The notes under the pieces were generated by a model. That model did no database searches. It saw only the letters and a list, made by a program, of their open reading frames with translations, and was not told where the DNA came from. Of a stretch of 64,000 bases of DNA, positions 1-64,000 are shown in pieces. The stretch is from Elusimicrobiota bacterium. Its GTDB lineage: Bacteria; Elusimicrobiota; Elusimicrobia; Elusimicrobiales; UBA9959. Position 1 is the stretch's first letter, and each line of letters starts with the position of its first letter. The stretch spans positions 5,591 to 69,590 of the forward strand of contig DMES01000002.1 of assembly GCA_003450815.1 (NCBI GenBank), written 5' to 3'. The position numbers and the translations under genes are program-made.

Positions 1-1
1 T

Positions 2-526
2 GCAGCTTCGTACGAAGATGTTGATATATACGGCCTTACTCTGGAACTTAAGGACTTCAGGGTTTTCTCGGCGGCCCCGGTTCTTTCGGAGCAGGATGCC
101 GGGTCCGCTGATGAAGTTGCGGCTGTTAAGCCGCGCTTCCGCCGCAAGGGCGTGCCGGAGCTTGATAATTCAGATCTTGTGGTTGCCGGCGTCGGGGCCA
201 TAAAAGTAGTTTTGGCCCAGGTAAACACTAAAGATGTGGAGCGCTTTCTTGCGAAACGCCTACAATTCCTGGGCAGGCCTAAGGTGACGCTTACGCCAAC
301 GATACTGCGGTATTCGGATCTTCACCGTAAGATCAATGCTGAGTTCTCTCTTGAGGTGAAAAGAAATTCTCTTTTCACTCTGAAACTGGATTCTTTCGAG
401 TGGGCGGGATATCATGTCCCTAAATTTGTTGCGCGTAACTTGGCCTTTAACTACGATTTCGCGTTAAGCCCTTACATGCTGAGTTTTGACACGATCAATA
501 TGCCGTTGACAGGCCGCTTTTATTAA
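2..526 (+). CDS. 3' part of a gene that starts upstream of the window; possible outer-membrane beta-barrel C-terminus
   Basis: Frame is open from base 2 to TAA 524-526 (the track shows only the GTG-initiated 152..526 piece). It ends ...MPLTGRFY with a terminal aromatic residue, as in many OMPs. No family recognised. Confidence 0.35.
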   Translation, partial: AASYEDVDIYGLTLELKDFRVFSAAPVLSEQDAGSADEVAAVKPRFRRKGVPELDNSDLVVAGVGAIKVVLAQVNTKDVERFLAKRLQFLGRPKVTLTPTILRYSDLHRKINAEFSLEVKRNSLFTLKLDSFEWAGYHVPKFVARNLAFNYDFALSPYMLSFDTINMPLTGRFY

Positions 527-549
527 AAAATTTTGCGGCAAAATTTTTT
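525..549 (+). terminator. A/T-rich palindrome directly after the stop codon (weak terminator candidate)
   Basis: aaaaaattttgcggcaaaatttttt: aaaattttgc and gcaaaatttt are reverse complements, followed by a T run. Confidence 0.3.
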
Positions 550-560
550 ACCATGGAATA

Positions 561-1391
561 ATGGAAAAAGACTATAATTTTCTTCTTTTATGCGCAAGCA
601 CTATAGTGTTTGGCGGTTGCGTGCCGCTTGACGAGGCTTCGCTGCCCAAAGCCCAGGCTTCGCGGGCCATGCAAGCGCCTTATAAGGAGCTTTATCCCGG
701 CTATAAAAGCAATGAGAGCCTGCATTTTGTGGTTAAAGCGTATTCTTCCGAAACAACGCAGCGCTACAGTTCCTTGTGTGAAGAAGACTACCAGCGAATC
801 ATGGTCGATCTGGGCATTTACTCCTTTGTGCCTTCAAAGCCTTATAATATCGTCATCTACGGCGATGCGGCTGAATATCATCTTAAAACTTCGCAGCCGG
901 CCTGGTCGGGGGGGATAACATACGGCAATGCCATACTTATTTACGACTTCGAAGGTTCTCCCGGCATTCTGGCCCATGAAATGACGCATCTGGTATTTAA
1001 CGAGTTTATGGGGCTTTCCGCTCCCGAGAGTCTGCGCTGGCTTAATGAAGGTATCGCAGTCTACGAGCAGATGCGCGCCGACTATCCTTCCAAAGCCAGT
1101 TATGAGGGCAAAATAGCGAGTGATATTTCATTGAATCCTATCCCGTTTTCACAGATGATGAACCTGGTACCCCGCGGCGAGAATGATGCCATGGTTGAGC
1201 GCTGGTATGCACAGGCCGGCTCAGTGGCGTCTTTCATGTTAAGGCAGGGCGGCTCGCTCAATTTTTCTTATTTTTTAGGCCGCCTGAAAGACGGACAGGG
1301 GCTGGATGAAGCCGCTGCTGCCTCTTTCGGCGGACTGTGGAAGGATATGAAGGATGTAGAGCGGACCTGGCTATTGGAAATAAAGCGTTAA
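561..1391 (+). CDS. Predicted lipoprotein zinc metallopeptidase (HExxH, MA-clan like)
   Basis: N-terminal hydrophobic signal ending ...IVFGGC (lipobox-like Cys). HEMTH motif (GILAHEMTHLVFNEF) with downstream NEGIAVYE as a possible third ligand. Confidence 0.55.
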   Translation: MEKDYNFLLLCASTIVFGGCVPLDEASLPKAQASRAMQAPYKELYPGYKSNESLHFVVKAYSSETTQRYSSLCEEDYQRIMVDLGIYSFVPSKPYNIVIYGDAAEYHLKTSQPAWSGGITYGNAILIYDFEGSPGILAHEMTHLVFNEFMGLSAPESLRWLNEGIAVYEQMRADYPSKASYEGKIASDISLNPIPFSQMMNLVPRGENDAMVERWYAQAGSVASFMLRQGGSLNFSYFLGRLKDGQGLDEAAAASFGGLWKDMKDVERTWLLEIKR

Positions 1392-1393
1392 TT

Positions 1394-3589
1394 ATGAATT
1401 CCGATGATCCAAAAATAAAGAAAGCCGTGGTTCCCCTTGAAGGCGTGCATTGCGCCTCCTGTGTGGCGCGCATTGAAAAGAGCCTGGGCAATACCCGCGG
1501 TATAGACCGCGTTTCAGTGCACCTTCCTTCAAAAACAGCTTTCCTTTTTTATGACCCCGCTTTGATCACCCCGCTTCAGATAGAGGGGAAAATTGAAGAA
1601 CTCGGCTACAAGGCACTGGCTTTTTCAGAGTCAACGCTGAAGTCGGAAAGCGTGGCGGTGGAATCGCTCCTGCGCGAAAAAGACATGTTCCGCAACCGTT
1701 TCTGGCTTGCGGCCGGCGGAGCCTTGTTTTTGTTTTCAGGCGGTTTTTTTGATCTTTCCCCTTATACCGGCATGCCGGTTGCGGCTGTAGTCTGGCTTTG
1801 GGGAGGCCGGCATTTCCACCAGGGGATGTTTAAGTCTTTAAAGGCCAGAACAGCCAATATGGATACACTGGTTTCCATGAGTACCAGCGTTACTTTTTTT
1901 TACGGGGTGTTTGTCACTCTTTTCCCATCGGTCATCCCGGTTTCATATCACGCCCAGTGGCATGAAGTGGCTATGCTCATAGCTTTCATCAATCTGGGCC
2001 GCTGGCTTGAGGCCCGCTCAAAAAACAAGGCGGGAGAGGCGGTTTCGCGCCTTTTTTCAATTGTGCCCAAGTTCGCCCGCCGTCTTCGGGCGGGCGCCGA
2101 GGAAACCGTGCCGGTTTCAGATATAGTGCCCGGCGATATTGTCAGTCTGCGCCCCGGAGAGCAGGTTCCGGTGGACGGTGTGGTAAAGCGCGGCGCCTCG
2201 GCCCTTGATGAAAGCCTGCTCACCGGCGAGGTACTGCCGGTGGATAAGTTGCCCGGCTCAAAACTTTACGCCGGCACCATAAATAAAAACGGGGCTTTGG
2301 AATTTAAGGCCACCGGTGTCGGAGAGGATATGGTGCTGACAAAAATTATAAAAGCTGTGGCTGAGTCCCAGGCGGCAAAAAGTTCAATACAGCACCTAGT
2401 GGATAAAATTTCGGCCTGGTTCGTGCCGGCTGTTTTTTTTATAGCGGCTTTTTCAGCCGCCGTATGGCTGCGTTACGGAGAACCCTCCCAGGCGGTAAAT
2501 GTCTTTGCCGCGGTACTCGCGGTGGCCTGCCCCTGCGCAATGGGGCTTGCGGTTCCCATGGCGATAGTGGTAGGTTTCGGACGCGCGGCAGCTTCAGGTA
2601 TTCTTATAAGGAACCCTGATGTGCTTGAGCACGCGGCAAAAATTGACGCGGTTTTATTCGACAAGACGGGCACTTTGACCTCGGGGCTGCTTCGGGTAAT
2701 AAATGTAAAACCTAACGATATATCCGAAGGTTCATTCGTAGAATTGCTAGCGTCAGTGGAGGAAAAATCGGAACATCCGCTGGCGCACGCGGTGCGGCAA
2801 TTCGCCGCTGAGCGCGGCATAAAACCGGAGACGCCCGCATCCTTTGAGGCGCTACCCGGGAAAGGCGTAAGGGTTAAGTTGTCGGCGGGCTTGGCGCTTG
2901 CGGGATCCGCCAAGTGGCTTGCGTATAAAGGCGTGTCTATACCGGAGTCCGCGCTTGCCGCGCTTGATGGAACAGAAGGTTCCGCCCTGTTCTTGGCGTT
3001 AAACGGCCAGTTTAAGGGATATGCCGAGTTTGGCGACGCTTTACGACCGGAGGCCCCGGCCGTGCTTCGCGCGCTGAGCGATATGGGAATTGAACCGGTG
3101 CTGGTTTCCGGCGACCGCCAAAAAGCGGTAATGGCTGTGGCGCAAAAGCTTTCCATAAAAACCTTTTACTCTGAAATATTCCCTGAGGAAAAACGGCGGA
3201 TCTTGCTGCGCTACAAGGCCCTTGGCAGAAAGACGGCCATGGTCGGCGACGGATTTAACGACGCCGCGGCTCTTTCCGAGGCCGACATAGGAGTGGCCAT
3301 GCGTTCAGGCGCCGATATCGCCGTGCGTGCGAGCGATATAACCCTTATGAATAACGACCTTTCTTCCCTGGTGGAAGCGGTCAAGCTTTCGAGGGCCATT
3401 AAAAAAGTGATCAACCAGAATCTTTTCTGGGCTTTCGCGTACAATACCGTGCTTATCCCGCTTGCGGCCGGGGCGCTGTATCCTTCTTTGGGCTTTACCA
3501 TCCCGCCCTACTTTGCCGGCGGAGCCATGGCTTTAAGTTCGGTTTCTGTGGTAATTAATTCTCTCAGACTGAGAAAAATGAGAATATGA
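1394..3589 (+). CDS. copA: Copper-translocating P-type ATPase
   Basis: HMA domain GVHCASCVARIE, CPC motif (ACPCAMGLA), DKTGTLT phosphorylation site and GDGFNDAAAL hinge. ATG 1394 (MNSDDPK...) is preferred over the track start 1337, which overlaps the upstream gene. Confidence 0.9.
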   Translation: MNSDDPKIKKAVVPLEGVHCASCVARIEKSLGNTRGIDRVSVHLPSKTAFLFYDPALITPLQIEGKIEELGYKALAFSESTLKSESVAVESLLREKDMFRNRFWLAAGGALFLFSGGFFDLSPYTGMPVAAVVWLWGGRHFHQGMFKSLKARTANMDTLVSMSTSVTFFYGVFVTLFPSVIPVSYHAQWHEVAMLIAFINLGRWLEARSKNKAGEAVSRLFSIVPKFARRLRAGAEETVPVSDIVPGDIVSLRPGEQVPVDGVVKRGASALDESLLTGEVLPVDKLPGSKLYAGTINKNGALEFKATGVGEDMVLTKIIKAVAESQAAKSSIQHLVDKISAWFVPAVFFIAAFSAAVWLRYGEPSQAVNVFAAVLAVACPCAMGLAVPMAIVVGFGRAAASGILIRNPDVLEHAAKIDAVLFDKTGTLTSGLLRVINVKPNDISEGSFVELLASVEEKSEHPLAHAVRQFAAERGIKPETPASFEALPGKGVRVKLSAGLALAGSAKWLAYKGVSIPESALAALDGTEGSALFLALNGQFKGYAEFGDALRPEAPAVLRALSDMGIEPVLVSGDRQKAVMAVAQKLSIKTFYSEIFPEEKRRILLRYKALGRKTAMVGDGFNDAAALSEADIGVAMRSGADIAVRASDITLMNNDLSSLVEAVKLSRAIKKVINQNLFWAFAYNTVLIPLAAGALYPSLGFTIPPYFAGGAMALSSVSVVINSLRLRKMRI

Positions 3590-3649
3590 TTACACGGATT
3601 TAATACGGCGATTACACAGATTGTATCTTGATCCCAGAAACAAAAGTTG
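3588..3649. repeat. Left copy of GATTACAC-rich inverted repeat
   Basis: 3588-3632 is the reverse complement of 4664-4708 with 3 mismatches in 45 nt. Looser complementarity continues to 3649/4647. It starts on the copA stop codon. Confidence 0.85.
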
Positions 3650-3663
3650 GCGAAGGAGTATAT

Positions 3664-4074
3664 ATGAAAACAAAGTTCGGCTATACTTCGGGCCAGGCCC
3701 GCAGCGTGGGGAAAATAACACTGCCGAGTATTGAGGCCTGGGAAAACCAGTACAGACGGGATTACACTATAAAGATAGTCCACCCGGAATTTACCTCCGT
3801 CTGCCCGAAAACAGGTTTGCCTGATTTCGGCACGATTACTGTTGAATATATCCCGGGGAAAATGGTGCTGGAACTTAAGTCGCTTAAGTATTATTTCCTG
3901 CAATACCGAAATATCGGTATTTTTATGGAAAATATAGCGAACCGTGTTCTTGACGATGTGGTGCGGGCTATAAAGCCAAAAAGCTGTACGGTAACCGGAG
4001 AGTTCACCCCCAGAGGCGGCTTACGCTCAGTAATAACCGCACAATACAAGAGAAAACCCCAAAAAATCAGATAA
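3664..4074 (+). CDS. queF: NADPH-dependent 7-cyano-7-deazaguanine (preQ0) reductase, unimodular type
   Basis: PEFTSVCPKTGLPDFGTITVEY and the QueF motif ELKSLKYYF. ATG 3664 is preceded by a GAAGGAG RBS. Confidence 0.85.
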   Translation: MKTKFGYTSGQARSVGKITLPSIEAWENQYRRDYTIKIVHPEFTSVCPKTGLPDFGTITVEYIPGKMVLELKSLKYYFLQYRNIGIFMENIANRVLDDVVRAIKPKSCTVTGEFTPRGGLRSVITAQYKRKPQKIR

Positions 4075-4096
4075 AATGTTGCTTCAACATTTTATT
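4073..4096 (+). terminator. Hairpin overlapping the queF stop
   Basis: aaaatgttg-ctt-caacatttt is a perfect 9-bp stem followed by a T-rich tail. Confidence 0.5.
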
Positions 4097-4119
4097 AGGA
4101 TTTGCGAAAAGAATGCGGG

Positions 4120-4148
4120 TTGCCGTCCTAAAAAATATATTATAAAAT
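4120..4148 (+). promoter_or_regulatory. Sigma70-like promoter candidate (TTGCCG-17-TAAAAT)
   Basis: TTGCCG at 4120-4125, a 17-nt spacer and TAAAAT at 4143-4148. It would drive the non-coding region and tRNA-Val downstream. Confidence 0.4.
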
Positions 4149-4170
4149 CACAGTAAGAGATATCGCTCTT

Positions 4171-4194
4171 CTGTGCAGTGCGGGCGGGGTGCGA
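4171..4194 (+). repeat. 24-nt perfect direct repeat, copy 1
   Basis: ctgtgcagtgcgggcggggtgcga is identical to 4367-4390. Both copies are followed by ..aggccc and a CCC...GGG-closed hairpin. Confidence 0.9.
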
Positions 4195-4366
4195 TAGGCC
4201 CGTGCGAATACCTTCGTTAGAGAGCACGGGTTCCTTTTAGGAGAGGTTCAGTGAGCGTTTCCGGCTTAATGCCGGAATAGCGAACGACGAAGGGGAGCTT
4301 AGCTCCCCTCGTGGAGCACCGGGCCGCGATACCTTTTAAGGCCCGGCGGTTAATCCGCCCCGAACG

Positions 4367-4390
4367 CTGTGCAGTGCGGGCGGGGTGCGA
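4367..4390 (+). repeat. 24-nt perfect direct repeat, copy 2
   Basis: Identical to 4171-4194. Confidence 0.9.
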
Positions 4391-4395
4391 CAGAG

Positions 4396-4445
4396 GCCCA
4401 GTTGGCGCAGCGGGTAGTGCCCTGGGAAAGTATGACACAGTCGGC
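4396..4445 (+). pseudogene. tRNA-Val-derived remnant (5' acceptor and D arm only)
   Basis: gcccagttggcgcagcgggtagtgc (4396-4420) matches the first 24 nt of the intact tRNA at 4480 with one indel and one mismatch. The tgggaaag that follows matches the 3' anticodon stem. No anticodon loop or T arm can be formed. Confidence 0.5.
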
Positions 4446-4479
4446 ATAGCTATTTTCCGGAGCCCGCAAAGCGGTTTTT

Positions 4480-4554
4480 GCCCAGTTGGCGCAGCGGTAG
4501 CGCGTTCCCTTGACATGGGAAAGGTCACAGGTTCGATCCCTGTACTGGGCACCA
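4480..4554 (+). tRNA. tRNA-Val (anticodon GAC), CCA encoded
   Basis: Manual cloverleaf: acceptor GCCCAGT/ACTGGGC, D arm GCGC-AGCGGTA-GCGC, anticodon arm TTCCC-TTGACAT-GGGAA, variable AGGTC, T arm ACAGG-TTCGATC-CCTGT, then A-CCA. Confidence 0.9.
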
Positions 4555-4560
4555 TTTTTA

Positions 4561-4586
4561 GTTCCTGCTCTAACAGCAGCAGGAAC
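4561..4586 (+). other. Perfect 9-bp hairpin after the tRNA (processing or terminator element)
   Basis: gttcctgct-ctaacagc-agcaggaac. No clear T run follows. Confidence 0.4.
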
Positions 4587-4589
4587 AAT

Positions 4590-4633
4590 GATTACACAGA
4601 TTACCGGGGAAGATTACACAGGTTAAGATGTAG
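4590..4633. repeat. Degenerate direct copy of the GATTACAC repeat
   Basis: gattacacagattaccggggaagattacacaggttaagatgtag has the same two GATTACAC words 22-23 nt apart as 3588-3632. It faces the inverted copy at 4647-4708. Confidence 0.6.
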
Positions 4634-4646
4634 TAGTTTGGTTTTA

Positions 4647-4708
4647 CAGCTTTTGTTTCAGAAATCAAGATGCAATCTGTGTAATCGTCGTGTTAAATCC
4701 GTGTAATC
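4647..4708. repeat. Right (inverted) copy of the GATTACAC-rich repeat
   Basis: See 3588-3649. It ends 11 nt before the thrS ATG. Confidence 0.85.
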
Positions 4709-4719
4709 ATAATTCTTTT

Positions 4720-6489
4720 ATGGTAGAAGAAAAACCTGAAAATTATGTTGAAAAAATGCGCCATTCGCTGTCGCATGTCATGGCGGAGGCAGTGGTGGAG
4801 CTTTTCCCCGACACGAAACTGGGTATCGGGCCGGCCATAGAGAACGGTTTTTATTACGATTTTGACACCCCTCATCATTTCGTCCCCGATGATTTGCCCG
4901 CCATAGAAAAGAAAATGCGCCATATTATAGCCCAGGCGCAGAAATTTGAGCGGTCAGAAATGCCGAAGGAAGAAGCGCTAAAGTATTTCAGCGGTCGGGG
5001 TGAAAAGTACAAAGTGGAACTGGTCAGCGACCTGACCGACGGCACTATCAGCATTTATAAAAACGGGCCTTTTTCGGACCTGTGCAAGGGACCGCATGTA
5101 GAGCATACCGGCAAGATCAAGGCCTTTAAGCTTATGTCTATCGCCGGCGCTTACTGGCGCGGCAACGAAGCGAACCCGATGCTTCAGCGCATATACGGCG
5201 TGGCCTTTGAAACTCCGACGGAACTTGACGCCTATATTAAAATGCAGGAGGAGGCGGCAAAGCGCGACCATCGTAAGCTTGGCAAGCAGCAGGAGATTTT
5301 TGTCTTTGACGATGATGTCGGCCCCGGGCTTCCTCTTTGGCTGCCCAACGGCGCTGTGATAATAGAGGAGCTTGAGCGGCTGGCCAAGGAAACCGAGGCC
5401 GCCAGCGGCTATCAACGCGTAAAAACGCCGCATATCTGCAAAGAGACTTTGTACCGAAAAAGCGGCCACCTGCCGTATTATGCGGAAAGCATGTTCCCCG
5501 CGATGGATATTGACGGGCAGAAATATTACCTGAAGCCGATGAACTGCCCGCACCACCACAAGATATACGGCGCCAAGCCCCGCAGCTACCGCGACCTGCC
5601 CGTGCGCCTGGCCGAGTACGGCACCTGCTACCGCTACGAACAGTCCGGAGAGCTTTTTGGCTTGATGCGCGTGCGCTCGATGCAGATGAACGACGCTCAC
5701 ATCTATTGCACACCGGAGCAGTTTCAGGAGGAGTTCCTGGCGGTCTGCCGCATGTATCTTGGCTACTTTAAGATCTTCGGCATAGAAAAGTATGTTATGC
5801 GTTTCAGCACGCATTCAGACGAAGGGTTGGGCAAGAAATATGTGGATAACAAAGAGATGTGGCAGTCCACGGAAAAAATGGTCCATGAGGCCTTGGTTAA
5901 CGGAGGGTTGCCGTTCAAGGAAATCCCCAACGAGGCCGCATTTTACGGCCCGAAGATAGATGTCCAGATCTGGAGCGCCATAGGCAAAGAGTTCTCTTTG
6001 GCAACCAACCAGGTGGACTTTGCCGTGCCGGGCCGCTTCGGCCTGGTGTATAAAGACAAGGACGGTACTGAAAAGACTCCGCTGTGCATACATCGCGCGC
6101 CGCTGGGCACACATGAGCGCTTTGTGGGATTTCTTCTGGAGCATTTCGCCGGCCACTTCCCCTTGTGGCTTGCTCCCACGCAGGTGAAAATTTTAACCAT
6201 TACTTCAAACGAAGAGGATTATGTCCGCGGGATTTCAGATAAACTGAAAGCTGAGGGCTTCAGGGTTTCGCTTGACCTTGGCGCCGATACCATCGGCTCC
6301 AAAGTGCGCCTTGCTGCCATAGAAAAACCTGCCTGCACGCTGATAGCCGGCAAGAAGGAGAAGGCGGAAGGCACCATCGCCCTGCGGCTTAAAGGCGGCA
6401 AAAACCTTTACGGCCTTAAGCCGGATGAGGTTATAGCTAATCTCAAAAAAGAAAGGGACAGCCGCGCGCTCGTCAGCGTGTATATTTAG
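4720..6489 (+). CDS. thrS: Threonine--tRNA ligase, short form without the N-terminal TGS domain
   Basis: Editing-domain HSLSHVMAEAV motif, RDHRKLGK, class II catalytic core (NCPHHHKIY, FGLMRVRSMQMNDAHIY) and an anticodon-binding C-terminus. ATG 4720 (MVEEKPEN) is chosen because the track start 4690 lies inside the repeat. Confidence 0.9.
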   Translation: MVEEKPENYVEKMRHSLSHVMAEAVVELFPDTKLGIGPAIENGFYYDFDTPHHFVPDDLPAIEKKMRHIIAQAQKFERSEMPKEEALKYFSGRGEKYKVELVSDLTDGTISIYKNGPFSDLCKGPHVEHTGKIKAFKLMSIAGAYWRGNEANPMLQRIYGVAFETPTELDAYIKMQEEAAKRDHRKLGKQQEIFVFDDDVGPGLPLWLPNGAVIIEELERLAKETEAASGYQRVKTPHICKETLYRKSGHLPYYAESMFPAMDIDGQKYYLKPMNCPHHHKIYGAKPRSYRDLPVRLAEYGTCYRYEQSGELFGLMRVRSMQMNDAHIYCTPEQFQEEFLAVCRMYLGYFKIFGIEKYVMRFSTHSDEGLGKKYVDNKEMWQSTEKMVHEALVNGGLPFKEIPNEAAFYGPKIDVQIWSAIGKEFSLATNQVDFAVPGRFGLVYKDKDGTEKTPLCIHRAPLGTHERFVGFLLEHFAGHFPLWLAPTQVKILTITSNEEDYVRGISDKLKAEGFRVSLDLGADTIGSKVRLAAIEKPACTLIAGKKEKAEGTIALRLKGGKNLYGLKPDEVIANLKKERDSRALVSVYI

Positions 6490-6514
6490 ATAACCTGGGG
6501 GATGGTAATATAGC

Positions 6515-7093
6515 ATGCGCTTTAAATTCACAAAGCTGAAACTTAGAGGACTCGTTCTTGTGGAACCGGAAGTAGGCAGCGATGCGCGGGGCACATTTTC
6601 AGAAATATATAAAAGCTCCGTATTCAGCAAAGCCGGCATTAAAGAAACTTTTGTGCAGGATAACCGTTCCGTTTCACAAAAAGGCGTGTTGCGCGGCCTG
6701 CACTATCAGCGCCGACCGTTTGCGCAGGCAAAACTGGTGAGCTGCGGCAGGGGGCGTGTTTTAGATGTGGCCGTGGATTTGCGTCGTGGGTCAAAAACAT
6801 TCAAAAAGTGGTTCGGTGTGGAGCTTTCGGGCGAAAATCGCCTTTCGCTTTTTATCCCGGCGGGTTTTGCCCATGGTTTTCTGGCGCTTGAGGATGGTTC
6901 CGAACTCACTTATAAATGTTCAAAAGAGTACGCCCCCGCATATGATGCGGGCATAAGGTGGGATGACCCCGCGGTAGGGGTAAAATGGCCGGTTAAAAAA
7001 CCGCGGCTCTCCGAAAAAGACAGCAATTTGCCGGTTTTATCCGCCGTAAAATCCCGGCGGATTCGTCAAAAAGTATGGCGGAAAGAGCGCTAA
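6515..7093 (+). CDS. rfbC: dTDP-4-dehydrorhamnose 3,5-epimerase
   Basis: RmlC cupin motifs RGLHYQ, GRVLDVAVDLRRGSKTF and FIPAGFAHGF. Confidence 0.85.
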   Translation: MRFKFTKLKLRGLVLVEPEVGSDARGTFSEIYKSSVFSKAGIKETFVQDNRSVSQKGVLRGLHYQRRPFAQAKLVSCGRGRVLDVAVDLRRGSKTFKKWFGVELSGENRLSLFIPAGFAHGFLALEDGSELTYKCSKEYAPAYDAGIRWDDPAVGVKWPVKKPRLSEKDSNLPVLSAVKSRRIRQKVWRKER

Positions 7094-7172
7094 CCTGTGA
7101 GGTTAAGGTGAATGGCTAGAGGTATATCGGCTTCCTAAAAGCCTAACTGCCTACAAGCCTGGCCACCTGAAA
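7094..7172. repeat. Short-period (8-nt unit) two-armed repeat between rfbC and rfbB
   Basis: The right arm reads cctaaaag cctaactg cctacaag cctggcca cctgaaaa. The left arm carries the complementary ..agg-type units (gaggttaa ggtgaatg gctagagg). Confidence 0.6.
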
Positions 7173-7190
7173 AATCAGGAGTGTTTCATA

Positions 7191-8273
7191 ATGACTAAAA
7201 CCATGCTTGTTACAGGCGGTGCGGGGTTTATCGGCTCAAACTTTATTCGTTTTGTTTTTGAAAAAACCGGGTTTAAAGGGCGGATAGTAAATTTTGACAA
7301 ACTTACTTACGCCGGCCTGCGCGGGAATCTAAGCGATATAGAACGCCGCTTCGGCCCCAAACGGTATGTTTTTATAAAGGGAGACATTTGCAACTTTAAA
7401 AAAGTTAATGCGGTGATTAGAAAATACGATGTTTCAGTAATAGTCAATTTCGCGGCAGAGACCCATGTCGACCGCTCTATACACGGCCCGAGAGAGTTTA
7501 TAGAAACCAATATAACCGGCGCCTTTAACCTGCTTGAGTGCGCCCGGGCCAACTGGAAAAACAGGAAAGACGTCCGGTTCCACCACATCAGCACCGACGA
7601 GGTGTTTGGTTCGCTCGGGAAGACCGGCCGCTTCATGGAAACCACGCCTTACGATCCCAGAAGCCCGTATTCGGCCGCGAAAGCTTCATCCGATCACCTT
7701 GCGCGGGCTTATTTCCACACTTACGGCCTGCCGGTCACTATTTCCAACTGCTCTAATAATTACGGGCCTTACCAGCATCCGGAAAAACTCATCCCGCTGG
7801 CGCTTCTTAAAGCTGTTGACGGCGAGCCCATACCGGTTTATGGCGACGGTGGAAATACGCGCGACTGGCTGTTTGTGGAGGACCACTGCCGGGCCATCTG
7901 GGTTATTCTCAGGCGCGGCAGACCCGGAGAAACATATAATGTGGGCGGCAACTGTGAAAAAAGAAATCTTGAAACCTTGAGGGCGTTATTCCGGGCCCTT
8001 GAAAAACTTAAGCCCTCCGTTAAAAATCAGATGCTTAAAGGGTGCCGCTACGAAGAGCTGATAACTTTTGTGAAAGACCGCGCCGGGCATGATCGACGCT
8101 ATGCAATAGATTCCGGGAAAATCAAGAGAGAATTGGGCTGGAAACCTCGCTTCGGCTTTAGCGAAGGTCTTGAAGCGACTGTCGCCTGGTATCTGGCGCA
8201 TGGCAGCCGGCTGAAAAAAACCGTGGCCGCGTCCTATCGTGCCTGGCTGAAAAAGAACTATATTTTGCGCTGA
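7191..8273 (+). CDS. rfbB: dTDP-glucose 4,6-dehydratase
   Basis: GGAGFIGSNF Rossmann motif, STDEVFG, YSAAKASSDHL (YxxxK) and GETYNVGG. Confidence 0.9.
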   Translation: MTKTMLVTGGAGFIGSNFIRFVFEKTGFKGRIVNFDKLTYAGLRGNLSDIERRFGPKRYVFIKGDICNFKKVNAVIRKYDVSVIVNFAAETHVDRSIHGPREFIETNITGAFNLLECARANWKNRKDVRFHHISTDEVFGSLGKTGRFMETTPYDPRSPYSAAKASSDHLARAYFHTYGLPVTISNCSNNYGPYQHPEKLIPLALLKAVDGEPIPVYGDGGNTRDWLFVEDHCRAIWVILRRGRPGETYNVGGNCEKRNLETLRALFRALEKLKPSVKNQMLKGCRYEELITFVKDRAGHDRRYAIDSGKIKRELGWKPRFGFSEGLEATVAWYLAHGSRLKKTVAASYRAWLKKNYILR

Positions 8274-8313
8274 AAAAGTGTCTCCCCCTTAATTTGCTGA
8301 AATTTGATAATTT

Positions 8314-9810
8314 ATGACCAATAATATTTTCGGCGTAATACTGGCCGGCGGCGCGGGAACCCGCCTTTGGCCGCTTAGCCGAAAGCTTCTGCCAAAACAA
8401 TTTTTGCGCCTTGGAAAAGAAGACTCCCTTTTTGAGAAAACAGTATCAAGAATAACCCCTTTGACCGGTATAAATAATATAGTAGTGGTAACAAATAAAC
8501 TGCACGCCTTCGGCTCGGGCTACCATCAGCTGAAAAAACTGCGAATGCTGATAGAGCCGGAAGCCAGGAACACAGCTCCCGCCATAGGTCTCGCCTGCCT
8601 GTATCTGCTTAAAATATGCGGCAATGACCCAGTTGCCGTGGTGCTTCCCTCAGACCATATGATAGCCGACCGAAAGGCTTTTCTTAAAGTTTTGTCTGTG
8701 GCGGTCAAAGAAGCAGAAAAGGGGAAAATCGTTACGCTCGGCATAACGCCCGATTCCCCTGAAACCGGTTATGGATACATTAAGAGGGGGAAACCGATAA
8801 CAGTCACAAGTCACAAGTCACAAGTCACAAGTCACAAGCCAGAAGTCACAGGTCACAGGTCACAGGTTGTAAACGGGGATTTCTGCGGAGAGGTTTTTAG
8901 TGTTGATAAATTCGTGGAAAAGCCGGATTTTGAGACGGCCCGTAAATATCTGGAAAACGGCGGTTATTACTGGAACGCGGGGATGTTTGTCTTTAAGGCT
9001 TCGGTTATGCTTGAGGAATTTAAAAAATATCTGCCCGCGGCTTATAACCTGCTTGAAAAAATAAATAAAGAGGCTTTTGAAGGTGAAAAAGTAAATTATG
9101 ACGGCCTTGCCACCTTGTTCTCAAAAATGCCGGCCATTTCCATAGACTACGCGGTAATGGAGAAGTCCGATCGGGTTTGCGTTATCCCTTCAAAATTCGG
9201 CTGGAGCGATGTTGGCAGCTGGCATTATTTCTATAGCGCGCTTCCCAAGGACGGGAACGGTAATGTTAAATTAGGAGACGTCCTGGCCCTTGACGCGCGG
9301 GACAACCTGCTCTATTCCGGCAGCAGGCTTGTAACGGCCATAGGTGTTAAGAACCTGGCCATTATAGAAACCAGCGATGCTATTCTGGTTTCGGAGATCA
9401 ACCACTCGCAGAAAGTTAAAAAGATCGTAGATGAGCTAAAAAAACAGAACAGGCGCGAGCTGGACGAGCATATAACCGTGGAGCGCCCCTGGGGTTCTTA
9501 CACGGTGCTTGACGACTTGCCCAACTACAAAGTTAAAAAACTTAAAATTTATCCGGGTCACAAAATAAGCTATCAATACCACAACCGTCGTTCAGAGCAT
9601 TGGTTTGTTGTCAAGGGTTCGGCTGAGGTTACCTTGGACGGGAAAAAGATGAAAATACGGAAAAACCGTCATGTGGACATACCGCTTAAAGCCAGACATA
9701 TGCTCTTTAATCCGGGCCCGGCGGACCTGGAGATAATAGAGGTCCAGTCGGGCGCTTATTTCGGCGAAGACGATATTATCCGTTTAAACGATTTCTACGG
9801 CAGGAAGTAG
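8314..9810 (+). CDS. manC: Mannose-1-phosphate guanylyltransferase / mannose-6-phosphate isomerase (bifunctional type), carrying a repeat-encoded insertion
   Basis: ILAGGAGTRLWPLSR, ETGYGYI, EKPD...YWNAGMFVF and a C-terminal cupin (WGSYTVL..., HRRSEHWFVV). Confidence 0.85.
   Translation: MTNNIFGVILAGGAGTRLWPLSRKLLPKQFLRLGKEDSLFEKTVSRITPLTGINNIVVVTNKLHAFGSGYHQLKKLRMLIEPEARNTAPAIGLACLYLLKICGNDPVAVVLPSDHMIADRKAFLKVLSVAVKEAEKGKIVTLGITPDSPETGYGYIKRGKPITVTSHKSQVTSHKPEVTGHRSQVVNGDFCGEVFSVDKFVEKPDFETARKYLENGGYYWNAGMFVFKASVMLEEFKKYLPAAYNLLEKINKEAFEGEKVNYDGLATLFSKMPAISIDYAVMEKSDRVCVIPSKFGWSDVGSWHYFYSALPKDGNGNVKLGDVLALDARDNLLYSGSRLVTAIGVKNLAIIETSDAILVSEINHSQKVKKIVDELKKQNRRELDEHITVERPWGSYTVLDDLPNYKVKKLKIYPGHKISYQYHNRRSEHWFVVKGSAEVTLDGKKMKIRKNRHVDIPLKARHMLFNPGPADLEIIEVQSGAYFGEDDIIRLNDFYGRK
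8803..8872 (+). repeat. Heptanucleotide tandem repeat inside manC
   Basis: GTCACAA x5 perfect (8803-8837), then gccagaa, GTCACAG x3 and gttgtaa. It encodes ...VTSHKSQVTSHKPEVTGHRSQVV... Confidence 0.9.
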
Positions 9811-9931
9811 AGAAAGATGCGTCGAGGCAAGGATGTAAAGACGCAAGGAGGGGTGAAAGAAAATATTCTCAAGACTGCTTTGCATTTTAAGTCTAAGTTG
9901 CTTTGCGTCTAAATTGCTATGCATCTAAAGG
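9811..9931. repeat. Two-armed 8-nt-unit repeat element (GCATAGCA/ATTTAGAG family) between manC and gmd
   Basis: The forward arm 9819-9858 reads gcgtcgag gcaaggat gtaaagac gcaaggag. The reverse arm 9875-9930 reads ctgctttg cattttaa gtctaagt tgctttgc gtctaaat tgctatgc atctaaag. Confidence 0.75.
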
Positions 9932-9938
9932 TGAATGT

Positions 9939-11075
9939 ATGAAAAAGGCATTAATAACCGGCATAACCGGACAGGACGGGGCGTATCTGGCGGAACTACT
10001 TCTTAAAAAAGGCTATGAAGTGCATGGTGTCAGACGCCGTTCGTCCTCCTTTAATACGGCCAGGATAGACCATCTTTACAGCGACCCGCACAATAAAGGT
10101 GTGCGCCTTAAACTGTATTATGGAGATCTTACTGATTGTCCGGCTTTGGTTCATATCATGCAGAGAGTACGTCCCGATGAGGTTTATAATCTTGGCGCTC
10201 AGAGCCATGTGGCGGTAAGTTTTGAACAGCCGGAATATACCGGCAATGCCGACGCTCTTGGAACATTGCGCCTGCTGGAAACCATAAGGATACTGGGACT
10301 TGAAAAACATACAAAGTTCTATCAAGCTTCCACTTCTGAGCTGTTTGGGCAGGTACGCGAGACCCCTCAGAGCGAAAAAACGCCTTTTTATCCGCGCTCA
10401 CCTTACGGTGTGGCCAAGCTTTACGCCTACTGGATTACCGTCAATTACCGTGAATCCTATAATATGTTCGCTGCCAACGGTATACTCTTTAACCATGAGT
10501 CGCCACTCAGGGGCGCTACTTTTGTCACTCGCAAAATAACCATGGCGCTGCCGCGGATCCTTCTGGGCCGGCAAAACTGCCTGTATCTAGGCAACCTTGA
10601 TGCCAAGAGGGACTGGGGGCACGCAAGGGATTATGTTGAGGGTATGTGGCGTATGCTTCAGCAGAAGCGGCCTGGTGATTTCGTTCTTGCCACCGGAGAG
10701 CAGCATTCCGTAAGGGAGTTTGTGGATATAGCCGCCCGCAAAATGGGCATGGTTTTGGAATGGAAGGGCAGTGGGCCCGCTGAGCTTGGTATACTTAAAG
10801 CCTTTAAAAAACCATCGGAAGTTGAGTTGTGCCGTGGGGACATAAAAGCCAGGCTTGGAGATGTTTTGGTGCGGGTTGACCCGAAATATTATCGCCCCGC
10901 AGAAGTGGAAACGTTACTCGGAAATCCGGCTAAGGCTAAGAAAATACTTGGGTGGAAGCCAAAAACTTCCTTTGAAGACTTGGTTACTGAAATGGCCATG
11001 TCCGATCTGCGGGGTGCGCTTCGTGAATTGCATTTGGAAAAAGGCGGTTTTAAAGTGAAGAGCCGGGCAGAATAA
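9939..11075 (+). CDS. gmd: GDP-mannose 4,6-dehydratase (long form)
   Basis: [38 protein letters not shown] and [13 protein letters not shown] 9939 (MKKALITG) is used because the track start 9903 lies in the repeat. Confidence 0.9.
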
Positions 11076-11099
11076 TAGGCCGATTTAATATAGTGCAAC

Positions 11100-12053
11100 A
11101 TGAACAAAGCTTTAATAATAGGAGTAAGCGGCCAGGATGGGGCGTATCTGTCAAAATCACTCTTAGCAAAAGGCTATAGGGTCTTTGGTTCCTCAAGAGA
11201 GATTAATAACAATAATTTCACCAATCTAAAAACCCTTGATGTTTTTGACAAGGTTTCCGTGCTGCCGCTTAATCCCAGCAGGTTTTCCGAGGTTTTCGCG
11301 ATTGTTAAAAATGTCGTACCGGATGAAATTTATAATCTGGCCGGGCAAAGTTCGGTCAGCCAGTCTTTTTTGCGGCCGCTTGAGACCATAGAAAGCATAG
11401 CCTCTTCCACCGTCAATCTGCTAGAGGCGGTTCGCATTTCGGGGGCTCAGATCCGCTTTTACTCCAGCGTTTCCAGCGACTGTTTCGGAGGCACTGACTT
11501 TCACGCCGACGAAAGCACCTCTTTTAATCCCAAAAGCCCTTATGCAATAGCTAAAGCAATGGCTTTCTGGGCAACCAAAAATTACAGGCTGGCGTATGGT
11601 ATTTTTGCCTGTTCAGGCATACTTTTTAATCATGAGTCTCCCCTCCGGAACGAAAATTTTGTGACAGGTAAAATAATCAATACCGCACTAAGAATAAAAA
11701 ATGGCTCAAAGGAAAGGCTTAAGCTGGGCGATATTTCAGTCATAAGAGATTGGGGCTGGGCTGAAGAATTTGTGGAAAGCATGTGGCTGGTGCTTCAGCA
11801 GAAAAAACCTGATGATTTCGTGATTGCGACAGGTGAAAGTAATAGCCTTGAGGCACTGGTGCGCGAAGCTTTTCTCGCTTTCGGCCTTAATTGGAAAGAC
11901 CATGTGGATTTTGACGCTTCTTTTTTACGGCCGTTGGACATAAAGGCAGAATACGCGAACCCAGCCAAGGCTTCTGAAATACTCGGCTGGAAGGCGAAGT
12001 TTAAAATGCGAGATGTGGTGCATGCGTGGGGCAAGGCGTTGGGAAATATATAA
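11100..12053 (+). CDS. Second GDP-mannose 4,6-dehydratase-family protein (short form, variant active-site triad)
   Basis: [40 protein letters not shown] and SPYAIAKAMAFW (YxxxK kept). However, it has SSVSSDCFG where gmd has ASTSELFG. Confidence 0.6.
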   Translation: MNKALIIGVSGQDGAYLSKSLLAKGYRVFGSSREINNNNFTNLKTLDVFDKVSVLPLNPSRFSEVFAIVKNVVPDEIYNLAGQSSVSQSFLRPLETIESIASSTVNLLEAVRISGAQIRFYSSVSSDCFGGTDFHADESTSFNPKSPYAIAKAMAFWATKNYRLAYGIFACSGILFNHESPLRNENFVTGKIINTALRIKNGSKERLKLGDISVIRDWGWAEEFVESMWLVLQQKKPDDFVIATGESNSLEALVREAFLAFGLNWKDHVDFDASFLRPLDIKAEYANPAKASEILGWKAKFKMRDVVHAWGKALGNI

Positions 12054-12068
12054 TTGCGGAGGCTCCTT

Positions 12069-12851
12069 ATGAAAGTCGTAATTCTGGCGGGCGGTTTGGG
12101 TACCAGGCTTTCGGAAGAAACGGACCTGAAACCCAAACCTATGGTTGAAATAGGCCAGCACCCGATACTTTGGCACATAATGAAACTGTATTCCAGTTAC
12201 GGCTTCAACGATTTTGTGCTTTGTCTTGGCTACAAAGGGTATCTGCTGAAAGAATATTTCGCCAACTACTTCCTGCACCAGGCCGATGTTACCATAGATT
12301 TGAGAAATAATAAGTTGAAAGTGCATCACAGGAAGGCAGAGCCATGGAAAGTGACCCTTGTGGATACCGGCCTTAACACTATGACCGGAGGGCGCATAAA
12401 AAGGATAGCAAAGTACGTAGGCAACGAAACCTTCATGCTAACTTATGGCGATGGTGTGGCCGATGTAAACATGAAAAAGCTGGTGGAATTTCACAAAAAG
12501 CACAAAAGGAAGGCCACTATAACCGCAGTGCAGCCGATCGGCAGGTTTGGCGCCATTGACATAGGCCAGGCGGGAGAGGCCGTGTCTTTCCAGGAAAAAC
12601 CGCTGGGCGACGGCGCCTGGATAAACGGCGGTTTTTTTGTGCTTGAGCCGGAAGTGTTCAAATATATACGCGACGACGCTTCAATCTGGGAGCGTCAGCC
12701 GCTTGAAACCCTGACCAGAGAAAAACAGCTTTCTGTCTACAGGCATAAAGGCTTTTGGAAATGCATGGATACGCTTCGAGATAAGCAGGAGTTGGAAAAT
12801 TTTTGGCGCTCCGGAAATGCCCCATGGAAAGTCTGGAAGGAAGGGCAATGA
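12069..12851 (+). CDS. rfbF: Glucose-1-phosphate cytidylyltransferase
   Basis: MKVVILAGGLGTRLSEETDLKPKPMVEIG..ILWHIMK. GGAGG RBS before ATG 12069. Confidence 0.85.
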   Translation: MKVVILAGGLGTRLSEETDLKPKPMVEIGQHPILWHIMKLYSSYGFNDFVLCLGYKGYLLKEYFANYFLHQADVTIDLRNNKLKVHHRKAEPWKVTLVDTGLNTMTGGRIKRIAKYVGNETFMLTYGDGVADVNMKKLVEFHKKHKRKATITAVQPIGRFGAIDIGQAGEAVSFQEKPLGDGAWINGGFFVLEPEVFKYIRDDASIWERQPLETLTREKQLSVYRHKGFWKCMDTLRDKQELENFWRSGNAPWKVWKEGQ

Positions 12852-13954
12852 AAGACAGGTTTTGGGCCGGGAAAAAGGTGTTCCTTACGGGCAATACAGG
12901 CTTTAAGGGAAGCTGGTTGTCGCTGTGGCTAAATAGTATGGGCGCCAAAGTTTATGGCTATGCCCTGAAGCCGCCTACCAGGCCCAGCCTTTTTGATCTT
13001 TGTTCCATCGGCAAAATAACAAACACAACCATCGCCGATATCCGCGACGCTGGCCGCCTTAAAAAGGCGCTTAAAACGGCCTTGCCCGATATAGTTATCC
13101 ATATGGCGGCTCAGCCGCTGGTACGAGAATCTTACCGTGCGCCGGCGGAAACCTACGATACCAACGTGATGGGGACTGTGAACCTGTTGGAGGCTGTGCG
13201 CGCCTGCGGCAGAGTGAGAGCGGTGGTAAATGTCACCACCGACAAGTGCTATGAGAACAAGGAACGTCCGATTGCCTATCGCGAAGGCGAGCCCCTTGGT
13301 GGTTATGACCCGTATTCCTCCAGCAAGGCCTGCTCCGAGCTGGTCACTTCCGCCTACCGCAACTCATTTTTCAACCCCATGTGCTATTCTCTTAACTCTA
13401 AACTCTTAACTCCCAACTCACAACTTTCGTCTCACCATGTGGCTTTAGCTTCGGCCCGCGCGGGCAATGTGATAGGAGGGGGAGACTGGGCGGACGACAG
13501 GCTTATACCGGATATAATACGGGCTGCTTTGAGCGGCAAAAAAGTCCTGATAAGGAACCCCCGCGCAATAAGGCCATGGCAGCATGTGCTTGAGCCTTTG
13601 AGCGGATACCTGCTTCTGGCGCAGAAACTTTACCGGAAGGGCCCCGCCTATGCCCAGGCCTGGAATTTCGGCCCGGTGGAGTCAGACGCTAAAGATGTGG
13701 AATGGATAGTAAAACGCATGTTCCAAAAGTGGAGTGTCGCTCCCGGCTATGTTTTGGACTCATCCCGCCATCCGCATGAGGCCCATTACCTTAAACTGGA
13801 TTCTTCAAAGGCGCGGCGCGCGCTGCTCTGGCGTCCGCGCTGGAATATCGGCCAGGCGATAGACCGGGTTATTGATTGGACAGAAGCCTATACGCGCAAA
13901 GAAGACATGCGAGGGGTCTGTTTAAGGCAGATAGAAGGATATGAAGAGGCATAG
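12848..13954 (+). CDS. rfbG: CDP-glucose 4,6-dehydratase, carrying a repeat-encoded insertion
   Basis: KKVFLTGNTGFKGSWLSLWL, YDPYSSSKACSELV and RAGNVIGGGDW. ATG 12848 overlaps the rfbF stop (ATGA). Confidence 0.85.
   Translation: MKDRFWAGKKVFLTGNTGFKGSWLSLWLNSMGAKVYGYALKPPTRPSLFDLCSIGKITNTTIADIRDAGRLKKALKTALPDIVIHMAAQPLVRESYRAPAETYDTNVMGTVNLLEAVRACGRVRAVVNVTTDKCYENKERPIAYREGEPLGGYDPYSSSKACSELVTSAYRNSFFNPMCYSLNSKLLTPNSQLSSHHVALASARAGNVIGGGDWADDRLIPDIIRAALSGKKVLIRNPRAIRPWQHVLEPLSGYLLLAQKLYRKGPAYAQAWNFGPVESDAKDVEWIVKRMFQKWSVAPGYVLDSSRHPHEAHYLKLDSSKARRALLWRPRWNIGQAIDRVIDWTEAYTRKEDMRGVCLRQIEGYEEA
13389..13437 (+). repeat. Heptamer-periodic tract inside rfbG
   Basis: ctcttaa ctctaaa ctcttaa ctcccaa ctcacaa ctttcgt ctcacca encodes ...SLNSKLLTPNSQLSSHH... 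Confidence 0.7.
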
Positions 13955-14031
13955 CAGTTTAGATGTAAAGCAATTTAGCGGCAGGGTCATTTAGAGGCAC
14001 AGCAGTTTGGAGGCACGAAGGCGTAGAAGAC
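13944..14031. repeat. 8-nt-unit repeat array (GCATAGCA/ATTTAGAG family) overlapping the rfbG stop
   Basis: From 13949 there are 10 consecutive units: gcatagca gtttagat gtaaagca atttagcg gcagggtc atttagag gcacagca gtttggag gcacgaag gcgtagaa. 13944-13970 is the inverted partner of 14459-14485. Confidence 0.8.
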
Positions 14032-14091
14032 ATATCTTTTAGCGGTTAAATTTCTGGACTACCGAATTGTTAAGTGTTGAGCGGAGGGGGT

Positions 14092-14451
14092 ATGGCTGGA
14101 TTATATAAAGGTCTTAAAGTTTGGGAGAACAGTGTAAACCTCATAAAAAATATATATTCGGTAGCGGAAAAGCTGCCTAAAAGCGAGGAATATAACCTCA
14201 AGCAGCAATTAAAAAGGGCGGTAGTTTCGGTAGCGTTAAACATAGCAGAAGGAAAAGGGCGAAAATCAGCGAAAGAATTTTCCAATTTTCTAAATATATC
14301 GTTCGGATCTTTATGTGAAGTGGAAGCTATATTAACTTTGTGCCAAGAATTGAACTATCTTTCCAATCTGGAAGATACTTTCTCGCGCATAGAAGTGTTA
14401 TTAAAAATGCTCTCTTCTTTAAAAAATAGTTTGGCTGAGAAACAGTCTTAA
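14092..14451 (+). CDS. Four-helix-bundle protein (family formerly called 23S rRNA intervening-sequence protein)
   Basis: LKVWENSVNL...LPKSEEYNLKQQLKRAVVSVALNIAEGKGRKSAKEFSNFLNISFGSLCEVE is the characteristic pattern. GGAGGGGG RBS before ATG 14092. Confidence 0.75.
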   Translation: MAGLYKGLKVWENSVNLIKNIYSVAEKLPKSEEYNLKQQLKRAVVSVALNIAEGKGRKSAKEFSNFLNISFGSLCEVEAILTLCQELNYLSNLEDTFSRIEVLLKMLSSLKNSLAEKQS

Positions 14452-14456
14452 ATGTT

Positions 14457-14495
14457 GTCTTTACATCTAAATTGCTTTGCCTCTTTGCATCTATC
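14457..14495. repeat. Reverse-orientation 8-nt-unit repeat (same family)
   Basis: The sequence is gtctttacatctaaattgctttgcctctttgcatctatc. 14459-14485 is the reverse complement of 13944-13970 with 25/27 identity. Confidence 0.8.
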
Positions 14496-14501
14496 ACTAT
14501 C

Positions 14502-15245
14502 ATGGAAATAATCTTCTTAGGCACCAATGGCTGGTACGACACTTCCACCGGCAATACCGTCTGCGCCCTTGTAAAGACAAAGCGCTTTGATATTGTGTTG
14601 GACGCGGGTAACGGTCTGACCAAACTTGACCGCTATTGCGACGGTTCCAAACCGGTCTATCTTTTCCTCAGCCATTTCCACCTGGACCACATAATAGGTC
14701 TGCACGCCCTGTTGAAATTCAGGTTTCGCAAAGGGCTCACTATATTCGCGCAAAAGGGCGCGCGACGCGTATTGAAAACATTCGTAAACGCCCCTTTTAC
14801 CATGCCTCTGGATAAACTGCCTTATTCCGTAAAAATAGTTGAACTTCCCGACGAAGCCCCAAAGTTGCCTTTTAAGGCTGAAAGTCTGCCGCTTGAGCAT
14901 TCCGACCCGGTGCTTGGCTTGCGTCTGCGACTTGACGGTAAAACCATTGTCTATTGCACCGATACAGGCCATTGTGCAAACGCTCTTAAGCTGGCGAAAA
15001 GGGCGGATCTGCTTATCTCCGAATGCTCCCATCTTTCGGGCGAGGAGAACCCCGGTTGGCCTCATTTTAATCCAGAAACGGCCGCCAGACTGGCGCTTGT
15101 GGCGGGGGTAAAGAATCTCGTGCTTACTCATTTCGCTGCGGACAGATATTCTACCATGCGCCGCAGGACCGCGGCGTTGCGCGTGGCTCGTAGGATATTT
15201 CCCGGCTCCGCCGCCGCAAAAGACGGAATGCGGATGAGACTGTAG
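14502..15245 (+). CDS. MBL-fold metallo-hydrolase (RNase Z / ElaC-like short form)
   Basis: HxHxDH motif (LSHFHLDHIIGL), later D/H ligands (CTDTGH, LTHF) and N-terminal IIFLGTNG. Confidence 0.7.
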   Translation: MEIIFLGTNGWYDTSTGNTVCALVKTKRFDIVLDAGNGLTKLDRYCDGSKPVYLFLSHFHLDHIIGLHALLKFRFRKGLTIFAQKGARRVLKTFVNAPFTMPLDKLPYSVKIVELPDEAPKLPFKAESLPLEHSDPVLGLRLRLDGKTIVYCTDTGHCANALKLAKRADLLISECSHLSGEENPGWPHFNPETAARLALVAGVKNLVLTHFAADRYSTMRRRTAALRVARRIFPGSAAAKDGMRMRL

Positions 15246-15265
15246 GAATCCGTTACTATGCAGGT

Positions 15266-15368
15266 AGACAGAATGCAGAAGTCAGAATACAGAATAGCCG
15301 CTCTCAATAAGCTTCCGATAGCTTTTGCCGCTTTCTGGCTTCTGAATTCTGACTCCTGACTTCCTGAA
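15266..15368. repeat. Two-armed heptamer repeat element
   Basis: The left arm reads cagaatg cagaagt cagaata cagaata. The right arm reads ttctggc ttctgaa ttctgac tcctgac, so the arms are complementary. Confidence 0.75.
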
Positions 15369-15387
15369 TAACCATACAAGGACCCCA

Positions 15388-16758
15388 ATGACCCGTGAAG
15401 AAATTCTAAACGCTGTAAGGGCCTACCATTCGGTTGCTTTTTCCGTTAAGCCTTTCAATAGGGAAAAGGACACTGTTCGCTACGCCGGAAGGGTGTTTGA
15501 CGAAAAAGAACTTGTGGCTCTGGTGGACTCGTCGCTTGATTTTTGGCTGACAGAAGGACGTTACGCCGAGAGTTTCGCCGAAAAGATCTCGGATTTTCTT
15601 GAAGTTGAAAATGTAATCCTGACAAATTCCGGCTCGTCCGCCAACCTGCTCGCGCTTTCGGCTCTGACATCAAAAAAACTAGGCAAAAAAAGACTTGTGC
15701 CCGGCGATGAGGTTATCACTGTCGCCGCGGGATTTCCTGCGACGGTGACTCCGATTCTGCAGAACGGTCTGATTCCGGTTTTTGTGGATGTGGAAATACC
15801 CACCTACAATGTAAATATTGAAGCCCTTAAAAAAGCTGTTTCACCTAAAACCCGCGCTGTCTTTCTAGCTCATACACTCGGCAACCCTTTTAATGTTGAA
15901 GAGGTAATAAAAATCGTTAAAGAACATGACCTGTGGCTTATAGAGGACAACTGCGACGCGCTCGGCAGCAGATATAGATGCGTAGAGGCGCAGCAATTTG
16001 GAGGCATAGGAACGTCCCCTCCGCGCCTCCACGCCTCCACGCCTCCACGCTTCCAGTACACCGGCACATTCGGGCATATCGCCACAATTTCTTTTTATCC
16101 AGCCCACCATATTACCACTGGTGAAGGCGGTGCCGTGGTGACCAATAACGAGCAATTGTCCCAGATCATACGCTCGTTCAGGGATTGGGGACGCGACTGC
16201 TACTGCGCCGGCGGGGAAAACAATACCTGCGGCAAGCGTTTCTCGCAGCAATTCGGTACGCTTCCCCCCGGATACGACCATAAATATGTTTATTCCGAGC
16301 TGGGCTACAACCTGAAAATGACCGATATGCAGGCGGCTATAGGTTCCGCACAAATGGACAAGCTTGAAATGTTCGGCGAGAAAAGACGCGGGAATTTCAA
16401 GCGTTACCAGAAGATGTTTTCCGCATACTCGCGCTTCCTTCTCCTTCCGGAGGCTACTCCTGGCTCGGATCCCTCCTGGTTCACCTATATTGTGTCCGTC
16501 AGGGACAACGCCCCCTTCAGTCGCAATGACCTGGTGACATTCCTGAACGAGCGCCGGATAGAAACAAGAAACATCTTCGCCGGCAATATGATTCGCCAGC
16601 CGGCTTTTATTGGCAGGCCCTGCCGTGTGCATGGGGAACTGAGCGTTACCGACTTCATCATGAACAATACTTTTTTCCTTGGAACTTATCCCGGTATGAC
16701 CGGCGATATGTTCGCCTATGTTGAAGACTGTGTCGCCGAATTTATGGGACGGTTTTAA
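15388..16758 (+). CDS. rfbH: CDP-4-dehydro-6-deoxyglucose 3-dehydrase (E1, PMP/[2Fe-2S] enzyme), carrying a repeat-encoded insertion
   Basis: GDEVITVAAGFPATVTPILQNGLIPVFVDV, FYPAHHITTGEGG (His in place of the aminotransferase Lys), DWGRDCYCAGGENNTCGKRF (Cys cluster) and SDPSWF. Confidence 0.85.
   Translation: MTREEILNAVRAYHSVAFSVKPFNREKDTVRYAGRVFDEKELVALVDSSLDFWLTEGRYAESFAEKISDFLEVENVILTNSGSSANLLALSALTSKKLGKKRLVPGDEVITVAAGFPATVTPILQNGLIPVFVDVEIPTYNVNIEALKKAVSPKTRAVFLAHTLGNPFNVEEVIKIVKEHDLWLIEDNCDALGSRYRCVEAQQFGGIGTSPPRLHASTPPRFQYTGTFGHIATISFYPAHHITTGEGGAVVTNNEQLSQIIRSFRDWGRDCYCAGGENNTCGKRFSQQFGTLPPGYDHKYVYSELGYNLKMTDMQAAIGSAQMDKLEMFGEKRRGNFKRYQKMFSAYSRFLLLPEATPGSDPSWFTYIVSVRDNAPFSRNDLVTFLNERRIETRNIFAGNMIRQPAFIGRPCRVHGELSVTDFIMNNTFFLGTYPGMTGDMFAYVEDCVAEFMGRF
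15971..16056 (+). repeat. 8-nt-unit palindromic repeat inserted in frame in rfbH
   Basis: The first arm gatatagat gcgtagag gcgcagca atttggag gcatagga belongs to the intergenic family. The second arm tccgcgcc tccacgcc tccacgcc tccacgct is largely complementary. It encodes RCVEAQQFGGIGTSPPRLHASTPPRFQ. Confidence 0.8.
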
Positions 16759-16842
16759 AGGCATAGATGCGTAGAGGCATAGCAGTTTAGAGGCATGGAG
16801 GCATAGCAATTTAGATGCGTAGAGGCGTAGCAATTTAGAGGT
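16759..16842. repeat. 8-nt-unit repeat array (10 units) after rfbH
   Basis: From 16761 the units are gcatagat gcgtagag gcatagca gtttagag gcatggag gcatagca atttagat gcgtagag gcgtagca atttagag. Confidence 0.85.
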
Positions 16843-16850
16843 GTTCTAAT

Positions 16851-17540
16851 ATGGCTATTGTCAAGAAGTACAGATCCGAGGTCGTCGCCGTTGAAAATCC
16901 TGTCTCCGACATCAGGACCGTTACCCTGCGGCCTCTTGAGAAGGCTTACAAGTACAATCCCGGCCAGTTCCTTCACCTGGCGCTTGATGAATTTGACCCG
17001 GCCAGACCATGGCCCGAATCGCGCTGCTTTTCCATGCAGAGCTCTCCGGATCAGGAGACGATTAAAATAACCTTCGCGGAAAAGGGGAAATTCACCGCGC
17101 GCATGGCGCGCGAACTCGCTCCGGGAAAAGTTATTTATGTCAAACTGCCCTACGGGGATCTGTTTTCAATAGCGCATAACACGCAAAAAACCGTCTTTGT
17201 AGCGGGTGGGACCGGTATTACTCCTTTTCTTTCGCTGTTTACCTCTCCGGAATTCGCTGCATATCAAAATCCCAGTCTTTATTTCGGGCTGCGGAGTCTA
17301 TCGCATCACCTTTATGCGGCCGACCTGGAAAAAGCCCTGGGTGTCAATCCCTCTTTTTCCGTCAAGCTGCAGAATGAGGAAAAAGACGGACGGCTTGATA
17401 TTCAGAAGATCTTCGGCGAAAATGGCCCCTCCGCCGTTTATTTCATTTCGGGGCCTCCTGTCATGATTAAAAGTTTTAAATCATTCCTGGCCTCCAACGG
17501 CGTCCCGCCTGAAAACATCAGAACGGACGATTGGGAATAG
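16851..17540 (+). CDS. FNR-family FAD/NAD(P)H oxidoreductase; candidate E3 reductase partner of RfbH but without a [2Fe-2S] ferredoxin domain
   Basis: RCFSMQS (RxYS-type flavin motif) and VFVAGGTGITPFLS (NAD(P)H-binding motif). It is 229 aa and has no N- or C-terminal Cys-rich ferredoxin module. Confidence 0.6.
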   Translation: MAIVKKYRSEVVAVENPVSDIRTVTLRPLEKAYKYNPGQFLHLALDEFDPARPWPESRCFSMQSSPDQETIKITFAEKGKFTARMARELAPGKVIYVKLPYGDLFSIAHNTQKTVFVAGGTGITPFLSLFTSPEFAAYQNPSLYFGLRSLSHHLYAADLEKALGVNPSFSVKLQNEEKDGRLDIQKIFGENGPSAVYFISGPPVMIKSFKSFLASNGVPPENIRTDDWE

Positions 17541-17555
17541 TATTGCCGGCAACAC

Positions 17556-17650
17556 TGTCCCCCTTGCCCGCTTAATCCCGCATCATTCCCGCCTGTGGCG
17601 GGAAGTAAGCTTTACCCCTTCAGCGGCTTCCACGCGGATGGCGGTGGGGA
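17556..17650. repeat. Looser two-armed repeat / hairpin region
   Basis: cccgc recurs 3 times at 10-11 nt spacing, facing gcgg(g) 4 times. The central perfect hairpin is ttcccgcc-tgt-ggcgggaa. Confidence 0.45.
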
Positions 17651-17738
17651 GTCAGTTTCAGCCGATTTGGACCGCCTCCTAAATGGTAAAATGTAATTAT
17701 CCCGGGAACTATGCAATTGCCGGTCTAGCGGAGGAAAA

Positions 17739-19265
17739 ATGGGGAAGAATATTTTTGACAAATTGTTCGTGCTTGAGATGGCAAATAACCATATGGGTGA
17801 TGTGGAGCACGGTATAAACATCGTCAGGCAGTTCGGAAAAGTATGCCGTAAATTTGATTTCCAGTTCGCCTTCAAATTTCAGTACAGGCAGCTTGACACA
17901 TTTATTCACCCCGTCTATAAAGGCAGGAAAGATATCAAGTACGTGGCCAGGTTCGAAGAGACCAGATTATCAGAACAGCAATTTCTTGAGATCAAGAAAG
18001 AGATGGACGCCAACGGGTTTATGGCCGTTTGCACTCCCTTTGACGAACCCTCGGTTGACCTTGTTGAAAAGCACGGTTACGACATAATAAAGGTTGCCAG
18101 TTGCTCGTTTACCGACTGGCCGCTTCTGGAAAGGGTGGCGGCTACAGATAAACCTGTCATACTATCAACCGCCGGCGCTCAATTGCATGATATAGACAAC
18201 GTGATGGCCTTTATGGAACATAGAAAAAAGACCTTCGCTCTGATGCATTGTGTGGGCGAATATCCCACCGCCAAAGAGCATTATGAGCTTAACCAGATAG
18301 ATTTTTTTCGGAAAAGATACCCCGAAGCCGTGATCGGCTACTCAACACATGAAGATCCGGATAATTACGCGGCTGTGCAGATAGCTATAGGGAAGGGCGC
18401 ATCTATCCTTGAACGTCATGTGGGCCTTAAAACGGAAAAGTATGATGTGAATCAATATTCATCCAGACCGGATCAGGCTGAGAAGTGGCTCTCATCCGCA
18501 CGGGACGCATTTACAATGTGTGGTGTCAGCGGTATACGACGCGACATAACCGGGAAAGAAGCGGATGACCTCAAGGGCCTTCAGCGGGGCGTATTCGCCA
18601 GTACGGATATAAGGCCCGGAGACAGAATAACCTCTTCCAATGTCTTTTATGCCATCCCGAACCTTGCCGGGCAGGTGCTCACAAACGATCTTTCAAAATA
18701 CACACTCTTCACGGCGAAGACGCATGTCCCGGTCGGCAAGCCTGTAATGTCCGGTGACGTTGAGTGCAAAAACATACGCGGAAAAGTTTTTGAAATAGTG
18801 GCGAAGCTCCGCGATATCGTACTGGAAAGCAGGGTGGCGCTGCCGCCCAAAATTGAACTGGAACTGTCGCATCAGTACGGGCTTGAGAAAATAGACCGGT
18901 TCGGCGCGAATATAATAAACTGCATCAACAGGGAATATTGCAAAAAGATAATAATCATGCTTCCAGGGCAGGAGAATCCTTCGCATTCCCATAAGAAAAA
19001 AGAGGAAACCTTTCAGATCCTGCATGGCAGCCTTATTCTGAATATTGACGGCGTGGAAACAGAGCACAAGCACGGTGAAATAGTGGTGGTGGAGAGAGGC
19101 GTAAAGCACAGCTTCAGGTCCGATTCCGGGGCTATCTTCGAAGAGGTCTCCACCACGCATTATAAAGACGATTCGTATTACGACGACGTTCAGATAATGG
19201 AGAACAAGAACAGGAAGACTGAAATAACTTTCTGGTCCGACTGGTTCCTGAAGCCGGTTAAATGA
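17739..19265 (+). CDS. NeuB-family (sialic-acid-synthase-like) aldolase with SAF domain and C-terminal cupin domain
   Basis: FVLEMANNHMGDVEHG, KFQ, IIKVASCSFTDWPLLE, KPVILSTAG, LMHCVGEYP and STHEDPD..ILERHVGL. A SAF-like segment follows, then the cupin HSHKKKEETFQILHG...GVKHSF. Confidence 0.6.
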   Translation: MGKNIFDKLFVLEMANNHMGDVEHGINIVRQFGKVCRKFDFQFAFKFQYRQLDTFIHPVYKGRKDIKYVARFEETRLSEQQFLEIKKEMDANGFMAVCTPFDEPSVDLVEKHGYDIIKVASCSFTDWPLLERVAATDKPVILSTAGAQLHDIDNVMAFMEHRKKTFALMHCVGEYPTAKEHYELNQIDFFRKRYPEAVIGYSTHEDPDNYAAVQIAIGKGASILERHVGLKTEKYDVNQYSSRPDQAEKWLSSARDAFTMCGVSGIRRDITGKEADDLKGLQRGVFASTDIRPGDRITSSNVFYAIPNLAGQVLTNDLSKYTLFTAKTHVPVGKPVMSGDVECKNIRGKVFEIVAKLRDIVLESRVALPPKIELELSHQYGLEKIDRFGANIINCINREYCKKIIIMLPGQENPSHSHKKKEETFQILHGSLILNIDGVETEHKHGEIVVVERGVKHSFRSDSGAIFEEVSTTHYKDDSYYDDVQIMENKNRKTEITFWSDWFLKPVK

Positions 19266-19855
19266 AACCCGTCAGGACCATCGTATGGGATGTGGATGAC
19301 ACGCTTAATGATCTAATGCGCGTTTGGCTGGATGAATGGTTCCTGCCGCGCAATATTCAAGTTAAAGCGCGGTATATGGATATTAAAGCCAATCCTCCGC
19401 ATAAAATACTAGGCATAAATCTTGAGGACTATCTCAGTTCTTATGACAAATTCAGGCTTTCCGGCAGTTATGCCCAAATGCCTCCGGCCGGCGCGGCGCT
19501 TCGCTGGTTTAAGGCTGAAGGTCATAACTACAGGCATATAGCTCTTACCGCCGTACCGCTTTGCGCGGCGCATGAATCCGCAGGATGGGTTTTCAGGCAT
19601 TTCGGGCGCTGGATAAGAACATTTCATGTGGTGCCGTCTCCTAGGAAAAGCGCCCCTGCGCCTCTTTACGAAGCAGAGAAAGCTGATTTTATAAAGCGGC
19701 TGGACCGTTGCGACTTCTTTGTGGATGACAGCCGGCGCAATCTTGCCCCCGTCGCGCGGCTCGGAGTTAAATGTGTGCTGGTTCCAAAGCCCTGGAACGG
19801 GGCAAAAGGCACCCTTTCAGAAGCGCTTGGTAAAATCAGGGGAATGAGGCTATGA
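19262..19855 (+). CDS. HAD-superfamily phosphatase-like protein
   Basis: DxDxT motif (VWDVDDTLND) near the N-terminus and DD in FFVDDS near the C-terminus. ATGA overlap with the upstream gene. Confidence 0.5.
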   Translation: MKPVRTIVWDVDDTLNDLMRVWLDEWFLPRNIQVKARYMDIKANPPHKILGINLEDYLSSYDKFRLSGSYAQMPPAGAALRWFKAEGHNYRHIALTAVPLCAAHESAGWVFRHFGRWIRTFHVVPSPRKSAPAPLYEAEKADFIKRLDRCDFFVDDSRRNLAPVARLGVKCVLVPKPWNGAKGTLSEALGKIRGMRL

Positions 19856-21657
19856 TAAAACTTTCCGATTATGTGATGAATTTCCTTTCCGGCCTTAAAG
19901 TCGGCAATATATTCCTTCTGCCGGGTGGGGGAGCCATGCATCTTGTGGATTCCCTGGGCCGGAACCGCGCTTTGAGCTATACCGGCTGTCTTCATGAACA
20001 GGCGGCTGTAATAGCCGCTGACGCCTATGCGCAGTATAAAGGGACTCTCGGAGTCGCTCTTGTTACCACCGGGCCGGGCGGCACTAACGCCATTACCGGC
20101 GTGGCCGCCTCGTGGATAGATTCCACTCCGCTGCTTGTGCTTTCGGGGCAGGCTAAAAGATGCGATCTTATTGGCAGCAGCGGCCTCCGCCAGAGAGGCA
20201 TACAGGAAGCCGATATCATTGCTATAGTAAAATCAGTCACCAAATATGCAGTAACCGTAATGGACCCGTATTCCATACGGTACCACCTTGAGAAGGCCGT
20301 TTTCCTGGCCTGTAGCGGCCGCCGGGGGCCGGTCTGGCTGGATATTCCGCTGGATGTGCAGGGCGCAAAAATAGACGAAAAAAAACTTAAGGGTTTTAAA
20401 TCTCCGAAACCAGCGGCTAAAGAAAGAAACCAGGCGCGGGCGGCGGCTGTCAGGGCCATCGAACTCCTGAACAAAGCCGAAAGACCGGTGATACTTGCCG
20501 GCGCGGGGATAAGGATGGCTGGCGCTTTGGAAGATTTCCGCGCCCTGGCGGCCGGATTAAAACTGCCTGTGCTTACCACCTGGCGCGCCGCCGATTTTCT
20601 GGCGGAGGACTGTCCTTTTTATTTTGGAAGGCCGGGTTCTATCGCCGGGCGCGGCGCTAATTTTATACAGCAGAACTCCGACCTTATCATTACTGTGGGC
20701 GCAAGGCTTGACCTGCCGCAGGTCGGTCATAATTACGGGCTTTTCGCCCGTGGCGCTAAAAAAGTGGTGGTTGACATAGATCCGAGGGAGATAGCAAAGC
20801 TGAATATGCGTGTGGACGTCAAAGCCGTATGTGACGCGAAGCTTTTCATATCGGAATTCATAAAAAATGCCGGCGGTGTAAAGGAAAAGAACCGTTCTCC
20901 CTGGCTTTCCAGGTGCGCTTATTGGAAAGCTACGTATCCTGTGGGGATGAACGTGCCTTCCGGACAAAATACCCGGGTCAACACCTACTCCCTGATAGAC
21001 GTCTTATCACGGTTAATGAATAGCGGCGACATCCTGGTCCCGGGGAGTTCCGGTTCCTGCGCCGAGATAACTATGCAGGCTTTCAGGGTTACGTCCGGGC
21101 AGCGCATACTGAACACTCCTGGGCTTGGCTCAATGGGTTTCGGCCTTCCAGCAAGCATAGGGGCCTGTATAGCCGGCGGCGGAAAAAGAACGGTAAGCGT
21201 AATAGGTGACGGAGGCCTTCAGCACAATATACAGGAACTTGAGACCATACATCGCCTAAAGCTTCCAGTTAAAATTTTCGTTTTAAGCAATAACGGCTAC
21301 AGTTCCATAAGGCTGATGCAGGCCAGGCATTTTAACGGCAACTATGTCTGCTGCGGACCTTCAAGCGGACTTACGGTTCCTGATACCGTGAAGGTGGCGT
21401 CGGCGTATGGACTTAAAACATACAGAATACATAATTCCCGGCGGCTTGCCGCGGACGTTAAAAAAGTTCTTGAAATGCAGGGTCCTGTGATATGTGAAGT
21501 CATGGTTGACCCTGATTTGGAGACTGCGCCGCGACTGTCTTCGGCTGTAAGGCAGGACGGTTCAATAGTATCAAAACCGCTTGAGGACCTTTGGCCCTTT
21601 CTGGACCGGGAAGAATTTGCGTCGAATATGATCGTGAAGCCGCTGGAAGAGTCATAA
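19852..21657 (+). CDS. Thiamine-diphosphate-dependent enzyme, acetolactate-synthase large-subunit family (YerE-like candidate)
   Basis: N-terminal LPGGGAMHLVDSL..HEQAA..TTGPGGTN, central FAD-like domain, and C-terminal GSMGFGLP...GDGGLQHNIQELET...NNGY ThDP motif. Confidence 0.75.
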   Translation: MIKLSDYVMNFLSGLKVGNIFLLPGGGAMHLVDSLGRNRALSYTGCLHEQAAVIAADAYAQYKGTLGVALVTTGPGGTNAITGVAASWIDSTPLLVLSGQAKRCDLIGSSGLRQRGIQEADIIAIVKSVTKYAVTVMDPYSIRYHLEKAVFLACSGRRGPVWLDIPLDVQGAKIDEKKLKGFKSPKPAAKERNQARAAAVRAIELLNKAERPVILAGAGIRMAGALEDFRALAAGLKLPVLTTWRAADFLAEDCPFYFGRPGSIAGRGANFIQQNSDLIITVGARLDLPQVGHNYGLFARGAKKVVVDIDPREIAKLNMRVDVKAVCDAKLFISEFIKNAGGVKEKNRSPWLSRCAYWKATYPVGMNVPSGQNTRVNTYSLIDVLSRLMNSGDILVPGSSGSCAEITMQAFRVTSGQRILNTPGLGSMGFGLPASIGACIAGGGKRTVSVIGDGGLQHNIQELETIHRLKLPVKIFVLSNNGYSSIRLMQARHFNGNYVCCGPSSGLTVPDTVKVASAYGLKTYRIHNSRRLAADVKKVLEMQGPVICEVMVDPDLETAPRLSSAVRQDGSIVSKPLEDLWPFLDREEFASNMIVKPLEES

Positions 21658-21658
21658 A

Positions 21659-22546
21659 ATGAAAATACTGTTAACCGGCGGGAAAGGCTTTATAGCGCGA
21701 AACCTGTGCGAGCAGCTGTGCACTGAACACCAGGTATGTGCCCCCGGAAGCGAAGAGCTGGACCTCCTTGACGCGCCGAAGGTCGGGAATTTTATTAAGG
21801 ATGGCGGGTTTGATGTTGTCGTTCACACGGCCACCTATGACGCCGCCCCCAAAGCTTCCACAAAAGATCCCTCAAAGGTACTTGAGAAAAACCTGCGGAT
21901 GTTTTTCTCAGTAGCGCGCTGCTCCCGGGATTTCGGTAAAATGATCTATTTCGGTTCGGGCGCGGAATTCAGCCGGGAGCATTGGAAACCCCGGATGGCT
22001 GAAGACTATTTTGACGCGAATATTCCCTGCGATCAATATGGGCTCTCAAAATACATCATGACCAAATACGCGCAGAGTTCAGCCAATATTTATAACCTGC
22101 GGCTTTTCGGGGTATTCGGTAAATATGACGACTGGCGTTACCGTTTTATTCCCAATGTCTGCGCCCGGGCGGCTATAAACCTTCCGGTAATCATTAATCA
22201 GTGCAGATTTTTTGATTTTCTCTACATTGACGATCTGGCACGGATAGTCAGTTGGTTCATTGCCAATAAGCCCAGCGGCAAGGTTTACAATGTCTGCACT
22301 GGCGCGCCGCAGGATTTTAAAACCCTTGCTGAAAAAGCGGTGAGAATATCGGGAAAAAAACTGAAAATAATCGTTCAAAACCCTGGATCCGGGGTGGAAT
22401 ACAGCGGGGATAATTCGGCGCTTCTGGAAGAGTTAAAGGGGTTTAAGTTCACATCCCCTGACACTGGGATAAAGATCGTATACGACTGGTGTGAAAGCCG
22501 CAGGGCCGATATTTCAAAAGCGGCGGCGGACGGTCAGCTTTTATGA
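21659..22546 (+). CDS. NAD-dependent epimerase/reductase (extended SDR)
   Basis: MKILLTGGKGFIARNL Rossmann motif and YGLSKYIMTKY (YxxxK). Confidence 0.65.
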   Translation: MKILLTGGKGFIARNLCEQLCTEHQVCAPGSEELDLLDAPKVGNFIKDGGFDVVVHTATYDAAPKASTKDPSKVLEKNLRMFFSVARCSRDFGKMIYFGSGAEFSREHWKPRMAEDYFDANIPCDQYGLSKYIMTKYAQSSANIYNLRLFGVFGKYDDWRYRFIPNVCARAAINLPVIINQCRFFDFLYIDDLARIVSWFIANKPSGKVYNVCTGAPQDFKTLAEKAVRISGKKLKIIVQNPGSGVEYSGDNSALLEELKGFKFTSPDTGIKIVYDWCESRRADISKAAADGQLL

Positions 22547-23040
22547 GCATCGCCACGGCCATAAAATCGCTGGAAAGACACATCTCCGACCCCCGGCTGG
22601 GCCTGCCTGAAGAAGTTTTTTTCTTTGTCAGCCGGCTGACCCCGATGGTAAACGTGGATTTGCTTGTAAAGGATGAGAAAGGACGGACGCTTTTGGCCTG
22701 GAGGAACGATAGGTTTTCCGGGATGGGCTGGCATTTACCCGGCGGAATTGTCCGTTTCAAAGAGAAACTGGAAAATAGGGTGATGAAGGTTGCAGAAGCC
22801 GAAATCGGCGCGTCGGTCAATTTTGATCCGGCGCCTGTCGCCATAAATCAGTTCATCTGCGGCCATGATACCAGAGGCCATTTTATATCGTTGCTGTATA
22901 AGTGTTCGATTTCAGGCGGCTACGCTCCGCCCAACGAAGGTTTGTCCCCTACGGATGAGGGATATTTACGCTGGCATGGAACCTGTCCCAAAAATCTGCT
23001 TAAAGTGCACGAGATATACAGAAAACATATATGCCAATAA
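22543..23040 (+). CDS. Nudix hydrolase, GDP-mannose mannosyl hydrolase-like
   Basis: Nudix box GGIVRFKEKLENRVMKVAEAEIG. The overall layout resembles WcaH/NudD (TPMVNVDLLV..., YLRWH). Confidence 0.6.
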   Translation: MSIATAIKSLERHISDPRLGLPEEVFFFVSRLTPMVNVDLLVKDEKGRTLLAWRNDRFSGMGWHLPGGIVRFKEKLENRVMKVAEAEIGASVNFDPAPVAINQFICGHDTRGHFISLLYKCSISGGYAPPNEGLSPTDEGYLRWHGTCPKNLLKVHEIYRKHICQ

Positions 23041-24167
23041 CTCATTGCAGGGTTTGCGGTCATGAGTTTTTCAGCAGTCCGCTGTTGCGCTATGCAAATA
23101 TGCCGAAAGCCGCCCAATTCCTGCCGTCCGCGGCGGCGCTTAAAAAGGATGCGGGAACTGGCCTAGAGGTCTGCCAGTGTTCGGGTTGCGGACTGGTCCA
23201 GCTGAGCAATGAGCCAGTGCCTTATTACAGGGAGGTCGTGCGCGCCTCAGCTTTTTCGCCGGAAATGAGAGATTTCCGCGTTAAGCAATTCAGCCGTTTT
23301 GTGCGGAAGTACGCCCTGAAAGGCGGAAAAGTGATTGAGATCGGCTGCGGCCGCGGCGAGTATCTTTCTTTAATGCGGCGGACCGGAGCGGATGTTTACG
23401 GATTGGAGTATTCAGGCAAAGCGGTTGACCATTGCCGCCGGGAAGGGTTGAAAGTTTCAAGGGGTTTTCTCGGGAACAGTCACGCGAAGCTCCGGGGTGG
23501 GCCGTTCCAGGCTTTTTTTATTTTGAGTTTTCTTGAGCATCTGCCGGAACCTAATTCCACGCTTAGGGAAGCATATAATAATCTGTCCGACGGCGGTTAC
23601 GGCCTTGTGGAAGTGCCTAATTTTGACATGATAATGCGGAAAAATCTTTTTTCCGAATTTATATCCGACCACCTTTTATATTTTACCAAAGATACTCTGG
23701 TCGCTGCGTTGGACCGCAACGGTTTTGAGGTCCTTGAGTGCAAGGAAATCTGGCGTGATTATATAATCTCGGCCGTTGTGCGGAAGAGGGGAAAACTGGA
23801 CCTGTCCCGGTTCCACCGGCGTCGGACTGCGCTGGCAGTGGAAATAAACGCGTATATACGCCGTTTTAAACCCGGCAAAGTGGCTGTGTGGGGAGCCGGC
23901 CACCAGGCGCTTACCGTAATGTCGCTGGCCTCTCTGGCCGGTAAAATACGCTATGTGGTGGATTCCGCGCCTTTTAAACAGGGAAAATACACGCCAGCCA
24001 CGCATATACCGATAGTTTCTCCCGCTTCGATTGTAACTGATCCGGTGGATGCCGTAATAGTTATGGCGGCCGGATATTCCGACGAAGTGGCCGGAATTAT
24101 ACGGCGGAAGTACGACGGGAAAATAAATATTTCCATTTTGAGAGAGCGCGGGCTGGAAACCGTTTAA
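23031..24167 (+). CDS. SAM-dependent NDP-sugar C-methyltransferase family protein
   Basis: N-terminal Zn-ribbon (CRVCGHEF...CQCSGCGLVQL), SAM motif VIEIGCGRGEY and a C-terminal Rossmann-like domain (VAVWGAGHQA) typical of C-methyltransferases. Confidence 0.65.
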   Translation: MPITHCRVCGHEFFSSPLLRYANMPKAAQFLPSAAALKKDAGTGLEVCQCSGCGLVQLSNEPVPYYREVVRASAFSPEMRDFRVKQFSRFVRKYALKGGKVIEIGCGRGEYLSLMRRTGADVYGLEYSGKAVDHCRREGLKVSRGFLGNSHAKLRGGPFQAFFILSFLEHLPEPNSTLREAYNNLSDGGYGLVEVPNFDMIMRKNLFSEFISDHLLYFTKDTLVAALDRNGFEVLECKEIWRDYIISAVVRKRGKLDLSRFHRRRTALAVEINAYIRRFKPGKVAVWGAGHQALTVMSLASLAGKIRYVVDSAPFKQGKYTPATHIPIVSPASIVTDPVDAVIVMAAGYSDEVAGIIRRKYDGKINISILRERGLETV

Positions 24168-24172
24168 ATCAA

Positions 24173-25867
24173 ATGAATATCCTCCTTGTTTTTCCGCTTA
24201 ACGAGCCTTATGACGAGATAATCACCGCGAATAAGACGGCCTGGAAATCAAAACTTAATCCCTATAAAAACATAAAAAAGCTGGACTGCGCGTATCCGAC
24301 CGGCCTGTTATCCATTGCCTCGTACGTTAAGAAGCACGTTCCCGAAGCTAACGTGAAAATTTTGGACCTGAACGCGGTTCTGATCCGGGTAGCAAAAAGG
24401 AAAAGCGAGGGTTCCGAGACTTTTGCCGGATATGGGTATGAAGATCTCCTGAAGGAATCGATGTCGCTGCTTGGTGGATTTATCCCTGATATTACCGGCA
24501 TCTCAACGCTTTTTTGCAGCAACTACCGGGATTTGAAGCCCCTGGCGGCGTTTTTAAAAAAAGCATATCCAAAAAACCTGGTTGTTTGCGGTGGGCATCT
24601 GGCTTCGGCTTGTTACGAACGGATTTATTACGACAAACATGAAATTGACGCTATAGGGTTTGGTGAAGGTGAAATACCGTTCCGCGAGCTGGCCTGCGCC
24701 GTTTTGCGCGGAAAAGCGGCGGAATATTTATCCTCAAGCCCCTATTGGATCACTAAGGCGAAAACAGGGGCCGGCGTTAAATTTGCGCCCCAAAAAACCG
24801 CGCTGGCCGATCTGGATGAGATCCCTCCGTTCGATTTCGGCATGCTGGTGTTCCCGGAGGCCTATTTTAACTCGACCAGGTATTTCTTTGTGATAGACTC
24901 TCGGGAGGATAAAAAGGAGATATTTATTTTTTCCTCAAGGGGCTGCCAGTATAAGTGTGTTTTCTGCGCGTCGCAGAATGTCCATGGCAACGCCGTCCGG
25001 TTCCACAGCGTTGACAGGATCCGGAGCGACATACGTTATTATCACGAGCGTTACGGCATAACCAGATTTGTGTTTTATGACGACCATTTCCTGTCGGACA
25101 AAGCCAGGGCGCTGGAGATCCTTGAATTTATCTCGCGTCAGGGATTTACCGCTGAAATTCCCACGCCGGCTTTTTTCTCGCTGGACGGGGAGATAGCCGC
25201 CGCCATGAAGCGGGCCGGCATCAGGGAAGTTAATCTTACTATAGAGAGCGGGAATGAAAACACTTTAAAAAAAATAATCCATAAGCCCGGAAGCCTCAAA
25301 AAGGCGGCGGAAGCCGTGGATATCCTTCACAACGAAGGCATCATTGTGGTTTCAAATATTCTGATAGGCCTGCCGGGAGAGACAAAAGAATCCATCGAAA
25401 GCGGCCTGGAATATCTGCTGACTACGAGTATAGACTGGTTCCAGTGTTTTGTTGTGGCGCCTTTGCCTGGAAGCGAACTGTATGAAATATGCGAGGAAAA
25501 AGGCTACTTCGTGCCTGATTACGATATTTCAACGATGGATTATAAAAAATGTCTGATAAGAACGGCGGATTTCTCACCGGAATATATTGAAAAGAAAGCT
25601 TATGAGATGAATTTGAAGCTGAATTTCACCAATAATTATAATATAAGAATCGGCAATTACCGTGTAGCTCTGATGTTTTTTGAGAGGGTGATAAATTCGG
25701 TAATTGACACGCACGCCTTCGCGTATTATTTTGCCGCGAAATGCTGCCAGGCGTTGCGGCTGGACGGTAAATATGAGATCTATAAGGCAAAATACGCTGA
25801 AATGACGGCAAAATACGTGTTCTGGCGGGAATATTCCGCTCAGTTTAATTTAAAGCCGCTGGATTAA
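24173..25867 (+). CDS. B12-binding-domain radical SAM protein (class B)
   Basis: N-terminal cobalamin-binding-like domain, then a CxxxCxxC motif (SSRGCQYKCVFCAS). Confidence 0.75.
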   Translation: MNILLVFPLNEPYDEIITANKTAWKSKLNPYKNIKKLDCAYPTGLLSIASYVKKHVPEANVKILDLNAVLIRVAKRKSEGSETFAGYGYEDLLKESMSLLGGFIPDITGISTLFCSNYRDLKPLAAFLKKAYPKNLVVCGGHLASACYERIYYDKHEIDAIGFGEGEIPFRELACAVLRGKAAEYLSSSPYWITKAKTGAGVKFAPQKTALADLDEIPPFDFGMLVFPEAYFNSTRYFFVIDSREDKKEIFIFSSRGCQYKCVFCASQNVHGNAVRFHSVDRIRSDIRYYHERYGITRFVFYDDHFLSDKARALEILEFISRQGFTAEIPTPAFFSLDGEIAAAMKRAGIREVNLTIESGNENTLKKIIHKPGSLKKAAEAVDILHNEGIIVVSNILIGLPGETKESIESGLEYLLTTSIDWFQCFVVAPLPGSELYEICEEKGYFVPDYDISTMDYKKCLIRTADFSPEYIEKKAYEMNLKLNFTNNYNIRIGNYRVALMFFERVINSVIDTHAFAYYFAAKCCQALRLDGKYEIYKAKYAEMTAKYVFWREYSAQFNLKPLD

Positions 25868-25924
25868 AATCTTTTTACCATGCTCCGCCCTTCTAGGCGG
25901 GGATGCCCCGGGACAAGTCTATTC

Positions 25925-26698
25925 ATGAAAAACAAATTCATTGGTTTTCGCAGTAAAGCGGCCGGCCGGATCAATATAAAGCTGGGCAAGGCCGGATTTA
26001 CCGTAATAAACCTGACAGAACCTCTGAGGGAGAATGTTGAGGTTTTCCCCGGGGACCCTAAGCCGCAGAAAAAAGTGTTTTGTTCGTTCGAGAAAGACAA
26101 TTGCCGGCATAACATATACCTGGTGGGTGATCATAACCACCATCCGCACGGGGACGCGCCCAATCATCAAAATCTCCGGTGTAAAAAAATGGGTTTTGAG
26201 TTCTGGGGCCTGGATTTTGTGTTTAACAAAGCCTGCCTGATAGATCTATCAGGTTCGGAAGGTTCCGTTAAGTCCTACGGAGTAACATATTTAAAAAAAA
26301 TAACAGACGCGCATCTCAGCCCTTATCTGGCCCGAATAGGGAAAAGCGGAGCTTTGATACTGAGGACCGGTTATGACAGGTGGCTGGAATCAAATAAAAA
26401 ACATCTCCCGGGCGGTATCCCGTATCTGGACAAAAGCGCGGTTGACCTGATTTCCAAATTCAAGAAACTTAAGGTTATAGGGATAGATAGCCTGACGATA
26501 GATGGAACGGGAAAAAATTACGCGCACAGAAAACTTAAAGATAAGTTTATAGTGGAAAGCCTTGTCAACCTGTACGGTATTCCCGCAAAAGCCAGGTCAG
26601 GGTTTTATCTGCAGACAAGCCCGATAGCTATAGTGGGAGCCACGGGCGGGCCTGTTCTGGCATATGCCTATATACCGAAGGCAGGGTATAGGGGCTAG
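25925..26698 (+). CDS. Cyclase-family (kynurenine-formamidase-like) protein
   Basis: VINLTEPL..VFPGDP and a variant metal motif GDHNHHPHGDAPNH (compare HxGTHxDxPxH). ATG 25925 is preferred. Confidence 0.5.
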   Translation: MKNKFIGFRSKAAGRINIKLGKAGFTVINLTEPLRENVEVFPGDPKPQKKVFCSFEKDNCRHNIYLVGDHNHHPHGDAPNHQNLRCKKMGFEFWGLDFVFNKACLIDLSGSEGSVKSYGVTYLKKITDAHLSPYLARIGKSGALILRTGYDRWLESNKKHLPGGIPYLDKSAVDLISKFKKLKVIGIDSLTIDGTGKNYAHRKLKDKFIVESLVNLYGIPAKARSGFYLQTSPIAIVGATGGPVLAYAYIPKAGYRG

Positions 26699-26727
26699 CG
26701 GATAGGGGTTAGAGCAGAGAAAATGCT

Positions 26728-27651
26728 ATGACAAAAGTTAATATCGGATTTATCGGGCTTGGGAAAATGGGCGGGCTTGTCGCGCGAAGGCTTGCCGGAG
26801 CCGGATACAAACTGTTCGTGCATGACCGTATCCACGCTAACATGCTGGCGATATCCCGGAAAGGCGCGAACGCCTGCCGCTCGCCTGAAGAACTGGCTTA
26901 TGCCCTGTCCGCGCCCCGCGTAATAATGCTGTGCATCCCGGCGGGTGCCGCCATTGATGAGCTTATACGGCAAGTGTCCCCTGTTTTGACTAAAGGGGAT
27001 ATCCTGGCGGATCTGGGTAACTCTTTCTACCACGACAGCGTTAAAAGGGCCGGCGCGTTAAGAAAGCGCGGGGTTCATTTTATAGATGTCGGCATGAGCG
27101 GTGGGGTGACTGGGGCGCGGAACGGCGCCTGTCTGATGATAGGCGGAGTAAAAAGACAGGCTGTCAAACTGGATGGTATTTTCAAAGCTATTTCTAAAAA
27201 CGGCTCTTATAAATATTTCAGCCGCCCCGGTGCAGGACACCTGATCAAAGGATTTCATAATTTGATCGAATACGGATATCTGCAGTCATTGGCCGAAGGT
27301 CTGGAAAGTCTTTACAGGATCTCAGTGAAGGGGAAAATGAAGCTGGACCTGGCGGAGGTTTGCGATATATGGTCGCGCGGGAGCATAATCGAATCCCGGC
27401 TGGTCTTCGACGCGAAAACCGCGCTTAGACTGAATCCGGGCCTGAAAGGGATATCCGGTTCCGTGAACGGGCAGACGCTCTCCGAGATGCGGAGACTTAT
27501 TCGCGTAGCGTCCGCTTCAGGGGTCAGGAACTATTCCGGAGCGGCCGCCGTAAGAGCCAGGCTGCGATCGCGCAGTAAGCCCACATATTCCGGAAAGCTG
27601 ATAAACGCCATAAGAAATGTTTTCGGAGGCCACAGCGAATGGAAGAAGTAG
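26728..27651 (+). CDS. 6-phosphogluconate dehydrogenase (decarboxylating)-like NAD(P) oxidoreductase, short YqeC/GntZ type
   Basis: IGFIGLGKMGGLVARRL, GNSFYHDS, GMSGGVTGARNGACLMIGG, GAGHLIKGFHNLIEYG and a C-terminal NVFGGHSEWKK. Confidence 0.7.
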   Translation: MTKVNIGFIGLGKMGGLVARRLAGAGYKLFVHDRIHANMLAISRKGANACRSPEELAYALSAPRVIMLCIPAGAAIDELIRQVSPVLTKGDILADLGNSFYHDSVKRAGALRKRGVHFIDVGMSGGVTGARNGACLMIGGVKRQAVKLDGIFKAISKNGSYKYFSRPGAGHLIKGFHNLIEYGYLQSLAEGLESLYRISVKGKMKLDLAEVCDIWSRGSIIESRLVFDAKTALRLNPGLKGISGSVNGQTLSEMRRLIRVASASGVRNYSGAAAVRARLRSRSKPTYSGKLINAIRNVFGGHSEWKK

Positions 27652-29072
27652 CGGCCGGACTTGATATAGGCACCTCCTCCATAAAACTGGTCCTGCGGGG
27701 CCGGAAAGGGGTAGTCTATTCGGCTATAAAGCGGCATTCAGGCCCGGCTGATAAAAGGGAGCTTCCTCCCGGTCTGCTGCTGTCGGATGTGTTTCGCATG
27801 CTGCGGTCCGCGGCCGTAGAGAATAAAAATTTTAAGATCAAAGCCATAGGCCTTAGCGCGCTTTATCCAAGTCTTATAGTTTTAGACGCACAAGGAAAAC
27901 CCCTTACCCGGATAATGACCTGGCTGGATGAAAAAGGTGGGGAAGCGGCCGGGAAATTCCGCAAGGGCGCTCTCGCCGCTTCCTTGCACAAAAGGACGGG
28001 CTGTCCGGCCCATGGATCCTATCCGCTCTGGAAACTTATCTGGCTCAGAAAGAACAAGCCGGAGATATTCCGGCCAGCGGCTAAATTTCTTTCACTGCCG
28101 GATTATCTTGTATACAGGCTGACGGGAAAATATGCGGTTTCCCGGGCTATCGCTTCCACCACCGGGCTTTTTAATATCAGAACGCTCGAATGGGATAAAA
28201 AAGCGTTGGCGTTGGCCGGAATATCCGCCGCGCAGCTCCCTGAATGTTTCAGCATATATCATCTCGAGCCCATACTTCAGGGGCCGCGTTTTGAAACCGG
28301 GCTGCCTCCGGACGCTGTTGTAGTCCTTGGGGCGGGTGACGGGCACTTGTGCAATATCGGCGCGGGTTGTGCCGATGGAAAGGTCTGCTCCACCGTAGGC
28401 GCAAGTTCCGCTGTCAGGGTTATCGGGCCTCTCAAAGGCTATAATCCTTCGGTGTGGCGGTATTACCTCTACGGCGATAAATATGTTTCCGGTATCGCGG
28501 CTAACGCCGGGTTAAGCACGCTGGAATGGTTCGTGAAGGATATCCTGCGGGAAAAGTCTGAGCGCCTGCCCCGCCTTATCTCTGGTCTTGACCCCGCTCT
28601 CACGACCGGAATTGTATTTCTGCCTTTTTTAGACGGAGAAAGAGGTCCCGGATATAATCAGGGAATGTCCGCGGCTTTCATGGGGCTCAGGTCCTCCGAC
28701 GGGAGCAGGGAAATGTTCAAGGCCGTGCTTGAGGGGCTATTCTTCAGCCTCTACCACTGCCTGGAGGTTTTATTCGGCAACACCCGCAAACCGGCGGAAA
28801 TAACGGCTACAGGCGGATACGCGCGATTCCCTGGATTGCTCCAGCTGCAGGCGGATATTTTCGGCATGCGTGTAAAGGCTATAGATTCGGACGAGGCTTC
28901 CGCGGACGGATCGGCCAAGGTGGCGTTAACGGCGCTTGGCACGATCTCGTCCCCTTTGGCGATCAAGCCGGGGATACGGAAAATATACTTCCCCGACAGC
29001 CGCAGGCAATTGGAGTATAAGGTGAAGTACGCCGCATACAGAAAATTTTACGAAATGCAGGCTGATAAATGA
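27639..29072 (+). CDS. FGGY-family carbohydrate kinase
   Basis: GLDIGTSSIKLVL, GAGDGHLCNIGAG and ATGGYARFPGLLQLQADIFG. Confidence 0.7.
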   Translation: MEEVAAGLDIGTSSIKLVLRGRKGVVYSAIKRHSGPADKRELPPGLLLSDVFRMLRSAAVENKNFKIKAIGLSALYPSLIVLDAQGKPLTRIMTWLDEKGGEAAGKFRKGALAASLHKRTGCPAHGSYPLWKLIWLRKNKPEIFRPAAKFLSLPDYLVYRLTGKYAVSRAIASTTGLFNIRTLEWDKKALALAGISAAQLPECFSIYHLEPILQGPRFETGLPPDAVVVLGAGDGHLCNIGAGCADGKVCSTVGASSAVRVIGPLKGYNPSVWRYYLYGDKYVSGIAANAGLSTLEWFVKDILREKSERLPRLISGLDPALTTGIVFLPFLDGERGPGYNQGMSAAFMGLRSSDGSREMFKAVLEGLFFSLYHCLEVLFGNTRKPAEITATGGYARFPGLLQLQADIFGMRVKAIDSDEASADGSAKVALTALGTISSPLAIKPGIRKIYFPDSRRQLEYKVKYAAYRKFYEMQADK

Positions 29073-30181
29073 CCCCCGATCAGAAACCCGCTGAAACCGG
29101 CGTTCCGCTGGTCAGTATTGTCGTGCCGGTGTATAACGCCGAAGCGACCCTTGAGCAGTGCGTTGAAAGTGTGCTTTCACAGACATACCGAAACACGGAA
29201 CTGATACTTGTGGACGACGGTTCCACGGATGCCGGCGGTGACATATCCGAAGGCTATGGCCGGCGCTACGATAGGATAAAATCTTTTCATTGCGGTAACG
29301 GGGGGCCGTCCGCCGCCAGGAATTACGGCATAAATAAAGCGAACGGTGAATTGTTGTTTTTTCTGGATGCCGACGACTATCTGCCCGCTCACGCTATAAG
29401 TTCCCTTGTCGAGAATTATTCCCGGTGCGGCGCGGACATGGTGGTGGGAGATTTTCAGCATGTATCAGCCGGCGGGCAGGCGGCCGGCGGCGGAGGGGCC
29501 TTTGCGGAGAGCCGGTTGATGCAAAAACCTGAAATTGTGGATTACGCTTTCGCCTATCTGCGTAAGCCTAACCGGGCTATTCTATTCGCCTATTCGTGGG
29601 GCCGCTTATTTAAAACAAGCATAATCCGCGGCTGCAATATCCTGTTTAATCCGGAACTGCATACCTTCGAGGATGTGGCGTTTAATTTTGACTATCTAAA
29701 ACACGCGCGGACGGTGTCGTTCGTGAAGCAGGTAGCGTATGAGCACCGGATCTGCGAAAATTATTCTTCGGCCACTATGACGGTGTCCGGCGATCCTAAA
29801 AAAATGTTCGGCTATAGGAGCGCGCTTAAAAACATACGCGGGTTCCTTGAAGAAGCCTGTGCGAACCCTGAAATAAGTGAGGCGGTAGGGCACGCGAATG
29901 TTTTCCTGACCATCATTCAGCTTGTCCGTATCTGCGGCCAGATAAACGCGTCCAACAAAAAAGAGCTCTATGGGCTGGTCAGGGAGGTTATCTCTGATCC
30001 CGGCTTGAGGAGAGATCTGCTGTTTTATCGCCCGTCAAACAGGGACAGCCGGCTTATCCCGCTGCTCATAAGACTAAGGCTGGCGCCGCTTGTCGTGGCG
30101 GTTTGCCGGCATAAGGCGGCTAAAAGATATGGAAGAGGGTTTGCCGCAAACCCGTGTAATTTTTTTCTGGGAGGCGTTTAA
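29069..30181 (+). CDS. Glycosyltransferase family 2
   Basis: VSIVVPVYNAEATLEQCVESVLSQTY, LVDDGSTD and LDADD. Confidence 0.8.
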   Translation: MTPDQKPAETGVPLVSIVVPVYNAEATLEQCVESVLSQTYRNTELILVDDGSTDAGGDISEGYGRRYDRIKSFHCGNGGPSAARNYGINKANGELLFFLDADDYLPAHAISSLVENYSRCGADMVVGDFQHVSAGGQAAGGGGAFAESRLMQKPEIVDYAFAYLRKPNRAILFAYSWGRLFKTSIIRGCNILFNPELHTFEDVAFNFDYLKHARTVSFVKQVAYEHRICENYSSATMTVSGDPKKMFGYRSALKNIRGFLEEACANPEISEAVGHANVFLTIIQLVRICGQINASNKKELYGLVREVISDPGLRRDLLFYRPSNRDSRLIPLLIRLRLAPLVVAVCRHKAAKRYGRGFAANPCNFFLGGV

Positions 30182-31422
30182 TGCCGCGTGCCGTGAAGTT
30201 TAACGCCGGAGAGGCAGTGGAAAAGCTGAAAGATGGATCGGTCCCTGTAATAATATTCGGAGCCGGGGTTGTGGGCGAAGCTTTATTTTATGCCTGTGCC
30301 GGCGCCGGTATTGCGGTGGAATGTTTTTGCGATAACAACGCGAACAAAACCCGCGCGCTTTTTTGCGGCGTTAGGGTAATTCATGTTTCTGAACTGAAAA
30401 AAAATTATAAAGATGCCGCTTTCCTGATTTCCGCCGCGGACATAAAAGATGTGGTGGACCAGCTTTGTTCGTTGGGATATTCCAAATGGCATGCGGGAGC
30501 GATATTGCTGCGCGATTTTAATCCGGCCGTGCACCGGTTCAGCGCTCCTTATGAATTTGTTGAGTACGCTGTGGGTACGGCCCTTTTGTGCCAGGACAGC
30601 TTTCTGCTCCCTGATAAGATCTTTCTGCGCAGCGTGGACATAATAGTTACGGAGAGGTGTTCCCTGAAATGCAGGGATTGTTCCAACCTCATGCAGTATT
30701 ATAAGAAACCGGAAAATATCGCTATTGAAGAGGTTTTTCGGGATATTAATGCTCTTTGTGCCGTTGTAGATGAAATTAATGAATTCAGGGTTATAGGCGG
30801 AGAGCCTTTTATGAATCGCGACTTCCATTTAACGGTCAAGTGTCTGATCGATGAACCGAAGGTTAAAAAAGTGGTAATCTATACCAACGGGACGGTCGTC
30901 CCCGCTGAGGAACAGCTGGAGTGTTTAAAGAGCGGCAAGGTTCTGGTTATTATTACTGATTACGGTAGGCTCTCAAAAAAGCTGGAACAGCTTAAAGCGG
31001 CGCTTTCAGATAAAAAAATAGCTTTTTACGTTCCGAAAGCGGGGGGGTGGAGCGATTGCGCCAGGATAGCCAGGCATAACAGGACCGCGTCCGGTCAAAA
31101 GGAAGTTCTTAAAAAATGCTGCGCCAAAAATACTTTCACGCTGTCCGGTGGGCGGCTTTTCAGATGCCCGTTTTCGGCAAATGCTTACAGGCTGGGAGCG
31201 GTTCCGGATAATGCCGGCGACTATGTGGAGCTTATCGGAGAGCAAGGTCCCGACAGTGTCAGGAAGAAGATAAAGAAGCTTCTTTTTGAAAGTGAATTAC
31301 TGGAGATCTGCGATTACTGTAACGGCAGGCCGTTCGGCGCTCCCGAGATCCAGCCGGCGGTACAGGTGAGCGCTCCATTGGACTACGAGAACATCCGGCC
31401 GTCCGGACAGGAGAAAATATAA
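30181..31422 (+). CDS. Radical SAM protein with N-terminal Rossmann-like domain and C-terminal Cys-rich region
   Basis: VIIFGAGVVGE, then VTERCSLKCRDCSNL (CxxxCxxC). C-terminal cysteines KKCCAKN, RCPFS and ICDYCNG. Confidence 0.7.
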   Translation: MPRAVKFNAGEAVEKLKDGSVPVIIFGAGVVGEALFYACAGAGIAVECFCDNNANKTRALFCGVRVIHVSELKKNYKDAAFLISAADIKDVVDQLCSLGYSKWHAGAILLRDFNPAVHRFSAPYEFVEYAVGTALLCQDSFLLPDKIFLRSVDIIVTERCSLKCRDCSNLMQYYKKPENIAIEEVFRDINALCAVVDEINEFRVIGGEPFMNRDFHLTVKCLIDEPKVKKVVIYTNGTVVPAEEQLECLKSGKVLVIITDYGRLSKKLEQLKAALSDKKIAFYVPKAGGWSDCARIARHNRTASGQKEVLKKCCAKNTFTLSGGRLFRCPFSANAYRLGAVPDNAGDYVELIGEQGPDSVRKKIKKLLFESELLEICDYCNGRPFGAPEIQPAVQVSAPLDYENIRPSGQEKI

Positions 31423-32504
31423 TGCCGGCTAATTATGAAAATCTGAAAGCGAACGAGCGGGAAAACCGCGATCTTCTCAAAAAGAATAAGCCGTATGTCT
31501 ATGAAAAAATGATGCGGTACGGCGAAAAGGTAAAAAACGGGGAAAGCATAGCCATCCTTCAGTTCCAGTACGATTACACCTGCAATTTCCAGTGCCGGCA
31601 TTGCTGCATCACCAGACTGCGCGGAAAAAAAGAAGACAGGGTTTTTACCATTAAGGACGTAGGGGAGCTGTCCCGCCAAGCCGATGAAATGGGGCTTGCG
31701 CAGATAGTCATTACCGGAGGTGAGCCCCTCGTATTCCCTGATTTTGACGATATCGTTCGAGCCATAGACCCCCAAAAATTTTACATAGTTTCAGATACAA
31801 ACGGCTGGTTCCTGGATGAGAAAAAGGCGAAACACCTTAAGAGCATCGGCGTTGATAAGATCCAGCTTAGTCTTGACAGCCTTTCGGCGCCGGAACACGA
31901 CGATTTCAGGCGCAAAAAAGGGTCGCACGAGCGGGCTTTAAGGGCTATTGACGCCTCTTTGAAAGCCGGTCTCAACATAATTCTGGCCACCGTTGTGACA
32001 AAGCAGCGGATCGGGTCCATGGAATTTGTCGATTTCCTTGAATTCGCAAAGAGTAAAGGCGTGGGAGTGTTCGTTACTTACGCCAAGCCGGTCGGCGAGT
32101 GGGAGGGCAAGCTGGATATGCTTGTCACCAAAGAGGATATGTCCCGCATGCGCGAACTTGAGAAAAAATACAATGTATTCACCCACCTCACTCCCGCTTA
32201 CGGGCTCAACCTGGGCTGCATTGCGGTAAAAAGGATGGTGTCCATCACGAAATACGGCGATATTATGCCCTGCCCGTACATACATGTTTCTCTGGGCAAC
32301 TTTTTTGAGGAGCCTTTGAAAGATATTATTCAAAGAGGGATGAACATCAAATGTTTCGGCAGGCATGTGGATACCTGTCTGATCGCGGAAGACCGGGAAT
32401 TTATTGAAGAGTATGAGGTTAAAAAAATATACGGCAAACGGCTTCCGGTGCGGTGTGAAGAGGTTTTTACGGAAAAAGATCTTATTGATCCGACTAAGCG
32501 GTAA
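31422..32504 (+). CDS. Radical SAM protein with SPASM/twitch-like C-terminal domain
   Basis: YDYTCNFQCRHCC (CxxxCxxC), ITGGEPL, and GCIAVKRMVSITKYGDIMPCPY plus CFGRHVDTC. Confidence 0.75.
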   Translation: MPANYENLKANERENRDLLKKNKPYVYEKMMRYGEKVKNGESIAILQFQYDYTCNFQCRHCCITRLRGKKEDRVFTIKDVGELSRQADEMGLAQIVITGGEPLVFPDFDDIVRAIDPQKFYIVSDTNGWFLDEKKAKHLKSIGVDKIQLSLDSLSAPEHDDFRRKKGSHERALRAIDASLKAGLNIILATVVTKQRIGSMEFVDFLEFAKSKGVGVFVTYAKPVGEWEGKLDMLVTKEDMSRMRELEKKYNVFTHLTPAYGLNLGCIAVKRMVSITKYGDIMPCPYIHVSLGNFFEEPLKDIIQRGMNIKCFGRHVDTCLIAEDREFIEEYEVKKIYGKRLPVRCEEVFTEKDLIDPTKR

Positions 32505-32522
32505 TGACGGAGGGAGCGAAGA

Positions 32523-33452
32523 ATGAAACTGATAAGCATAGTCACCCATTGTTTTAATGAAGAGGGGAATGTCGGGCCGCTTTACACGCGGGTCAGGGAA
32601 ATATTCCAGAAACTTGGAACTTACAGGTATGAGCATATCTTCATCGACAACGCTTCAACGGATGGGACGCAGGCGGCGCTTAAAAAACTGGCCGCTTCCG
32701 ACTCGAATGTGAAGGTTATACTCAATACCAGAAACTTCGGAGTTGTGCGTTCCGCCTATCATGGTTTCCTGCAGGCTGGCGGCGATGCGGTGATCCCCAT
32801 TGCCGCTGATTTACAGGACCCGCCGGAACTGATAAACGATTTTTTGCGGGAATGGAAAAAAGGTTCCCTGGTGGTTTTGGGGATAAAAAACCGCAGCGAA
32901 GAGCCCGGTTTAATGTTTGCCGTGCGCAAGCTTTACTATAAGATCATAGGCAGTCTGGCTGAAATTAAGATCAACCAGAATAGCACCGGTTTCGGCCTTT
33001 ACGACCGGAAAACCCTTGTGGAACTAAAAAAATGGGAGGACCCCTATCCCTTTTTCAGGGGTCTTGTGTCCGAATTGGGTTTTGAGCCGGCGAAAGTGGA
33101 GTATTCTCAGCCGGTAAGAAAGAGGGGTGTTTCCACAAATAATTTTTACACGCTGTATGATATGGGTGTGCATGGGCTGATCAGCCATTCCAAGGTGCCG
33201 CTCCGCCTGGCGATCTTTATCGGATTTTTTCTCGCTATAGTAAATCTTATCGTGGCGCTGGGGTACTTTGTTTATAAATTGCTTTATTGGAACAGCTTTT
33301 CAATGGGTATCGCGCCGGCGGTCATAGGCCTGTTTTTCTTTTCTTCGGTCCAGCTCATTTTTCTGGGCATACTGGGGGAATATATAGCCGCCATATACAC
33401 GCAAACCCGAAAGCGGCCTTTAGTGATAGAAAAAGAGAGGATAAACTTCTGA
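32523..33452 (+). CDS. gtrB: GT2 polyprenyl-phosphate glycosyltransferase (GtrB/ArnC-like)
   Basis: ISIVTHCFNEEGNV, IDNASTDGT, ADLQDPPE, and two C-terminal TM helices. Confidence 0.75.
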   Translation: MKLISIVTHCFNEEGNVGPLYTRVREIFQKLGTYRYEHIFIDNASTDGTQAALKKLAASDSNVKVILNTRNFGVVRSAYHGFLQAGGDAVIPIAADLQDPPELINDFLREWKKGSLVVLGIKNRSEEPGLMFAVRKLYYKIIGSLAEIKINQNSTGFGLYDRKTLVELKKWEDPYPFFRGLVSELGFEPAKVEYSQPVRKRGVSTNNFYTLYDMGVHGLISHSKVPLRLAIFIGFFLAIVNLIVALGYFVYKLLYWNSFSMGIAPAVIGLFFFSSVQLIFLGILGEYIAAIYTQTRKRPLVIEKERINF

Positions 33453-33874
33453 ACAGGATTTTAGACTGTTCACGCAAGGTAAGGTTCCTTATTGTGGGCG
33501 TCTGGAACACGTTTTTCGGCTATGGCGTATTCTTTGTTATGGATACAGTTTTAGCCGCTTTGTTCCCTTCCCGACGGCTGGCCTATATGTCCGCCATTGT
33601 GGCGTCCAATATTATTGCCGTGTTAAACGCTTATATACTGCACCGGCGAATAACTTTCAGGTCCGCTTCCAAAGGGCGGCTGAAGTTGATGGAGTTTTTT
33701 AGATTCTGCGCCACTTACGCTTTTACAATGGGTTTGAGTATAGGTTTGATGCCGGTATTTGTGGAGCTGTTGCGCTTTTCTCCGAAGTCCGCTGGCTTGC
33801 TGGTTACCCTGCTGTGCGCTTTACTCAGCTATTTCAGCCATGCCAGATTTTCCTTCAAAGAGCCCATATCCTGA
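33449..33874 (+). CDS. gtrA: GtrA-family membrane protein (start codon uncertain)
   Basis: RFLIVGVWNTFFGYGVFF... with four hydrophobic segments. There is no ATG/GTG before the conserved N-terminus; the nearest in-frame candidate is CTG 33449, overlapping the gtrB stop. Confidence 0.55.
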   Translation: MNRILDCSRKVRFLIVGVWNTFFGYGVFFVMDTVLAALFPSRRLAYMSAIVASNIIAVLNAYILHRRITFRSASKGRLKLMEFFRFCATYAFTMGLSIGLMPVFVELLRFSPKSAGLLVTLLCALLSYFSHARFSFKEPIS

Positions 33875-34064
33875 AAAAAAACCAAAGAATTTGAGCGGCT
33901 GTTTAGTTGTTCCTCACTCACAGAGCACCTGTATGCCCGTTTTTCGCCTCGCATTTATCTCAAATCCAAGCCTCCAGCGCGGGCTTTATTAATGCAGGCC
34001 TCAGTAATGGTAAAATATAATCAGGGCGCGAAGCGGTTCCAGTTGCAACCATTCGGGTATATAA

Positions 34065-34601
34065 ATGCGCATAATAAATACGGGCTTAACAAGCGTTCAT
34101 ATAATAGAGCCTACTACGCATAAGGACCTGCGCGGATCTTTTGCCAAATTTTTTAATAGCCGGGAATTCGGGGAAGCCGGTCTTGAGCGCGATTTCAGAG
34201 AAAGTTATTACTCAGTATCGGCTAAAAATGTAATAAGGGGAATGCATTTCCAGGTCCCTCCGGCTGATCATTCCAAGCTGGTTTATGTTCCGCATGGCGC
34301 CATTCTGGATGTCGTTCTGGATATCCGTAAAAAATCAAAAACTTACGGCAAATTCATTGAAACCGAACTTTCCGGAAAAAACAGCAGGGTAATATATATC
34401 CCGAAAGGCTGTGCCCACGGCTTTTTGTCCCTGGAAGACGGTTCTGTATGCGTCTATATGCAGACCAGCGTTTATTCAGCTGCCAATGACTGCGGTATTA
34501 AATGGGATTCTTTCGGTATGGACTGGCCGTGCTCTAATCCAGGTCTTTCGGACAGGGACAGGTCTTTTTTGCCGCTTTGTGAATATACATCCCCGTTTTA
34601 G
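34065..34601 (+). CDS. Second RmlC-like NDP-sugar 3,5-epimerase (cupin)
   Basis: RGMHFQ, KLVYVPHGAILDVVLDIRKKSKTYG and IYIPKGCAHGF. Confidence 0.75.
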   Translation: MRIINTGLTSVHIIEPTTHKDLRGSFAKFFNSREFGEAGLERDFRESYYSVSAKNVIRGMHFQVPPADHSKLVYVPHGAILDVVLDIRKKSKTYGKFIETELSGKNSRVIYIPKGCAHGFLSLEDGSVCVYMQTSVYSAANDCGIKWDSFGMDWPCSNPGLSDRDRSFLPLCEYTSPF

Positions 34602-34604
34602 TGA

Positions 34605-35570
<966 letters not shown>

Positions 35571-35614
35571 TTATGCAACAAATGTTATGTTGGAGATCAT
35601 TGTTCCAAAAGTAG

Positions 35615-35748
35615 TGTAGTCGCAGAGCTTGCTCTGCCCAAAAAATCCAGCGGTAGGGATCTGCCGTGCTATTTGGCGGATACTCTGCCGGACAAGTCTA
35701 TCTATGCGTTCCGAACGCAAATTAGGCAAAGCAAGCTTTGCGACTACA
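35615..35748. repeat. Hairpin/TIR repeat family B, copy 1 (134 bp)
   Basis: The left end tgtagtcgcagagcttgctctgccc and right end ggcaaagcaagctttgcgactaca are inverted repeats. Each end is itself a palindrome. Confidence 0.85.
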
Positions 35749-35874
35749 TACAACTGGAAAACTGAATAAGCATTATGTCGCGTAATTAGTTTGTTGCGAT
35801 ACTAGCTCTGAAGCGCTGAAGTTCTGGAAGATTAAATCGAGCTATGCGTTCCTTTAAATTCACTTGAGCGACTA

Positions 35875-37728
35875 ATGAAAAACACCACCTTGTCCGGCGG
35901 GCTTTTAAGTTTACTGGTGCGCCTCTGGCGCCACCTGACCCGGCGCCGTCAGCGTCAGTTCGTGCTGTTATTGGGCCTTATGCTGGTCAGCGCGGTGGCG
36001 GAAGTTGTCAGCCTGGGCGCAGTGGTGCCGTTTCTGGCCATCCTCACCTCTCCGGAGCGGGTGTTCGCCTATCCTGTTGTGGCTAAGCTGGCGCTTACCT
36101 TTGGCATTACCTCCGCCTCGCAATTGCTGCTGCCCGTAACATTCGCGTTTGCCGCCGCCGCAGTAATAACCGGGGCTATCCGAATGTTTCTGTTGTGGGT
36201 CAGTACCCGGCTTACTTCTGCCAGCGGTTCAGAACTAAGCAGCGAGGTGTACCGCCGCACCCTCTATCAGCCTTATAGGGCGCATGTGGCCCGCAACAGC
36301 AGCGAAATTATCAGCGGCATCATTAACAAAGTAAACGGCGTGGTGTTCGGGGTTATGCTGCCATTGTTGATGCTGGTTAGTTCAACCATATTACTGGTGT
36401 CTATCCTGCTCGCTTTGATAGCCATTAATCCTTTGGCTGCTTTGGTGGCCACTGTCGGCTTCGGCGCAAGTTACGGCGTAATCACCTGGAGATACCGCCG
36501 ACGCCTGTATATAAATGGCCAGCGCATAGGTCATGAGCAAACCCAGGTGCTAAAAGCGCTACAGGAGGGGCTTGGCGGCATCCGTGATATTATTTTGGAC
36601 GGCGCGCAGCCTATATATTGCGACATATACCGGCAGGCAGACTTGCCGTTCCGGCAGTCGGCGGGGGACAACTCGTTCATAGGCCAAAGCCCCCGTTACA
36701 CTATGGAAGCCATAGGGATGGTTCTGATAGTTTCTTTAGCATATGGCCTCAGCCGTCAGGCGGGGGGGATAGCCACAGCCATGCCGGTGCTGGGCGCTCT
36801 GGCGCTCGGCGCGCAGCGCCTGTTGCCTGCCCTACATCAGATATACAGCGCCTGGACAAGCATTGCCGGCAACCAGGCACAATTGACGGATACCATAGAA
36901 ATGCTGGAACAACCGCTGCCTCTTGAGTTACAGCAGCCCGAACCGGAGCCGCTAGTCTTCAATGAGGCCATCCGCTTTGAAAGCGTTGGTTTCCGCTATA
37001 GCAAAGACGGTTCCTCGGTGCTGGACGGACTCACTTTTACCATTCCCAAAGGCGCCCGTGTCGGTTTTGTCGGGAGCACCGGCAGCGGCAAGAGCACCAC
37101 CCTTGACTTGCTGATGGGTTTGCTGACGCCCGATAGCGGTAAAATTCTGGTGGATGGCATACCCATCGCCGGTACCCGCAGGCGGGCTTGGCAGCGGGCT
37201 ATCGCGCATGTTCCGCAAAGCATCTACCTTGCAGATACCACACTGGCGGAGAACATAGCTTTCGGCGTGCCGCGGGCCGACATAAATATGGAGCTGGCGC
37301 GGCAGGCGGCCCGGCAGGCACGGATAGCTGATTTCATAGAAAGCAGGCCTGGTGGTTACAACGCCTATGTGGGGGAGCGGGGCATCCGTCTTTCAGGGGG
37401 AGAACGGCAGCGCATTGGCATTGCCAGGGCGCTCTACAAACAGGCCTGCGTGCTGGTGTTTGACGAGGCTACCAGCGCCCTGGATAGCGCTACCGAGCGG
37501 GCAGTGATGGACGCCATAGAAGGAGTCAACCGGGATGTTACCATTCTGCTGATCGCGCACAGACTTACCACCCTGCGGCGCTGCGACACTATTTTTGAAC
37601 TGGAACACGGCCGCGTGGCGGCGCAAGGCTCATACGAGCAATTGCTTGAATCAAGTCCGGCTTTCCGGCAGGCGGCTCAGGGGCCGCAGAGCCCGGAGCG
37701 GGGAGATAAACCCGAAGATCTTAACTAA
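35875..37728 (+). CDS. ABC exporter, fused TMD-NBD (MsbA/PglK-like)
   Basis: Six N-terminal TM segments, Walker A GSTGSGKST, signature LSGGERQR and Walker B VLVFDEATSALD. Confidence 0.85.
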   Translation: MKNTTLSGGLLSLLVRLWRHLTRRRQRQFVLLLGLMLVSAVAEVVSLGAVVPFLAILTSPERVFAYPVVAKLALTFGITSASQLLLPVTFAFAAAAVITGAIRMFLLWVSTRLTSASGSELSSEVYRRTLYQPYRAHVARNSSEIISGIINKVNGVVFGVMLPLLMLVSSTILLVSILLALIAINPLAALVATVGFGASYGVITWRYRRRLYINGQRIGHEQTQVLKALQEGLGGIRDIILDGAQPIYCDIYRQADLPFRQSAGDNSFIGQSPRYTMEAIGMVLIVSLAYGLSRQAGGIATAMPVLGALALGAQRLLPALHQIYSAWTSIAGNQAQLTDTIEMLEQPLPLELQQPEPEPLVFNEAIRFESVGFRYSKDGSSVLDGLTFTIPKGARVGFVGSTGSGKSTTLDLLMGLLTPDSGKILVDGIPIAGTRRRAWQRAIAHVPQSIYLADTTLAENIAFGVPRADINMELARQAARQARIADFIESRPGGYNAYVGERGIRLSGGERQRIGIARALYKQACVLVFDEATSALDSATERAVMDAIEGVNRDVTILLIAHRLTTLRRCDTIFELEHGRVAAQGSYEQLLESSPAFRQAAQGPQSPERGDKPEDLN

Positions 37729-37817
37729 GTTTTTTTTGGAAGGCTGAAACAGAAAATATATCAAAAGCAATAATTATCTTTCATCCCTCCGGCTGTAGAA
37801 CCCAGGCAAAATGCAGG

Positions 37818-37884
37818 TATGCATAAAATTTAACCTATAAGTGAAAAAATATGCATAAAAAGTTGATTACAGGTTAAATTTTAT
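37818..37884. promoter_or_regulatory. AT-rich region with a perfect 14-bp inverted repeat and an 11-nt direct repeat upstream of the ATPase gene
   Basis: ataaaatttaacct (37823-37836) pairs with aggttaaattttat (37871-37884). tatgcataaaa occurs at 37818-37828 and 37850-37860. Confidence 0.5.
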
Positions 37885-37896
37885 ATAGAATTGAAT

Positions 37897-39075
37897 ATGT
37901 TCAAAAAGCGCTATCTTACCAGCCACATAGCCGCCGACCTGGCGGAAAAGATGGTTTTTATCGGCGGTCCCCGCCAGGTGGGTAAAACCACTCTTTCAAC
38001 CGGCCTTCTTAAAGAATATTTTTCAGATATCGCCTATTTTCTTTGGGATAACAGACAAGACCGTAAAAATATGCTGGCATCAAATTGGCCCGGCTCCGCT
38101 CAGGTATTGGTGTTGGACGAACTGCATAAAATGAAGGGCTGGAAAGGCTACGTTAAAGGGGAGTACGACAAACTTAAAGACAGGTATAAATTTTTGGTAA
38201 CCGGCAGCGCCCGGCTGGATATATTCCGCAAGGGCGGGGATTCCCTGCAGGGCCGCTATCATTATTACAGGCTTCATCCTTTTACGCTGGCGGAAATGCT
38301 TCATGTGGATAATTCCGGCATTACGCCGTTTTCCGAGCTGGAAATTAAGCCGCACACCGCTATTTCCGAACTGGCCGCGCTTGAAAAATTCGGTGGCTTC
38401 CCTGAGACGCTTTCAAAGCAGAGCGAAACCTCACTGCGGCGCTGGCACAACGAGCGCGTTGAACGGGTTTTTCGTGAAGATATACGCGATGTGGAATTTG
38501 TGAGGGATATAAGTTCCATGAAGCTTTTGGGCGACATCCTGCCGGAAAGGGTGGGCGGGCTACTTTCAATAAATTCCCTGCGGGAAGATCTTAACGCCAG
38601 TCACGGCGCCGTGGCGCGCTGGGTGGAACTGCTTGAAACTTTTTATTACATTTTTAGAATTTATCCGTATGCCACCTCAAAGTATAAGTCAATGAAAAAA
38701 GAGCCCAAGGTTTACCTATGGGACTGGTCCGAAGCAGGCGATCCCGCCAAACGATTTGAAAATATGGTGGCTTCGCACCTGCTTAAGCTGGCGCACTTCC
38801 TGCGAGACAGGCATGGGTATAAAGCTGAACTTAATTTCCTGCGCGATCTGGACCGCAAGCGGGAAGTGGACTTTATTGTTTCTGTGGATAACAAACCATG
38901 GTTTAGCGTTGAGGCCAAATTGAGTGATGAGTCTGTCTCCCCGAATCTGGTTTACTTTAAAGAAAAACTGGCTATCCCGTTCAGCTATCAGGTTGTAGGC
39001 AAAAAAGGCGTTGATAGTCTAAAAGGCGGAATCCGCACTATTTCAGCGGACCGTTTTTTTGCGGCGTTGGTATAA
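37897..39075 (+). CDS. AAA-family ATPase with DUF4143-like C-terminal domain
   Basis: Walker A IGGPRQVGKTTL and Walker B VLVLDELH. The C-terminal region is typical of the AAA_14/DUF4143 architecture. Confidence 0.65.
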   Translation: MFKKRYLTSHIAADLAEKMVFIGGPRQVGKTTLSTGLLKEYFSDIAYFLWDNRQDRKNMLASNWPGSAQVLVLDELHKMKGWKGYVKGEYDKLKDRYKFLVTGSARLDIFRKGGDSLQGRYHYYRLHPFTLAEMLHVDNSGITPFSELEIKPHTAISELAALEKFGGFPETLSKQSETSLRRWHNERVERVFREDIRDVEFVRDISSMKLLGDILPERVGGLLSINSLREDLNASHGAVARWVELLETFYYIFRIYPYATSKYKSMKKEPKVYLWDWSEAGDPAKRFENMVASHLLKLAHFLRDRHGYKAELNFLRDLDRKREVDFIVSVDNKPWFSVEAKLSDESVSPNLVYFKEKLAIPFSYQVVGKKGVDSLKGGIRTISADRFFAALV

Positions 39076-39084
39076 GGCTGAAGG

Positions 39085-40773
39085 ATGAGGCAAAACACAC
39101 ATCAAAAGAAGGAATCGTCTTCAACCACCACTGATTCTGTTTGCGGAATTCAGGCCAAAGGGCTGGTCAGTGTGGGTTTGCCCGCGTATAACAGGCCGGG
39201 ACCCTTAAGACGGATGCTTGAAATTATCACCTCCCAGACATACCGCAATCTTGAGATAATAGTGTCGGATAACGCGTCTTCCGACAGTGGAGTGAAAGAA
39301 GTAGTGGAAGAGTTCCTTCTTTGTGACCCGAGAATTAAATATTACCGGCAGGAGCGGAACATCGGGCTGCTTCCCAACGCCGAATTCGTGCTTAAAAAAT
39401 CTACTGGCGAATATTTTACCTGGGTTTCTGATGACGATTGGCGCTCCCCGGAGTTTATAGAACTTCTTGTAGCGGAGCTGGAGAAAGATAAGGCGATAAA
39501 CCTGGCTTTCTGCGACTATCACGAAGTGCGCGAGGACGGCAGCCGGGCTACGGAATACCCGCCGACGCACCTGAAAGTTTTCAAGCCTTTTCAAAGCCGA
39601 TGCAGGCTTCTCAGAACGCTGTCATATTATTTGCAGGACGCGTTTCGCGGCAAGTGCAACCTTTTTTATTCGGTGTTCAGGAAGGCTGCGCTTGACACGC
39701 TTGACTTCAGGGAAATAAGCGGCAGCTATCTTAACATAAATACGGATAGCCTTCTGGTATTCAATATGCTGCAGAAGGGGCCGGCCGCCATAGTTTCCGA
39801 GGCCATGTGCACTCTTACCTGCGGGAATCAAAAACATTACGCGGGGGAGTTCGGCGGCCAGTGGGTAAGCGGCCGGAGTTTTTTTTGCAAATTCCGCGCG
39901 CTTTGGGCTGAGCATAGGCGGGACGCGGTTCTTTTTATAAAGAACGCGGAGTCGTTTACCGAAAAAATATTTATCGGGTCTGCTTTTCTGCCCAGGTTCG
40001 CGCTGTTCTTCTCCGCGGCGGCGGCTAGGAAAATATATAAGACGGCGGGTAAGGGCATCCCCGAAAGCGCGCAGGTTGAAGTTTCTGACCCGAAGGGATT
40101 GCAGCTTCCAAATGTCACGCTGGTGGCTATGGCAACCCGTAATGTGGAGGAAACAGTATGCGCCCTTGAGTATAGCTGCCGCGGAGTTAAATTCGGAAGT
40201 GTGAAACTGCTGTCGCATTATACTCCGCCCGGCCTCTGCAGGAATCCTGAAATAGAGTTTCTGCGCATAGAAAAGGCTAAAGATATAGATGAGTGGTCTT
40301 ACAATATAATTTACGGCCTTAATGTCCACATAAAAACGGATTTCGCGCTTTTGGTCCATGCCGACGGGTTTGTTGTTAACCCCGCTTCTTGGCGGAAAGA
40401 GTTTATGGATTATGATTATATAGGCGCCCCCTGGCCTCTGCCCACCGACGATTTTTCTTACCGCGATGTCAACGGAAATATTGTAAGAGTGGGCAACAGC
40501 GTTTCCCTGCGCAGCAAGCGCCTGCTGGAGCTGCCGGTGAAGCTGAACCTGCCCTGGGAGCCTTACCACGGTTTCTATAACGAAGACGGCTTTATCTGCG
40601 TTAAGAACAGGCATATCTACGAAGCCAACGGCATCAAGTTCGCGCCTCTTGAGGTGGCCAGATATTTTTCTCACGAGGCCATGATCCCTGAAGTCAAAGG
40701 GATAAAGCCTTTTGCTTTCCATAAATGGGCCGGCTCTAACAGTTGCTACCCAAGGTTTAAAGCCATATGCTGA
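39085..40773 (+). CDS. Two-domain glycosyltransferase (N-terminal GT2; C-terminal DUF5672-like)
   Basis: VSVGLPAYNRPGPLRRMLEIITSQTYRNLEIIVSDNASSD and SDDD. The C-terminal half (VTLVAMATRN...) resembles DUF5672. Confidence 0.6.
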   Translation: MRQNTHQKKESSSTTTDSVCGIQAKGLVSVGLPAYNRPGPLRRMLEIITSQTYRNLEIIVSDNASSDSGVKEVVEEFLLCDPRIKYYRQERNIGLLPNAEFVLKKSTGEYFTWVSDDDWRSPEFIELLVAELEKDKAINLAFCDYHEVREDGSRATEYPPTHLKVFKPFQSRCRLLRTLSYYLQDAFRGKCNLFYSVFRKAALDTLDFREISGSYLNINTDSLLVFNMLQKGPAAIVSEAMCTLTCGNQKHYAGEFGGQWVSGRSFFCKFRALWAEHRRDAVLFIKNAESFTEKIFIGSAFLPRFALFFSAAAARKIYKTAGKGIPESAQVEVSDPKGLQLPNVTLVAMATRNVEETVCALEYSCRGVKFGSVKLLSHYTPPGLCRNPEIEFLRIEKAKDIDEWSYNIIYGLNVHIKTDFALLVHADGFVVNPASWRKEFMDYDYIGAPWPLPTDDFSYRDVNGNIVRVGNSVSLRSKRLLELPVKLNLPWEPYHGFYNEDGFICVKNRHIYEANGIKFAPLEVARYFSHEAMIPEVKGIKPFAFHKWAGSNSCYPRFKAIC

Positions 40774-41759
40774 CCACGGAACTATATAACGGGCAGGGGC
40801 TTGGCAATCAATTGTGGAGTTATGTCGTAACAAGAGCGCTAGCCCTGGACAGGGGTCTTGATTTCGGGATAATGCGCCGGGAGAAGTTTAAAGGCGGGGA
40901 TTTTATGGGGCTGGATTTCGGAAAGCGCGTGGAAGGAGGCTCCGGGCCTGAGGGCGGTCCGCCGTCTTCGCTGCCGCGCGGGATTATTAATTACTATGTT
41001 GAAAAAGACATCTGGCATCCAGAGCACCATTGCGATATACGGGATTATGACCCGGGTTTGCCTGCTGTCCCTGATAACACAAAAATAGAGGGTCTTTTTC
41101 AGTCGGAAAAATACATAGCGCACAGGAAAAATGAGATCAGGGAATGGCTGCGGGTTAAGCCGGCTTTTGACTGCCGTGATTTCTCCGCCGAAAATATATG
41201 CATCCTGAATGTGAGGGGCGGGGAATATAAAGGCAATCCGGACCTGATACTGCCAAGAAAATACTGGACTGACGCCGTTGCCAATATGCTCCTGGTCAAC
41301 TCCAGACTTAAATTTGTGGTGATAACCGACGACGTGAAATATGCGGGTAACCTGCTGCCGGAATACAAGGCTTTCCACTTTGACATAGGCAAGGATTACT
41401 GCATTGTAAAGAATGCCAGATATCTTATACTTGCCAATTCAAGTTTTTCTTTTTTTCCGGCCTGGACCAGTGAGGCTGTAAAATATGTAATAGCCCCCAA
41501 GTACTGGGCGCGGCATAATGTTTCTGATGGGTTCTGGGCCTGTGCGTTCAATCTTTACCGGGACTGGCTATGGCAGGACCGCGACGGGAAACTGTTCACC
41601 TTTGAAGAATGTGAAAGCGAATATGCCGACTATAAGGTAGAAAACGGACTTGAGAAATTCGGCGACAAACCCCCTTCGCCGCGGCGGTCTTTACTTGAAA
41701 AATATGCCAGGGGAATTTTAGATGCCGCCTCAAAAGCCAAGCATCGTCTTCTGGATTGA
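40767..41759 (+). CDS. GT11-like (alpha-1,2-fucosyltransferase family) glycosyltransferase, divergent
   Basis: GLGNQLWSY, NVRGGEY (compare HVRRGDY) and ILANSSFSFFPAW. Confidence 0.5.
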   Translation: MLTTELYNGQGLGNQLWSYVVTRALALDRGLDFGIMRREKFKGGDFMGLDFGKRVEGGSGPEGGPPSSLPRGIINYYVEKDIWHPEHHCDIRDYDPGLPAVPDNTKIEGLFQSEKYIAHRKNEIREWLRVKPAFDCRDFSAENICILNVRGGEYKGNPDLILPRKYWTDAVANMLLVNSRLKFVVITDDVKYAGNLLPEYKAFHFDIGKDYCIVKNARYLILANSSFSFFPAWTSEAVKYVIAPKYWARHNVSDGFWACAFNLYRDWLWQDRDGKLFTFEECESEYADYKVENGLEKFGDKPPSPRRSLLEKYARGILDAASKAKHRLLD

Positions 41760-41849
41760 ATTGATGGGTTTATAAGTTGGCAGACTGGTAAAGTAAAAGA
41801 ATATAATCCCTTGTTGTTAGTGCGCGTGACAGAATAATATGGACAATGC

Positions 41850-41903
41850 TGTAGTTGCAGAGTTTACTCTGCCCAAAAAGGCAAAGCAAGCTTTGCCGCT
41901 ACA
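41850..41903. repeat. Hairpin/TIR repeat family B, copy 2 (minimal, the two ends abut)
   Basis: tgtagttgcagagtttactctgcccaaaaaggcaaagcaagctttgccgctaca. Confidence 0.85.
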
Positions 41904-41936
41904 AGGCTATGTCAGTGCCTATCTGCCGAAGGTGTT

Positions 41937-42758
41937 ATGACCGAACTTAAAAAAACCGATACTTTTTTTATAATATCCAACTTTAATACTGATCCCGGGC
42001 TGTATCTGGAGTATTGCGAGAATTATCACATATATGACCAGTCCACGGATCCGGCCATAAGGGAGACGCTTAAGGAAAAATACGCCAAAATATCCTTTGT
42101 GCAAAATACGGGGCATAATATTTCCGACTATTTCCAATTTTTTATTGATAACTATGAGAATCTGCCCTGCTGGATGATGCTTGCCAAGGGCAATATGATA
42201 GGGCGGCATGTATCGCAGAATTATTTTGAGAAGGTGTACGCCAACAAGCATTATACCTTCCTCTATGACGACCGGAGCAATAAAGACAAGCCCGGAGTGG
42301 CCTATCAGTTGTATGACGGCGCTTTTCTGGAAATCAATAACTCCTGGTATGTGCCTTTCCGGACCCATAGGTATTTTTCGGATTATAACGACCTTCTGCG
42401 TTTCGTCTTTAAGGACCCGATAGTGCCGCAATGGGTACTGTTCAGCCCGGGGGGATGTTATATTGTGTCCGCGGAGCAGGTGCGGAAATACCCCAGGGCT
42501 TTTTATGAAAATCTTCTGTGCCTGCTGAACTATATATACTTTCCCTCCGAAGCGCATCAGGTTGAGCGTATGCTGAATATAATCTTTGGCGCCAATTATG
42601 AAATAAATCCGTATATGAGCGACGTTTCCGCTTTCCGCATAAAGCTGGAGGAGCAGGCGAAGCTTAATACGAAAGCTGTCCAGGGCGGGGCGGCCTCTCT
42701 TAAGCGGCGTCTAAAAAACAGGTTTAACGATTTGTTGCACAGATTGATGTTCAGGTAA
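41937..42758 (+). CDS. Hypothetical protein (possibly DUF3431-like glycan-related enzyme)
   Basis: The ORF is 273 aa. NTGHNISDYFQFFIDNYENLP and AHQVERMLNIIFG loosely recall DUF3431. Weak. Confidence 0.3.
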   Translation: MTELKKTDTFFIISNFNTDPGLYLEYCENYHIYDQSTDPAIRETLKEKYAKISFVQNTGHNISDYFQFFIDNYENLPCWMMLAKGNMIGRHVSQNYFEKVYANKHYTFLYDDRSNKDKPGVAYQLYDGAFLEINNSWYVPFRTHRYFSDYNDLLRFVFKDPIVPQWVLFSPGGCYIVSAEQVRKYPRAFYENLLCLLNYIYFPSEAHQVERMLNIIFGANYEINPYMSDVSAFRIKLEEQAKLNTKAVQGGAASLKRRLKNRFNDLLHRLMFR

Positions 42759-42787
42759 TCTTCGGTATAATCAAGCGAGGTTAAAAA

Positions 42788-43387
42788 ATGGACGAGTCAA
42801 AAATAAATGGCGGTGGCGAAGATTTAATGAATATTCTTTCCGACCTGAACCTGAACATCTCAATGAACCCGCGGGGAACCGACAAAGGGGATTCCAAGAC
42901 CTATGTGCGCGGTTTTTATGAATGGGAATTCGGGTTCAGGCGCGTGGCTAAAAACAGGCTTCTGGAGATAGGGGTAAGAAGCGGCGCCTCTATGGCCTTA
43001 TGGGCCAATTTCTTTAAAGACGCGGAAATAATAGGTGTGGATATTGAGCCTGTGGGCACTCCGGAGGGGCCACTGAAGGAATATCTGGCTTATCCCTCCA
43101 TTAAATTTTACTGCAATGACGCTTATTCCGAAGATTTTGCTTTTTTATTGCCCGGTAACTTCACTATTCTGATAGATGACGGGCCGCATACCCTAGCCAG
43201 CCAGAAGCTGTTTTTAGAGCTATACCTGCCAAGGCTGGACAAGGACGGGGTTTTGATAATAGAAGATGTGCAGCGCGCGTACAGAGATTCCTTCCAACTG
43301 ATGATGATGCTCCCGGGAACGAGTTTGTTTTTGAAACCTACGATTTCCGCTCCCGGAGCAGGACAGGGGACGATTTCCTCTTTGTAG
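42788..43387 (+). CDS. Class I SAM-dependent methyltransferase, apparently frameshifted near its 3' end
   Basis: LLEIGVRSGASMALW, IIGVDIEP, ILIDDGPH and VLIIEDV. A second frame stays open from 43219 to 43521 (see findings). Confidence 0.55.
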   Translation: MDESKINGGGEDLMNILSDLNLNISMNPRGTDKGDSKTYVRGFYEWEFGFRRVAKNRLLEIGVRSGASMALWANFFKDAEIIGVDIEPVGTPEGPLKEYLAYPSIKFYCNDAYSEDFAFLLPGNFTILIDDGPHTLASQKLFLELYLPRLDKDGVLIIEDVQRAYRDSFQLMMMLPGTSLFLKPTISAPGAGQGTISSL

Positions 43388-43517
43388 TCCGTCATAATAA
43401 ATCCGGCAAAAGCCAGACCGTGCGGAAGGCGTATTTAACGGCAAGATGTCTGTTAAGCTGGCTTCTGGTCCCGTTGCGCCGGGTCAAAACCTTTATATTG
43501 TGTAGAAGGAAAAGGAA

Positions 43518-44474
43518 ATGAAAATATACGACGCGTTCCTATTCTTTAACGAGTTGGATTTATTGGAAATCAGGCTTAACCTGATGAACGACATCGTAGA
43601 TCATTTCGTGATTTCGGAGTCGGACCTGACTTTTTCTGGCAAACCCAAGCCGCTGTATTACGCCGAGAACAAGGAGCGTTTCAAACCGTTTGAAAGCAAA
43701 ATAATACACCAGGTTATCAGGGACAACCCCGCAGATTTTACCGCGTTAAAGCGCTTTAACCCGCCAGAAAACAAGGATGAGTCCTGTCTTAATATGATTT
43801 ACGGGTTTATAGATGTGGCCGATAACTTCCCTAAGGAAGTGCTCCATTGGGGGCGCGACTTTTTTCAGCGGGAGTCCTTGCACCGGGCGCTTGTTAGTTG
43901 TGCCGATGATGATATAGTGATGTTTTCCGATGTGGATGAAGTCCCTAATCCCGACGCTGTGAAGCAAACTTTAGCCTTGTTCCCCTCAGATAAAATATAC
44001 ACGCTGAGGCAGAAGGAATTCGACTATTACCTCAACATGTACAAGGAGGACAATTGGATGGGGCCCAGGATCGCGCTCTATTCAAGCCTCAAAGCCCTTT
44101 CCCTGAACAAGATACGCGCCATACGCGAGGGCGGGCGAACCCTTGTGGACAGCCCGGACGTATATAACGGCGGTTGGCATTTTACAAGCCTGGGTGGCAC
44201 TGAAAAAATTATTCAGAAGATAGAGTCATGGGGCCACCAGGAATTTAATACCGACAGGATAAAGAAAAAGGTCCAGTCCCGTGTCGAGTCCGGCAGGGAC
44301 ATCTTTAACCGCAAGGGGAGTAAAACGCTTAAGCGTATAGAAGTGGACGAGAAGAATTTTCCCAAATGGCTTGTTGAGAACCAGGGAAAATATGCGCATC
44401 TTATAAATAGTGCGCCTTTGGACTCCTGCAAAGGTTCATTCTTATCGGAACTGCTTAAGAAAATGTTTAGATGA
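43518..44474 (+). CDS. Glycosyltransferase family 17-like protein
   Basis: MKIYDAFLFFNELDLLEIRL is the characteristic N-terminus. It also has SDVDEVP. Confidence 0.65.
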   Translation: MKIYDAFLFFNELDLLEIRLNLMNDIVDHFVISESDLTFSGKPKPLYYAENKERFKPFESKIIHQVIRDNPADFTALKRFNPPENKDESCLNMIYGFIDVADNFPKEVLHWGRDFFQRESLHRALVSCADDDIVMFSDVDEVPNPDAVKQTLALFPSDKIYTLRQKEFDYYLNMYKEDNWMGPRIALYSSLKALSLNKIRAIREGGRTLVDSPDVYNGGWHFTSLGGTEKIIQKIESWGHQEFNTDRIKKKVQSRVESGRDIFNRKGSKTLKRIEVDEKNFPKWLVENQGKYAHLINSAPLDSCKGSFLSELLKKMFR

Positions 44475-45364
44475 GTAAAAAAGTTATCGCGCGTATCAAG
44501 GGTGGCATCGGGAACCAGCTTTTCTGCTATGCCGCCGCCCGCCGTCTGGCGGCGGCCAGCAATGCCGAACTGGTCATTGACGATATTACCGGCTTTGTAT
44601 GGGACCGGCAATATCGCCGCCGGTATATGCTGGATAATTTTCATATTGCTGCGCGCAAGGCGACTCCGGCAGAGCGTCTGGAGCCTTTTGCGCGTTGCAG
44701 ACGTCGTGGTCTGAAATTACTATCCCGTATTAAACCTTTCACACACAGGAGTTATCAGGAACAGGAGGGAATGGATTTTGATGAGCGGCTTTTGGCATTA
44801 AAAGTAAACGGGACGCTTTATCTGGACGGCTATTGGCAGAGCGAAGGCTACTTCAAGGATGTTGAAGAGCTTATCCGGGAGGATTTGCGGATCATCCCGC
44901 CTACAGACGCGCAAAACTTGCGTGTGGCGGAGGAAATTAGCGCCAGCGCCGCAGTAGCCCTGCATGTACGATGGTTTTCCGCGCCGGGCGCCGGGGCGAC
45001 CCACAATATTTCAGCCGATTATTATCGCCGTGCTATCTCATTGGTGGAGGAAAAGGTTAAGTCGCCCAAATATTTTTTGTTTTCAGACGCCCCGGCCGCC
45101 GCGCTAGAAAAAATTGCCCTCCCGGAAGGCCGGGTAACCTGCGTTTCCCATAACCAGGGCGTCGAAGCAGTTTGCGCCGACCTGTGGCTGATGACGCAAT
45201 GCAGGCATTTCATTATCGCCAATAGCACCTTCAGCTGGTGGGGGGCATGGCTGGCTGGCGGAGCGGACAAAAATGTCATTGCGCCGGGCGTAAGTTTAAA
45301 CGGGCTTTCAGCCTGGGGATTTGGCGGACTGATCCCTAAAAATTGGACCACTCTGGATGTGTAA
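44471..45364 (+). CDS. Alpha-1,2-fucosyltransferase (GT11)
   Basis: KGGIGNQLFCYAAARRLA, ALHVRW and IIANSTFSWWGAWL. Confidence 0.8.
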   Translation: MSKKVIARIKGGIGNQLFCYAAARRLAAASNAELVIDDITGFVWDRQYRRRYMLDNFHIAARKATPAERLEPFARCRRRGLKLLSRIKPFTHRSYQEQEGMDFDERLLALKVNGTLYLDGYWQSEGYFKDVEELIREDLRIIPPTDAQNLRVAEEISASAAVALHVRWFSAPGAGATHNISADYYRRAISLVEEKVKSPKYFLFSDAPAAALEKIALPEGRVTCVSHNQGVEAVCADLWLMTQCRHFIIANSTFSWWGAWLAGGADKNVIAPGVSLNGLSAWGFGGLIPKNWTTLDV

Positions 45365-45366
45365 AT

Positions 45367-46329
45367 ATGATGATAAATAGAATGAAAAGGGTGTTAATAC
45401 TCGGAGGTTCCGGGTTTATCGGTAAAAACTTGGTAGAGGAATTACTGGCGGACGACTTTTATTCCGTTATTGTCTTTGATTCAACCGACAACTCTTCCGA
45501 AAAAGAAAAAAGCCGGAAGAACTTCAAATTTTACAGCGGTAATTTTAACGCGGAAGCCGATCTGGAAAAGGTCTTTCAGGAGAATAAAATTGACGTAGTC
45601 GTACATCTTATTTCCACCACCATACCCGCCAGCTCCAACGGGGCTAATATTGTTTATGATATTGAGTCCAACCTGGTGGGTGCCATAAGACTGCTGGCCC
45701 TGATGAAAAAATATAATGTGCCCAAAATAGTTTTTGCGTCATCTGGCGGCACAATATACGGCCTGCCGGAAAACGACGCATGCGCATCGGGCATTGCGGA
45801 GTGCCACGGGAATAATCCGATCTGTTCCCATGGAATTATCAAACTTGCGATTGAAAAATATATCCACCTCTATAAATACCTGAACAATATAGACTATCTG
45901 ATACTTCGGATGTCCAATCCCTATGGGGAATATCATTCCTCCGAAACCCAGGGCCTGATTAATGTCATTCTTAAAAAGGTAATCGCAAAGCACCCGGTTG
46001 TTATCTGGGGGGATGGGGGCATTGTACGCGATTATATTTATGTCAAAGATTGCGTCAAAGCCATTAAACGGCTTATTGACAAGGGAACGGTTAATGAAAT
46101 ATTGAATATCGGCTCCGGGACAGGCCGCTCCATTAACGATATAATCGAGATAATAAGGGAAATTACCGGGGATTTTAAAATTAAGAGAGAAGCTGGCAGG
46201 AAATTTGATGTTCCGCGTGTTGTGCTGGACACGAGCAAACTCAAGTTAATCATTGATTTCAGGCCGACCTCTATTGAAACCGGAATTAAAAATACTTATG
46301 AGTGGCTTTTAAAAAATGAGCCTTTCTGA
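45367..46329 (+). CDS. NAD-dependent epimerase/dehydratase (UDP-hexose 4-epimerase-like SDR)
   Basis: VLILGGSGFIGKNL, ASSGGTIYG and ICSHGIIKLAIEKY (the YxxxK tyrosine position reads H). Confidence 0.65.
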   Translation: MMINRMKRVLILGGSGFIGKNLVEELLADDFYSVIVFDSTDNSSEKEKSRKNFKFYSGNFNAEADLEKVFQENKIDVVVHLISTTIPASSNGANIVYDIESNLVGAIRLLALMKKYNVPKIVFASSGGTIYGLPENDACASGIAECHGNNPICSHGIIKLAIEKYIHLYKYLNNIDYLILRMSNPYGEYHSSETQGLINVILKKVIAKHPVVIWGDGGIVRDYIYVKDCVKAIKRLIDKGTVNEILNIGSGTGRSINDIIEIIREITGDFKIKREAGRKFDVPRVVLDTSKLKLIIDFRPTSIETGIKNTYEWLLKNEPF

Positions 46330-47332
46330 TAAGACCAAAGTGCCGGAAGTTTCCGCGCTGATGTCCTGCTATAACGGCGGCCGCTGGCTGTGCGAAGCGA
46401 TAGACAGCGTTCTGTCCCAGACTTTTAGGGATTTTGAGTTTATTGTGGTGAATGACGGCTCAACTGATAATACCTGGGAAATTATCCAGAGTTATAGAGC
46501 GCGGGATGAGCGTATAGTCGCCATATCAAAAAAAAATACCGGCTTGGCGGACTCGCTTAATACCGGCATCGCGCGCGCACGCGGTTCATGGATAGCCAGA
46601 GTTGACCAGGACGATATTTGCGAACCGGTACGGCTGGAGAAGCAGCTAACCTTTGTTCGCGCGCACCCGGGTGTGGCGCTGCTTGGCTCCGGATTCACGG
46701 AAATAAATGAGGGCGGCGTGATTATAACGGAACATCGCTATCCTTCCAGTCATGACGCTCTTGTCGGCAGGCTGGAGCGCTTGCAGGGGTTTTTTCCGCA
46801 CTCGTCGGCGTTTTATCTTACGGATGCGGCCAGGAAGGCAGGCGGGTACAACACCCGTATTACCCGTGCCGACGATTGGCGTTTATGGCTGGAACTTTCC
46901 CTTAAAGGTAAACTCGCATGCCTGAAAGAGCCTCTTGTCCGAATACGCAAGCATTCAGGGCAAATGTCACTTGACAATAACGGAGCCCGCCAGTACTGCG
47001 ATGCGGCCGCCGCTACTGTGTGTCACTTGTTGCGAAAAGGTGGGCATGAGGATCCTTCTATCAGCCCCGATACGGAAGCCTGGACTTCCTTTTTAGCTTG
47101 GATTGACGGCAGGATAGCGGAGGATGGGGTTTTAGTCCGCAGGAAGGCGTGGGGTGACGCCCGTGCCGCATTTTTCTCCGCGCGGAATAGTTTTTACGGG
47201 GCGATTAAATGCGCTTCAGTTCTGTTCAACTCAGGGTACGCAGCGGAGCTTATATTGAATAAAATTAGAGGTTCAAAACTTCCGGAAAGGCTCGCGCGTG
47301 AGTGGCGTATAATGGCGGCCGGGAAAACATGA
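46316..47332 (+). CDS. Glycosyltransferase family 2
   Basis: VSALMSCYNGGRWLCEAIDSVLSQTF, VVNDGSTD and VDQDD. Confidence 0.8.
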   Translation: MSLSDKTKVPEVSALMSCYNGGRWLCEAIDSVLSQTFRDFEFIVVNDGSTDNTWEIIQSYRARDERIVAISKKNTGLADSLNTGIARARGSWIARVDQDDICEPVRLEKQLTFVRAHPGVALLGSGFTEINEGGVIITEHRYPSSHDALVGRLERLQGFFPHSSAFYLTDAARKAGGYNTRITRADDWRLWLELSLKGKLACLKEPLVRIRKHSGQMSLDNNGARQYCDAAAATVCHLLRKGGHEDPSISPDTEAWTSFLAWIDGRIAEDGVLVRRKAWGDARAAFFSARNSFYGAIKCASVLFNSGYAAELILNKIRGSKLPERLAREWRIMAAGKT

Positions 47333-48450
47333 AACTGGCGATTCTAAATCTTACAGGCGGCGGAATAAGCGGCGGATACAAAAATTACCTCCGGAATATC
47401 CTGCCGTATCTTGCCGCGGATAACCGGCTGGAATCCCTGTTTTGTGTTTCTCCCGTTTCGATGGGAGTTGAAAGCCTGGTTTCCGCGAGCGACAAAATAC
47501 GGTTCGCAAGTTGCGCGCCGTTCAAGCCTTTTCGCAATGGGGTTGATAAAGAAACAGCGCGGTTGCTTTCTTCATACGGGCCTGACGCGATATTTGTTCC
47601 TACGGCAAGAGTGGCCAGGTTCAGGAATGTCCCGGTAGTGACTATGATACAGAACATGGCGCCGCTGGCCGCTTGGGAGTGGTATGGTTTGTGGCAGAAA
47701 TTCAAGCTACTGGTCCAGAAGTATGAGACATACAAGGCTGTGTGCCAGGCTGAAAAAGTGATAGCAATATCCGGATATGTCCGGAGGTTTATTTCGGAAA
47801 AATGGGGTATCGCTGATGAAAAAATAGACTCTATATATTTCGGTACCCCATTGCCGGCGGAAAATCCTGTAAGGCCGCCCAACCTGCCCGAAGATTGGCG
47901 GGATTTCATCTTTACCGCGGGCTCTATTGAGCCGTATCGCTGCCTGGAGGATGTCATAAAGTGCGCCGAATACTGCCGGAAAAAGCTTGCGGTGCCTGTC
48001 AGGATAGTTATAGCGGGACAGGCTAAACAGGACATGCATAAATATGAGCGCTATATTAAAAATATGGCCCTAAAAGCTGGAGTGGCCCCGGACCTTTGCT
48101 GGGTGGGACAAATTCCTGAAGCGGAAATGACCTGGTGTTACAGGAATTGCTCGGCTTTCATTATGACAAGCCGTGTTGAGGCCGGGCCGACCACTGTTCT
48201 TGAAGCCATGAGCTGCGGGGCAATTTGTGTGGCCGCCGATAACGCTCCTCTCCCTGAATTTTTCGGGAATGCCGCTGTTTATTACAGGCCGGGAGATATT
48301 CAAATGCTCGTATTCCGCATCCGCGAAGTGCTTTCATGGGACGCGGAGAAAAGAAAGAAAGTTTCTGCGGCCGCGTACGCGCGCTCCTGCGAGTTTACCT
48401 GGAAAAAATCGGCGGAGAAAACAATAGACCTTTTGGAACGGATACTCTGA
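47329..48450 (+). CDS. Glycosyltransferase family 4
   Basis: GT-B layout with a C-terminal TSRVEAGPTTVLEAMSCG (EX7E region). ATGA overlap with the upstream gene. Confidence 0.7.
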   Translation: MKLAILNLTGGGISGGYKNYLRNILPYLAADNRLESLFCVSPVSMGVESLVSASDKIRFASCAPFKPFRNGVDKETARLLSSYGPDAIFVPTARVARFRNVPVVTMIQNMAPLAAWEWYGLWQKFKLLVQKYETYKAVCQAEKVIAISGYVRRFISEKWGIADEKIDSIYFGTPLPAENPVRPPNLPEDWRDFIFTAGSIEPYRCLEDVIKCAEYCRKKLAVPVRIVIAGQAKQDMHKYERYIKNMALKAGVAPDLCWVGQIPEAEMTWCYRNCSAFIMTSRVEAGPTTVLEAMSCGAICVAADNAPLPEFFGNAAVYYRPGDIQMLVFRIREVLSWDAEKRKKVSAAAYARSCEFTWKKSAEKTIDLLERIL

Positions 48451-48471
48451 TCCATTTACGGAGGCTGCCTG

Positions 48472-49971
48472 GTGAAAAGTGAAGTGATTATTCTTGTCGC
48501 TGGCCGCGTCGCCCAGGCTGCGCTTACTATAGCCGGTTTCAGGCTTATTACAACTTTCCTTTCTCCGACCGATGTCGGCAGTAACTATCTTATTATTTCC
48601 TTGGCAACCTTGTTCGGCATGTTTTTGCATAGCCCGGTGTGCATGTATCTTAATAGGAAATTATTCCTATGGTACGACTCAAAAAATATTTTTAAACATT
48701 TGCTTGCCTATAACATCTATTCCCTTATCGTTGCTGTTTCCGCCGTCCCCATTGTTTTTGTGGCGTGGAAGTTTTTCGGGGTCGGCGCGGGTTTGCCTGG
48801 AATTGTTTTCGCATTGATAGTCGCCTGTTATACCTATGTTCTGAACTGGAATCAGATATTCATCCCTTTTTTAAATGCTTTGGGGTACAAGGCCAGTTTT
48901 GTGTTGCTTACTTTTGCCACCACGGGGCTTGGGCTTTTTTGCTCCGTTTCTTTTGTCTATTTCAGCGGGCCATCCGCTGTGGCTTGGATGTCCGGGCAGG
49001 TGGCCGCCATAGCACTGATAACCGTTATCAGCGCTTATGTCTTTCGTCAAAAAGTTCCTGAGCCGGGGATACCGCACGGAGGAGTATTACAATATGCCAA
49101 CAAGGTTGTTTTCGCAAATATAGCCGGGTTTGCCATACCGCTAGCCGGGGCGGCTTTTTTTATGTGGGCACAGAGTCAATCTTACCGTGTAGTTGTTGAA
49201 AAAATAAATGGGGCGGAGTTTCTGGGGTATCTGGCCGTGGGTTTCAGCATCGCCACCAGCGTGGCCGGTATTCTGGAGTCACTTGTGCAGCAGATTTATT
49301 TGCCGGGATTCTATCGCCGGATAAGCGGGGGGGATAAAGCCGCGCGCCATGCAGCCCTCGCTGAATTGGCCGCCAAGGCTATACCCGTTTATATAATATA
49401 CCTGTTCTTTATAATCGGTTCGGCGGAGTATCTGGTTTCTTTTTTAGTGGCGGAAAGGTATCGGAGCGTTTTTGTTTATGCCCGATACGGGGCATTTATG
49501 GAATTTTTTAGGATGACCGCCAATATACTGGCGTCGGCGGCACATTCTGAAATGCGGACACAAGTCCTTGTCAAGCCGTATTTTTTTGGCGGGATAACGG
49601 CCATTGTTGGCGTCTATCTTGCGGCTTTGTCCTCACACCCGTCCGCGCTGATTCCATCGGTTCTTGCGGTCAGTGGTCTGATTACGGTGGCGGTCATGTG
49701 GCGGGTTACAAATTCAATGTTCAGCCTGGCATCGGATCCGAAACCTTTTATCAGCGTTTTGCTTTTGTCGTTGCTTTTTTTGCCTTTGGCTTTTTTTCAT
49801 GTGCATGGTTTTTTACTTTCTTTAGGTGTATTGCTGGTTTCCGGCTCATACTTTATATTTTTACAGTATAAAGTAGCAGGTAAATGGTTTGACAGCCCTA
49901 AGGCTAATTTTAATGGTGGTTTGGAGTTCGCACATGATGAAAATCTTATCAGGGCTAAACAGGAGTTGTAA
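48472..49971 (+). CDS. wzx: Polysaccharide flippase (Wzx / MOP superfamily-like)
   Basis: About 12-14 predicted TM segments. The N-terminus VAGRVAQAALTIAGFRLITTFLSPTDVG is typical of the family. GGAGG RBS before GTG 48472. Confidence 0.6.
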   Translation: MKSEVIILVAGRVAQAALTIAGFRLITTFLSPTDVGSNYLIISLATLFGMFLHSPVCMYLNRKLFLWYDSKNIFKHLLAYNIYSLIVAVSAVPIVFVAWKFFGVGAGLPGIVFALIVACYTYVLNWNQIFIPFLNALGYKASFVLLTFATTGLGLFCSVSFVYFSGPSAVAWMSGQVAAIALITVISAYVFRQKVPEPGIPHGGVLQYANKVVFANIAGFAIPLAGAAFFMWAQSQSYRVVVEKINGAEFLGYLAVGFSIATSVAGILESLVQQIYLPGFYRRISGGDKAARHAALAELAAKAIPVYIIYLFFIIGSAEYLVSFLVAERYRSVFVYARYGAFMEFFRMTANILASAAHSEMRTQVLVKPYFFGGITAIVGVYLAALSSHPSALIPSVLAVSGLITVAVMWRVTNSMFSLASDPKPFISVLLLSLLFLPLAFFHVHGFLLSLGVLLVSGSYFIFLQYKVAGKWFDSPKANFNGGLEFAHDENLIRAKQEL

Positions 49972-50089
49972 TGTGACCTAGTAAAGTGTTTGTGGTTTTG
50001 CAAAGTAGATTGTGAGCGCCTGTTCGTTTTTTTGCAGAGTTGAAAGAAAAACTAGGGAAAGCTAGTGTGCGCTTTCAAAGGTGGGAAAA

Positions 50090-51520
50090 ATGGGGCTTTT
50101 GTCTTTTGTGACAAGTTATAGGAGATCTGTAGTAAAACTGTTCATTCCATTTTTTTTTATTATCGGATATCTTGTTTCCTTTCAGGTATTTAATTCCCAA
50201 TGGCTTGGCTATTTTCTGCTGACCGCAATGGCGGTGATGTCGGGCTGCTTGGCTTTCAGTTCATTGCGAGGGAGGGAGGAAAGCCAGGTCGCGGCGTGGC
50301 TGGCTTTTTATGTCTTATTGATCTTCGGATATGCAAAATTCTACTGGCTGATTCTTGACCCTTCTCCGGTCCAGGATTTTTTTCCAGGAAGCTGGGCGTG
50401 GCGACATTTCGAAATTCCAGCGACTTTGTTCGACGCCTTCTTAATGCAGACTTTGGGGTTTGTGGGACTTTGTCTTGCGCTGTTTGTTTTTTTAGGGTTC
50501 AAAAAGAAACAAAAAAGATCAGACATCGGACTTATAAATATCAGACCGGCATTTTTTATTCTTTTCCTGCCGTTCCTGGCGGGGCTTTTGCTGGTTTCGT
50601 CATTTCTAGTCTATAGATATAAGGTGGGTTTTCTGGGAATGATATCCAACCCATTGCCGTTCCATCTATCTGGCTTGATCTTTTACCTGCATACCATGGC
50701 CTTACCGATACTTATAATCACTTTTGTGTATCTTTGCGCGACTGCCGCCGGATATTGGCGGTCCAGAATCGGAATACTGGTTTTTATTCTTTGGGCCGTA
50801 TCGGATGTCCTTTTAAGAAGCAGTCGGGCCAGTTTAATGCTTATCCCGCTGCTGGTTTTGTTTTTAGCGCTTAGCGGCGGTATTAAGATCAGGAAATTTG
50901 AAGCCCTGTCGGGGTTTGGGCTGGTTTTTCTGGCGGTAATTCTGGCACCGCTTATATCAAGTTATAGAATTTTCAGGCTTTCCGGTTTGGGTTCATTTGC
51001 CGCTCTTGAATCGTCAACCGCCTCTTTTTCTCCGACAATTGCCGGCTTTCTTAAATCTGTAAGTTTTATTTTTTTCAGGGTTCCCGGAATTGAAACTTCC
51101 GTAATTGTTTCCGGTTTCATAGTGCAATCTCTAGGGGCCAAAGCTTTTAAGGTCATGTTTTCTGGGAAAGGCTTTTCATGGTATCTGGGACATTCAGCAT
51201 TTGGGCTTCCATTTGACGCCCCTAATGGTTTTGCGACTCCTTTTATAGCTCAATGGTATATTGCAGGAGGGTATCCGGGTATAATACTGGCTGGCATAGC
51301 GGTTGCCGTTTTCTCGGTGGCGGTTTGGGATGGTTTAATGAATTCTAAATTTCTAACCGCTCCGGTTGCCAGGGCCTTTTTCCTGCTTTTATTCTTCTGG
51401 TCTCTCACCGAGGGCGTTTCTCCATATCTTGTGAAACAAACATTTGTTTTAATACCGGTATTGCTTATCGCTGAATTTATAGTCAGAATGTTTTTTGTGG
51501 TTCCAGCTGATAAAGGATGA
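50090..51520 (+). CDS. Polytopic membrane protein, candidate O-unit polymerase (Wzy-like)
   Basis: More than 10 hydrophobic segments, no recognisable motif, and a position next to wzx. Confidence 0.4.
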   Translation: MGLLSFVTSYRRSVVKLFIPFFFIIGYLVSFQVFNSQWLGYFLLTAMAVMSGCLAFSSLRGREESQVAAWLAFYVLLIFGYAKFYWLILDPSPVQDFFPGSWAWRHFEIPATLFDAFLMQTLGFVGLCLALFVFLGFKKKQKRSDIGLINIRPAFFILFLPFLAGLLLVSSFLVYRYKVGFLGMISNPLPFHLSGLIFYLHTMALPILIITFVYLCATAAGYWRSRIGILVFILWAVSDVLLRSSRASLMLIPLLVLFLALSGGIKIRKFEALSGFGLVFLAVILAPLISSYRIFRLSGLGSFAALESSTASFSPTIAGFLKSVSFIFFRVPGIETSVIVSGFIVQSLGAKAFKVMFSGKGFSWYLGHSAFGLPFDAPNGFATPFIAQWYIAGGYPGIILAGIAVAVFSVAVWDGLMNSKFLTAPVARAFFLLLFFWSLTEGVSPYLVKQTFVLIPVLLIAEFIVRMFFVVPADKG

Positions 51521-52752
51521 ATTATAATATGCGGATTTTATTCCTGATACAATGTTTTCCATTTCCTCCCTGTGACGGCATAAGTGTGAAGGTGTACACA
51601 CTTATCAGGCACCTGGCCTCAAAAGGATGGGGTTGCGACATCCTGTGCTTTGGAAATCATGATGCCGGTCTCCGCGTGGCTGAATTTGAGAAAATTGCCG
51701 CGGGGGTTAAAGTGCGGGCGGTAATTCCGCTCCCTTCCACCCTGGAACGCGCTTTTGGAACATTGTCCAGTCTATTAAAGGGGCTGCCGCCTTCATTCGG
51801 CGGGTTCAAAAGCCGGAGGTTCCGTGCCGCGCTGGAGAAAATATCAGCGGAGACCGGCTACGACGCGGCTCACTATGATGTGATAAACATGGCGCAATAT
51901 TTGCCTTTCGGCCCAAAAGTCCCGTCTGTTCTTTCTTCAAACGACGCTATTTCTCTTTTCTATTCAGGCATGATAAAAGAGTGCAGCGGGATATTCAGGA
52001 AGGCGTACCTCAGGCTGTCGGCCTGGCTGATAAGGCGCTTTGAGGCGGCATATTACAAGCGTTTTGATAAGGTGCATGTCGTGTCGGAAGCGGACGCCGC
52101 GCATTTAAAAAATATCTGCCCGGAAATTAATCTGGAGGTAATCCCTCTTGTGGTTGACAAGGCATTTATCGACTATAAGCCCCAGCGGGAGCACGGGCAG
52201 GGTAAAGACGCAGTAAGGATAGTCTTTACCGGCAACCTGGCAATTCCCGGCATAGCTAACGGGTTATTTGAATTTCTGGATAACGCCTACGCTGAACTCC
52301 TCTCAGGGGCGTCCCCTTTTGAATTCCATATCTTAGGCCCAAATGCTTCGCCTGAAGATGAGAAACGGGTTTTAGCTTTCCCCGGAGTTAAATATTTGCG
52401 ATGGGCGAAGGATTATAAAGCTTTCTTGATGACGGCTGATATTGTGCTTGTGTTGGATAAGTCCGGTACCGGGATAAAAAACCGCGTGCTTGAAGCCATG
52501 GCTTTCGGCAAGCCTGTGGTAGGCACCAAAATAGCCTTTGGCGGCATTGCCGCGGAAAATGGCAGACATTGCTTTATAAGCAATAGTCCGCAGGAAACAG
52601 GCGCGGAGCTTAAAAGTCTTCTGACAGATACGGCCTTGAGGGAAAAAATCGGGGCATCTGCGCGCGAATTAATACTTTCCAGCTATTCAATGGCCGCGCT
52701 CGGTCCCCAATGGGAACGTTTATACAAAGATATCATCCCCCAGAAATCATAA
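51517..52752 (+). CDS. Glycosyltransferase family 4
   Basis: GT-B layout with GTGIKNRVLEAMAFGKPVVGT (EX7E region). Confidence 0.75.
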   Translation: MNYNMRILFLIQCFPFPPCDGISVKVYTLIRHLASKGWGCDILCFGNHDAGLRVAEFEKIAAGVKVRAVIPLPSTLERAFGTLSSLLKGLPPSFGGFKSRRFRAALEKISAETGYDAAHYDVINMAQYLPFGPKVPSVLSSNDAISLFYSGMIKECSGIFRKAYLRLSAWLIRRFEAAYYKRFDKVHVVSEADAAHLKNICPEINLEVIPLVVDKAFIDYKPQREHGQGKDAVRIVFTGNLAIPGIANGLFEFLDNAYAELLSGASPFEFHILGPNASPEDEKRVLAFPGVKYLRWAKDYKAFLMTADIVLVLDKSGTGIKNRVLEAMAFGKPVVGTKIAFGGIAAENGRHCFISNSPQETGAELKSLLTDTALREKIGASARELILSSYSMAALGPQWERLYKDIIPQKS

Positions 52753-52774
52753 AAGGCTCCTGCTGCCTTTTTTC
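52751..52774 (+). terminator. Rho-independent terminator
   Basis: aaaaggc-tcctgct-gcctttt followed by a T run, immediately after the GT4 stop. Confidence 0.65.
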
Positions 52775-52807
52775 TAATTCTGTGTCTGTTTGTGGAATTG
52801 ATATGTA

Positions 52808-52836
52808 TTGAAAATTAGGTAAAACTAAATTATAAT
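52808..52836 (+). promoter_or_regulatory. Near-consensus sigma70 promoter TTGAAA-17-TATAAT
   Basis: TTGAAA at 52808-52813 and TATAAT at 52831-52836. The ATG of the next gene begins only 8 nt after the -10 element, so the mRNA is probably leaderless. Confidence 0.65.
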
Positions 52837-52843
52837 ACATATC

Positions 52844-53620
52844 ATGTGTAACCAGCTGCAGCTACGGGAAATATTCCATATAGAATTTTTGCGCTACCTC
52901 GCCGCGGATCTGCCGATGGGGCTTTGGGCGCTTAAGGGCGGGGTTAACCTGAGGCTCTTTTTTAAGAGCATCCGGTATTCCGAAGATATGGATATTGATG
53001 TAGAAGAACTACCGGTTGCGTCGGTCCAAAAACGCATAATGCGGATTTTAAATTCCCCTTCATTCCGGGAAAATCTTAAGACTTATGGGATTGCTGAAAT
53101 AAAACCTCCCGATATGGCCGCGGCAAAACAGACGGCGACCACGCAGCGCTTCAAAGTGCATATAGTAAGTTCGGCGGGGGAGGACTATTTTACCAAGGTG
53201 GAATTTTCAAGGCGGGGCTTTCAGGGCGCGCCGGTTACGGAACCGGTGCCGGCCGCCGTTTTAAGACCGTACGCCATGGCGCCGTTTGTGGTGGCGCATT
53301 ATCCGGCGGCCATCGCCGCGGCCCAGAAAATTTCAGCGGTATTGTCCCGCTCTGTTCTGCAGGCCCGCGATATTTTTGATCTTTATCTGCTAAGCTCCCA
53401 AGTGTGCCCCGGAGAGATGAAGCTGCCGTTGCCCGGCAAGGACGAGCTGGCTAAAGCCCGTGAGAATATCCTTAAACCCGGTTTTGAATTGTTCAGGGAC
53501 GCGGTTGCCGTCTACCTGGCTCCGGAGGATCGCAAGATTTATGCCCTGCCGGGAATATGGGACGAGATTAAGCTGACAGCGGCGGATTTTGTGGAGGAAC
53601 TTGGTGATGCCAATGGTTAA
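52844..53620 (+). CDS. Nucleotidyltransferase AbiEii/AbiGii-family toxin (DUF1814)
   Basis: LKGGVNLRLFFKSIRYSEDMDIDV matches the family core (KGGTAL..RFSEDLDF). Confidence 0.7.
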   Translation: MCNQLQLREIFHIEFLRYLAADLPMGLWALKGGVNLRLFFKSIRYSEDMDIDVEELPVASVQKRIMRILNSPSFRENLKTYGIAEIKPPDMAAAKQTATTQRFKVHIVSSAGEDYFTKVEFSRRGFQGAPVTEPVPAAVLRPYAMAPFVVAHYPAAIAAAQKISAVLSRSVLQARDIFDLYLLSSQVCPGEMKLPLPGKDELAKARENILKPGFELFRDAVAVYLAPEDRKIYALPGIWDEIKLTAADFVEELGDANG

Positions 53621-54227
53621 GAAAACTTTGGCGGCGCATATGGCGGTTCTTGGACGGTCAGTTTTTACCGCGCGGGAACTGGCAGCCGTTGCCGGGCGGT
53701 CCGCTTCTGTTGTTTCCCAGGGACTGGCTTTTCTAGCGCGCCAGGGTCTGGCGGTTAAGGTGGCTCATGGCGTGTGGGCTGCCGGCAGCGTAATGCCGAG
53801 CCCCTATGCGGTTATTCCTTACATCCTTCCTAAGCAAAGGGCGTATGTTTCCTTTACAAGCGCTCTTCACCTGCACGGCATTATAGAACAGATTCCGCAG
53901 GTTGTTACGCTGGCCTCGGTAGCCCACACAAAAGAAATATCTATTAATGCGGGTGCTTTTGCCGTGCACCATCTGGCTCCGTCGTTTTTTAGCGGTTTTG
54001 TCTGGCGCGAAAGCGGCGGCTTTTTTATAGCGGAACCGGAAAAAGCGCTTGTGGACTGTCTGTATGTGTCGGCTTTCCGCGAACGCCGGTTTTCCCATTT
54101 CCCGGAGTTGAATTTCCCCGAATCCTTCAGCTTTAAAAAAGCTGAGGCATGGGCGATGCTCATTAAAAGCGGAGCGGCGCATAAGCACGTGCTTAAACGG
54201 CTGGTGGAAATAAAAGCACATATTTAA
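53607..54227 (+). CDS. AbiEi-like antitoxin / winged-helix regulator
   Basis: N-terminal VFTARELAAVAGRSASVVSQGLAFLARQGLAVKVAHGVWA matches the AbiEi pattern ending RGxY-like. It overlaps the toxin gene by 14 nt. GGAGG RBS. Confidence 0.5.
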   Translation: MPMVKKTLAAHMAVLGRSVFTARELAAVAGRSASVVSQGLAFLARQGLAVKVAHGVWAAGSVMPSPYAVIPYILPKQRAYVSFTSALHLHGIIEQIPQVVTLASVAHTKEISINAGAFAVHHLAPSFFSGFVWRESGGFFIAEPEKALVDCLYVSAFRERRFSHFPELNFPESFSFKKAEAWAMLIKSGAAHKHVLKRLVEIKAHI

Positions 54228-54246
54228 AATTTGTTATCATTATATA

Positions 54247-54280
54247 GCGGCGAGGCATTACCGCCGCAAATTATTTTTTT
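54247..54280 (+). terminator. Terminator-like hairpin after the TA pair
   Basis: gcggcg-aggcattac-cgccgc followed by aaattattttttt. Confidence 0.5.
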
Positions 54281-54292
54281 GTAAGGGGTGTA

Positions 54293-55192
54293 ATGGACGT
54301 GGCTGAAACAACAAAAATACTCATATTGGGCGGCGGTGGAATGCTGGGGCATAAGCTTTGGCAATGCCTCTCCCAAAAATTCCCCGGAACTGTCGTTTCC
54401 ATAAGAAAAAAACGTGATTTTTACGCCGGCTGCGGGCTCTTTACCGGGCCCAATGTGGTGGATGGCCTGGACCTCAGGGATTTTACCCGCCTTAACGCCG
54501 TTCTTGATGATGTTAAACCCTCCGTTATAGTCAATTGCGCAGGAGTTACGCTGCGCAATAAAGAAGCCCTGGATAAAAACTCTGTCATTTCCATTAATGC
54601 TCTTCTGCCGCACAGGCTGGCCGCCTGGTGCTCAAAAAACGGGGCACGGCTTATTCATTTCAGCACGGTCTGTGTTTTTGACGGCAGGCTGGGCGGCTAT
54701 ACCGAGGACTCGTTACCGGACGCACTGGAACTTTACGGTAACACAAAGGCCTTGGGTGATGTTTTAGCGCCGTTCGCTGTTACTCTCCGGTCCTCTTTTA
54801 TAGGCAGAGAGATATTCGGCGGCTCGGAGCTGCTGGAATGGTTCCTTGCCCAGAAAGGCAAAAAAATAAAGGGTTTCCGCAAAGCTTTATTTACCGGCCT
54901 TACCACCAACCGGCTTGCGGAACTTGTCTCGGACCTGATTGAAAATCACACCGCGTTAAATGGCCTTTACCATGTTTCCAGCGAGACTCTTTCAAAATAT
55001 GATTTACTGGGCCTTATGAAAGAAGCGTATAAGATAAATGTGGAGATAGAGTTGGACGATAGTTTTGTGTGCAAGCGCGATCTGAATGGGAACAGGTTTA
55101 TACAGGCGGCGGGTTTTAACTGCCCGCCATGGCGGCGGATGATGGCAGACATGGCCGCTGATGCCACACCATACGGTAAATGGCCGTCTTAA
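54293..55192 (+). CDS. RmlD-family NAD(P)H 4-reductase (WbvR-like candidate)
   Basis: ILILGGGGMLGHKL, YGNTKALGD (YxxxK), about 300 aa. Confidence 0.65.
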   Translation: MDVAETTKILILGGGGMLGHKLWQCLSQKFPGTVVSIRKKRDFYAGCGLFTGPNVVDGLDLRDFTRLNAVLDDVKPSVIVNCAGVTLRNKEALDKNSVISINALLPHRLAAWCSKNGARLIHFSTVCVFDGRLGGYTEDSLPDALELYGNTKALGDVLAPFAVTLRSSFIGREIFGGSELLEWFLAQKGKKIKGFRKALFTGLTTNRLAELVSDLIENHTALNGLYHVSSETLSKYDLLGLMKEAYKINVEIELDDSFVCKRDLNGNRFIQAAGFNCPPWRRMMADMAADATPYGKWPS

Positions 55193-55262
55193 GGCCATAG
55201 GCCCTGATACGGCACAGCCATAGGCTAGGCCGTCTGAAGGCCATAAGCCCTGATACGGCACA
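55182..55262 (+). repeat. Two 35-nt direct repeats (33/35 identical) with a 46-nt period
   Basis: The copies are ggccgtcttaaggccataggccctgatacggcaca (55182-55216) and ggccgtctgaaggccataagccctgatacggcaca (55228-55262). The first overlaps the stop codon; the second ends 2 nt before the GGAGGA RBS. Confidence 0.85.
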
Positions 55263-55278
55263 TTGGAGGAGAATTAAC

Positions 55279-56289
55279 ATGATCTTTAAAGGGAAAACAG
55301 TCCTGATTACCGGCGGAACAGGGTCTTTCGGCCATGAGCTTTTGAAAACTATAATTGCCAAGGATTTTAAAGAGGTCAGAATATTCAGCCGGGATGAACT
55401 TAAGCAGGAGATGATGCGCATCCAGCTTAATAATTCCCGTGTAAAGTTTTATATCGGAGATGTGAGAGACAGAGATAGCGTGGATCAGGTTATGAAAGGG
55501 GTGGATATGGTGTTTCACGCGGCCGCACTAAAGCAGGTGCCCTCCTGCGAGTTTTTCCCCATGCAGGCGGTGCTGACAAATATTCTTGGCAGTAGTAATG
55601 TGGTGGAATCCGCGATCCAGCATAAAGTAGAAAATGTTGTGTGCCTTGGCACGGACAAAGCTGTTTACCCGGCAAATGCTATGGGCATGACCAAGGCCCT
55701 TATGGAAAAGGTTGCCCAGGCAGTGTGCCGGGGCTTGAGTGAAAAAGACACCAAGGTTTCCTGCGTCAGGTACGGCAATGTTATGTGCTCGCGGGGGTCA
55801 GTAATCCCGCTGTTCATAAAACAGATAAAGGAAAAAAAGTCCATAACCGTTACCGACGCCGCAATGACCAGATTCCTGCTGCCGCTGGATGAGGCGATAA
55901 AGCTTGTCCTGTTCGCTTTTTCCAACGCCAGACAGGGAGATATTTTTATTAAAAAGTCTCCGGCTTGCACCGTGGGAGATCTTGCCGCTGCGTTAAAGGA
56001 ATTATTCAAGTCCGATGTTCCGGTTAAAAACATTGGCATACGCCACGGGGAAAAATTATATGAAACCCTGGCCACTATTGAGGAACTGCGCCGTGCTGAA
56101 GATATGGGGAACTATTTCCGGGTCAAAATGGACGACAGGGACCTGAATTACAACAAGTATTTTACCGAAGGTGACAAAAAGGAAGCGCTGCTGTCGGAGT
56201 ACACTTCGCACAATACGCAGCGTTTGAGCGTGAAAGGCGTAAAAGAAATGTTGCTGAAGCTGCCGGAAGTGACGGCTGAAATGGAATGA
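55279..56289 (+). CDS. UDP-N-acetylglucosamine 4,6-dehydratase/5-epimerase (CapE/FnlA/WbvB family)
   Basis: KTVLITGGTGSFGHEL, AAALKQVP, LGTDKAVYPANAMGMTKALMEK and YGNVMCSRGSVIP. Confidence 0.85.
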   Translation: MIFKGKTVLITGGTGSFGHELLKTIIAKDFKEVRIFSRDELKQEMMRIQLNNSRVKFYIGDVRDRDSVDQVMKGVDMVFHAAALKQVPSCEFFPMQAVLTNILGSSNVVESAIQHKVENVVCLGTDKAVYPANAMGMTKALMEKVAQAVCRGLSEKDTKVSCVRYGNVMCSRGSVIPLFIKQIKEKKSITVTDAAMTRFLLPLDEAIKLVLFAFSNARQGDIFIKKSPACTVGDLAAALKELFKSDVPVKNIGIRHGEKLYETLATIEELRRAEDMGNYFRVKMDDRDLNYNKYFTEGDKKEALLSEYTSHNTQRLSVKGVKEMLLKLPEVTAEME

Positions 56290-56392
56290 GCCGGTATTTA
56301 TTGCAGTATCTTGCACTATGTCGCATACTTAATTCATGATGTAATACCCTGTGCAAAGTTTTGCCGCGTGATACTACAAAAAGGAGATTTTT

Positions 56393-57526
56393 ATGTCTTT
56401 GAAAGTGATGACAATAGTGGGTACCAGACCGGAAATAATAAAACTCAGCCGCGTTATGAGCGAACTGGAGCAGCATGTGACCCATGTTCTGGTGCACACC
56501 GGCCAGAATTACGACTACGAACTTAACGAGATATTTTTCAAGGAACTCGGAATACGCAAGCCGGATTATTTCCTTAACTCCGCCGGCGCCACCCTTGCCG
56601 CTACAATAGGCGTTATAATAGCCAAGGCTGACGAGGTTATGGAGGAAGAGAAGCCCGACTGCATACTGCTCTACGGTGATACGAATAGCTGCCTTTCCGT
56701 AATAGCCGCCAAACGGCGCAAGATACCGATATTCCACATGGAAGCCGGCAACCGCTCCTTTGACCAGCGCGTGCCCGAGGAATTGAATCGCAAAGTGGTG
56801 GACCACTTAAGCGACATAAATATGACGCTTACAGAACACGCCCGCCGTTATCTGTTGGCTGAGGGGATAAGGCCGGAAACTGTCATTAAGACCGGCTCTC
56901 CTATGAAAGAGGTGCTGGCGCATTATATGCCGAAAATACTTAAGTCTGATGTTCTTAAACGCCTTAAGCTTAAGGATAGCGGCTATTTTGTGGTCAGCGC
57001 CCATCGCGAGGAAAATGTGGACAGCCCGGAGAATTTCAGGAACCTGCTCGGTTCGCTTAACGCTTTGGCAAAAAAATATTCAATGCCGGTGATAGTTTCT
57101 ACCCATCCCCGCACAAGGAAGAAACTTGAAGAGCTGGGAGTAAAAGGGTTCGATAAGCGCATAAGTTTTCTTAAGCCGCTTGGTTTTTACGATTATGTCA
57201 AACTGCAGCTCAACGCTTTCTGCGTTGTCTCTGACAGCGGTACTATAACCGAAGAATCCACCATGCTTAATTTTCCGGCCGTAACCATACGCCAGGCCCA
57301 CGAGAGGCCGGAAGGCATGGATGAGGGCACGCTTATAATGTGCGGCCTTAAAACCGAACGGGTGCTTGAATCGGTTGCTGTTGTGGTTAAACAGCATTCA
57401 AGGAAGCAGAGGCGCTTCCGTCTGGTTCCGGATTATAACACGGATAATGTGTCAAAAAAAGTTTTGCGCATAATTCTCAGCTACACCGACTATATAAACC
57501 GCACGGTCTGGCATCGCGCGGTCTGA
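56393..57526 (+). CDS. UDP-N-acetylglucosamine 2-epimerase family (non-hydrolysing; FnlC/WbvD-like)
   Basis: VMTIVGTRPEIIKLSRV, GDTNS, HMEAGNRSFD..PEE.NR and SDSGTITEE. Confidence 0.85.
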   Translation: MSLKVMTIVGTRPEIIKLSRVMSELEQHVTHVLVHTGQNYDYELNEIFFKELGIRKPDYFLNSAGATLAATIGVIIAKADEVMEEEKPDCILLYGDTNSCLSVIAAKRRKIPIFHMEAGNRSFDQRVPEELNRKVVDHLSDINMTLTEHARRYLLAEGIRPETVIKTGSPMKEVLAHYMPKILKSDVLKRLKLKDSGYFVVSAHREENVDSPENFRNLLGSLNALAKKYSMPVIVSTHPRTRKKLEELGVKGFDKRISFLKPLGFYDYVKLQLNAFCVVSDSGTITEESTMLNFPAVTIRQAHERPEGMDEGTLIMCGLKTERVLESVAVVVKQHSRKQRRFRLVPDYNTDNVSKKVLRIILSYTDYINRTVWHRAV

Positions 57527-57536
57527 CTGCCTTCCT

Positions 57537-58751
57537 ATGCCGGACAAACTGAAGGTTTTGATAATAACCGAAAGGTTTTACCCGGAGGAATTTATAATCA
57601 ACGACCTGGCGGCCGTTTGGGCGGCCGGGGATTTTTGTGTGGATGTGCTTACGCAGGCACCCAGTTATCCTTTTGGCATAATCTTCAAGGGTTACTCAAA
57701 TAATTTTTTTGCCGCTGAACGCTGGAAAGATATTAATATTTCCAGGTTTTTTACTGTAACCGGCTACCGGGATTCCCTCTTTTTAAAGCTGCTGAATTAT
57801 TTCAGCTTTGCTTTGGCCGGCAGTATAGCCGTGTTGTTCCTGGCGCGAAAATATGACCGCATATTCGTTTATCAGACCGGGCCGCTTACCCTGGCGCTTC
57901 CAGCGGTACTGGCCCGCCGGCTTTATGGCATACCTGTAACCATCTGGACGCAGGATCTCTGGCCGGACATGGTATATGCCTACGGATTTAAAAAAACGCG
58001 GCCGCTTGCCTGGTGTCTTGACAGAGTGATAGGTTTTATTTACCACAGTTGCGACAATATTCTTGTTTCTTGCTCAGGCTTTGCTTCGCGTGTGGCGCAA
58101 TACGCTCCGGGTAAAGATATTAAGCATTTCCCAAACTGGCCCACGGTGCTGCCGGATGGAGGAGCGGAGAGAGCCGCACTGCCCGCAGGTTTCAACTTTA
58201 CCTTTGCCGGTAACGTGGGAAAGCTCCAGAATCTGGAGAATGTTTTGCGAGGCTTCGGGCTTGCTTCAAAAATAAACCCTGAAATACGGCTTAATATCGT
58301 GGGTGACGGCTCACATCTTGAAACGCTTAAAACTATCGCGCACAATGAAAAAGTAAAAGGCGTCACTTTCTGGGGCCGTAAAAACCTCTCAGCTATGCCG
58401 GGTTTCTTTAATGCCAGCGATGTTATGATTATTTCCCTCAGTAATACCCCAGGACTTAACCTTACCGTGCCCGCTAAGTTCCAGGCTTATCTTGCTTTTC
58501 ATAAACCGGTTTTCTGCGTGATGGGCGGCGCGGTAAGAGCCCTTGTGGAAAAACACAACACCGGCTTTTGCGCGGACCCGGACCGGCTGGAAGCCATCCG
58601 CGATGGCTTTCTGAAGTTTTATTCGCTGCGTGGCGGCGGCCTGGCGGACTTCGTGGGAAATTCCAGGCGCCTGCTTGAGGCTGAATATGACAGGGGGAGA
58701 ATAATAGCGGCAATAGCGGCTACAGTGCGTGACCTGACACTTAAGGTATAA
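57537..58751 (+). CDS. GT4 glycosyltransferase, WbuB-like (L-6-deoxy-HexNAc transferase candidate)
   Basis: LKVLIITERFYPEEFIINDLA...VDVLTQAPSYPFG matches the WbuB-type N-terminus. Confidence 0.65.
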   Translation: MPDKLKVLIITERFYPEEFIINDLAAVWAAGDFCVDVLTQAPSYPFGIIFKGYSNNFFAAERWKDINISRFFTVTGYRDSLFLKLLNYFSFALAGSIAVLFLARKYDRIFVYQTGPLTLALPAVLARRLYGIPVTIWTQDLWPDMVYAYGFKKTRPLAWCLDRVIGFIYHSCDNILVSCSGFASRVAQYAPGKDIKHFPNWPTVLPDGGAERAALPAGFNFTFAGNVGKLQNLENVLRGFGLASKINPEIRLNIVGDGSHLETLKTIAHNEKVKGVTFWGRKNLSAMPGFFNASDVMIISLSNTPGLNLTVPAKFQAYLAFHKPVFCVMGGAVRALVEKHNTGFCADPDRLEAIRDGFLKFYSLRGGGLADFVGNSRRLLEAEYDRGRIIAAIAATVRDLTLKV

Positions 58752-58775
58752 TAGCGCAATGGCGGGTAAAAAATA

Positions 58776-60188
58776 ATGTTTGTTTTCAGATGGCGCAGGC
58801 TGTTTCTTTTTTTGGGCGACGCAGTATTGTTTTATGCGGCTTTGGCGGCCGCTCTTGTTGTGCGCCACTTTGGCCCGATTCCCTTTGATTTTTTTATTCA
58901 GCACATTAAGGTGTTTTCAGTTTTTTTGCCGGTCTGGGCCGGAATTTTTTACGTTATCGGTTTTTATGACATACGCCGTATAAATAAGCTTGTAAATCTT
59001 ATAAATTCCGCCCTTATAGCTTTCGCGGTTAATCTTGCCGCGGCCTCCGCTTTGTTTTACGCTTTTTATCTGCAACTCGGTCTTACGCCCAAAACCCATC
59101 TTTTCCTGACATTAAGCTTCCTGCATGTTTTTGCCGTAATCTGGCGCCGTATCTGGACCAGATTTTTTCTTTCAAAGCTGCTTGTGCAGAGGGTTTCTTT
59201 TTTGGGGACCAATTCCCTGCTTGAGGAAATCTGCAAAGATCTGCAAAAAAATCCGCACCTGGGTTTTGTTGTTACTCCGCTGCCGGACCTGAAGGCTAAA
59301 GACGCGCAAAGCGAAGCTTACTGGCGGCCGGACGGCAGAAGGGGCGGGGAACTTGCGCAAAAAATAGATCTGCTGGTGGTTGACGCTGATGATGCGGAGA
59401 AAAACCCCATGGTTGAAAGCCTGCTGCTGTCGACCGCCGTAATGGAAGAGATTCCTATAATCACCCATCTGGATTTTTATGAGGATCTTTACGGCAAGAT
59501 ACCCCCTGAGTATGCCGCCAAACCCAACTGGCTTTTAAGCAATGTGCTGCATAAAAATAACGCGCTGTACGCAGTAATCAAGCGCGGAATGGATATTGTC
59601 GCCGCTTCTTTCGTGTTGCTGCTTACTCTGCCTCTTCTGGCGGCGGTTTACTGCGCGCTGAAAATTTCCGGCATGGGCGGGATCCCGGTTTTCTTTTTTC
59701 AAAAGCGCGTGGGTTACCTGGGCAGGCGGTTCATTATATGGAAATTTAGGACCATGGTGCAGGGGGCCGACAAGGCCGGACCTCTTTACCGGGCATCCGC
59801 CGGCGACGACCGCGTAACACGTCTGGGCCGTTTTTTGCGCCGGACACGCCTGGATGAATTGCCGCAGTTGTGGAATGTCCTTAAAGGGGAGATGTCGGTT
59901 GTTGGGCCGCGGCCTGAATGGATACGCGAGGTGCGGATACTTGAACGCAGTGTGCCGCATTATCATCTGCGACACCTGGTTAAGCCTGGTGTCACCGGTT
60001 GGGCGCAAATACATCTGCAGGCAACCTCAAGCGAATTGGAATCCCTTGAAAAACTGCATTATGACCTCTACTATGTCAAGAACCTTTCGCTGGCGCTGGA
60101 TATAGGTATCATACTGCGCACCTTCCGCAGGGTTTTTCAGAAAGATGCTTCCTTTGCGGCAAGAGAAAAGCTGAAGGCTGAAGGCTGA
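58776..60188 (+). CDS. Polyprenyl-phosphate phosphoglycosyl transferase (WbaP-type initiating enzyme)
   Basis: N-terminal TM bundle and the C-terminal bacterial sugar transferase domain (KRGMDIVAA..., [50 protein letters not shown]). Confidence 0.85.
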
Positions 60189-60226
60189 AGGCTGAAGGCT
60201 GAAGGCTGAAGGCTGAAGGCTGAAGG
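60171..60226 (+). repeat. Perfect heptanucleotide tandem repeat (CTGAAGG)x8 spanning the stop codon
   Basis: 56 nt with no mismatch. The last residues ...LKAEG and the TGA stop (60186-60188) are encoded by the repeat. Confidence 0.95.
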
Positions 60227-60314
60227 AAGAGCATCCATTAGGTTCAATTTATTTTAATCGGCCCAATAGCCTTACTAAATGTCGGTTCATAGTGCTACAG
60301 CCGCATGTTGGTCC

Positions 60315-60339
60315 TGTAGTGGCAAAGCTTGCTTTGCCC
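60315..60339. repeat. Hairpin/TIR repeat family B, copy 3 (single end)
   Basis: tgtagtggcaaagcttgctttgccc contains the perfect palindrome ggcaaagc-tt-gctttgcc. Confidence 0.75.
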
Positions 60340-60359
60340 ACAGTCATTTACAAGACTTT

Positions 60360-61610
60360 ATGGCGGAAACATTAAAAATATCCCGGTTGGAAAAGGCTCT
60401 TGAATGGGCTGTCTATGTCTTCTCGGCTTCCGTCTTGCTTTCTATAACCGTAAGTCAGGCGGCCTTATTGCTTATTGCCATTTTGCTTGTTTGCCTTGGC
60501 GCAAAAGATAAAAACAAGGCCGGCGCATACTTTGGGCGGATAAAGGGAAGCGGGCTGCTTCTTCCTTTTTTCCTGTTTTTCATCGCTTATATCTTTTCCG
60601 CTATGGTCGGAGTAGACAGTAAGAACAGCTTTTCATTCCTTAATTCAGAACTCCTGAAAGCCCTGGCTTGCTTTGCGCTTATTGCGGCTGTGCCCGGCAT
60701 AAAGGTCTCCGCCGCGGGCGCGTGGTATGCCGCCGGCGCGACATTAGCGGGCGCGCTTGGTATCTGGCAATTTATACAAGGGAATATCTATTCAAACGGT
60801 ATTGATTTCGCCCGGGCGCACGGGAAAATGTACGCCGTTACCTATGGGGAAACAATGGCGGTGGCGCTGGTATTTTCTTTGCTGTGTTTTATAAATTCAA
60901 AAAAAGAAACCTTTGTGCGCAAAGCGTATTTTGCCTCCACGCTCATTCTGGCCGCGGCTTTTTCCATGAGCCTGAGCCGCGGTCCCGCTATAGGGCTTGC
61001 CTTCGCGCTGGGTATGCTGTATTTTTTTGAACCGCGTTCGCGCAAAATACTGCGCGTGGCCGCGGTGATCTGCTTTGCGGCGCTGGTCGCCATATTTTCA
61101 GCGGTTCCGTCTTTAAGGCTTAAGCTGATCTCTATCCCGCGCGGTATGGTCCAACTGGTATCCGGAAGCAAAAACGCCGCCGCCGGCGTAGACGACAGTT
61201 CATCTATACGCATGGAGATGTGGAAGGTTGGGGTTAAAATAATCCGCGACTATCCGCTTGGAGGCGTTGGGCCGGATAATGTCAAGCGGATATTCGGTTT
61301 TTATCATCCGGGGTTGTTTGACGGCAGATACAACTCAAATGATGTCCATAACCTTTATCTCCAGAAGACGGCCGAGTATGGCCTGCCAGGCGGCTTGATC
61401 TTTGTTTATCTCCTGGTTTCTTTTTTGCGGCTGGTATATAAAAAATATCGCGAATTCCGCAGCGTGGAAAGCCTATGGGCGTTGACGGCGCTGACGGGAT
61501 TTTACATTATGATGCTTACAGATTCGTCTTTCCATCTGCCCAGGGTGGCTATGAGCCTGTATTTCATGCTGGCGCTTTCGCAGACAACGGATAAACAGGC
61601 TGAAGGTTGA
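60360..61610 (+). CDS. O-antigen ligase / Wzy_C-domain family membrane protein
   Basis: About 10 TM segments, a loop with SLSRGPAIGLAFAL, and a later periplasmic loop with DVHNLYLQKTAEYGLPG typical of the family. ATG 60360 is used because the track start 60279 runs through the repeat. Confidence 0.6.
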   Translation: MAETLKISRLEKALEWAVYVFSASVLLSITVSQAALLLIAILLVCLGAKDKNKAGAYFGRIKGSGLLLPFFLFFIAYIFSAMVGVDSKNSFSFLNSELLKALACFALIAAVPGIKVSAAGAWYAAGATLAGALGIWQFIQGNIYSNGIDFARAHGKMYAVTYGETMAVALVFSLLCFINSKKETFVRKAYFASTLILAAAFSMSLSRGPAIGLAFALGMLYFFEPRSRKILRVAAVICFAALVAIFSAVPSLRLKLISIPRGMVQLVSGSKNAAAGVDDSSSIRMEMWKVGVKIIRDYPLGGVGPDNVKRIFGFYHPGLFDGRYNSNDVHNLYLQKTAEYGLPGGLIFVYLLVSFLRLVYKKYREFRSVESLWALTALTGFYIMMLTDSSFHLPRVAMSLYFMLALSQTTDKQAEG

Positions 61611-61625
61611 GGGCTGAAGGGAAAG
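61598..61625 (+). repeat. Degenerate GGCTGAA heptamer tract overlapping the stop codon
   Basis: ggctgaa ggttgag ggctgaa gggaaag. The gene ends ...QAEG-TGA, like the transferase at 60188. Confidence 0.6.
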
Positions 61626-61690
61626 ATACGGCTGATATGAAAATATTTTCCGTCCTTTAGTCTTAATCGTTCATTTTCCCAAAAATAATT

Positions 61691-61827
61691 GGCAGTGGCA
61701 GAGTTTACTCAGTCGTGGACAGCGCCAGGGGAAACCGCAATGCGGTGTCCCCTCAGCCGTTGGGAAGGGGTGGCCCGCGACAGGCCAGAGTCACTGCCGA
61801 AGAGGCAAAGCAAGCTTTGCAACTACA
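61691..61827. repeat. Hairpin/TIR repeat family B, copy 4 (137 bp, disrupted left end)
   Basis: The left end is ggcagtggcagagtttactc... and the right end is ggcaaagcaagctttgcaactaca. The internal segment is GC-rich and hairpin-forming. Confidence 0.7.
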
Positions 61828-61861
61828 AAAGCAGGTGATGCGGATGTGGCGGGTTAACGAG

Positions 61862-61888
61862 TTGAGTGGTTACAGAATTTGTTATAAT
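61862..61888 (+). promoter_or_regulatory. Promoter candidate for gap (extended -10 TGtTATAAT)
   Basis: TATAAT at 61883-61888 is preceded by TG at 61880-61881. A weak -35 TTGAGT sits 15 nt upstream. Confidence 0.4.
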
Positions 61889-61891
61889 TAA

Positions 61892-63019
<1,128 letters not shown>

Positions 63020-63060
63020 AGTTGGGGGGGGGAGGCGTTGCGAGTTGGGAGTTAAACTCT
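63020..63060. repeat. GAGTTGG-type short-period tract after gap
   Basis: gagttgg ggggggg aggcgtt gcgagtt gggagtt aaactct. It shares the 14-mer gagttgggagttaa with the reverse complement of the rfbG insert; a 14-mer match alone is not significant in 64 kb. Confidence 0.4.
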
Positions 63061-63088
63061 CAAACAAACTTCGAAGGAGACCGCAAAT

Positions 63089-64000
63089 ATGGCAAAAAAA
63101 GTTCTGATAATGGGAGCTGCAGGCAGGGATTTCCATAATTTTAATGTTTATTATCGCGACAACAAGGATTACGAAGTGGTGGCGTTTACCGCTTTTCAGA
63201 TCCCGAACATAGCGGGACGCAAATACCCCGCGGTACTGGCAGGGAAACTATATCCGTCCGGCATACCGATTTATGAGGAAAAAGAGATGCCGGGGCTTAT
63301 AAAGAAGCTCAAGGTGGACGAGGTTGTGTTCGCTTATTCGGATGTGAGCTTTGACACTGTTATGTCCAAAGGATCTATAGCGCTCGCCTGCGGAGCCGAC
63401 TTTAAGCTGCTCAGCGGCGACCACACCTTTATAAAGTCCAAAAAACCGGTCGTGTCGGTATGCGCGGTGCGCACCGGCTGCGGAAAAAGCCAGACCACCC
63501 GTATGATAGCGGGTATGCTTAAAGAGATGGGCAAGAAGGTAGTGGCTATACGCCACCCCATGCCCTATGGCGATCTGTCCGAGCAGATATGGCAGAGGTT
63601 CGCTTCGCTTAAGGATCTGGAAAAGCATAAATGCACCATTGAGGAAATGGAAGAGTACGAACCGCATATAGCCGCCGGCTGTATCGTTTACGCCGGTGTG
63701 GATTACGGCAAAATACTTGCCGAGGCCGAAAAGGAGGCCGATGTCATTTTGTGGGACGGAGGCAATAACGACCTGCCTTTTTATAAGCCCGACCTTCACA
63801 TAGTTGTAACCGATCCGCTGCGTCCCGGCCATGAGGAGATGTATCATCCGGGCGCCACAAACCTGCGTATGGCTGATGTCGTGATAATAAACAAGGTCGA
63901 CACCGCCGAGCCGGATGCCGTTGAAAAGGTGAAGGATAATATCAAGCGCATGAACCCCAGGGCCAGGATTATTGAAGCCGAGTCCCCCGTTACCATTGAA
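63089..64000 (+). CDS. P-loop NTPase of the cyclic-2,3-diphosphoglycerate-synthetase-like / predicted GTPase family (3' end beyond the window)
   Basis: Not in the ORF track because no stop is reached. My translation from ATG 63089 (AAGGAGA RBS) is open to base 64000: MAKKVLIMGAAGRDFHNFN..., Walker A CAVRTGCGKSQT, DGGNND and IINKVD. Confidence 0.5.
   Translation, partial: MAKKVLIMGAAGRDFHNFNVYYRDNKDYEVVAFTAFQIPNIAGRKYPAVLAGKLYPSGIPIYEEKEMPGLIKKLKVDEVVFAYSDVSFDTVMSKGSIALACGADFKLLSGDHTFIKSKKPVVSVCAVRTGCGKSQTTRMIAGMLKEMGKKVVAIRHPMPYGDLSEQIWQRFASLKDLEKHKCTIEEMEEYEPHIAAGCIVYAGVDYGKILAEAEKEADVILWDGGNNDLPFYKPDLHIVVTDPLRPGHEEMYHPGATNLRMADVVIINKVDTAEPDAVEKVKDNIKRMNPRARIIEAESPVTIE

Follow-up and report, generated by a model that had tools for sequence, protein, structure and literature searches.

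Closest described systems

In the YerE, ErwE, MMAR_2332 and MyGE pathways, which lead to the acyl-branched 3,6-dideoxyhexoses yersiniose, erwiniose, caryophyllose and gastriose, ThDP enzymes join aldolase-made C4–C8 alpha-keto acids to CDP-4-keto-3,6-dideoxyglucose, after which a reductase acts (PMC9306805). JanthE, another ThDP carboligase, is represented by PDB 8rph (PMC12188165). On plasmid pBHWA1 of Brachyspira hyodysenteriae, a block of radical SAM, glycosyltransferase, SDR and rfbC genes tracks with virulence (PMC4267127). The twitch radical SAM dehydrogenases BtrN and SpeY and the related epimerase HygY, all from aminoglycoside clusters, have secondary alcohols on sugar-like rings as their targets. 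In the KDO and KDN phosphate routes an isomerase is followed by a PEP-dependent synthase and then by a HAD phosphatase, and in the synthesis of legionaminic and pseudaminic acid a hydrolase acts before NeuB.

Extent and gene content of the operon

The gene block studied here lies on a groundwater contig of the Elusimicrobia, and the whole stretch of 64,000 nucleotides that was analysed is referred to as the window; all genes described below are on the plus strand. A sequence-only reading had singled out positions 22543–32504 as an unassigned sugar-modification module. All genes and domain types it listed are present, with the domain types borne out by family-profile matches, and a junction check recovered the six overlapping or abutting junctions it had named (ATGA start/stop overlaps at 19262, 19852, 22543 and 29069, TAATG at 30181 and 31422). 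Consecutive genes between 17739 and 33452 are separated by gaps of at most 29 nt each. What stands is a conserved sugar-nucleotide tailoring block for which no assigned function was found in the open-access literature; a module in its own right does not, since these limits bound none and the block makes up the downstream half of a single operon. We see about an even chance that it forms the half responsible for tailoring, precursor supply and transfer in a long operon spanning approximately 12054–33874. The same reading knew of no characterised nucleotide-sugar pathway with such a combination, thereby overlooking the upstream half, where RfbF, RfbG and RfbH together with an SDR and a ThDP enzyme resembling YerE correspond to the published acyl-branched-sugar scheme (PMC9306805).

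Functions throughout the operon were assigned from gene content and homology. On these grounds, the proposal that it yields a CDP-activated 3,6-dideoxyhexose whose C4 bears a long acyl branch derived from a sugar, destined for a cell-surface glycan, stands in the middle of our confidence range, and so does the suggestion that this product would fall into the yersiniose/caryophyllose/gastriose class. Like the YerE, ErwE, MMAR_2332 and MyGE clusters, the operon combines supply genes for CDP-4-keto-3,6-dideoxyglucose, a ThDP enzyme of the YerE clade and an adjacent SDR reductase, and it carries the gene for a C-C-bond-forming keto-acid synthase directly beside the ThDP gene. In contrast to those clusters, where the keto acid is made by an HpcH/BphI pyruvate aldolase, here it would be made by a NeuB-type PEP synthase-cupin, often accompanied by a HAD protein. 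The operon type further adds a Nudix protein, a dedicated GT2 and between two and four radical SAM enzymes, and it is hosted mostly by uncultured anaerobes and by an archaeon.

Putative supply of the CDP-sugar and the keto acid

Three upstream genes exceed their curated cutoffs, namely RfbF (glucose-1-phosphate cytidylyltransferase, giving CDP-glucose; 12054–12851; TIGR02623, 439 bits, cutoff 300), RfbG (CDP-glucose 4,6-dehydratase; 12803–13954; TIGR02622, 493 bits, cutoff 278) and RfbH/E1 (CDP-6-deoxy-L-threo-D-glycero-4-hexulose 3-dehydrase; 15388–16758; NF011936, 676 bits, cutoff 423). RfbH/E1 also matches PDB 3bcx with 515 bits and keeps the His of the YPAHH motif and a Cys-rich stretch (RDCYCAGGENNTC). 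By homology, the predicted product of the three enzymes is CDP-4-keto-3,6-dideoxy-D-glucose. A flavin reductase of the FNR type with no ferredoxin domain (16851–17540; PF00175 and PF08022) is a candidate E3 surrogate and would take the place of E3 in this step. Recurrence was counted over 80 genome loci, for which the 413-aa radical SAM enzyme described below served as anchor: RfbF homologs occur in 23 of them and the flavin reductase in only one.

The keto acid is proposed to come from a NeuB-type PEP-aldose synthase that carries a metal-binding cupin as a fused domain (17739–19265; PF03102 and PF07883; 407 bits against PDB 3g8r), whose NeuB domain scores well under the curated equivalog cutoffs and whose cupin is read as an isomerase from weak matches. 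It is followed by a HAD-like phosphatase candidate (19262–19855), recognized by a DVDDTL motif read directly from the sequence; profile searches returned no family match for it, and its gene is translationally coupled to both neighbours. In the proposed scheme, the cupin domain would isomerise a pentulose 5-phosphate into an aldose phosphate for the NeuB domain to condense with PEP, and the HAD protein would dephosphorylate the product to a KDO-like 3-deoxy-2-keto acid. The order of steps and the pentulose phosphate input parallel the KDO and KDN routes, with a cupin in place of SIS, NeuB in place of KdsA and a HAD protein lacking a family match; unlike in those routes, there would be no CMP activation and the product would feed the ThDP enzyme. 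The window holds no CMP-transferase gene (CTP_transf_3, CMP-sugar synthetase) and only 5 of the 80 loci have one; therefore, the NeuB product does not appear to be used as a CMP-sugar.

Next in line is a YerE/JanthE-like ThDP carboligase (19852–21657), which scores 377 bits against JanthE (PDB 8rph) and 261 against PpYerE (5ahk), as opposed to 215 bits against the best true acetolactate synthase. It would decarboxylate the keto acid and place the acyl chain onto C4 of the CDP-keto-sugar, after which the SDR reductase encoded beside it (21659–22546; PF01370 and RmlD_sub_bind), in the position of YerF in known clusters, would reduce the side-chain carbonyl. A NeuB-type gene is present in 30 of the 34 loci that have a YerE-like gene and lies directly upstream of it in 20; the HAD gene sits between the two in 12 loci (12/36 of those with a NeuB-type gene), and an SDR adjoins the ThDP gene in 11–12. 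The synthase and the candidate phosphatase occupy the aldolase position of the published clusters.

The first gene downstream encodes a Nudix protein (22543–23040; PF00293) for which GDP-mannose mannosyl hydrolase (GDPMH) is the only named relative and provides the sole PDB matches below E = 1e-3. The two have an altered Nudix box in common (KVAEAEIG in the window, RLTMAELG in GDPMH). We regard the protein as a candidate CDP-sugar hydrolase, which might release free aldose for NeuB or clear dead-end intermediates. Another use of such activity would be a new nonulosonic-acid-type pathway, in which the ThDP enzyme takes pyruvate like YerE, the Nudix protein frees the branched 6-deoxy sugar from CDP, and NeuB-cupin condenses that sugar with PEP to a higher ulosonic acid as the final building block. 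This would follow the hydrolase-then-NeuB logic of legionaminic and pseudaminic acid; GDPMH-like Nudix enzymes are of the type that cuts the sugar-O bond, thereby freeing the sugar, and the gene occurs in 33/80 loci. We nevertheless hold this pathway to be improbable, given the rarity of CTP_transf_3 genes noted above, the location of NeuB upstream rather than downstream of the ThDP gene, and the fact that neither the HAD phosphatase nor the pair of kinase and 6PGDH would have a role.

The cyclase-6PGDH-FGGY trio

Under the preferred reading, i.e., the acyl-branched sugar, the pentulose phosphate most likely comes from three neighbouring genes. The first encodes a metal hydrolase of the cyclase/formamidase fold (25925–26698; PF04199), which probably starts at 25925 (257 aa) and not at 25880. 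Its variant metal motif, already pointed out in the sequence-only reading, is real: the family keeps the His/His/Asp/His ligands of KynB with a one-residue insertion (GDHNFHPHGDAPNH), and its profile matches KynB 4co9 with 43 bits, these ligands being retained. The second is a short-form decarboxylating 6-phosphogluconate dehydrogenase (6PGDH; 26728–27651), which reaches the NF007161 cutoff exactly (271 bits), scores 177 bits against PDB 4e21 and keeps the catalytic motif GAGHxxKxxHNxIEYG. The third, an FGGY kinase (27639–29072), stays well under all curated cutoffs and is closest to gluconokinase (211 bits against the gluconate kinase PDB 3gbt vs. 123 against xylulokinase). Together, the cyclase-fold hydrolase, the gluconokinase-like kinase and the short 6PGDH would convert an aldonate, or its lactone, to pentulose 5-phosphate. 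An earlier guess that the kinase and dehydrogenase supply a pentulose phosphate is in keeping with the structural relatives, with the conserved catalytic residues and with the recurrence of the trio beside keto-acid-forming enzymes.

The trio is rare in the 80 loci (cyclase 3/80, 6PGDH 2/80). It could also represent ordinary central metabolism, i.e., a gluconate shunt to ribulose 5-phosphate inserted into the operon with no dedicated part in the sugar pathway, as its enzymes look like true relatives of gluconokinase and 6PGDH, a Woesearchaeota contig (L097) carries the trio by itself in housekeeping surroundings, and another archaeal contig (L084) has the cyclase alone. This seems unlikely to us, since the trio in the window is translationally coupled to both neighbours and abuts glycan genes in four independent contexts, in two of them directly beside a keto-acid-forming enzyme (NeuB synthase with SAF in L085, HpcH/HpaI aldolase in L087). 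L086 and L004 show it in window-like synteny. Moreover, cyclases of at least 60% identity were found only inside such glycan-gene cassettes (the cyclase is inside the cassette in L004, L009, L012, L086, L088–L090 and L092).

Methyltransferase and radical SAM genes

Two genes of the operon suggest methylation of the CDP-sugar. The first product is an NDP-sugar C-methyltransferase of the TylC3/TcaB9/KijD1 type (23031–24167) with Methyltransf_23 (PF13489) and Methyltransf_14 (PF08484) domains, an N-terminal Cys-rich Zn motif and 74–80 bits against PDB 4rv9, 5t64 and 3ndi, which would act next to a carbonyl. The second, a class B (cobalamin) radical SAM protein of 564 aa (24173–25867; PF02310, B12-binding, and PF04055; motif CQYKCVFC), reached no curated equivalog (best 143.7 bits vs. 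a cutoff of 575) and has orthologs of 68–72% identity in two loci (L013, L045); it probably methylates an unactivated carbon.

The 413-aa radical SAM enzyme (30181–31422; motif CSLKCRDC) has a twitch domain and, as indicated by a faint PF22674 match and the AF2 model (mean pLDDT 79), an N-terminal Rossmann-like domain. Foldseek placed the model closest to SpeY (7wzv; E = 6e-9, TMt 0.62), followed by BtrN (4m7t), with weak matches to FkbM (2py6) and VioB (7txp). It shares the CxxxCxxC motif and the auxiliary-cluster Cys domain with BtrN, SpeY and HygY, its best fold matches, but is only 16–17% identical to them, carries the extra N-terminal domain of ~125 aa and belongs to glycosyltransferase-paired polysaccharide clusters. 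More than 1173 homologs were found, and elsewhere the N-terminal domain forms fusions with FkbM methyltransferases and with a pyruvyl transferase; it resembles domains that bind nucleotide sugars and may do so itself. The gene always adjoins one for a glycosyltransferase, and the GT2 of the window (29069–30181; PF00535) is its obligate partner, with GT2_370 homologs in 65/80 loci that nearly always adjoin it directly. The neighbouring 360-aa radical SAM enzyme (31422–32504; PF04055 and PF13186; motif CNFQCRHC) has a twitch/partial-SPASM end, with a SPASM match and three more invariant Cys, and a model of low confidence (mean pLDDT 60). It occurs in 31/80 loci and is extremely conserved, the best 120 of more than 2454 homologs being 75–82% identical. 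Both enzymes would abstract a hydrogen atom in the oxidation, epimerisation or dehydration of a secondary alcohol, and the partner GT2 would use the finished donor.

That these genes encode RiPP maturases with a missed precursor peptide, as the sequence-only reading had raised, could be argued from the SPASM/twitch domains and many weak NCBIfam matches to RiPP maturases. We consider the chance of this negligible: with intergenic gaps of at most 29 nt, a precursor gene would not fit in, the neighbours over the 80 loci are sugar-nucleotide and glycosyltransferase genes, and the best fold matches are the sugar/cyclitol dehydrogenases SpeY and BtrN.

Recurrence and modularity

The gene grouping is not due to chance, as it is repeated in dozens of unrelated genomes, and the operon type is widespread, with bacterial as well as archaeal hosts. 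Genes for the thiamine enzyme, NeuB, E1, the Nudix protein and the 360-aa radical SAM are each present in 31–36 of the 80 loci; 33 loci have at least three radical SAM families, and 16 have the 413-aa, 360-aa and class B enzymes all together, so the co-occurrence elsewhere that the sequence-only reading had suggested looking for does exist. L004, a MAG of Ca. Methanoperedens, and L086, a contig from a metagenome, show near-identical synteny.

Within the block, at least three independently moving sub-modules are combined in a mosaic: GT2-rSAM413, to which rSAM360 and Nudix may be added; cyclase-6PGDH-FGGY; and the tailoring genes for the C-methyltransferase and the class B radical SAM. A GT2-rSAM413-Nudix-rSAM module is found with no E1, NeuB or ThDP enzyme in, for example, Sulfuricella, Dechloromonas, Pseudothauera (L053) and Pelagibacteraceae; therefore, the radical enzymes need not act on an acyl-branched sugar. 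Two unrelated modules might share one operon by chance, with the upstream E1/NeuB/ThDP genes making a separate branched sugar and GT2, rSAM413, rSAM360 and Nudix (plus the C-methyltransferase and class B enzyme) modifying and transferring a different one, be it a common NDP-hexose or a residue that the glycan already contains. GT2-rSAM413 pairs in Betaproteobacteria, Pelagibacteraceae and Lachnospiraceae with none of the three upstream genes point this way, as do a Streptomyces rSAM413 homolog beside a GT1 instead, the Pseudothauera locus, where four radical SAMs, FkbM and pyruvyl transferases and GT2s have no CDP-dideoxy pathway within 10 kb, and the B. hyodysenteriae plasmid, which has related radical SAMs and rfbF with no YerE homolog. 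We still judge this arrangement somewhat unlikely: relatives 47–62% identical to the 413-aa enzyme keep the fixed, tightly packed order NeuB-(HAD)-ThDP-GT2-rSAM413-rSAM360-Nudix in several phyla, the genes of the window are translationally coupled, and the C-methyltransferase family requires a 4-keto NDP-sugar, which the upstream genes provide.

Plasmid pBHWA1 resembles the locus in having many radical SAM/SPASM genes among rfbF (CDP-glucose), HAD, SDR and glycosyltransferase genes, but differs from the window in being without an E1 or NeuB homolog. Its rSAM413-like protein is only 23% identical, the match being limited to the radical SAM part (query residues 151–382), and five paralogs on the plasmid (32–38% identity) belong to the family of the typical cassette's third radical SAM (c6), a family absent from the window.

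At the downstream end, a polyprenyl-phosphate glycosyltransferase (PgfS/ArnC-like GT2; 32523–33452; NF047588 184 bits, NF007986 97 bits), with homologs in 18/80 loci, and a GtrA-family membrane protein (33494–33874; PF04138) would offer a polyprenyl-phosphate route. The GtrA gene, for which the gene call of the source contig has 126 aa, probably starts at 33494, not 33287.

Setting of the block and its junctions

The window originates from an Elusimicrobia MAG of a groundwater metagenome, and almost all of its genes between ~6.5 kb and 61 kb lie on the + strand and are devoted to glycan synthesis, including those for dTDP-rhamnose, GDP-mannose and GDP-fucose, FnlA/B/C-like genes, many glycosyltransferases and an ABC exporter. 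At the edge of this region a tRNA-Val (GAC) gene (4480–4554) is located directly upstream of thrS, being the sole match of the Rfam and tRNA scans, which gave none within the block at 22543–32504. The sequence-only reading had proposed that this block forms a tightly coupled, unassigned sugar-modification module. All items of its gene list were recovered and their domains confirmed with Pfam and NCBIfam, CxxxCxxC motifs were present in each of the three radical SAM proteins, and the genes between 17739 and 33452 are separated by at most 29 nt or overlap (ATGA at 19262, 19852, 22543, and 29069; TAATG at 30181 and 31422). The cyclase-family protein was rightly described as having a variant metal motif, since the His/His/Asp/His ligands of kynurenine formamidase are kept with a one-residue insertion in the family. 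Two starts were corrected, probably to 25925 for the cyclase and 33494 for GtrA. Promoter and terminator scans yielded no operon boundaries, as the counts were at chance level or modestly higher and every site was intragenic. A reading of the radical SAM proteins as RiPP maturases was rejected, because the intergenic gaps are too short to hold a precursor gene and the surrounding genes serve glycan synthesis. The observation thus held, and its interpretation as a new system held in part: the kind of pathway is known (acyl-branched nucleotide sugars), with the radical SAM part unexplored.

For the comparison across genomes, one genome per species was scanned for the radical SAM protein rSAM413 (30181–31422, +), giving 177 relatives, and 80 loci were kept. 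The locus counts given below for window proteins were obtained by searching these 80 loci with tblastn.

Predicted CDP-sugar supply and branching

Three enzymes encoded upstream of the block are predicted, as shown by homology, to make CDP-4-keto-3,6-dideoxy-D-glucose: glucose-1-phosphate cytidylyltransferase RfbF (12054–12851, TIGR02623), CDP-glucose 4,6-dehydratase RfbG (12803–13954, TIGR02622), and the E1 3-dehydrase RfbH (15388–16758, NF011936), all scoring above the curated cutoffs. E1 also matches PDB 3bcx, and its diagnostic His and Cys features are conserved; it carries a ~28-aa insertion (residues 197–224) relative to the Yersinia enzyme. The 229-aa FNR-type protein that follows (16851–17540) is a candidate E3 without a match to an Fe-S (ferredoxin-type) domain, and a homolog was found in 1/80 loci. 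Between RfbG and E1 there is a 517-nt non-coding gap (13955–14471) and an MBL-fold hydrolase gene (14472–15245) with an uncertain TTG start, which recurs in 4/80 loci.

The 601-aa ThDP enzyme (19852–21657) falls in the YerE clade, as JanthE (8rph, 377 bits) and PpYerE (5ahk, 261 bits) rank above all acetolactate synthases (≤ 215 bits), and it is directly followed by an SDR gene (SDR295, 21659–22546). The physiological substrate of JanthE, the protein of 8rph, is not known (PMC12188165), and the window operon offers a concrete substrate candidate for this type of enzyme. In the published 'unifying scheme' (PMC9306805), a YerE-like enzyme adds an aldolase-made C4–C8 alpha-keto acid to CDP-4-keto-3,6-dideoxy-D-glucose, after which a reductase acts. 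The window resembles this scheme in its CDP-keto-sugar genes, YerE-like ThDP enzyme and SDR; unlike in YerE-type clusters, however, the aldolase slot is occupied by a protein that joins a NeuB-type synthase to a metal-binding cupin (17739–19265; PDB 3g8r from Chromobacterium violaceum, 407 bits), and the next gene codes for a small HAD-like protein bearing the motif DVDDTL. No pyruvate aldolase (HpcH/BphI type) was detected in the window, and the arrangement suggests a second side-chain-donor route with a NeuB-type synthase in place of the aldolase.

The NeuB domain (128 bits vs. a curated cutoff of 400) could also be read as part of nonulosonic acid synthesis. This is weakened by the lack of a CMP-sugar synthetase (CTP_transf_3), which is missing from the window and from 75/80 loci (present in 5/80); together with the location of NeuB, whose gene directly precedes that of the ThDP enzyme in 20 loci, this favours a role of the NeuB product as side-chain donor.

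Long-branched sugars are known from a few pathogens, and their pathways have been worked out only in part. The 2024 in-silico survey of Krug et al. (Angew. Chem. e202403535) reportedly comprises more than 200 YerE-like clusters. In the open-access literature outside that survey, nothing relevant was found on radical SAM enzymes together with YerE, yersiniose, CDP, O-antigen or twitch domains, nor on PF22674 or 3G8R.

The cyclase, 6PGDH and FGGY kinase genes

Three consecutive genes code for the cyclase (25925–26698), a 6-phosphogluconate-dehydrogenase-like protein (6PGDH, 26728–27651), and an FGGY kinase (27639–29072). The 6PGDH scores 271 against NF007161, equal to the cutoff, and best matches the short decarboxylating 6PGDHs; its GAGHLIKGFHNLIEYG stretch aligns with 4e21, and the catalytic Lys/His/Asn/Glu and the GAGHxxKxxHNxIEYG motif are kept. 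The best PDB relative of the kinase is a gluconate kinase (3gbt), and the curated gluconokinase family was not reached (TIGR01314, 232.7 bits, cutoff 648.6).

This trio keeps window-like synteny in a Ca. Methanoperedens MAG (L004) and a metagenome contig (L086), and it is found separately from the rest of the block in other loci. In one of them (L087) it adjoins an HpcH/HpaI aldolase and CMP-transferases. In a Woesearchaeota-type contig (Ga0233437_1000287; L097, 9977–13075) the trio is an operon on its own beside the gene for ribosomal protein L15e, and no glycan gene lies within 10 kb of it; it may offer DPANN archaea a so far overlooked way to make ribulose 5-phosphate. Cyclases with at least 60% identity occur only inside cassettes, some of them without 6PGDH and FGGY, and four loci (L088–L090, L092) have the arrangement C-methyltransferase, cyclase, GT2; most contexts of homologs at ≤ 55% identity were uninformative.

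In another locus (L085, 5451–7790, JGI 3300086614), GT2 and radical SAM domains are joined in a single 779-aa protein, whose gene clusters with those for NeuB+SAF and a CMP-transferase and with the adjoining trio. Such a joint protein suggests functional coupling between glycosyltransferase and radical enzyme.

Radical SAM and other putative tailoring enzymes

Besides its CSLKCRDC motif, rSAM413 has invariant cysteines at C293, C313, C314, C329, C377, and C380, and more than 1,173 homologs at ~60% identity were found. Its AF2 model (pLDDT 79) matched the twitch dehydrogenases SpeY and BtrN in Foldseek (7wzv, E = 6e−9, TMt 0.62) and, more weakly, FkbM (2py6) and VioB (7txp), both with a comparable Rossmann-like domain. 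The CxxxCxxC motif, the C-terminal Cys domain for an auxiliary cluster and the fold similarity place the protein with the BtrN/SpeY type, and our best guess for its reaction is a SpeY/BtrN-like oxidation or epimerisation. The HMM of its N-terminal domain (~125 aa, 30181–30555) also matches FkbM methyltransferases, where the domain is N-terminal, and a pyruvyl transferase, where it is C-terminal (L044, 2969–4390; L053 in Pseudothauera, 5055–6497). Since it occurs at either terminus of other enzymes, it is a portable module, and it probably binds substrate. Its sequence similarity to the C-terminal domain of the C-methyltransferase was not significant.

The adjacent rSAM360 (31422–32504; homologs P0242–P0360) shows 75–82% identity across the best 120 clusters among its more than 2,454 matches, a level of conservation unusual for a glycan-cluster enzyme; named sources of these clusters include Omnitrophota and Dissulfurispiraceae. 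The fold of its low-confidence AF2 model (pLDDT 60) matched MoaA, viperin, BlsE, and SkfB, which discriminated no function. The class B enzyme (564 aa, 24173–25867) combines an N-terminal B12-binding domain (PF02310, 38.4 bits vs. a cutoff of 32.1) with a radical SAM core (PF04055, 82.8 bits), and reached none of the curated subfamilies (PhpK, HpnJ, GenK-like, AprD4, and others), the best being NF038361 (143.7 vs. 575).

For the Nudix protein, which the sequence-only reading had likened to GDP-mannose hydrolases, GDP-mannose mannosyl hydrolases were indeed the sole solved relatives below E = 1e−3. Its Nudix box KVAEAEIG aligns with RLTMAELG (1rya, 2gt4), having a hydrophobic residue and Ala for two Glu, and the curated Gmm/NudD family was not reached (NF011963, 41.6 bits, cutoff 146). 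The C-methyltransferase matches TylC3, KijD1, and TcaB9.

Recurrence across genomes

The 80 loci belong to bacteria (Omnitrophota, Patescibacteria, Desulfobacterota, Nitrospirota, Lentisphaerota, Pseudomonadota, Pelagibacteraceae, Lachnospiraceae, Streptomyces) and archaea (Ca. Methanoperedens, Nanoarchaeia). Among them are MAG loci of Victivallis vadensis (L046) and Sulfuricella denitrificans (L036), and one from the isolate Pseudothauera nasutitermitis CC-YHH838 (L053). The GT2 encoded next to rSAM413 (GT2_370, 29069–30181) was detected in 65/80 loci, followed by the ThDP enzyme and the NeuB-type synthase (36/80 each), Nudix (33/80), E1 (32/80), rSAM360 (31/80, median identity 64%), the class B radical SAM (27/80), CDP-glucose dehydratase (23–25/80), RfbF (23/80), the PgfS-like GT2 (32523–33452; 18/80), the C-methyltransferase (17/80), HAD (12/80), and SDR295 (11–12/80); the cyclase (3/80), 6PGDH (2/80), and FGGY kinase (1/80) were rare. 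Co-occurrence of the radical SAM genes extends beyond this contig, with rSAM413, rSAM360 and the class B type together in 16/80 loci and at least three radical SAM families in 33/80. A fixed order, RfbF-RfbG-E1-NeuBcupin-HAD-ThDP-GT2-rSAM413-rSAM360-Nudix, recurs in Smithella, Desulfatibacillum, Desulfatitalea, Desulfosoma, Nitrospirae, and Victivallales MAGs. Clustering the ORFs of all loci revealed further conserved families absent from the window, among them a third radical SAM/SPASM family (~339 aa, 33 loci) and an extra SDR family (14 loci).

L004 and L086 reproduce the window block nearly gene for gene at 50–75% identity. The Ca. Methanoperedens locus (JAHFDG010000001.1, 3791–18710) carries ThDP, cyclase, 6PGDH, FGGY, GT2, rSAM413, rSAM360, Nudix, C-methyltransferase, NeuBcupin and E1 genes with 49–73% identity to the window (C-methyltransferase 32%), and such a copy in an archaeon suggests that the block moved between domains within groundwater communities.

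The block is a mosaic of parts that also occur apart. In Sulfuricella, Dechloromonas, Pseudothauera, and Pelagibacteraceae, for example, the pair GT2-rSAM413 has no E1, NeuB or ThDP genes close by; Nudix and additional radical SAMs often accompany it. In Streptomyces echinoruber the rSAM413 homolog overlaps a GT1 gene, and no known antibiotic cluster was found around the Streptomyces homologs, just the adjacent GT1 and unrelated genes. Because the radical SAM/GT2/Nudix module is also found where the branching genes are missing, it may act on something other than the branched sugar, and this is the main uncertainty of our interpretation.

A distant rSAM413-like core is encoded on the Brachyspira hyodysenteriae plasmid pBHWA1 (NC_012226.1). 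Seven radical SAM/SPASM genes lie there among rfbF (55% identity to that of the window), HAD, SDR, and GT genes, and five of the seven belong, as paralogs, to the third radical SAM family seen in the typical cassette. A radical SAM/GT/SDR/rfbC block of pBHWA1 is reported to track with pathogenic potential (PMC4267127), linking a related and equally uncharacterised multi-radical-SAM glycan block to virulence.

Proposed pathway and its implications

Taken together, we read the operon as a variant of the acyl-branched nucleotide-sugar pathway whose radical SAM part is conserved, widespread and biochemically unexplored; beyond family membership, all functions are inferred. The acceptor would be CDP-4-keto-3,6-dideoxyglucose, as shown by homology, while NeuB-cupin and HAD would build a 3-deoxy-2-keto acid donor from PEP and an aldose phosphate, the latter derived on this contig from a putative gluconate-type shunt. 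Judging by family and precedent, the ThDP enzyme would then install the branch and the SDR would reduce it. The C-methyltransferase, class B radical SAM, rSAM413, and rSAM360 would tailor the CDP-sugar, which would be transferred by GT2_370, or by the PgfS-like GT2 with GtrA, and hydrolysed by Nudix.

The cassette ties two to four radical SAM enzymes, none of them characterised, to nucleotide-sugar tailoring. Both conserved families are large (> 1,000 and > 2,400 homologs), spread over many bacterial phyla and archaea and without a characterised member, and they therefore represent a broad potential reservoir of anaerobic sugar chemistry. It is conceivable, if rather unlikely, that rSAM413 and rSAM360 with a class B/SPASM partner perform unprecedented chemistry on a nucleotide-linked higher-carbon sugar; examples may be a radical C-C cyclisation or a skeletal rearrangement of the long side chain leading to carbocyclic or bicyclic monosaccharides. 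If true, the radical SAM set would constitute a new enzyme class, and the surface sugars it defines would form a new family that is common among uncultured bacteria and also present in some archaea.

Other genes in the glycan region

The glycan cluster also contains an AAA_14/DUF4143 ATPase gene (37891–39075) and a gene for an AbiEii-type toxin that is overlapped by a 212-aa ORF (52844–54227). Genes matching GT17 and GT11, families whose best-known members are eukaryotic GlcNAc transferases and alpha-1,2-fucosyltransferases, adjoin each other at 43518–45364, with DUF5672 and DUF3431 proteins encoded directly upstream.
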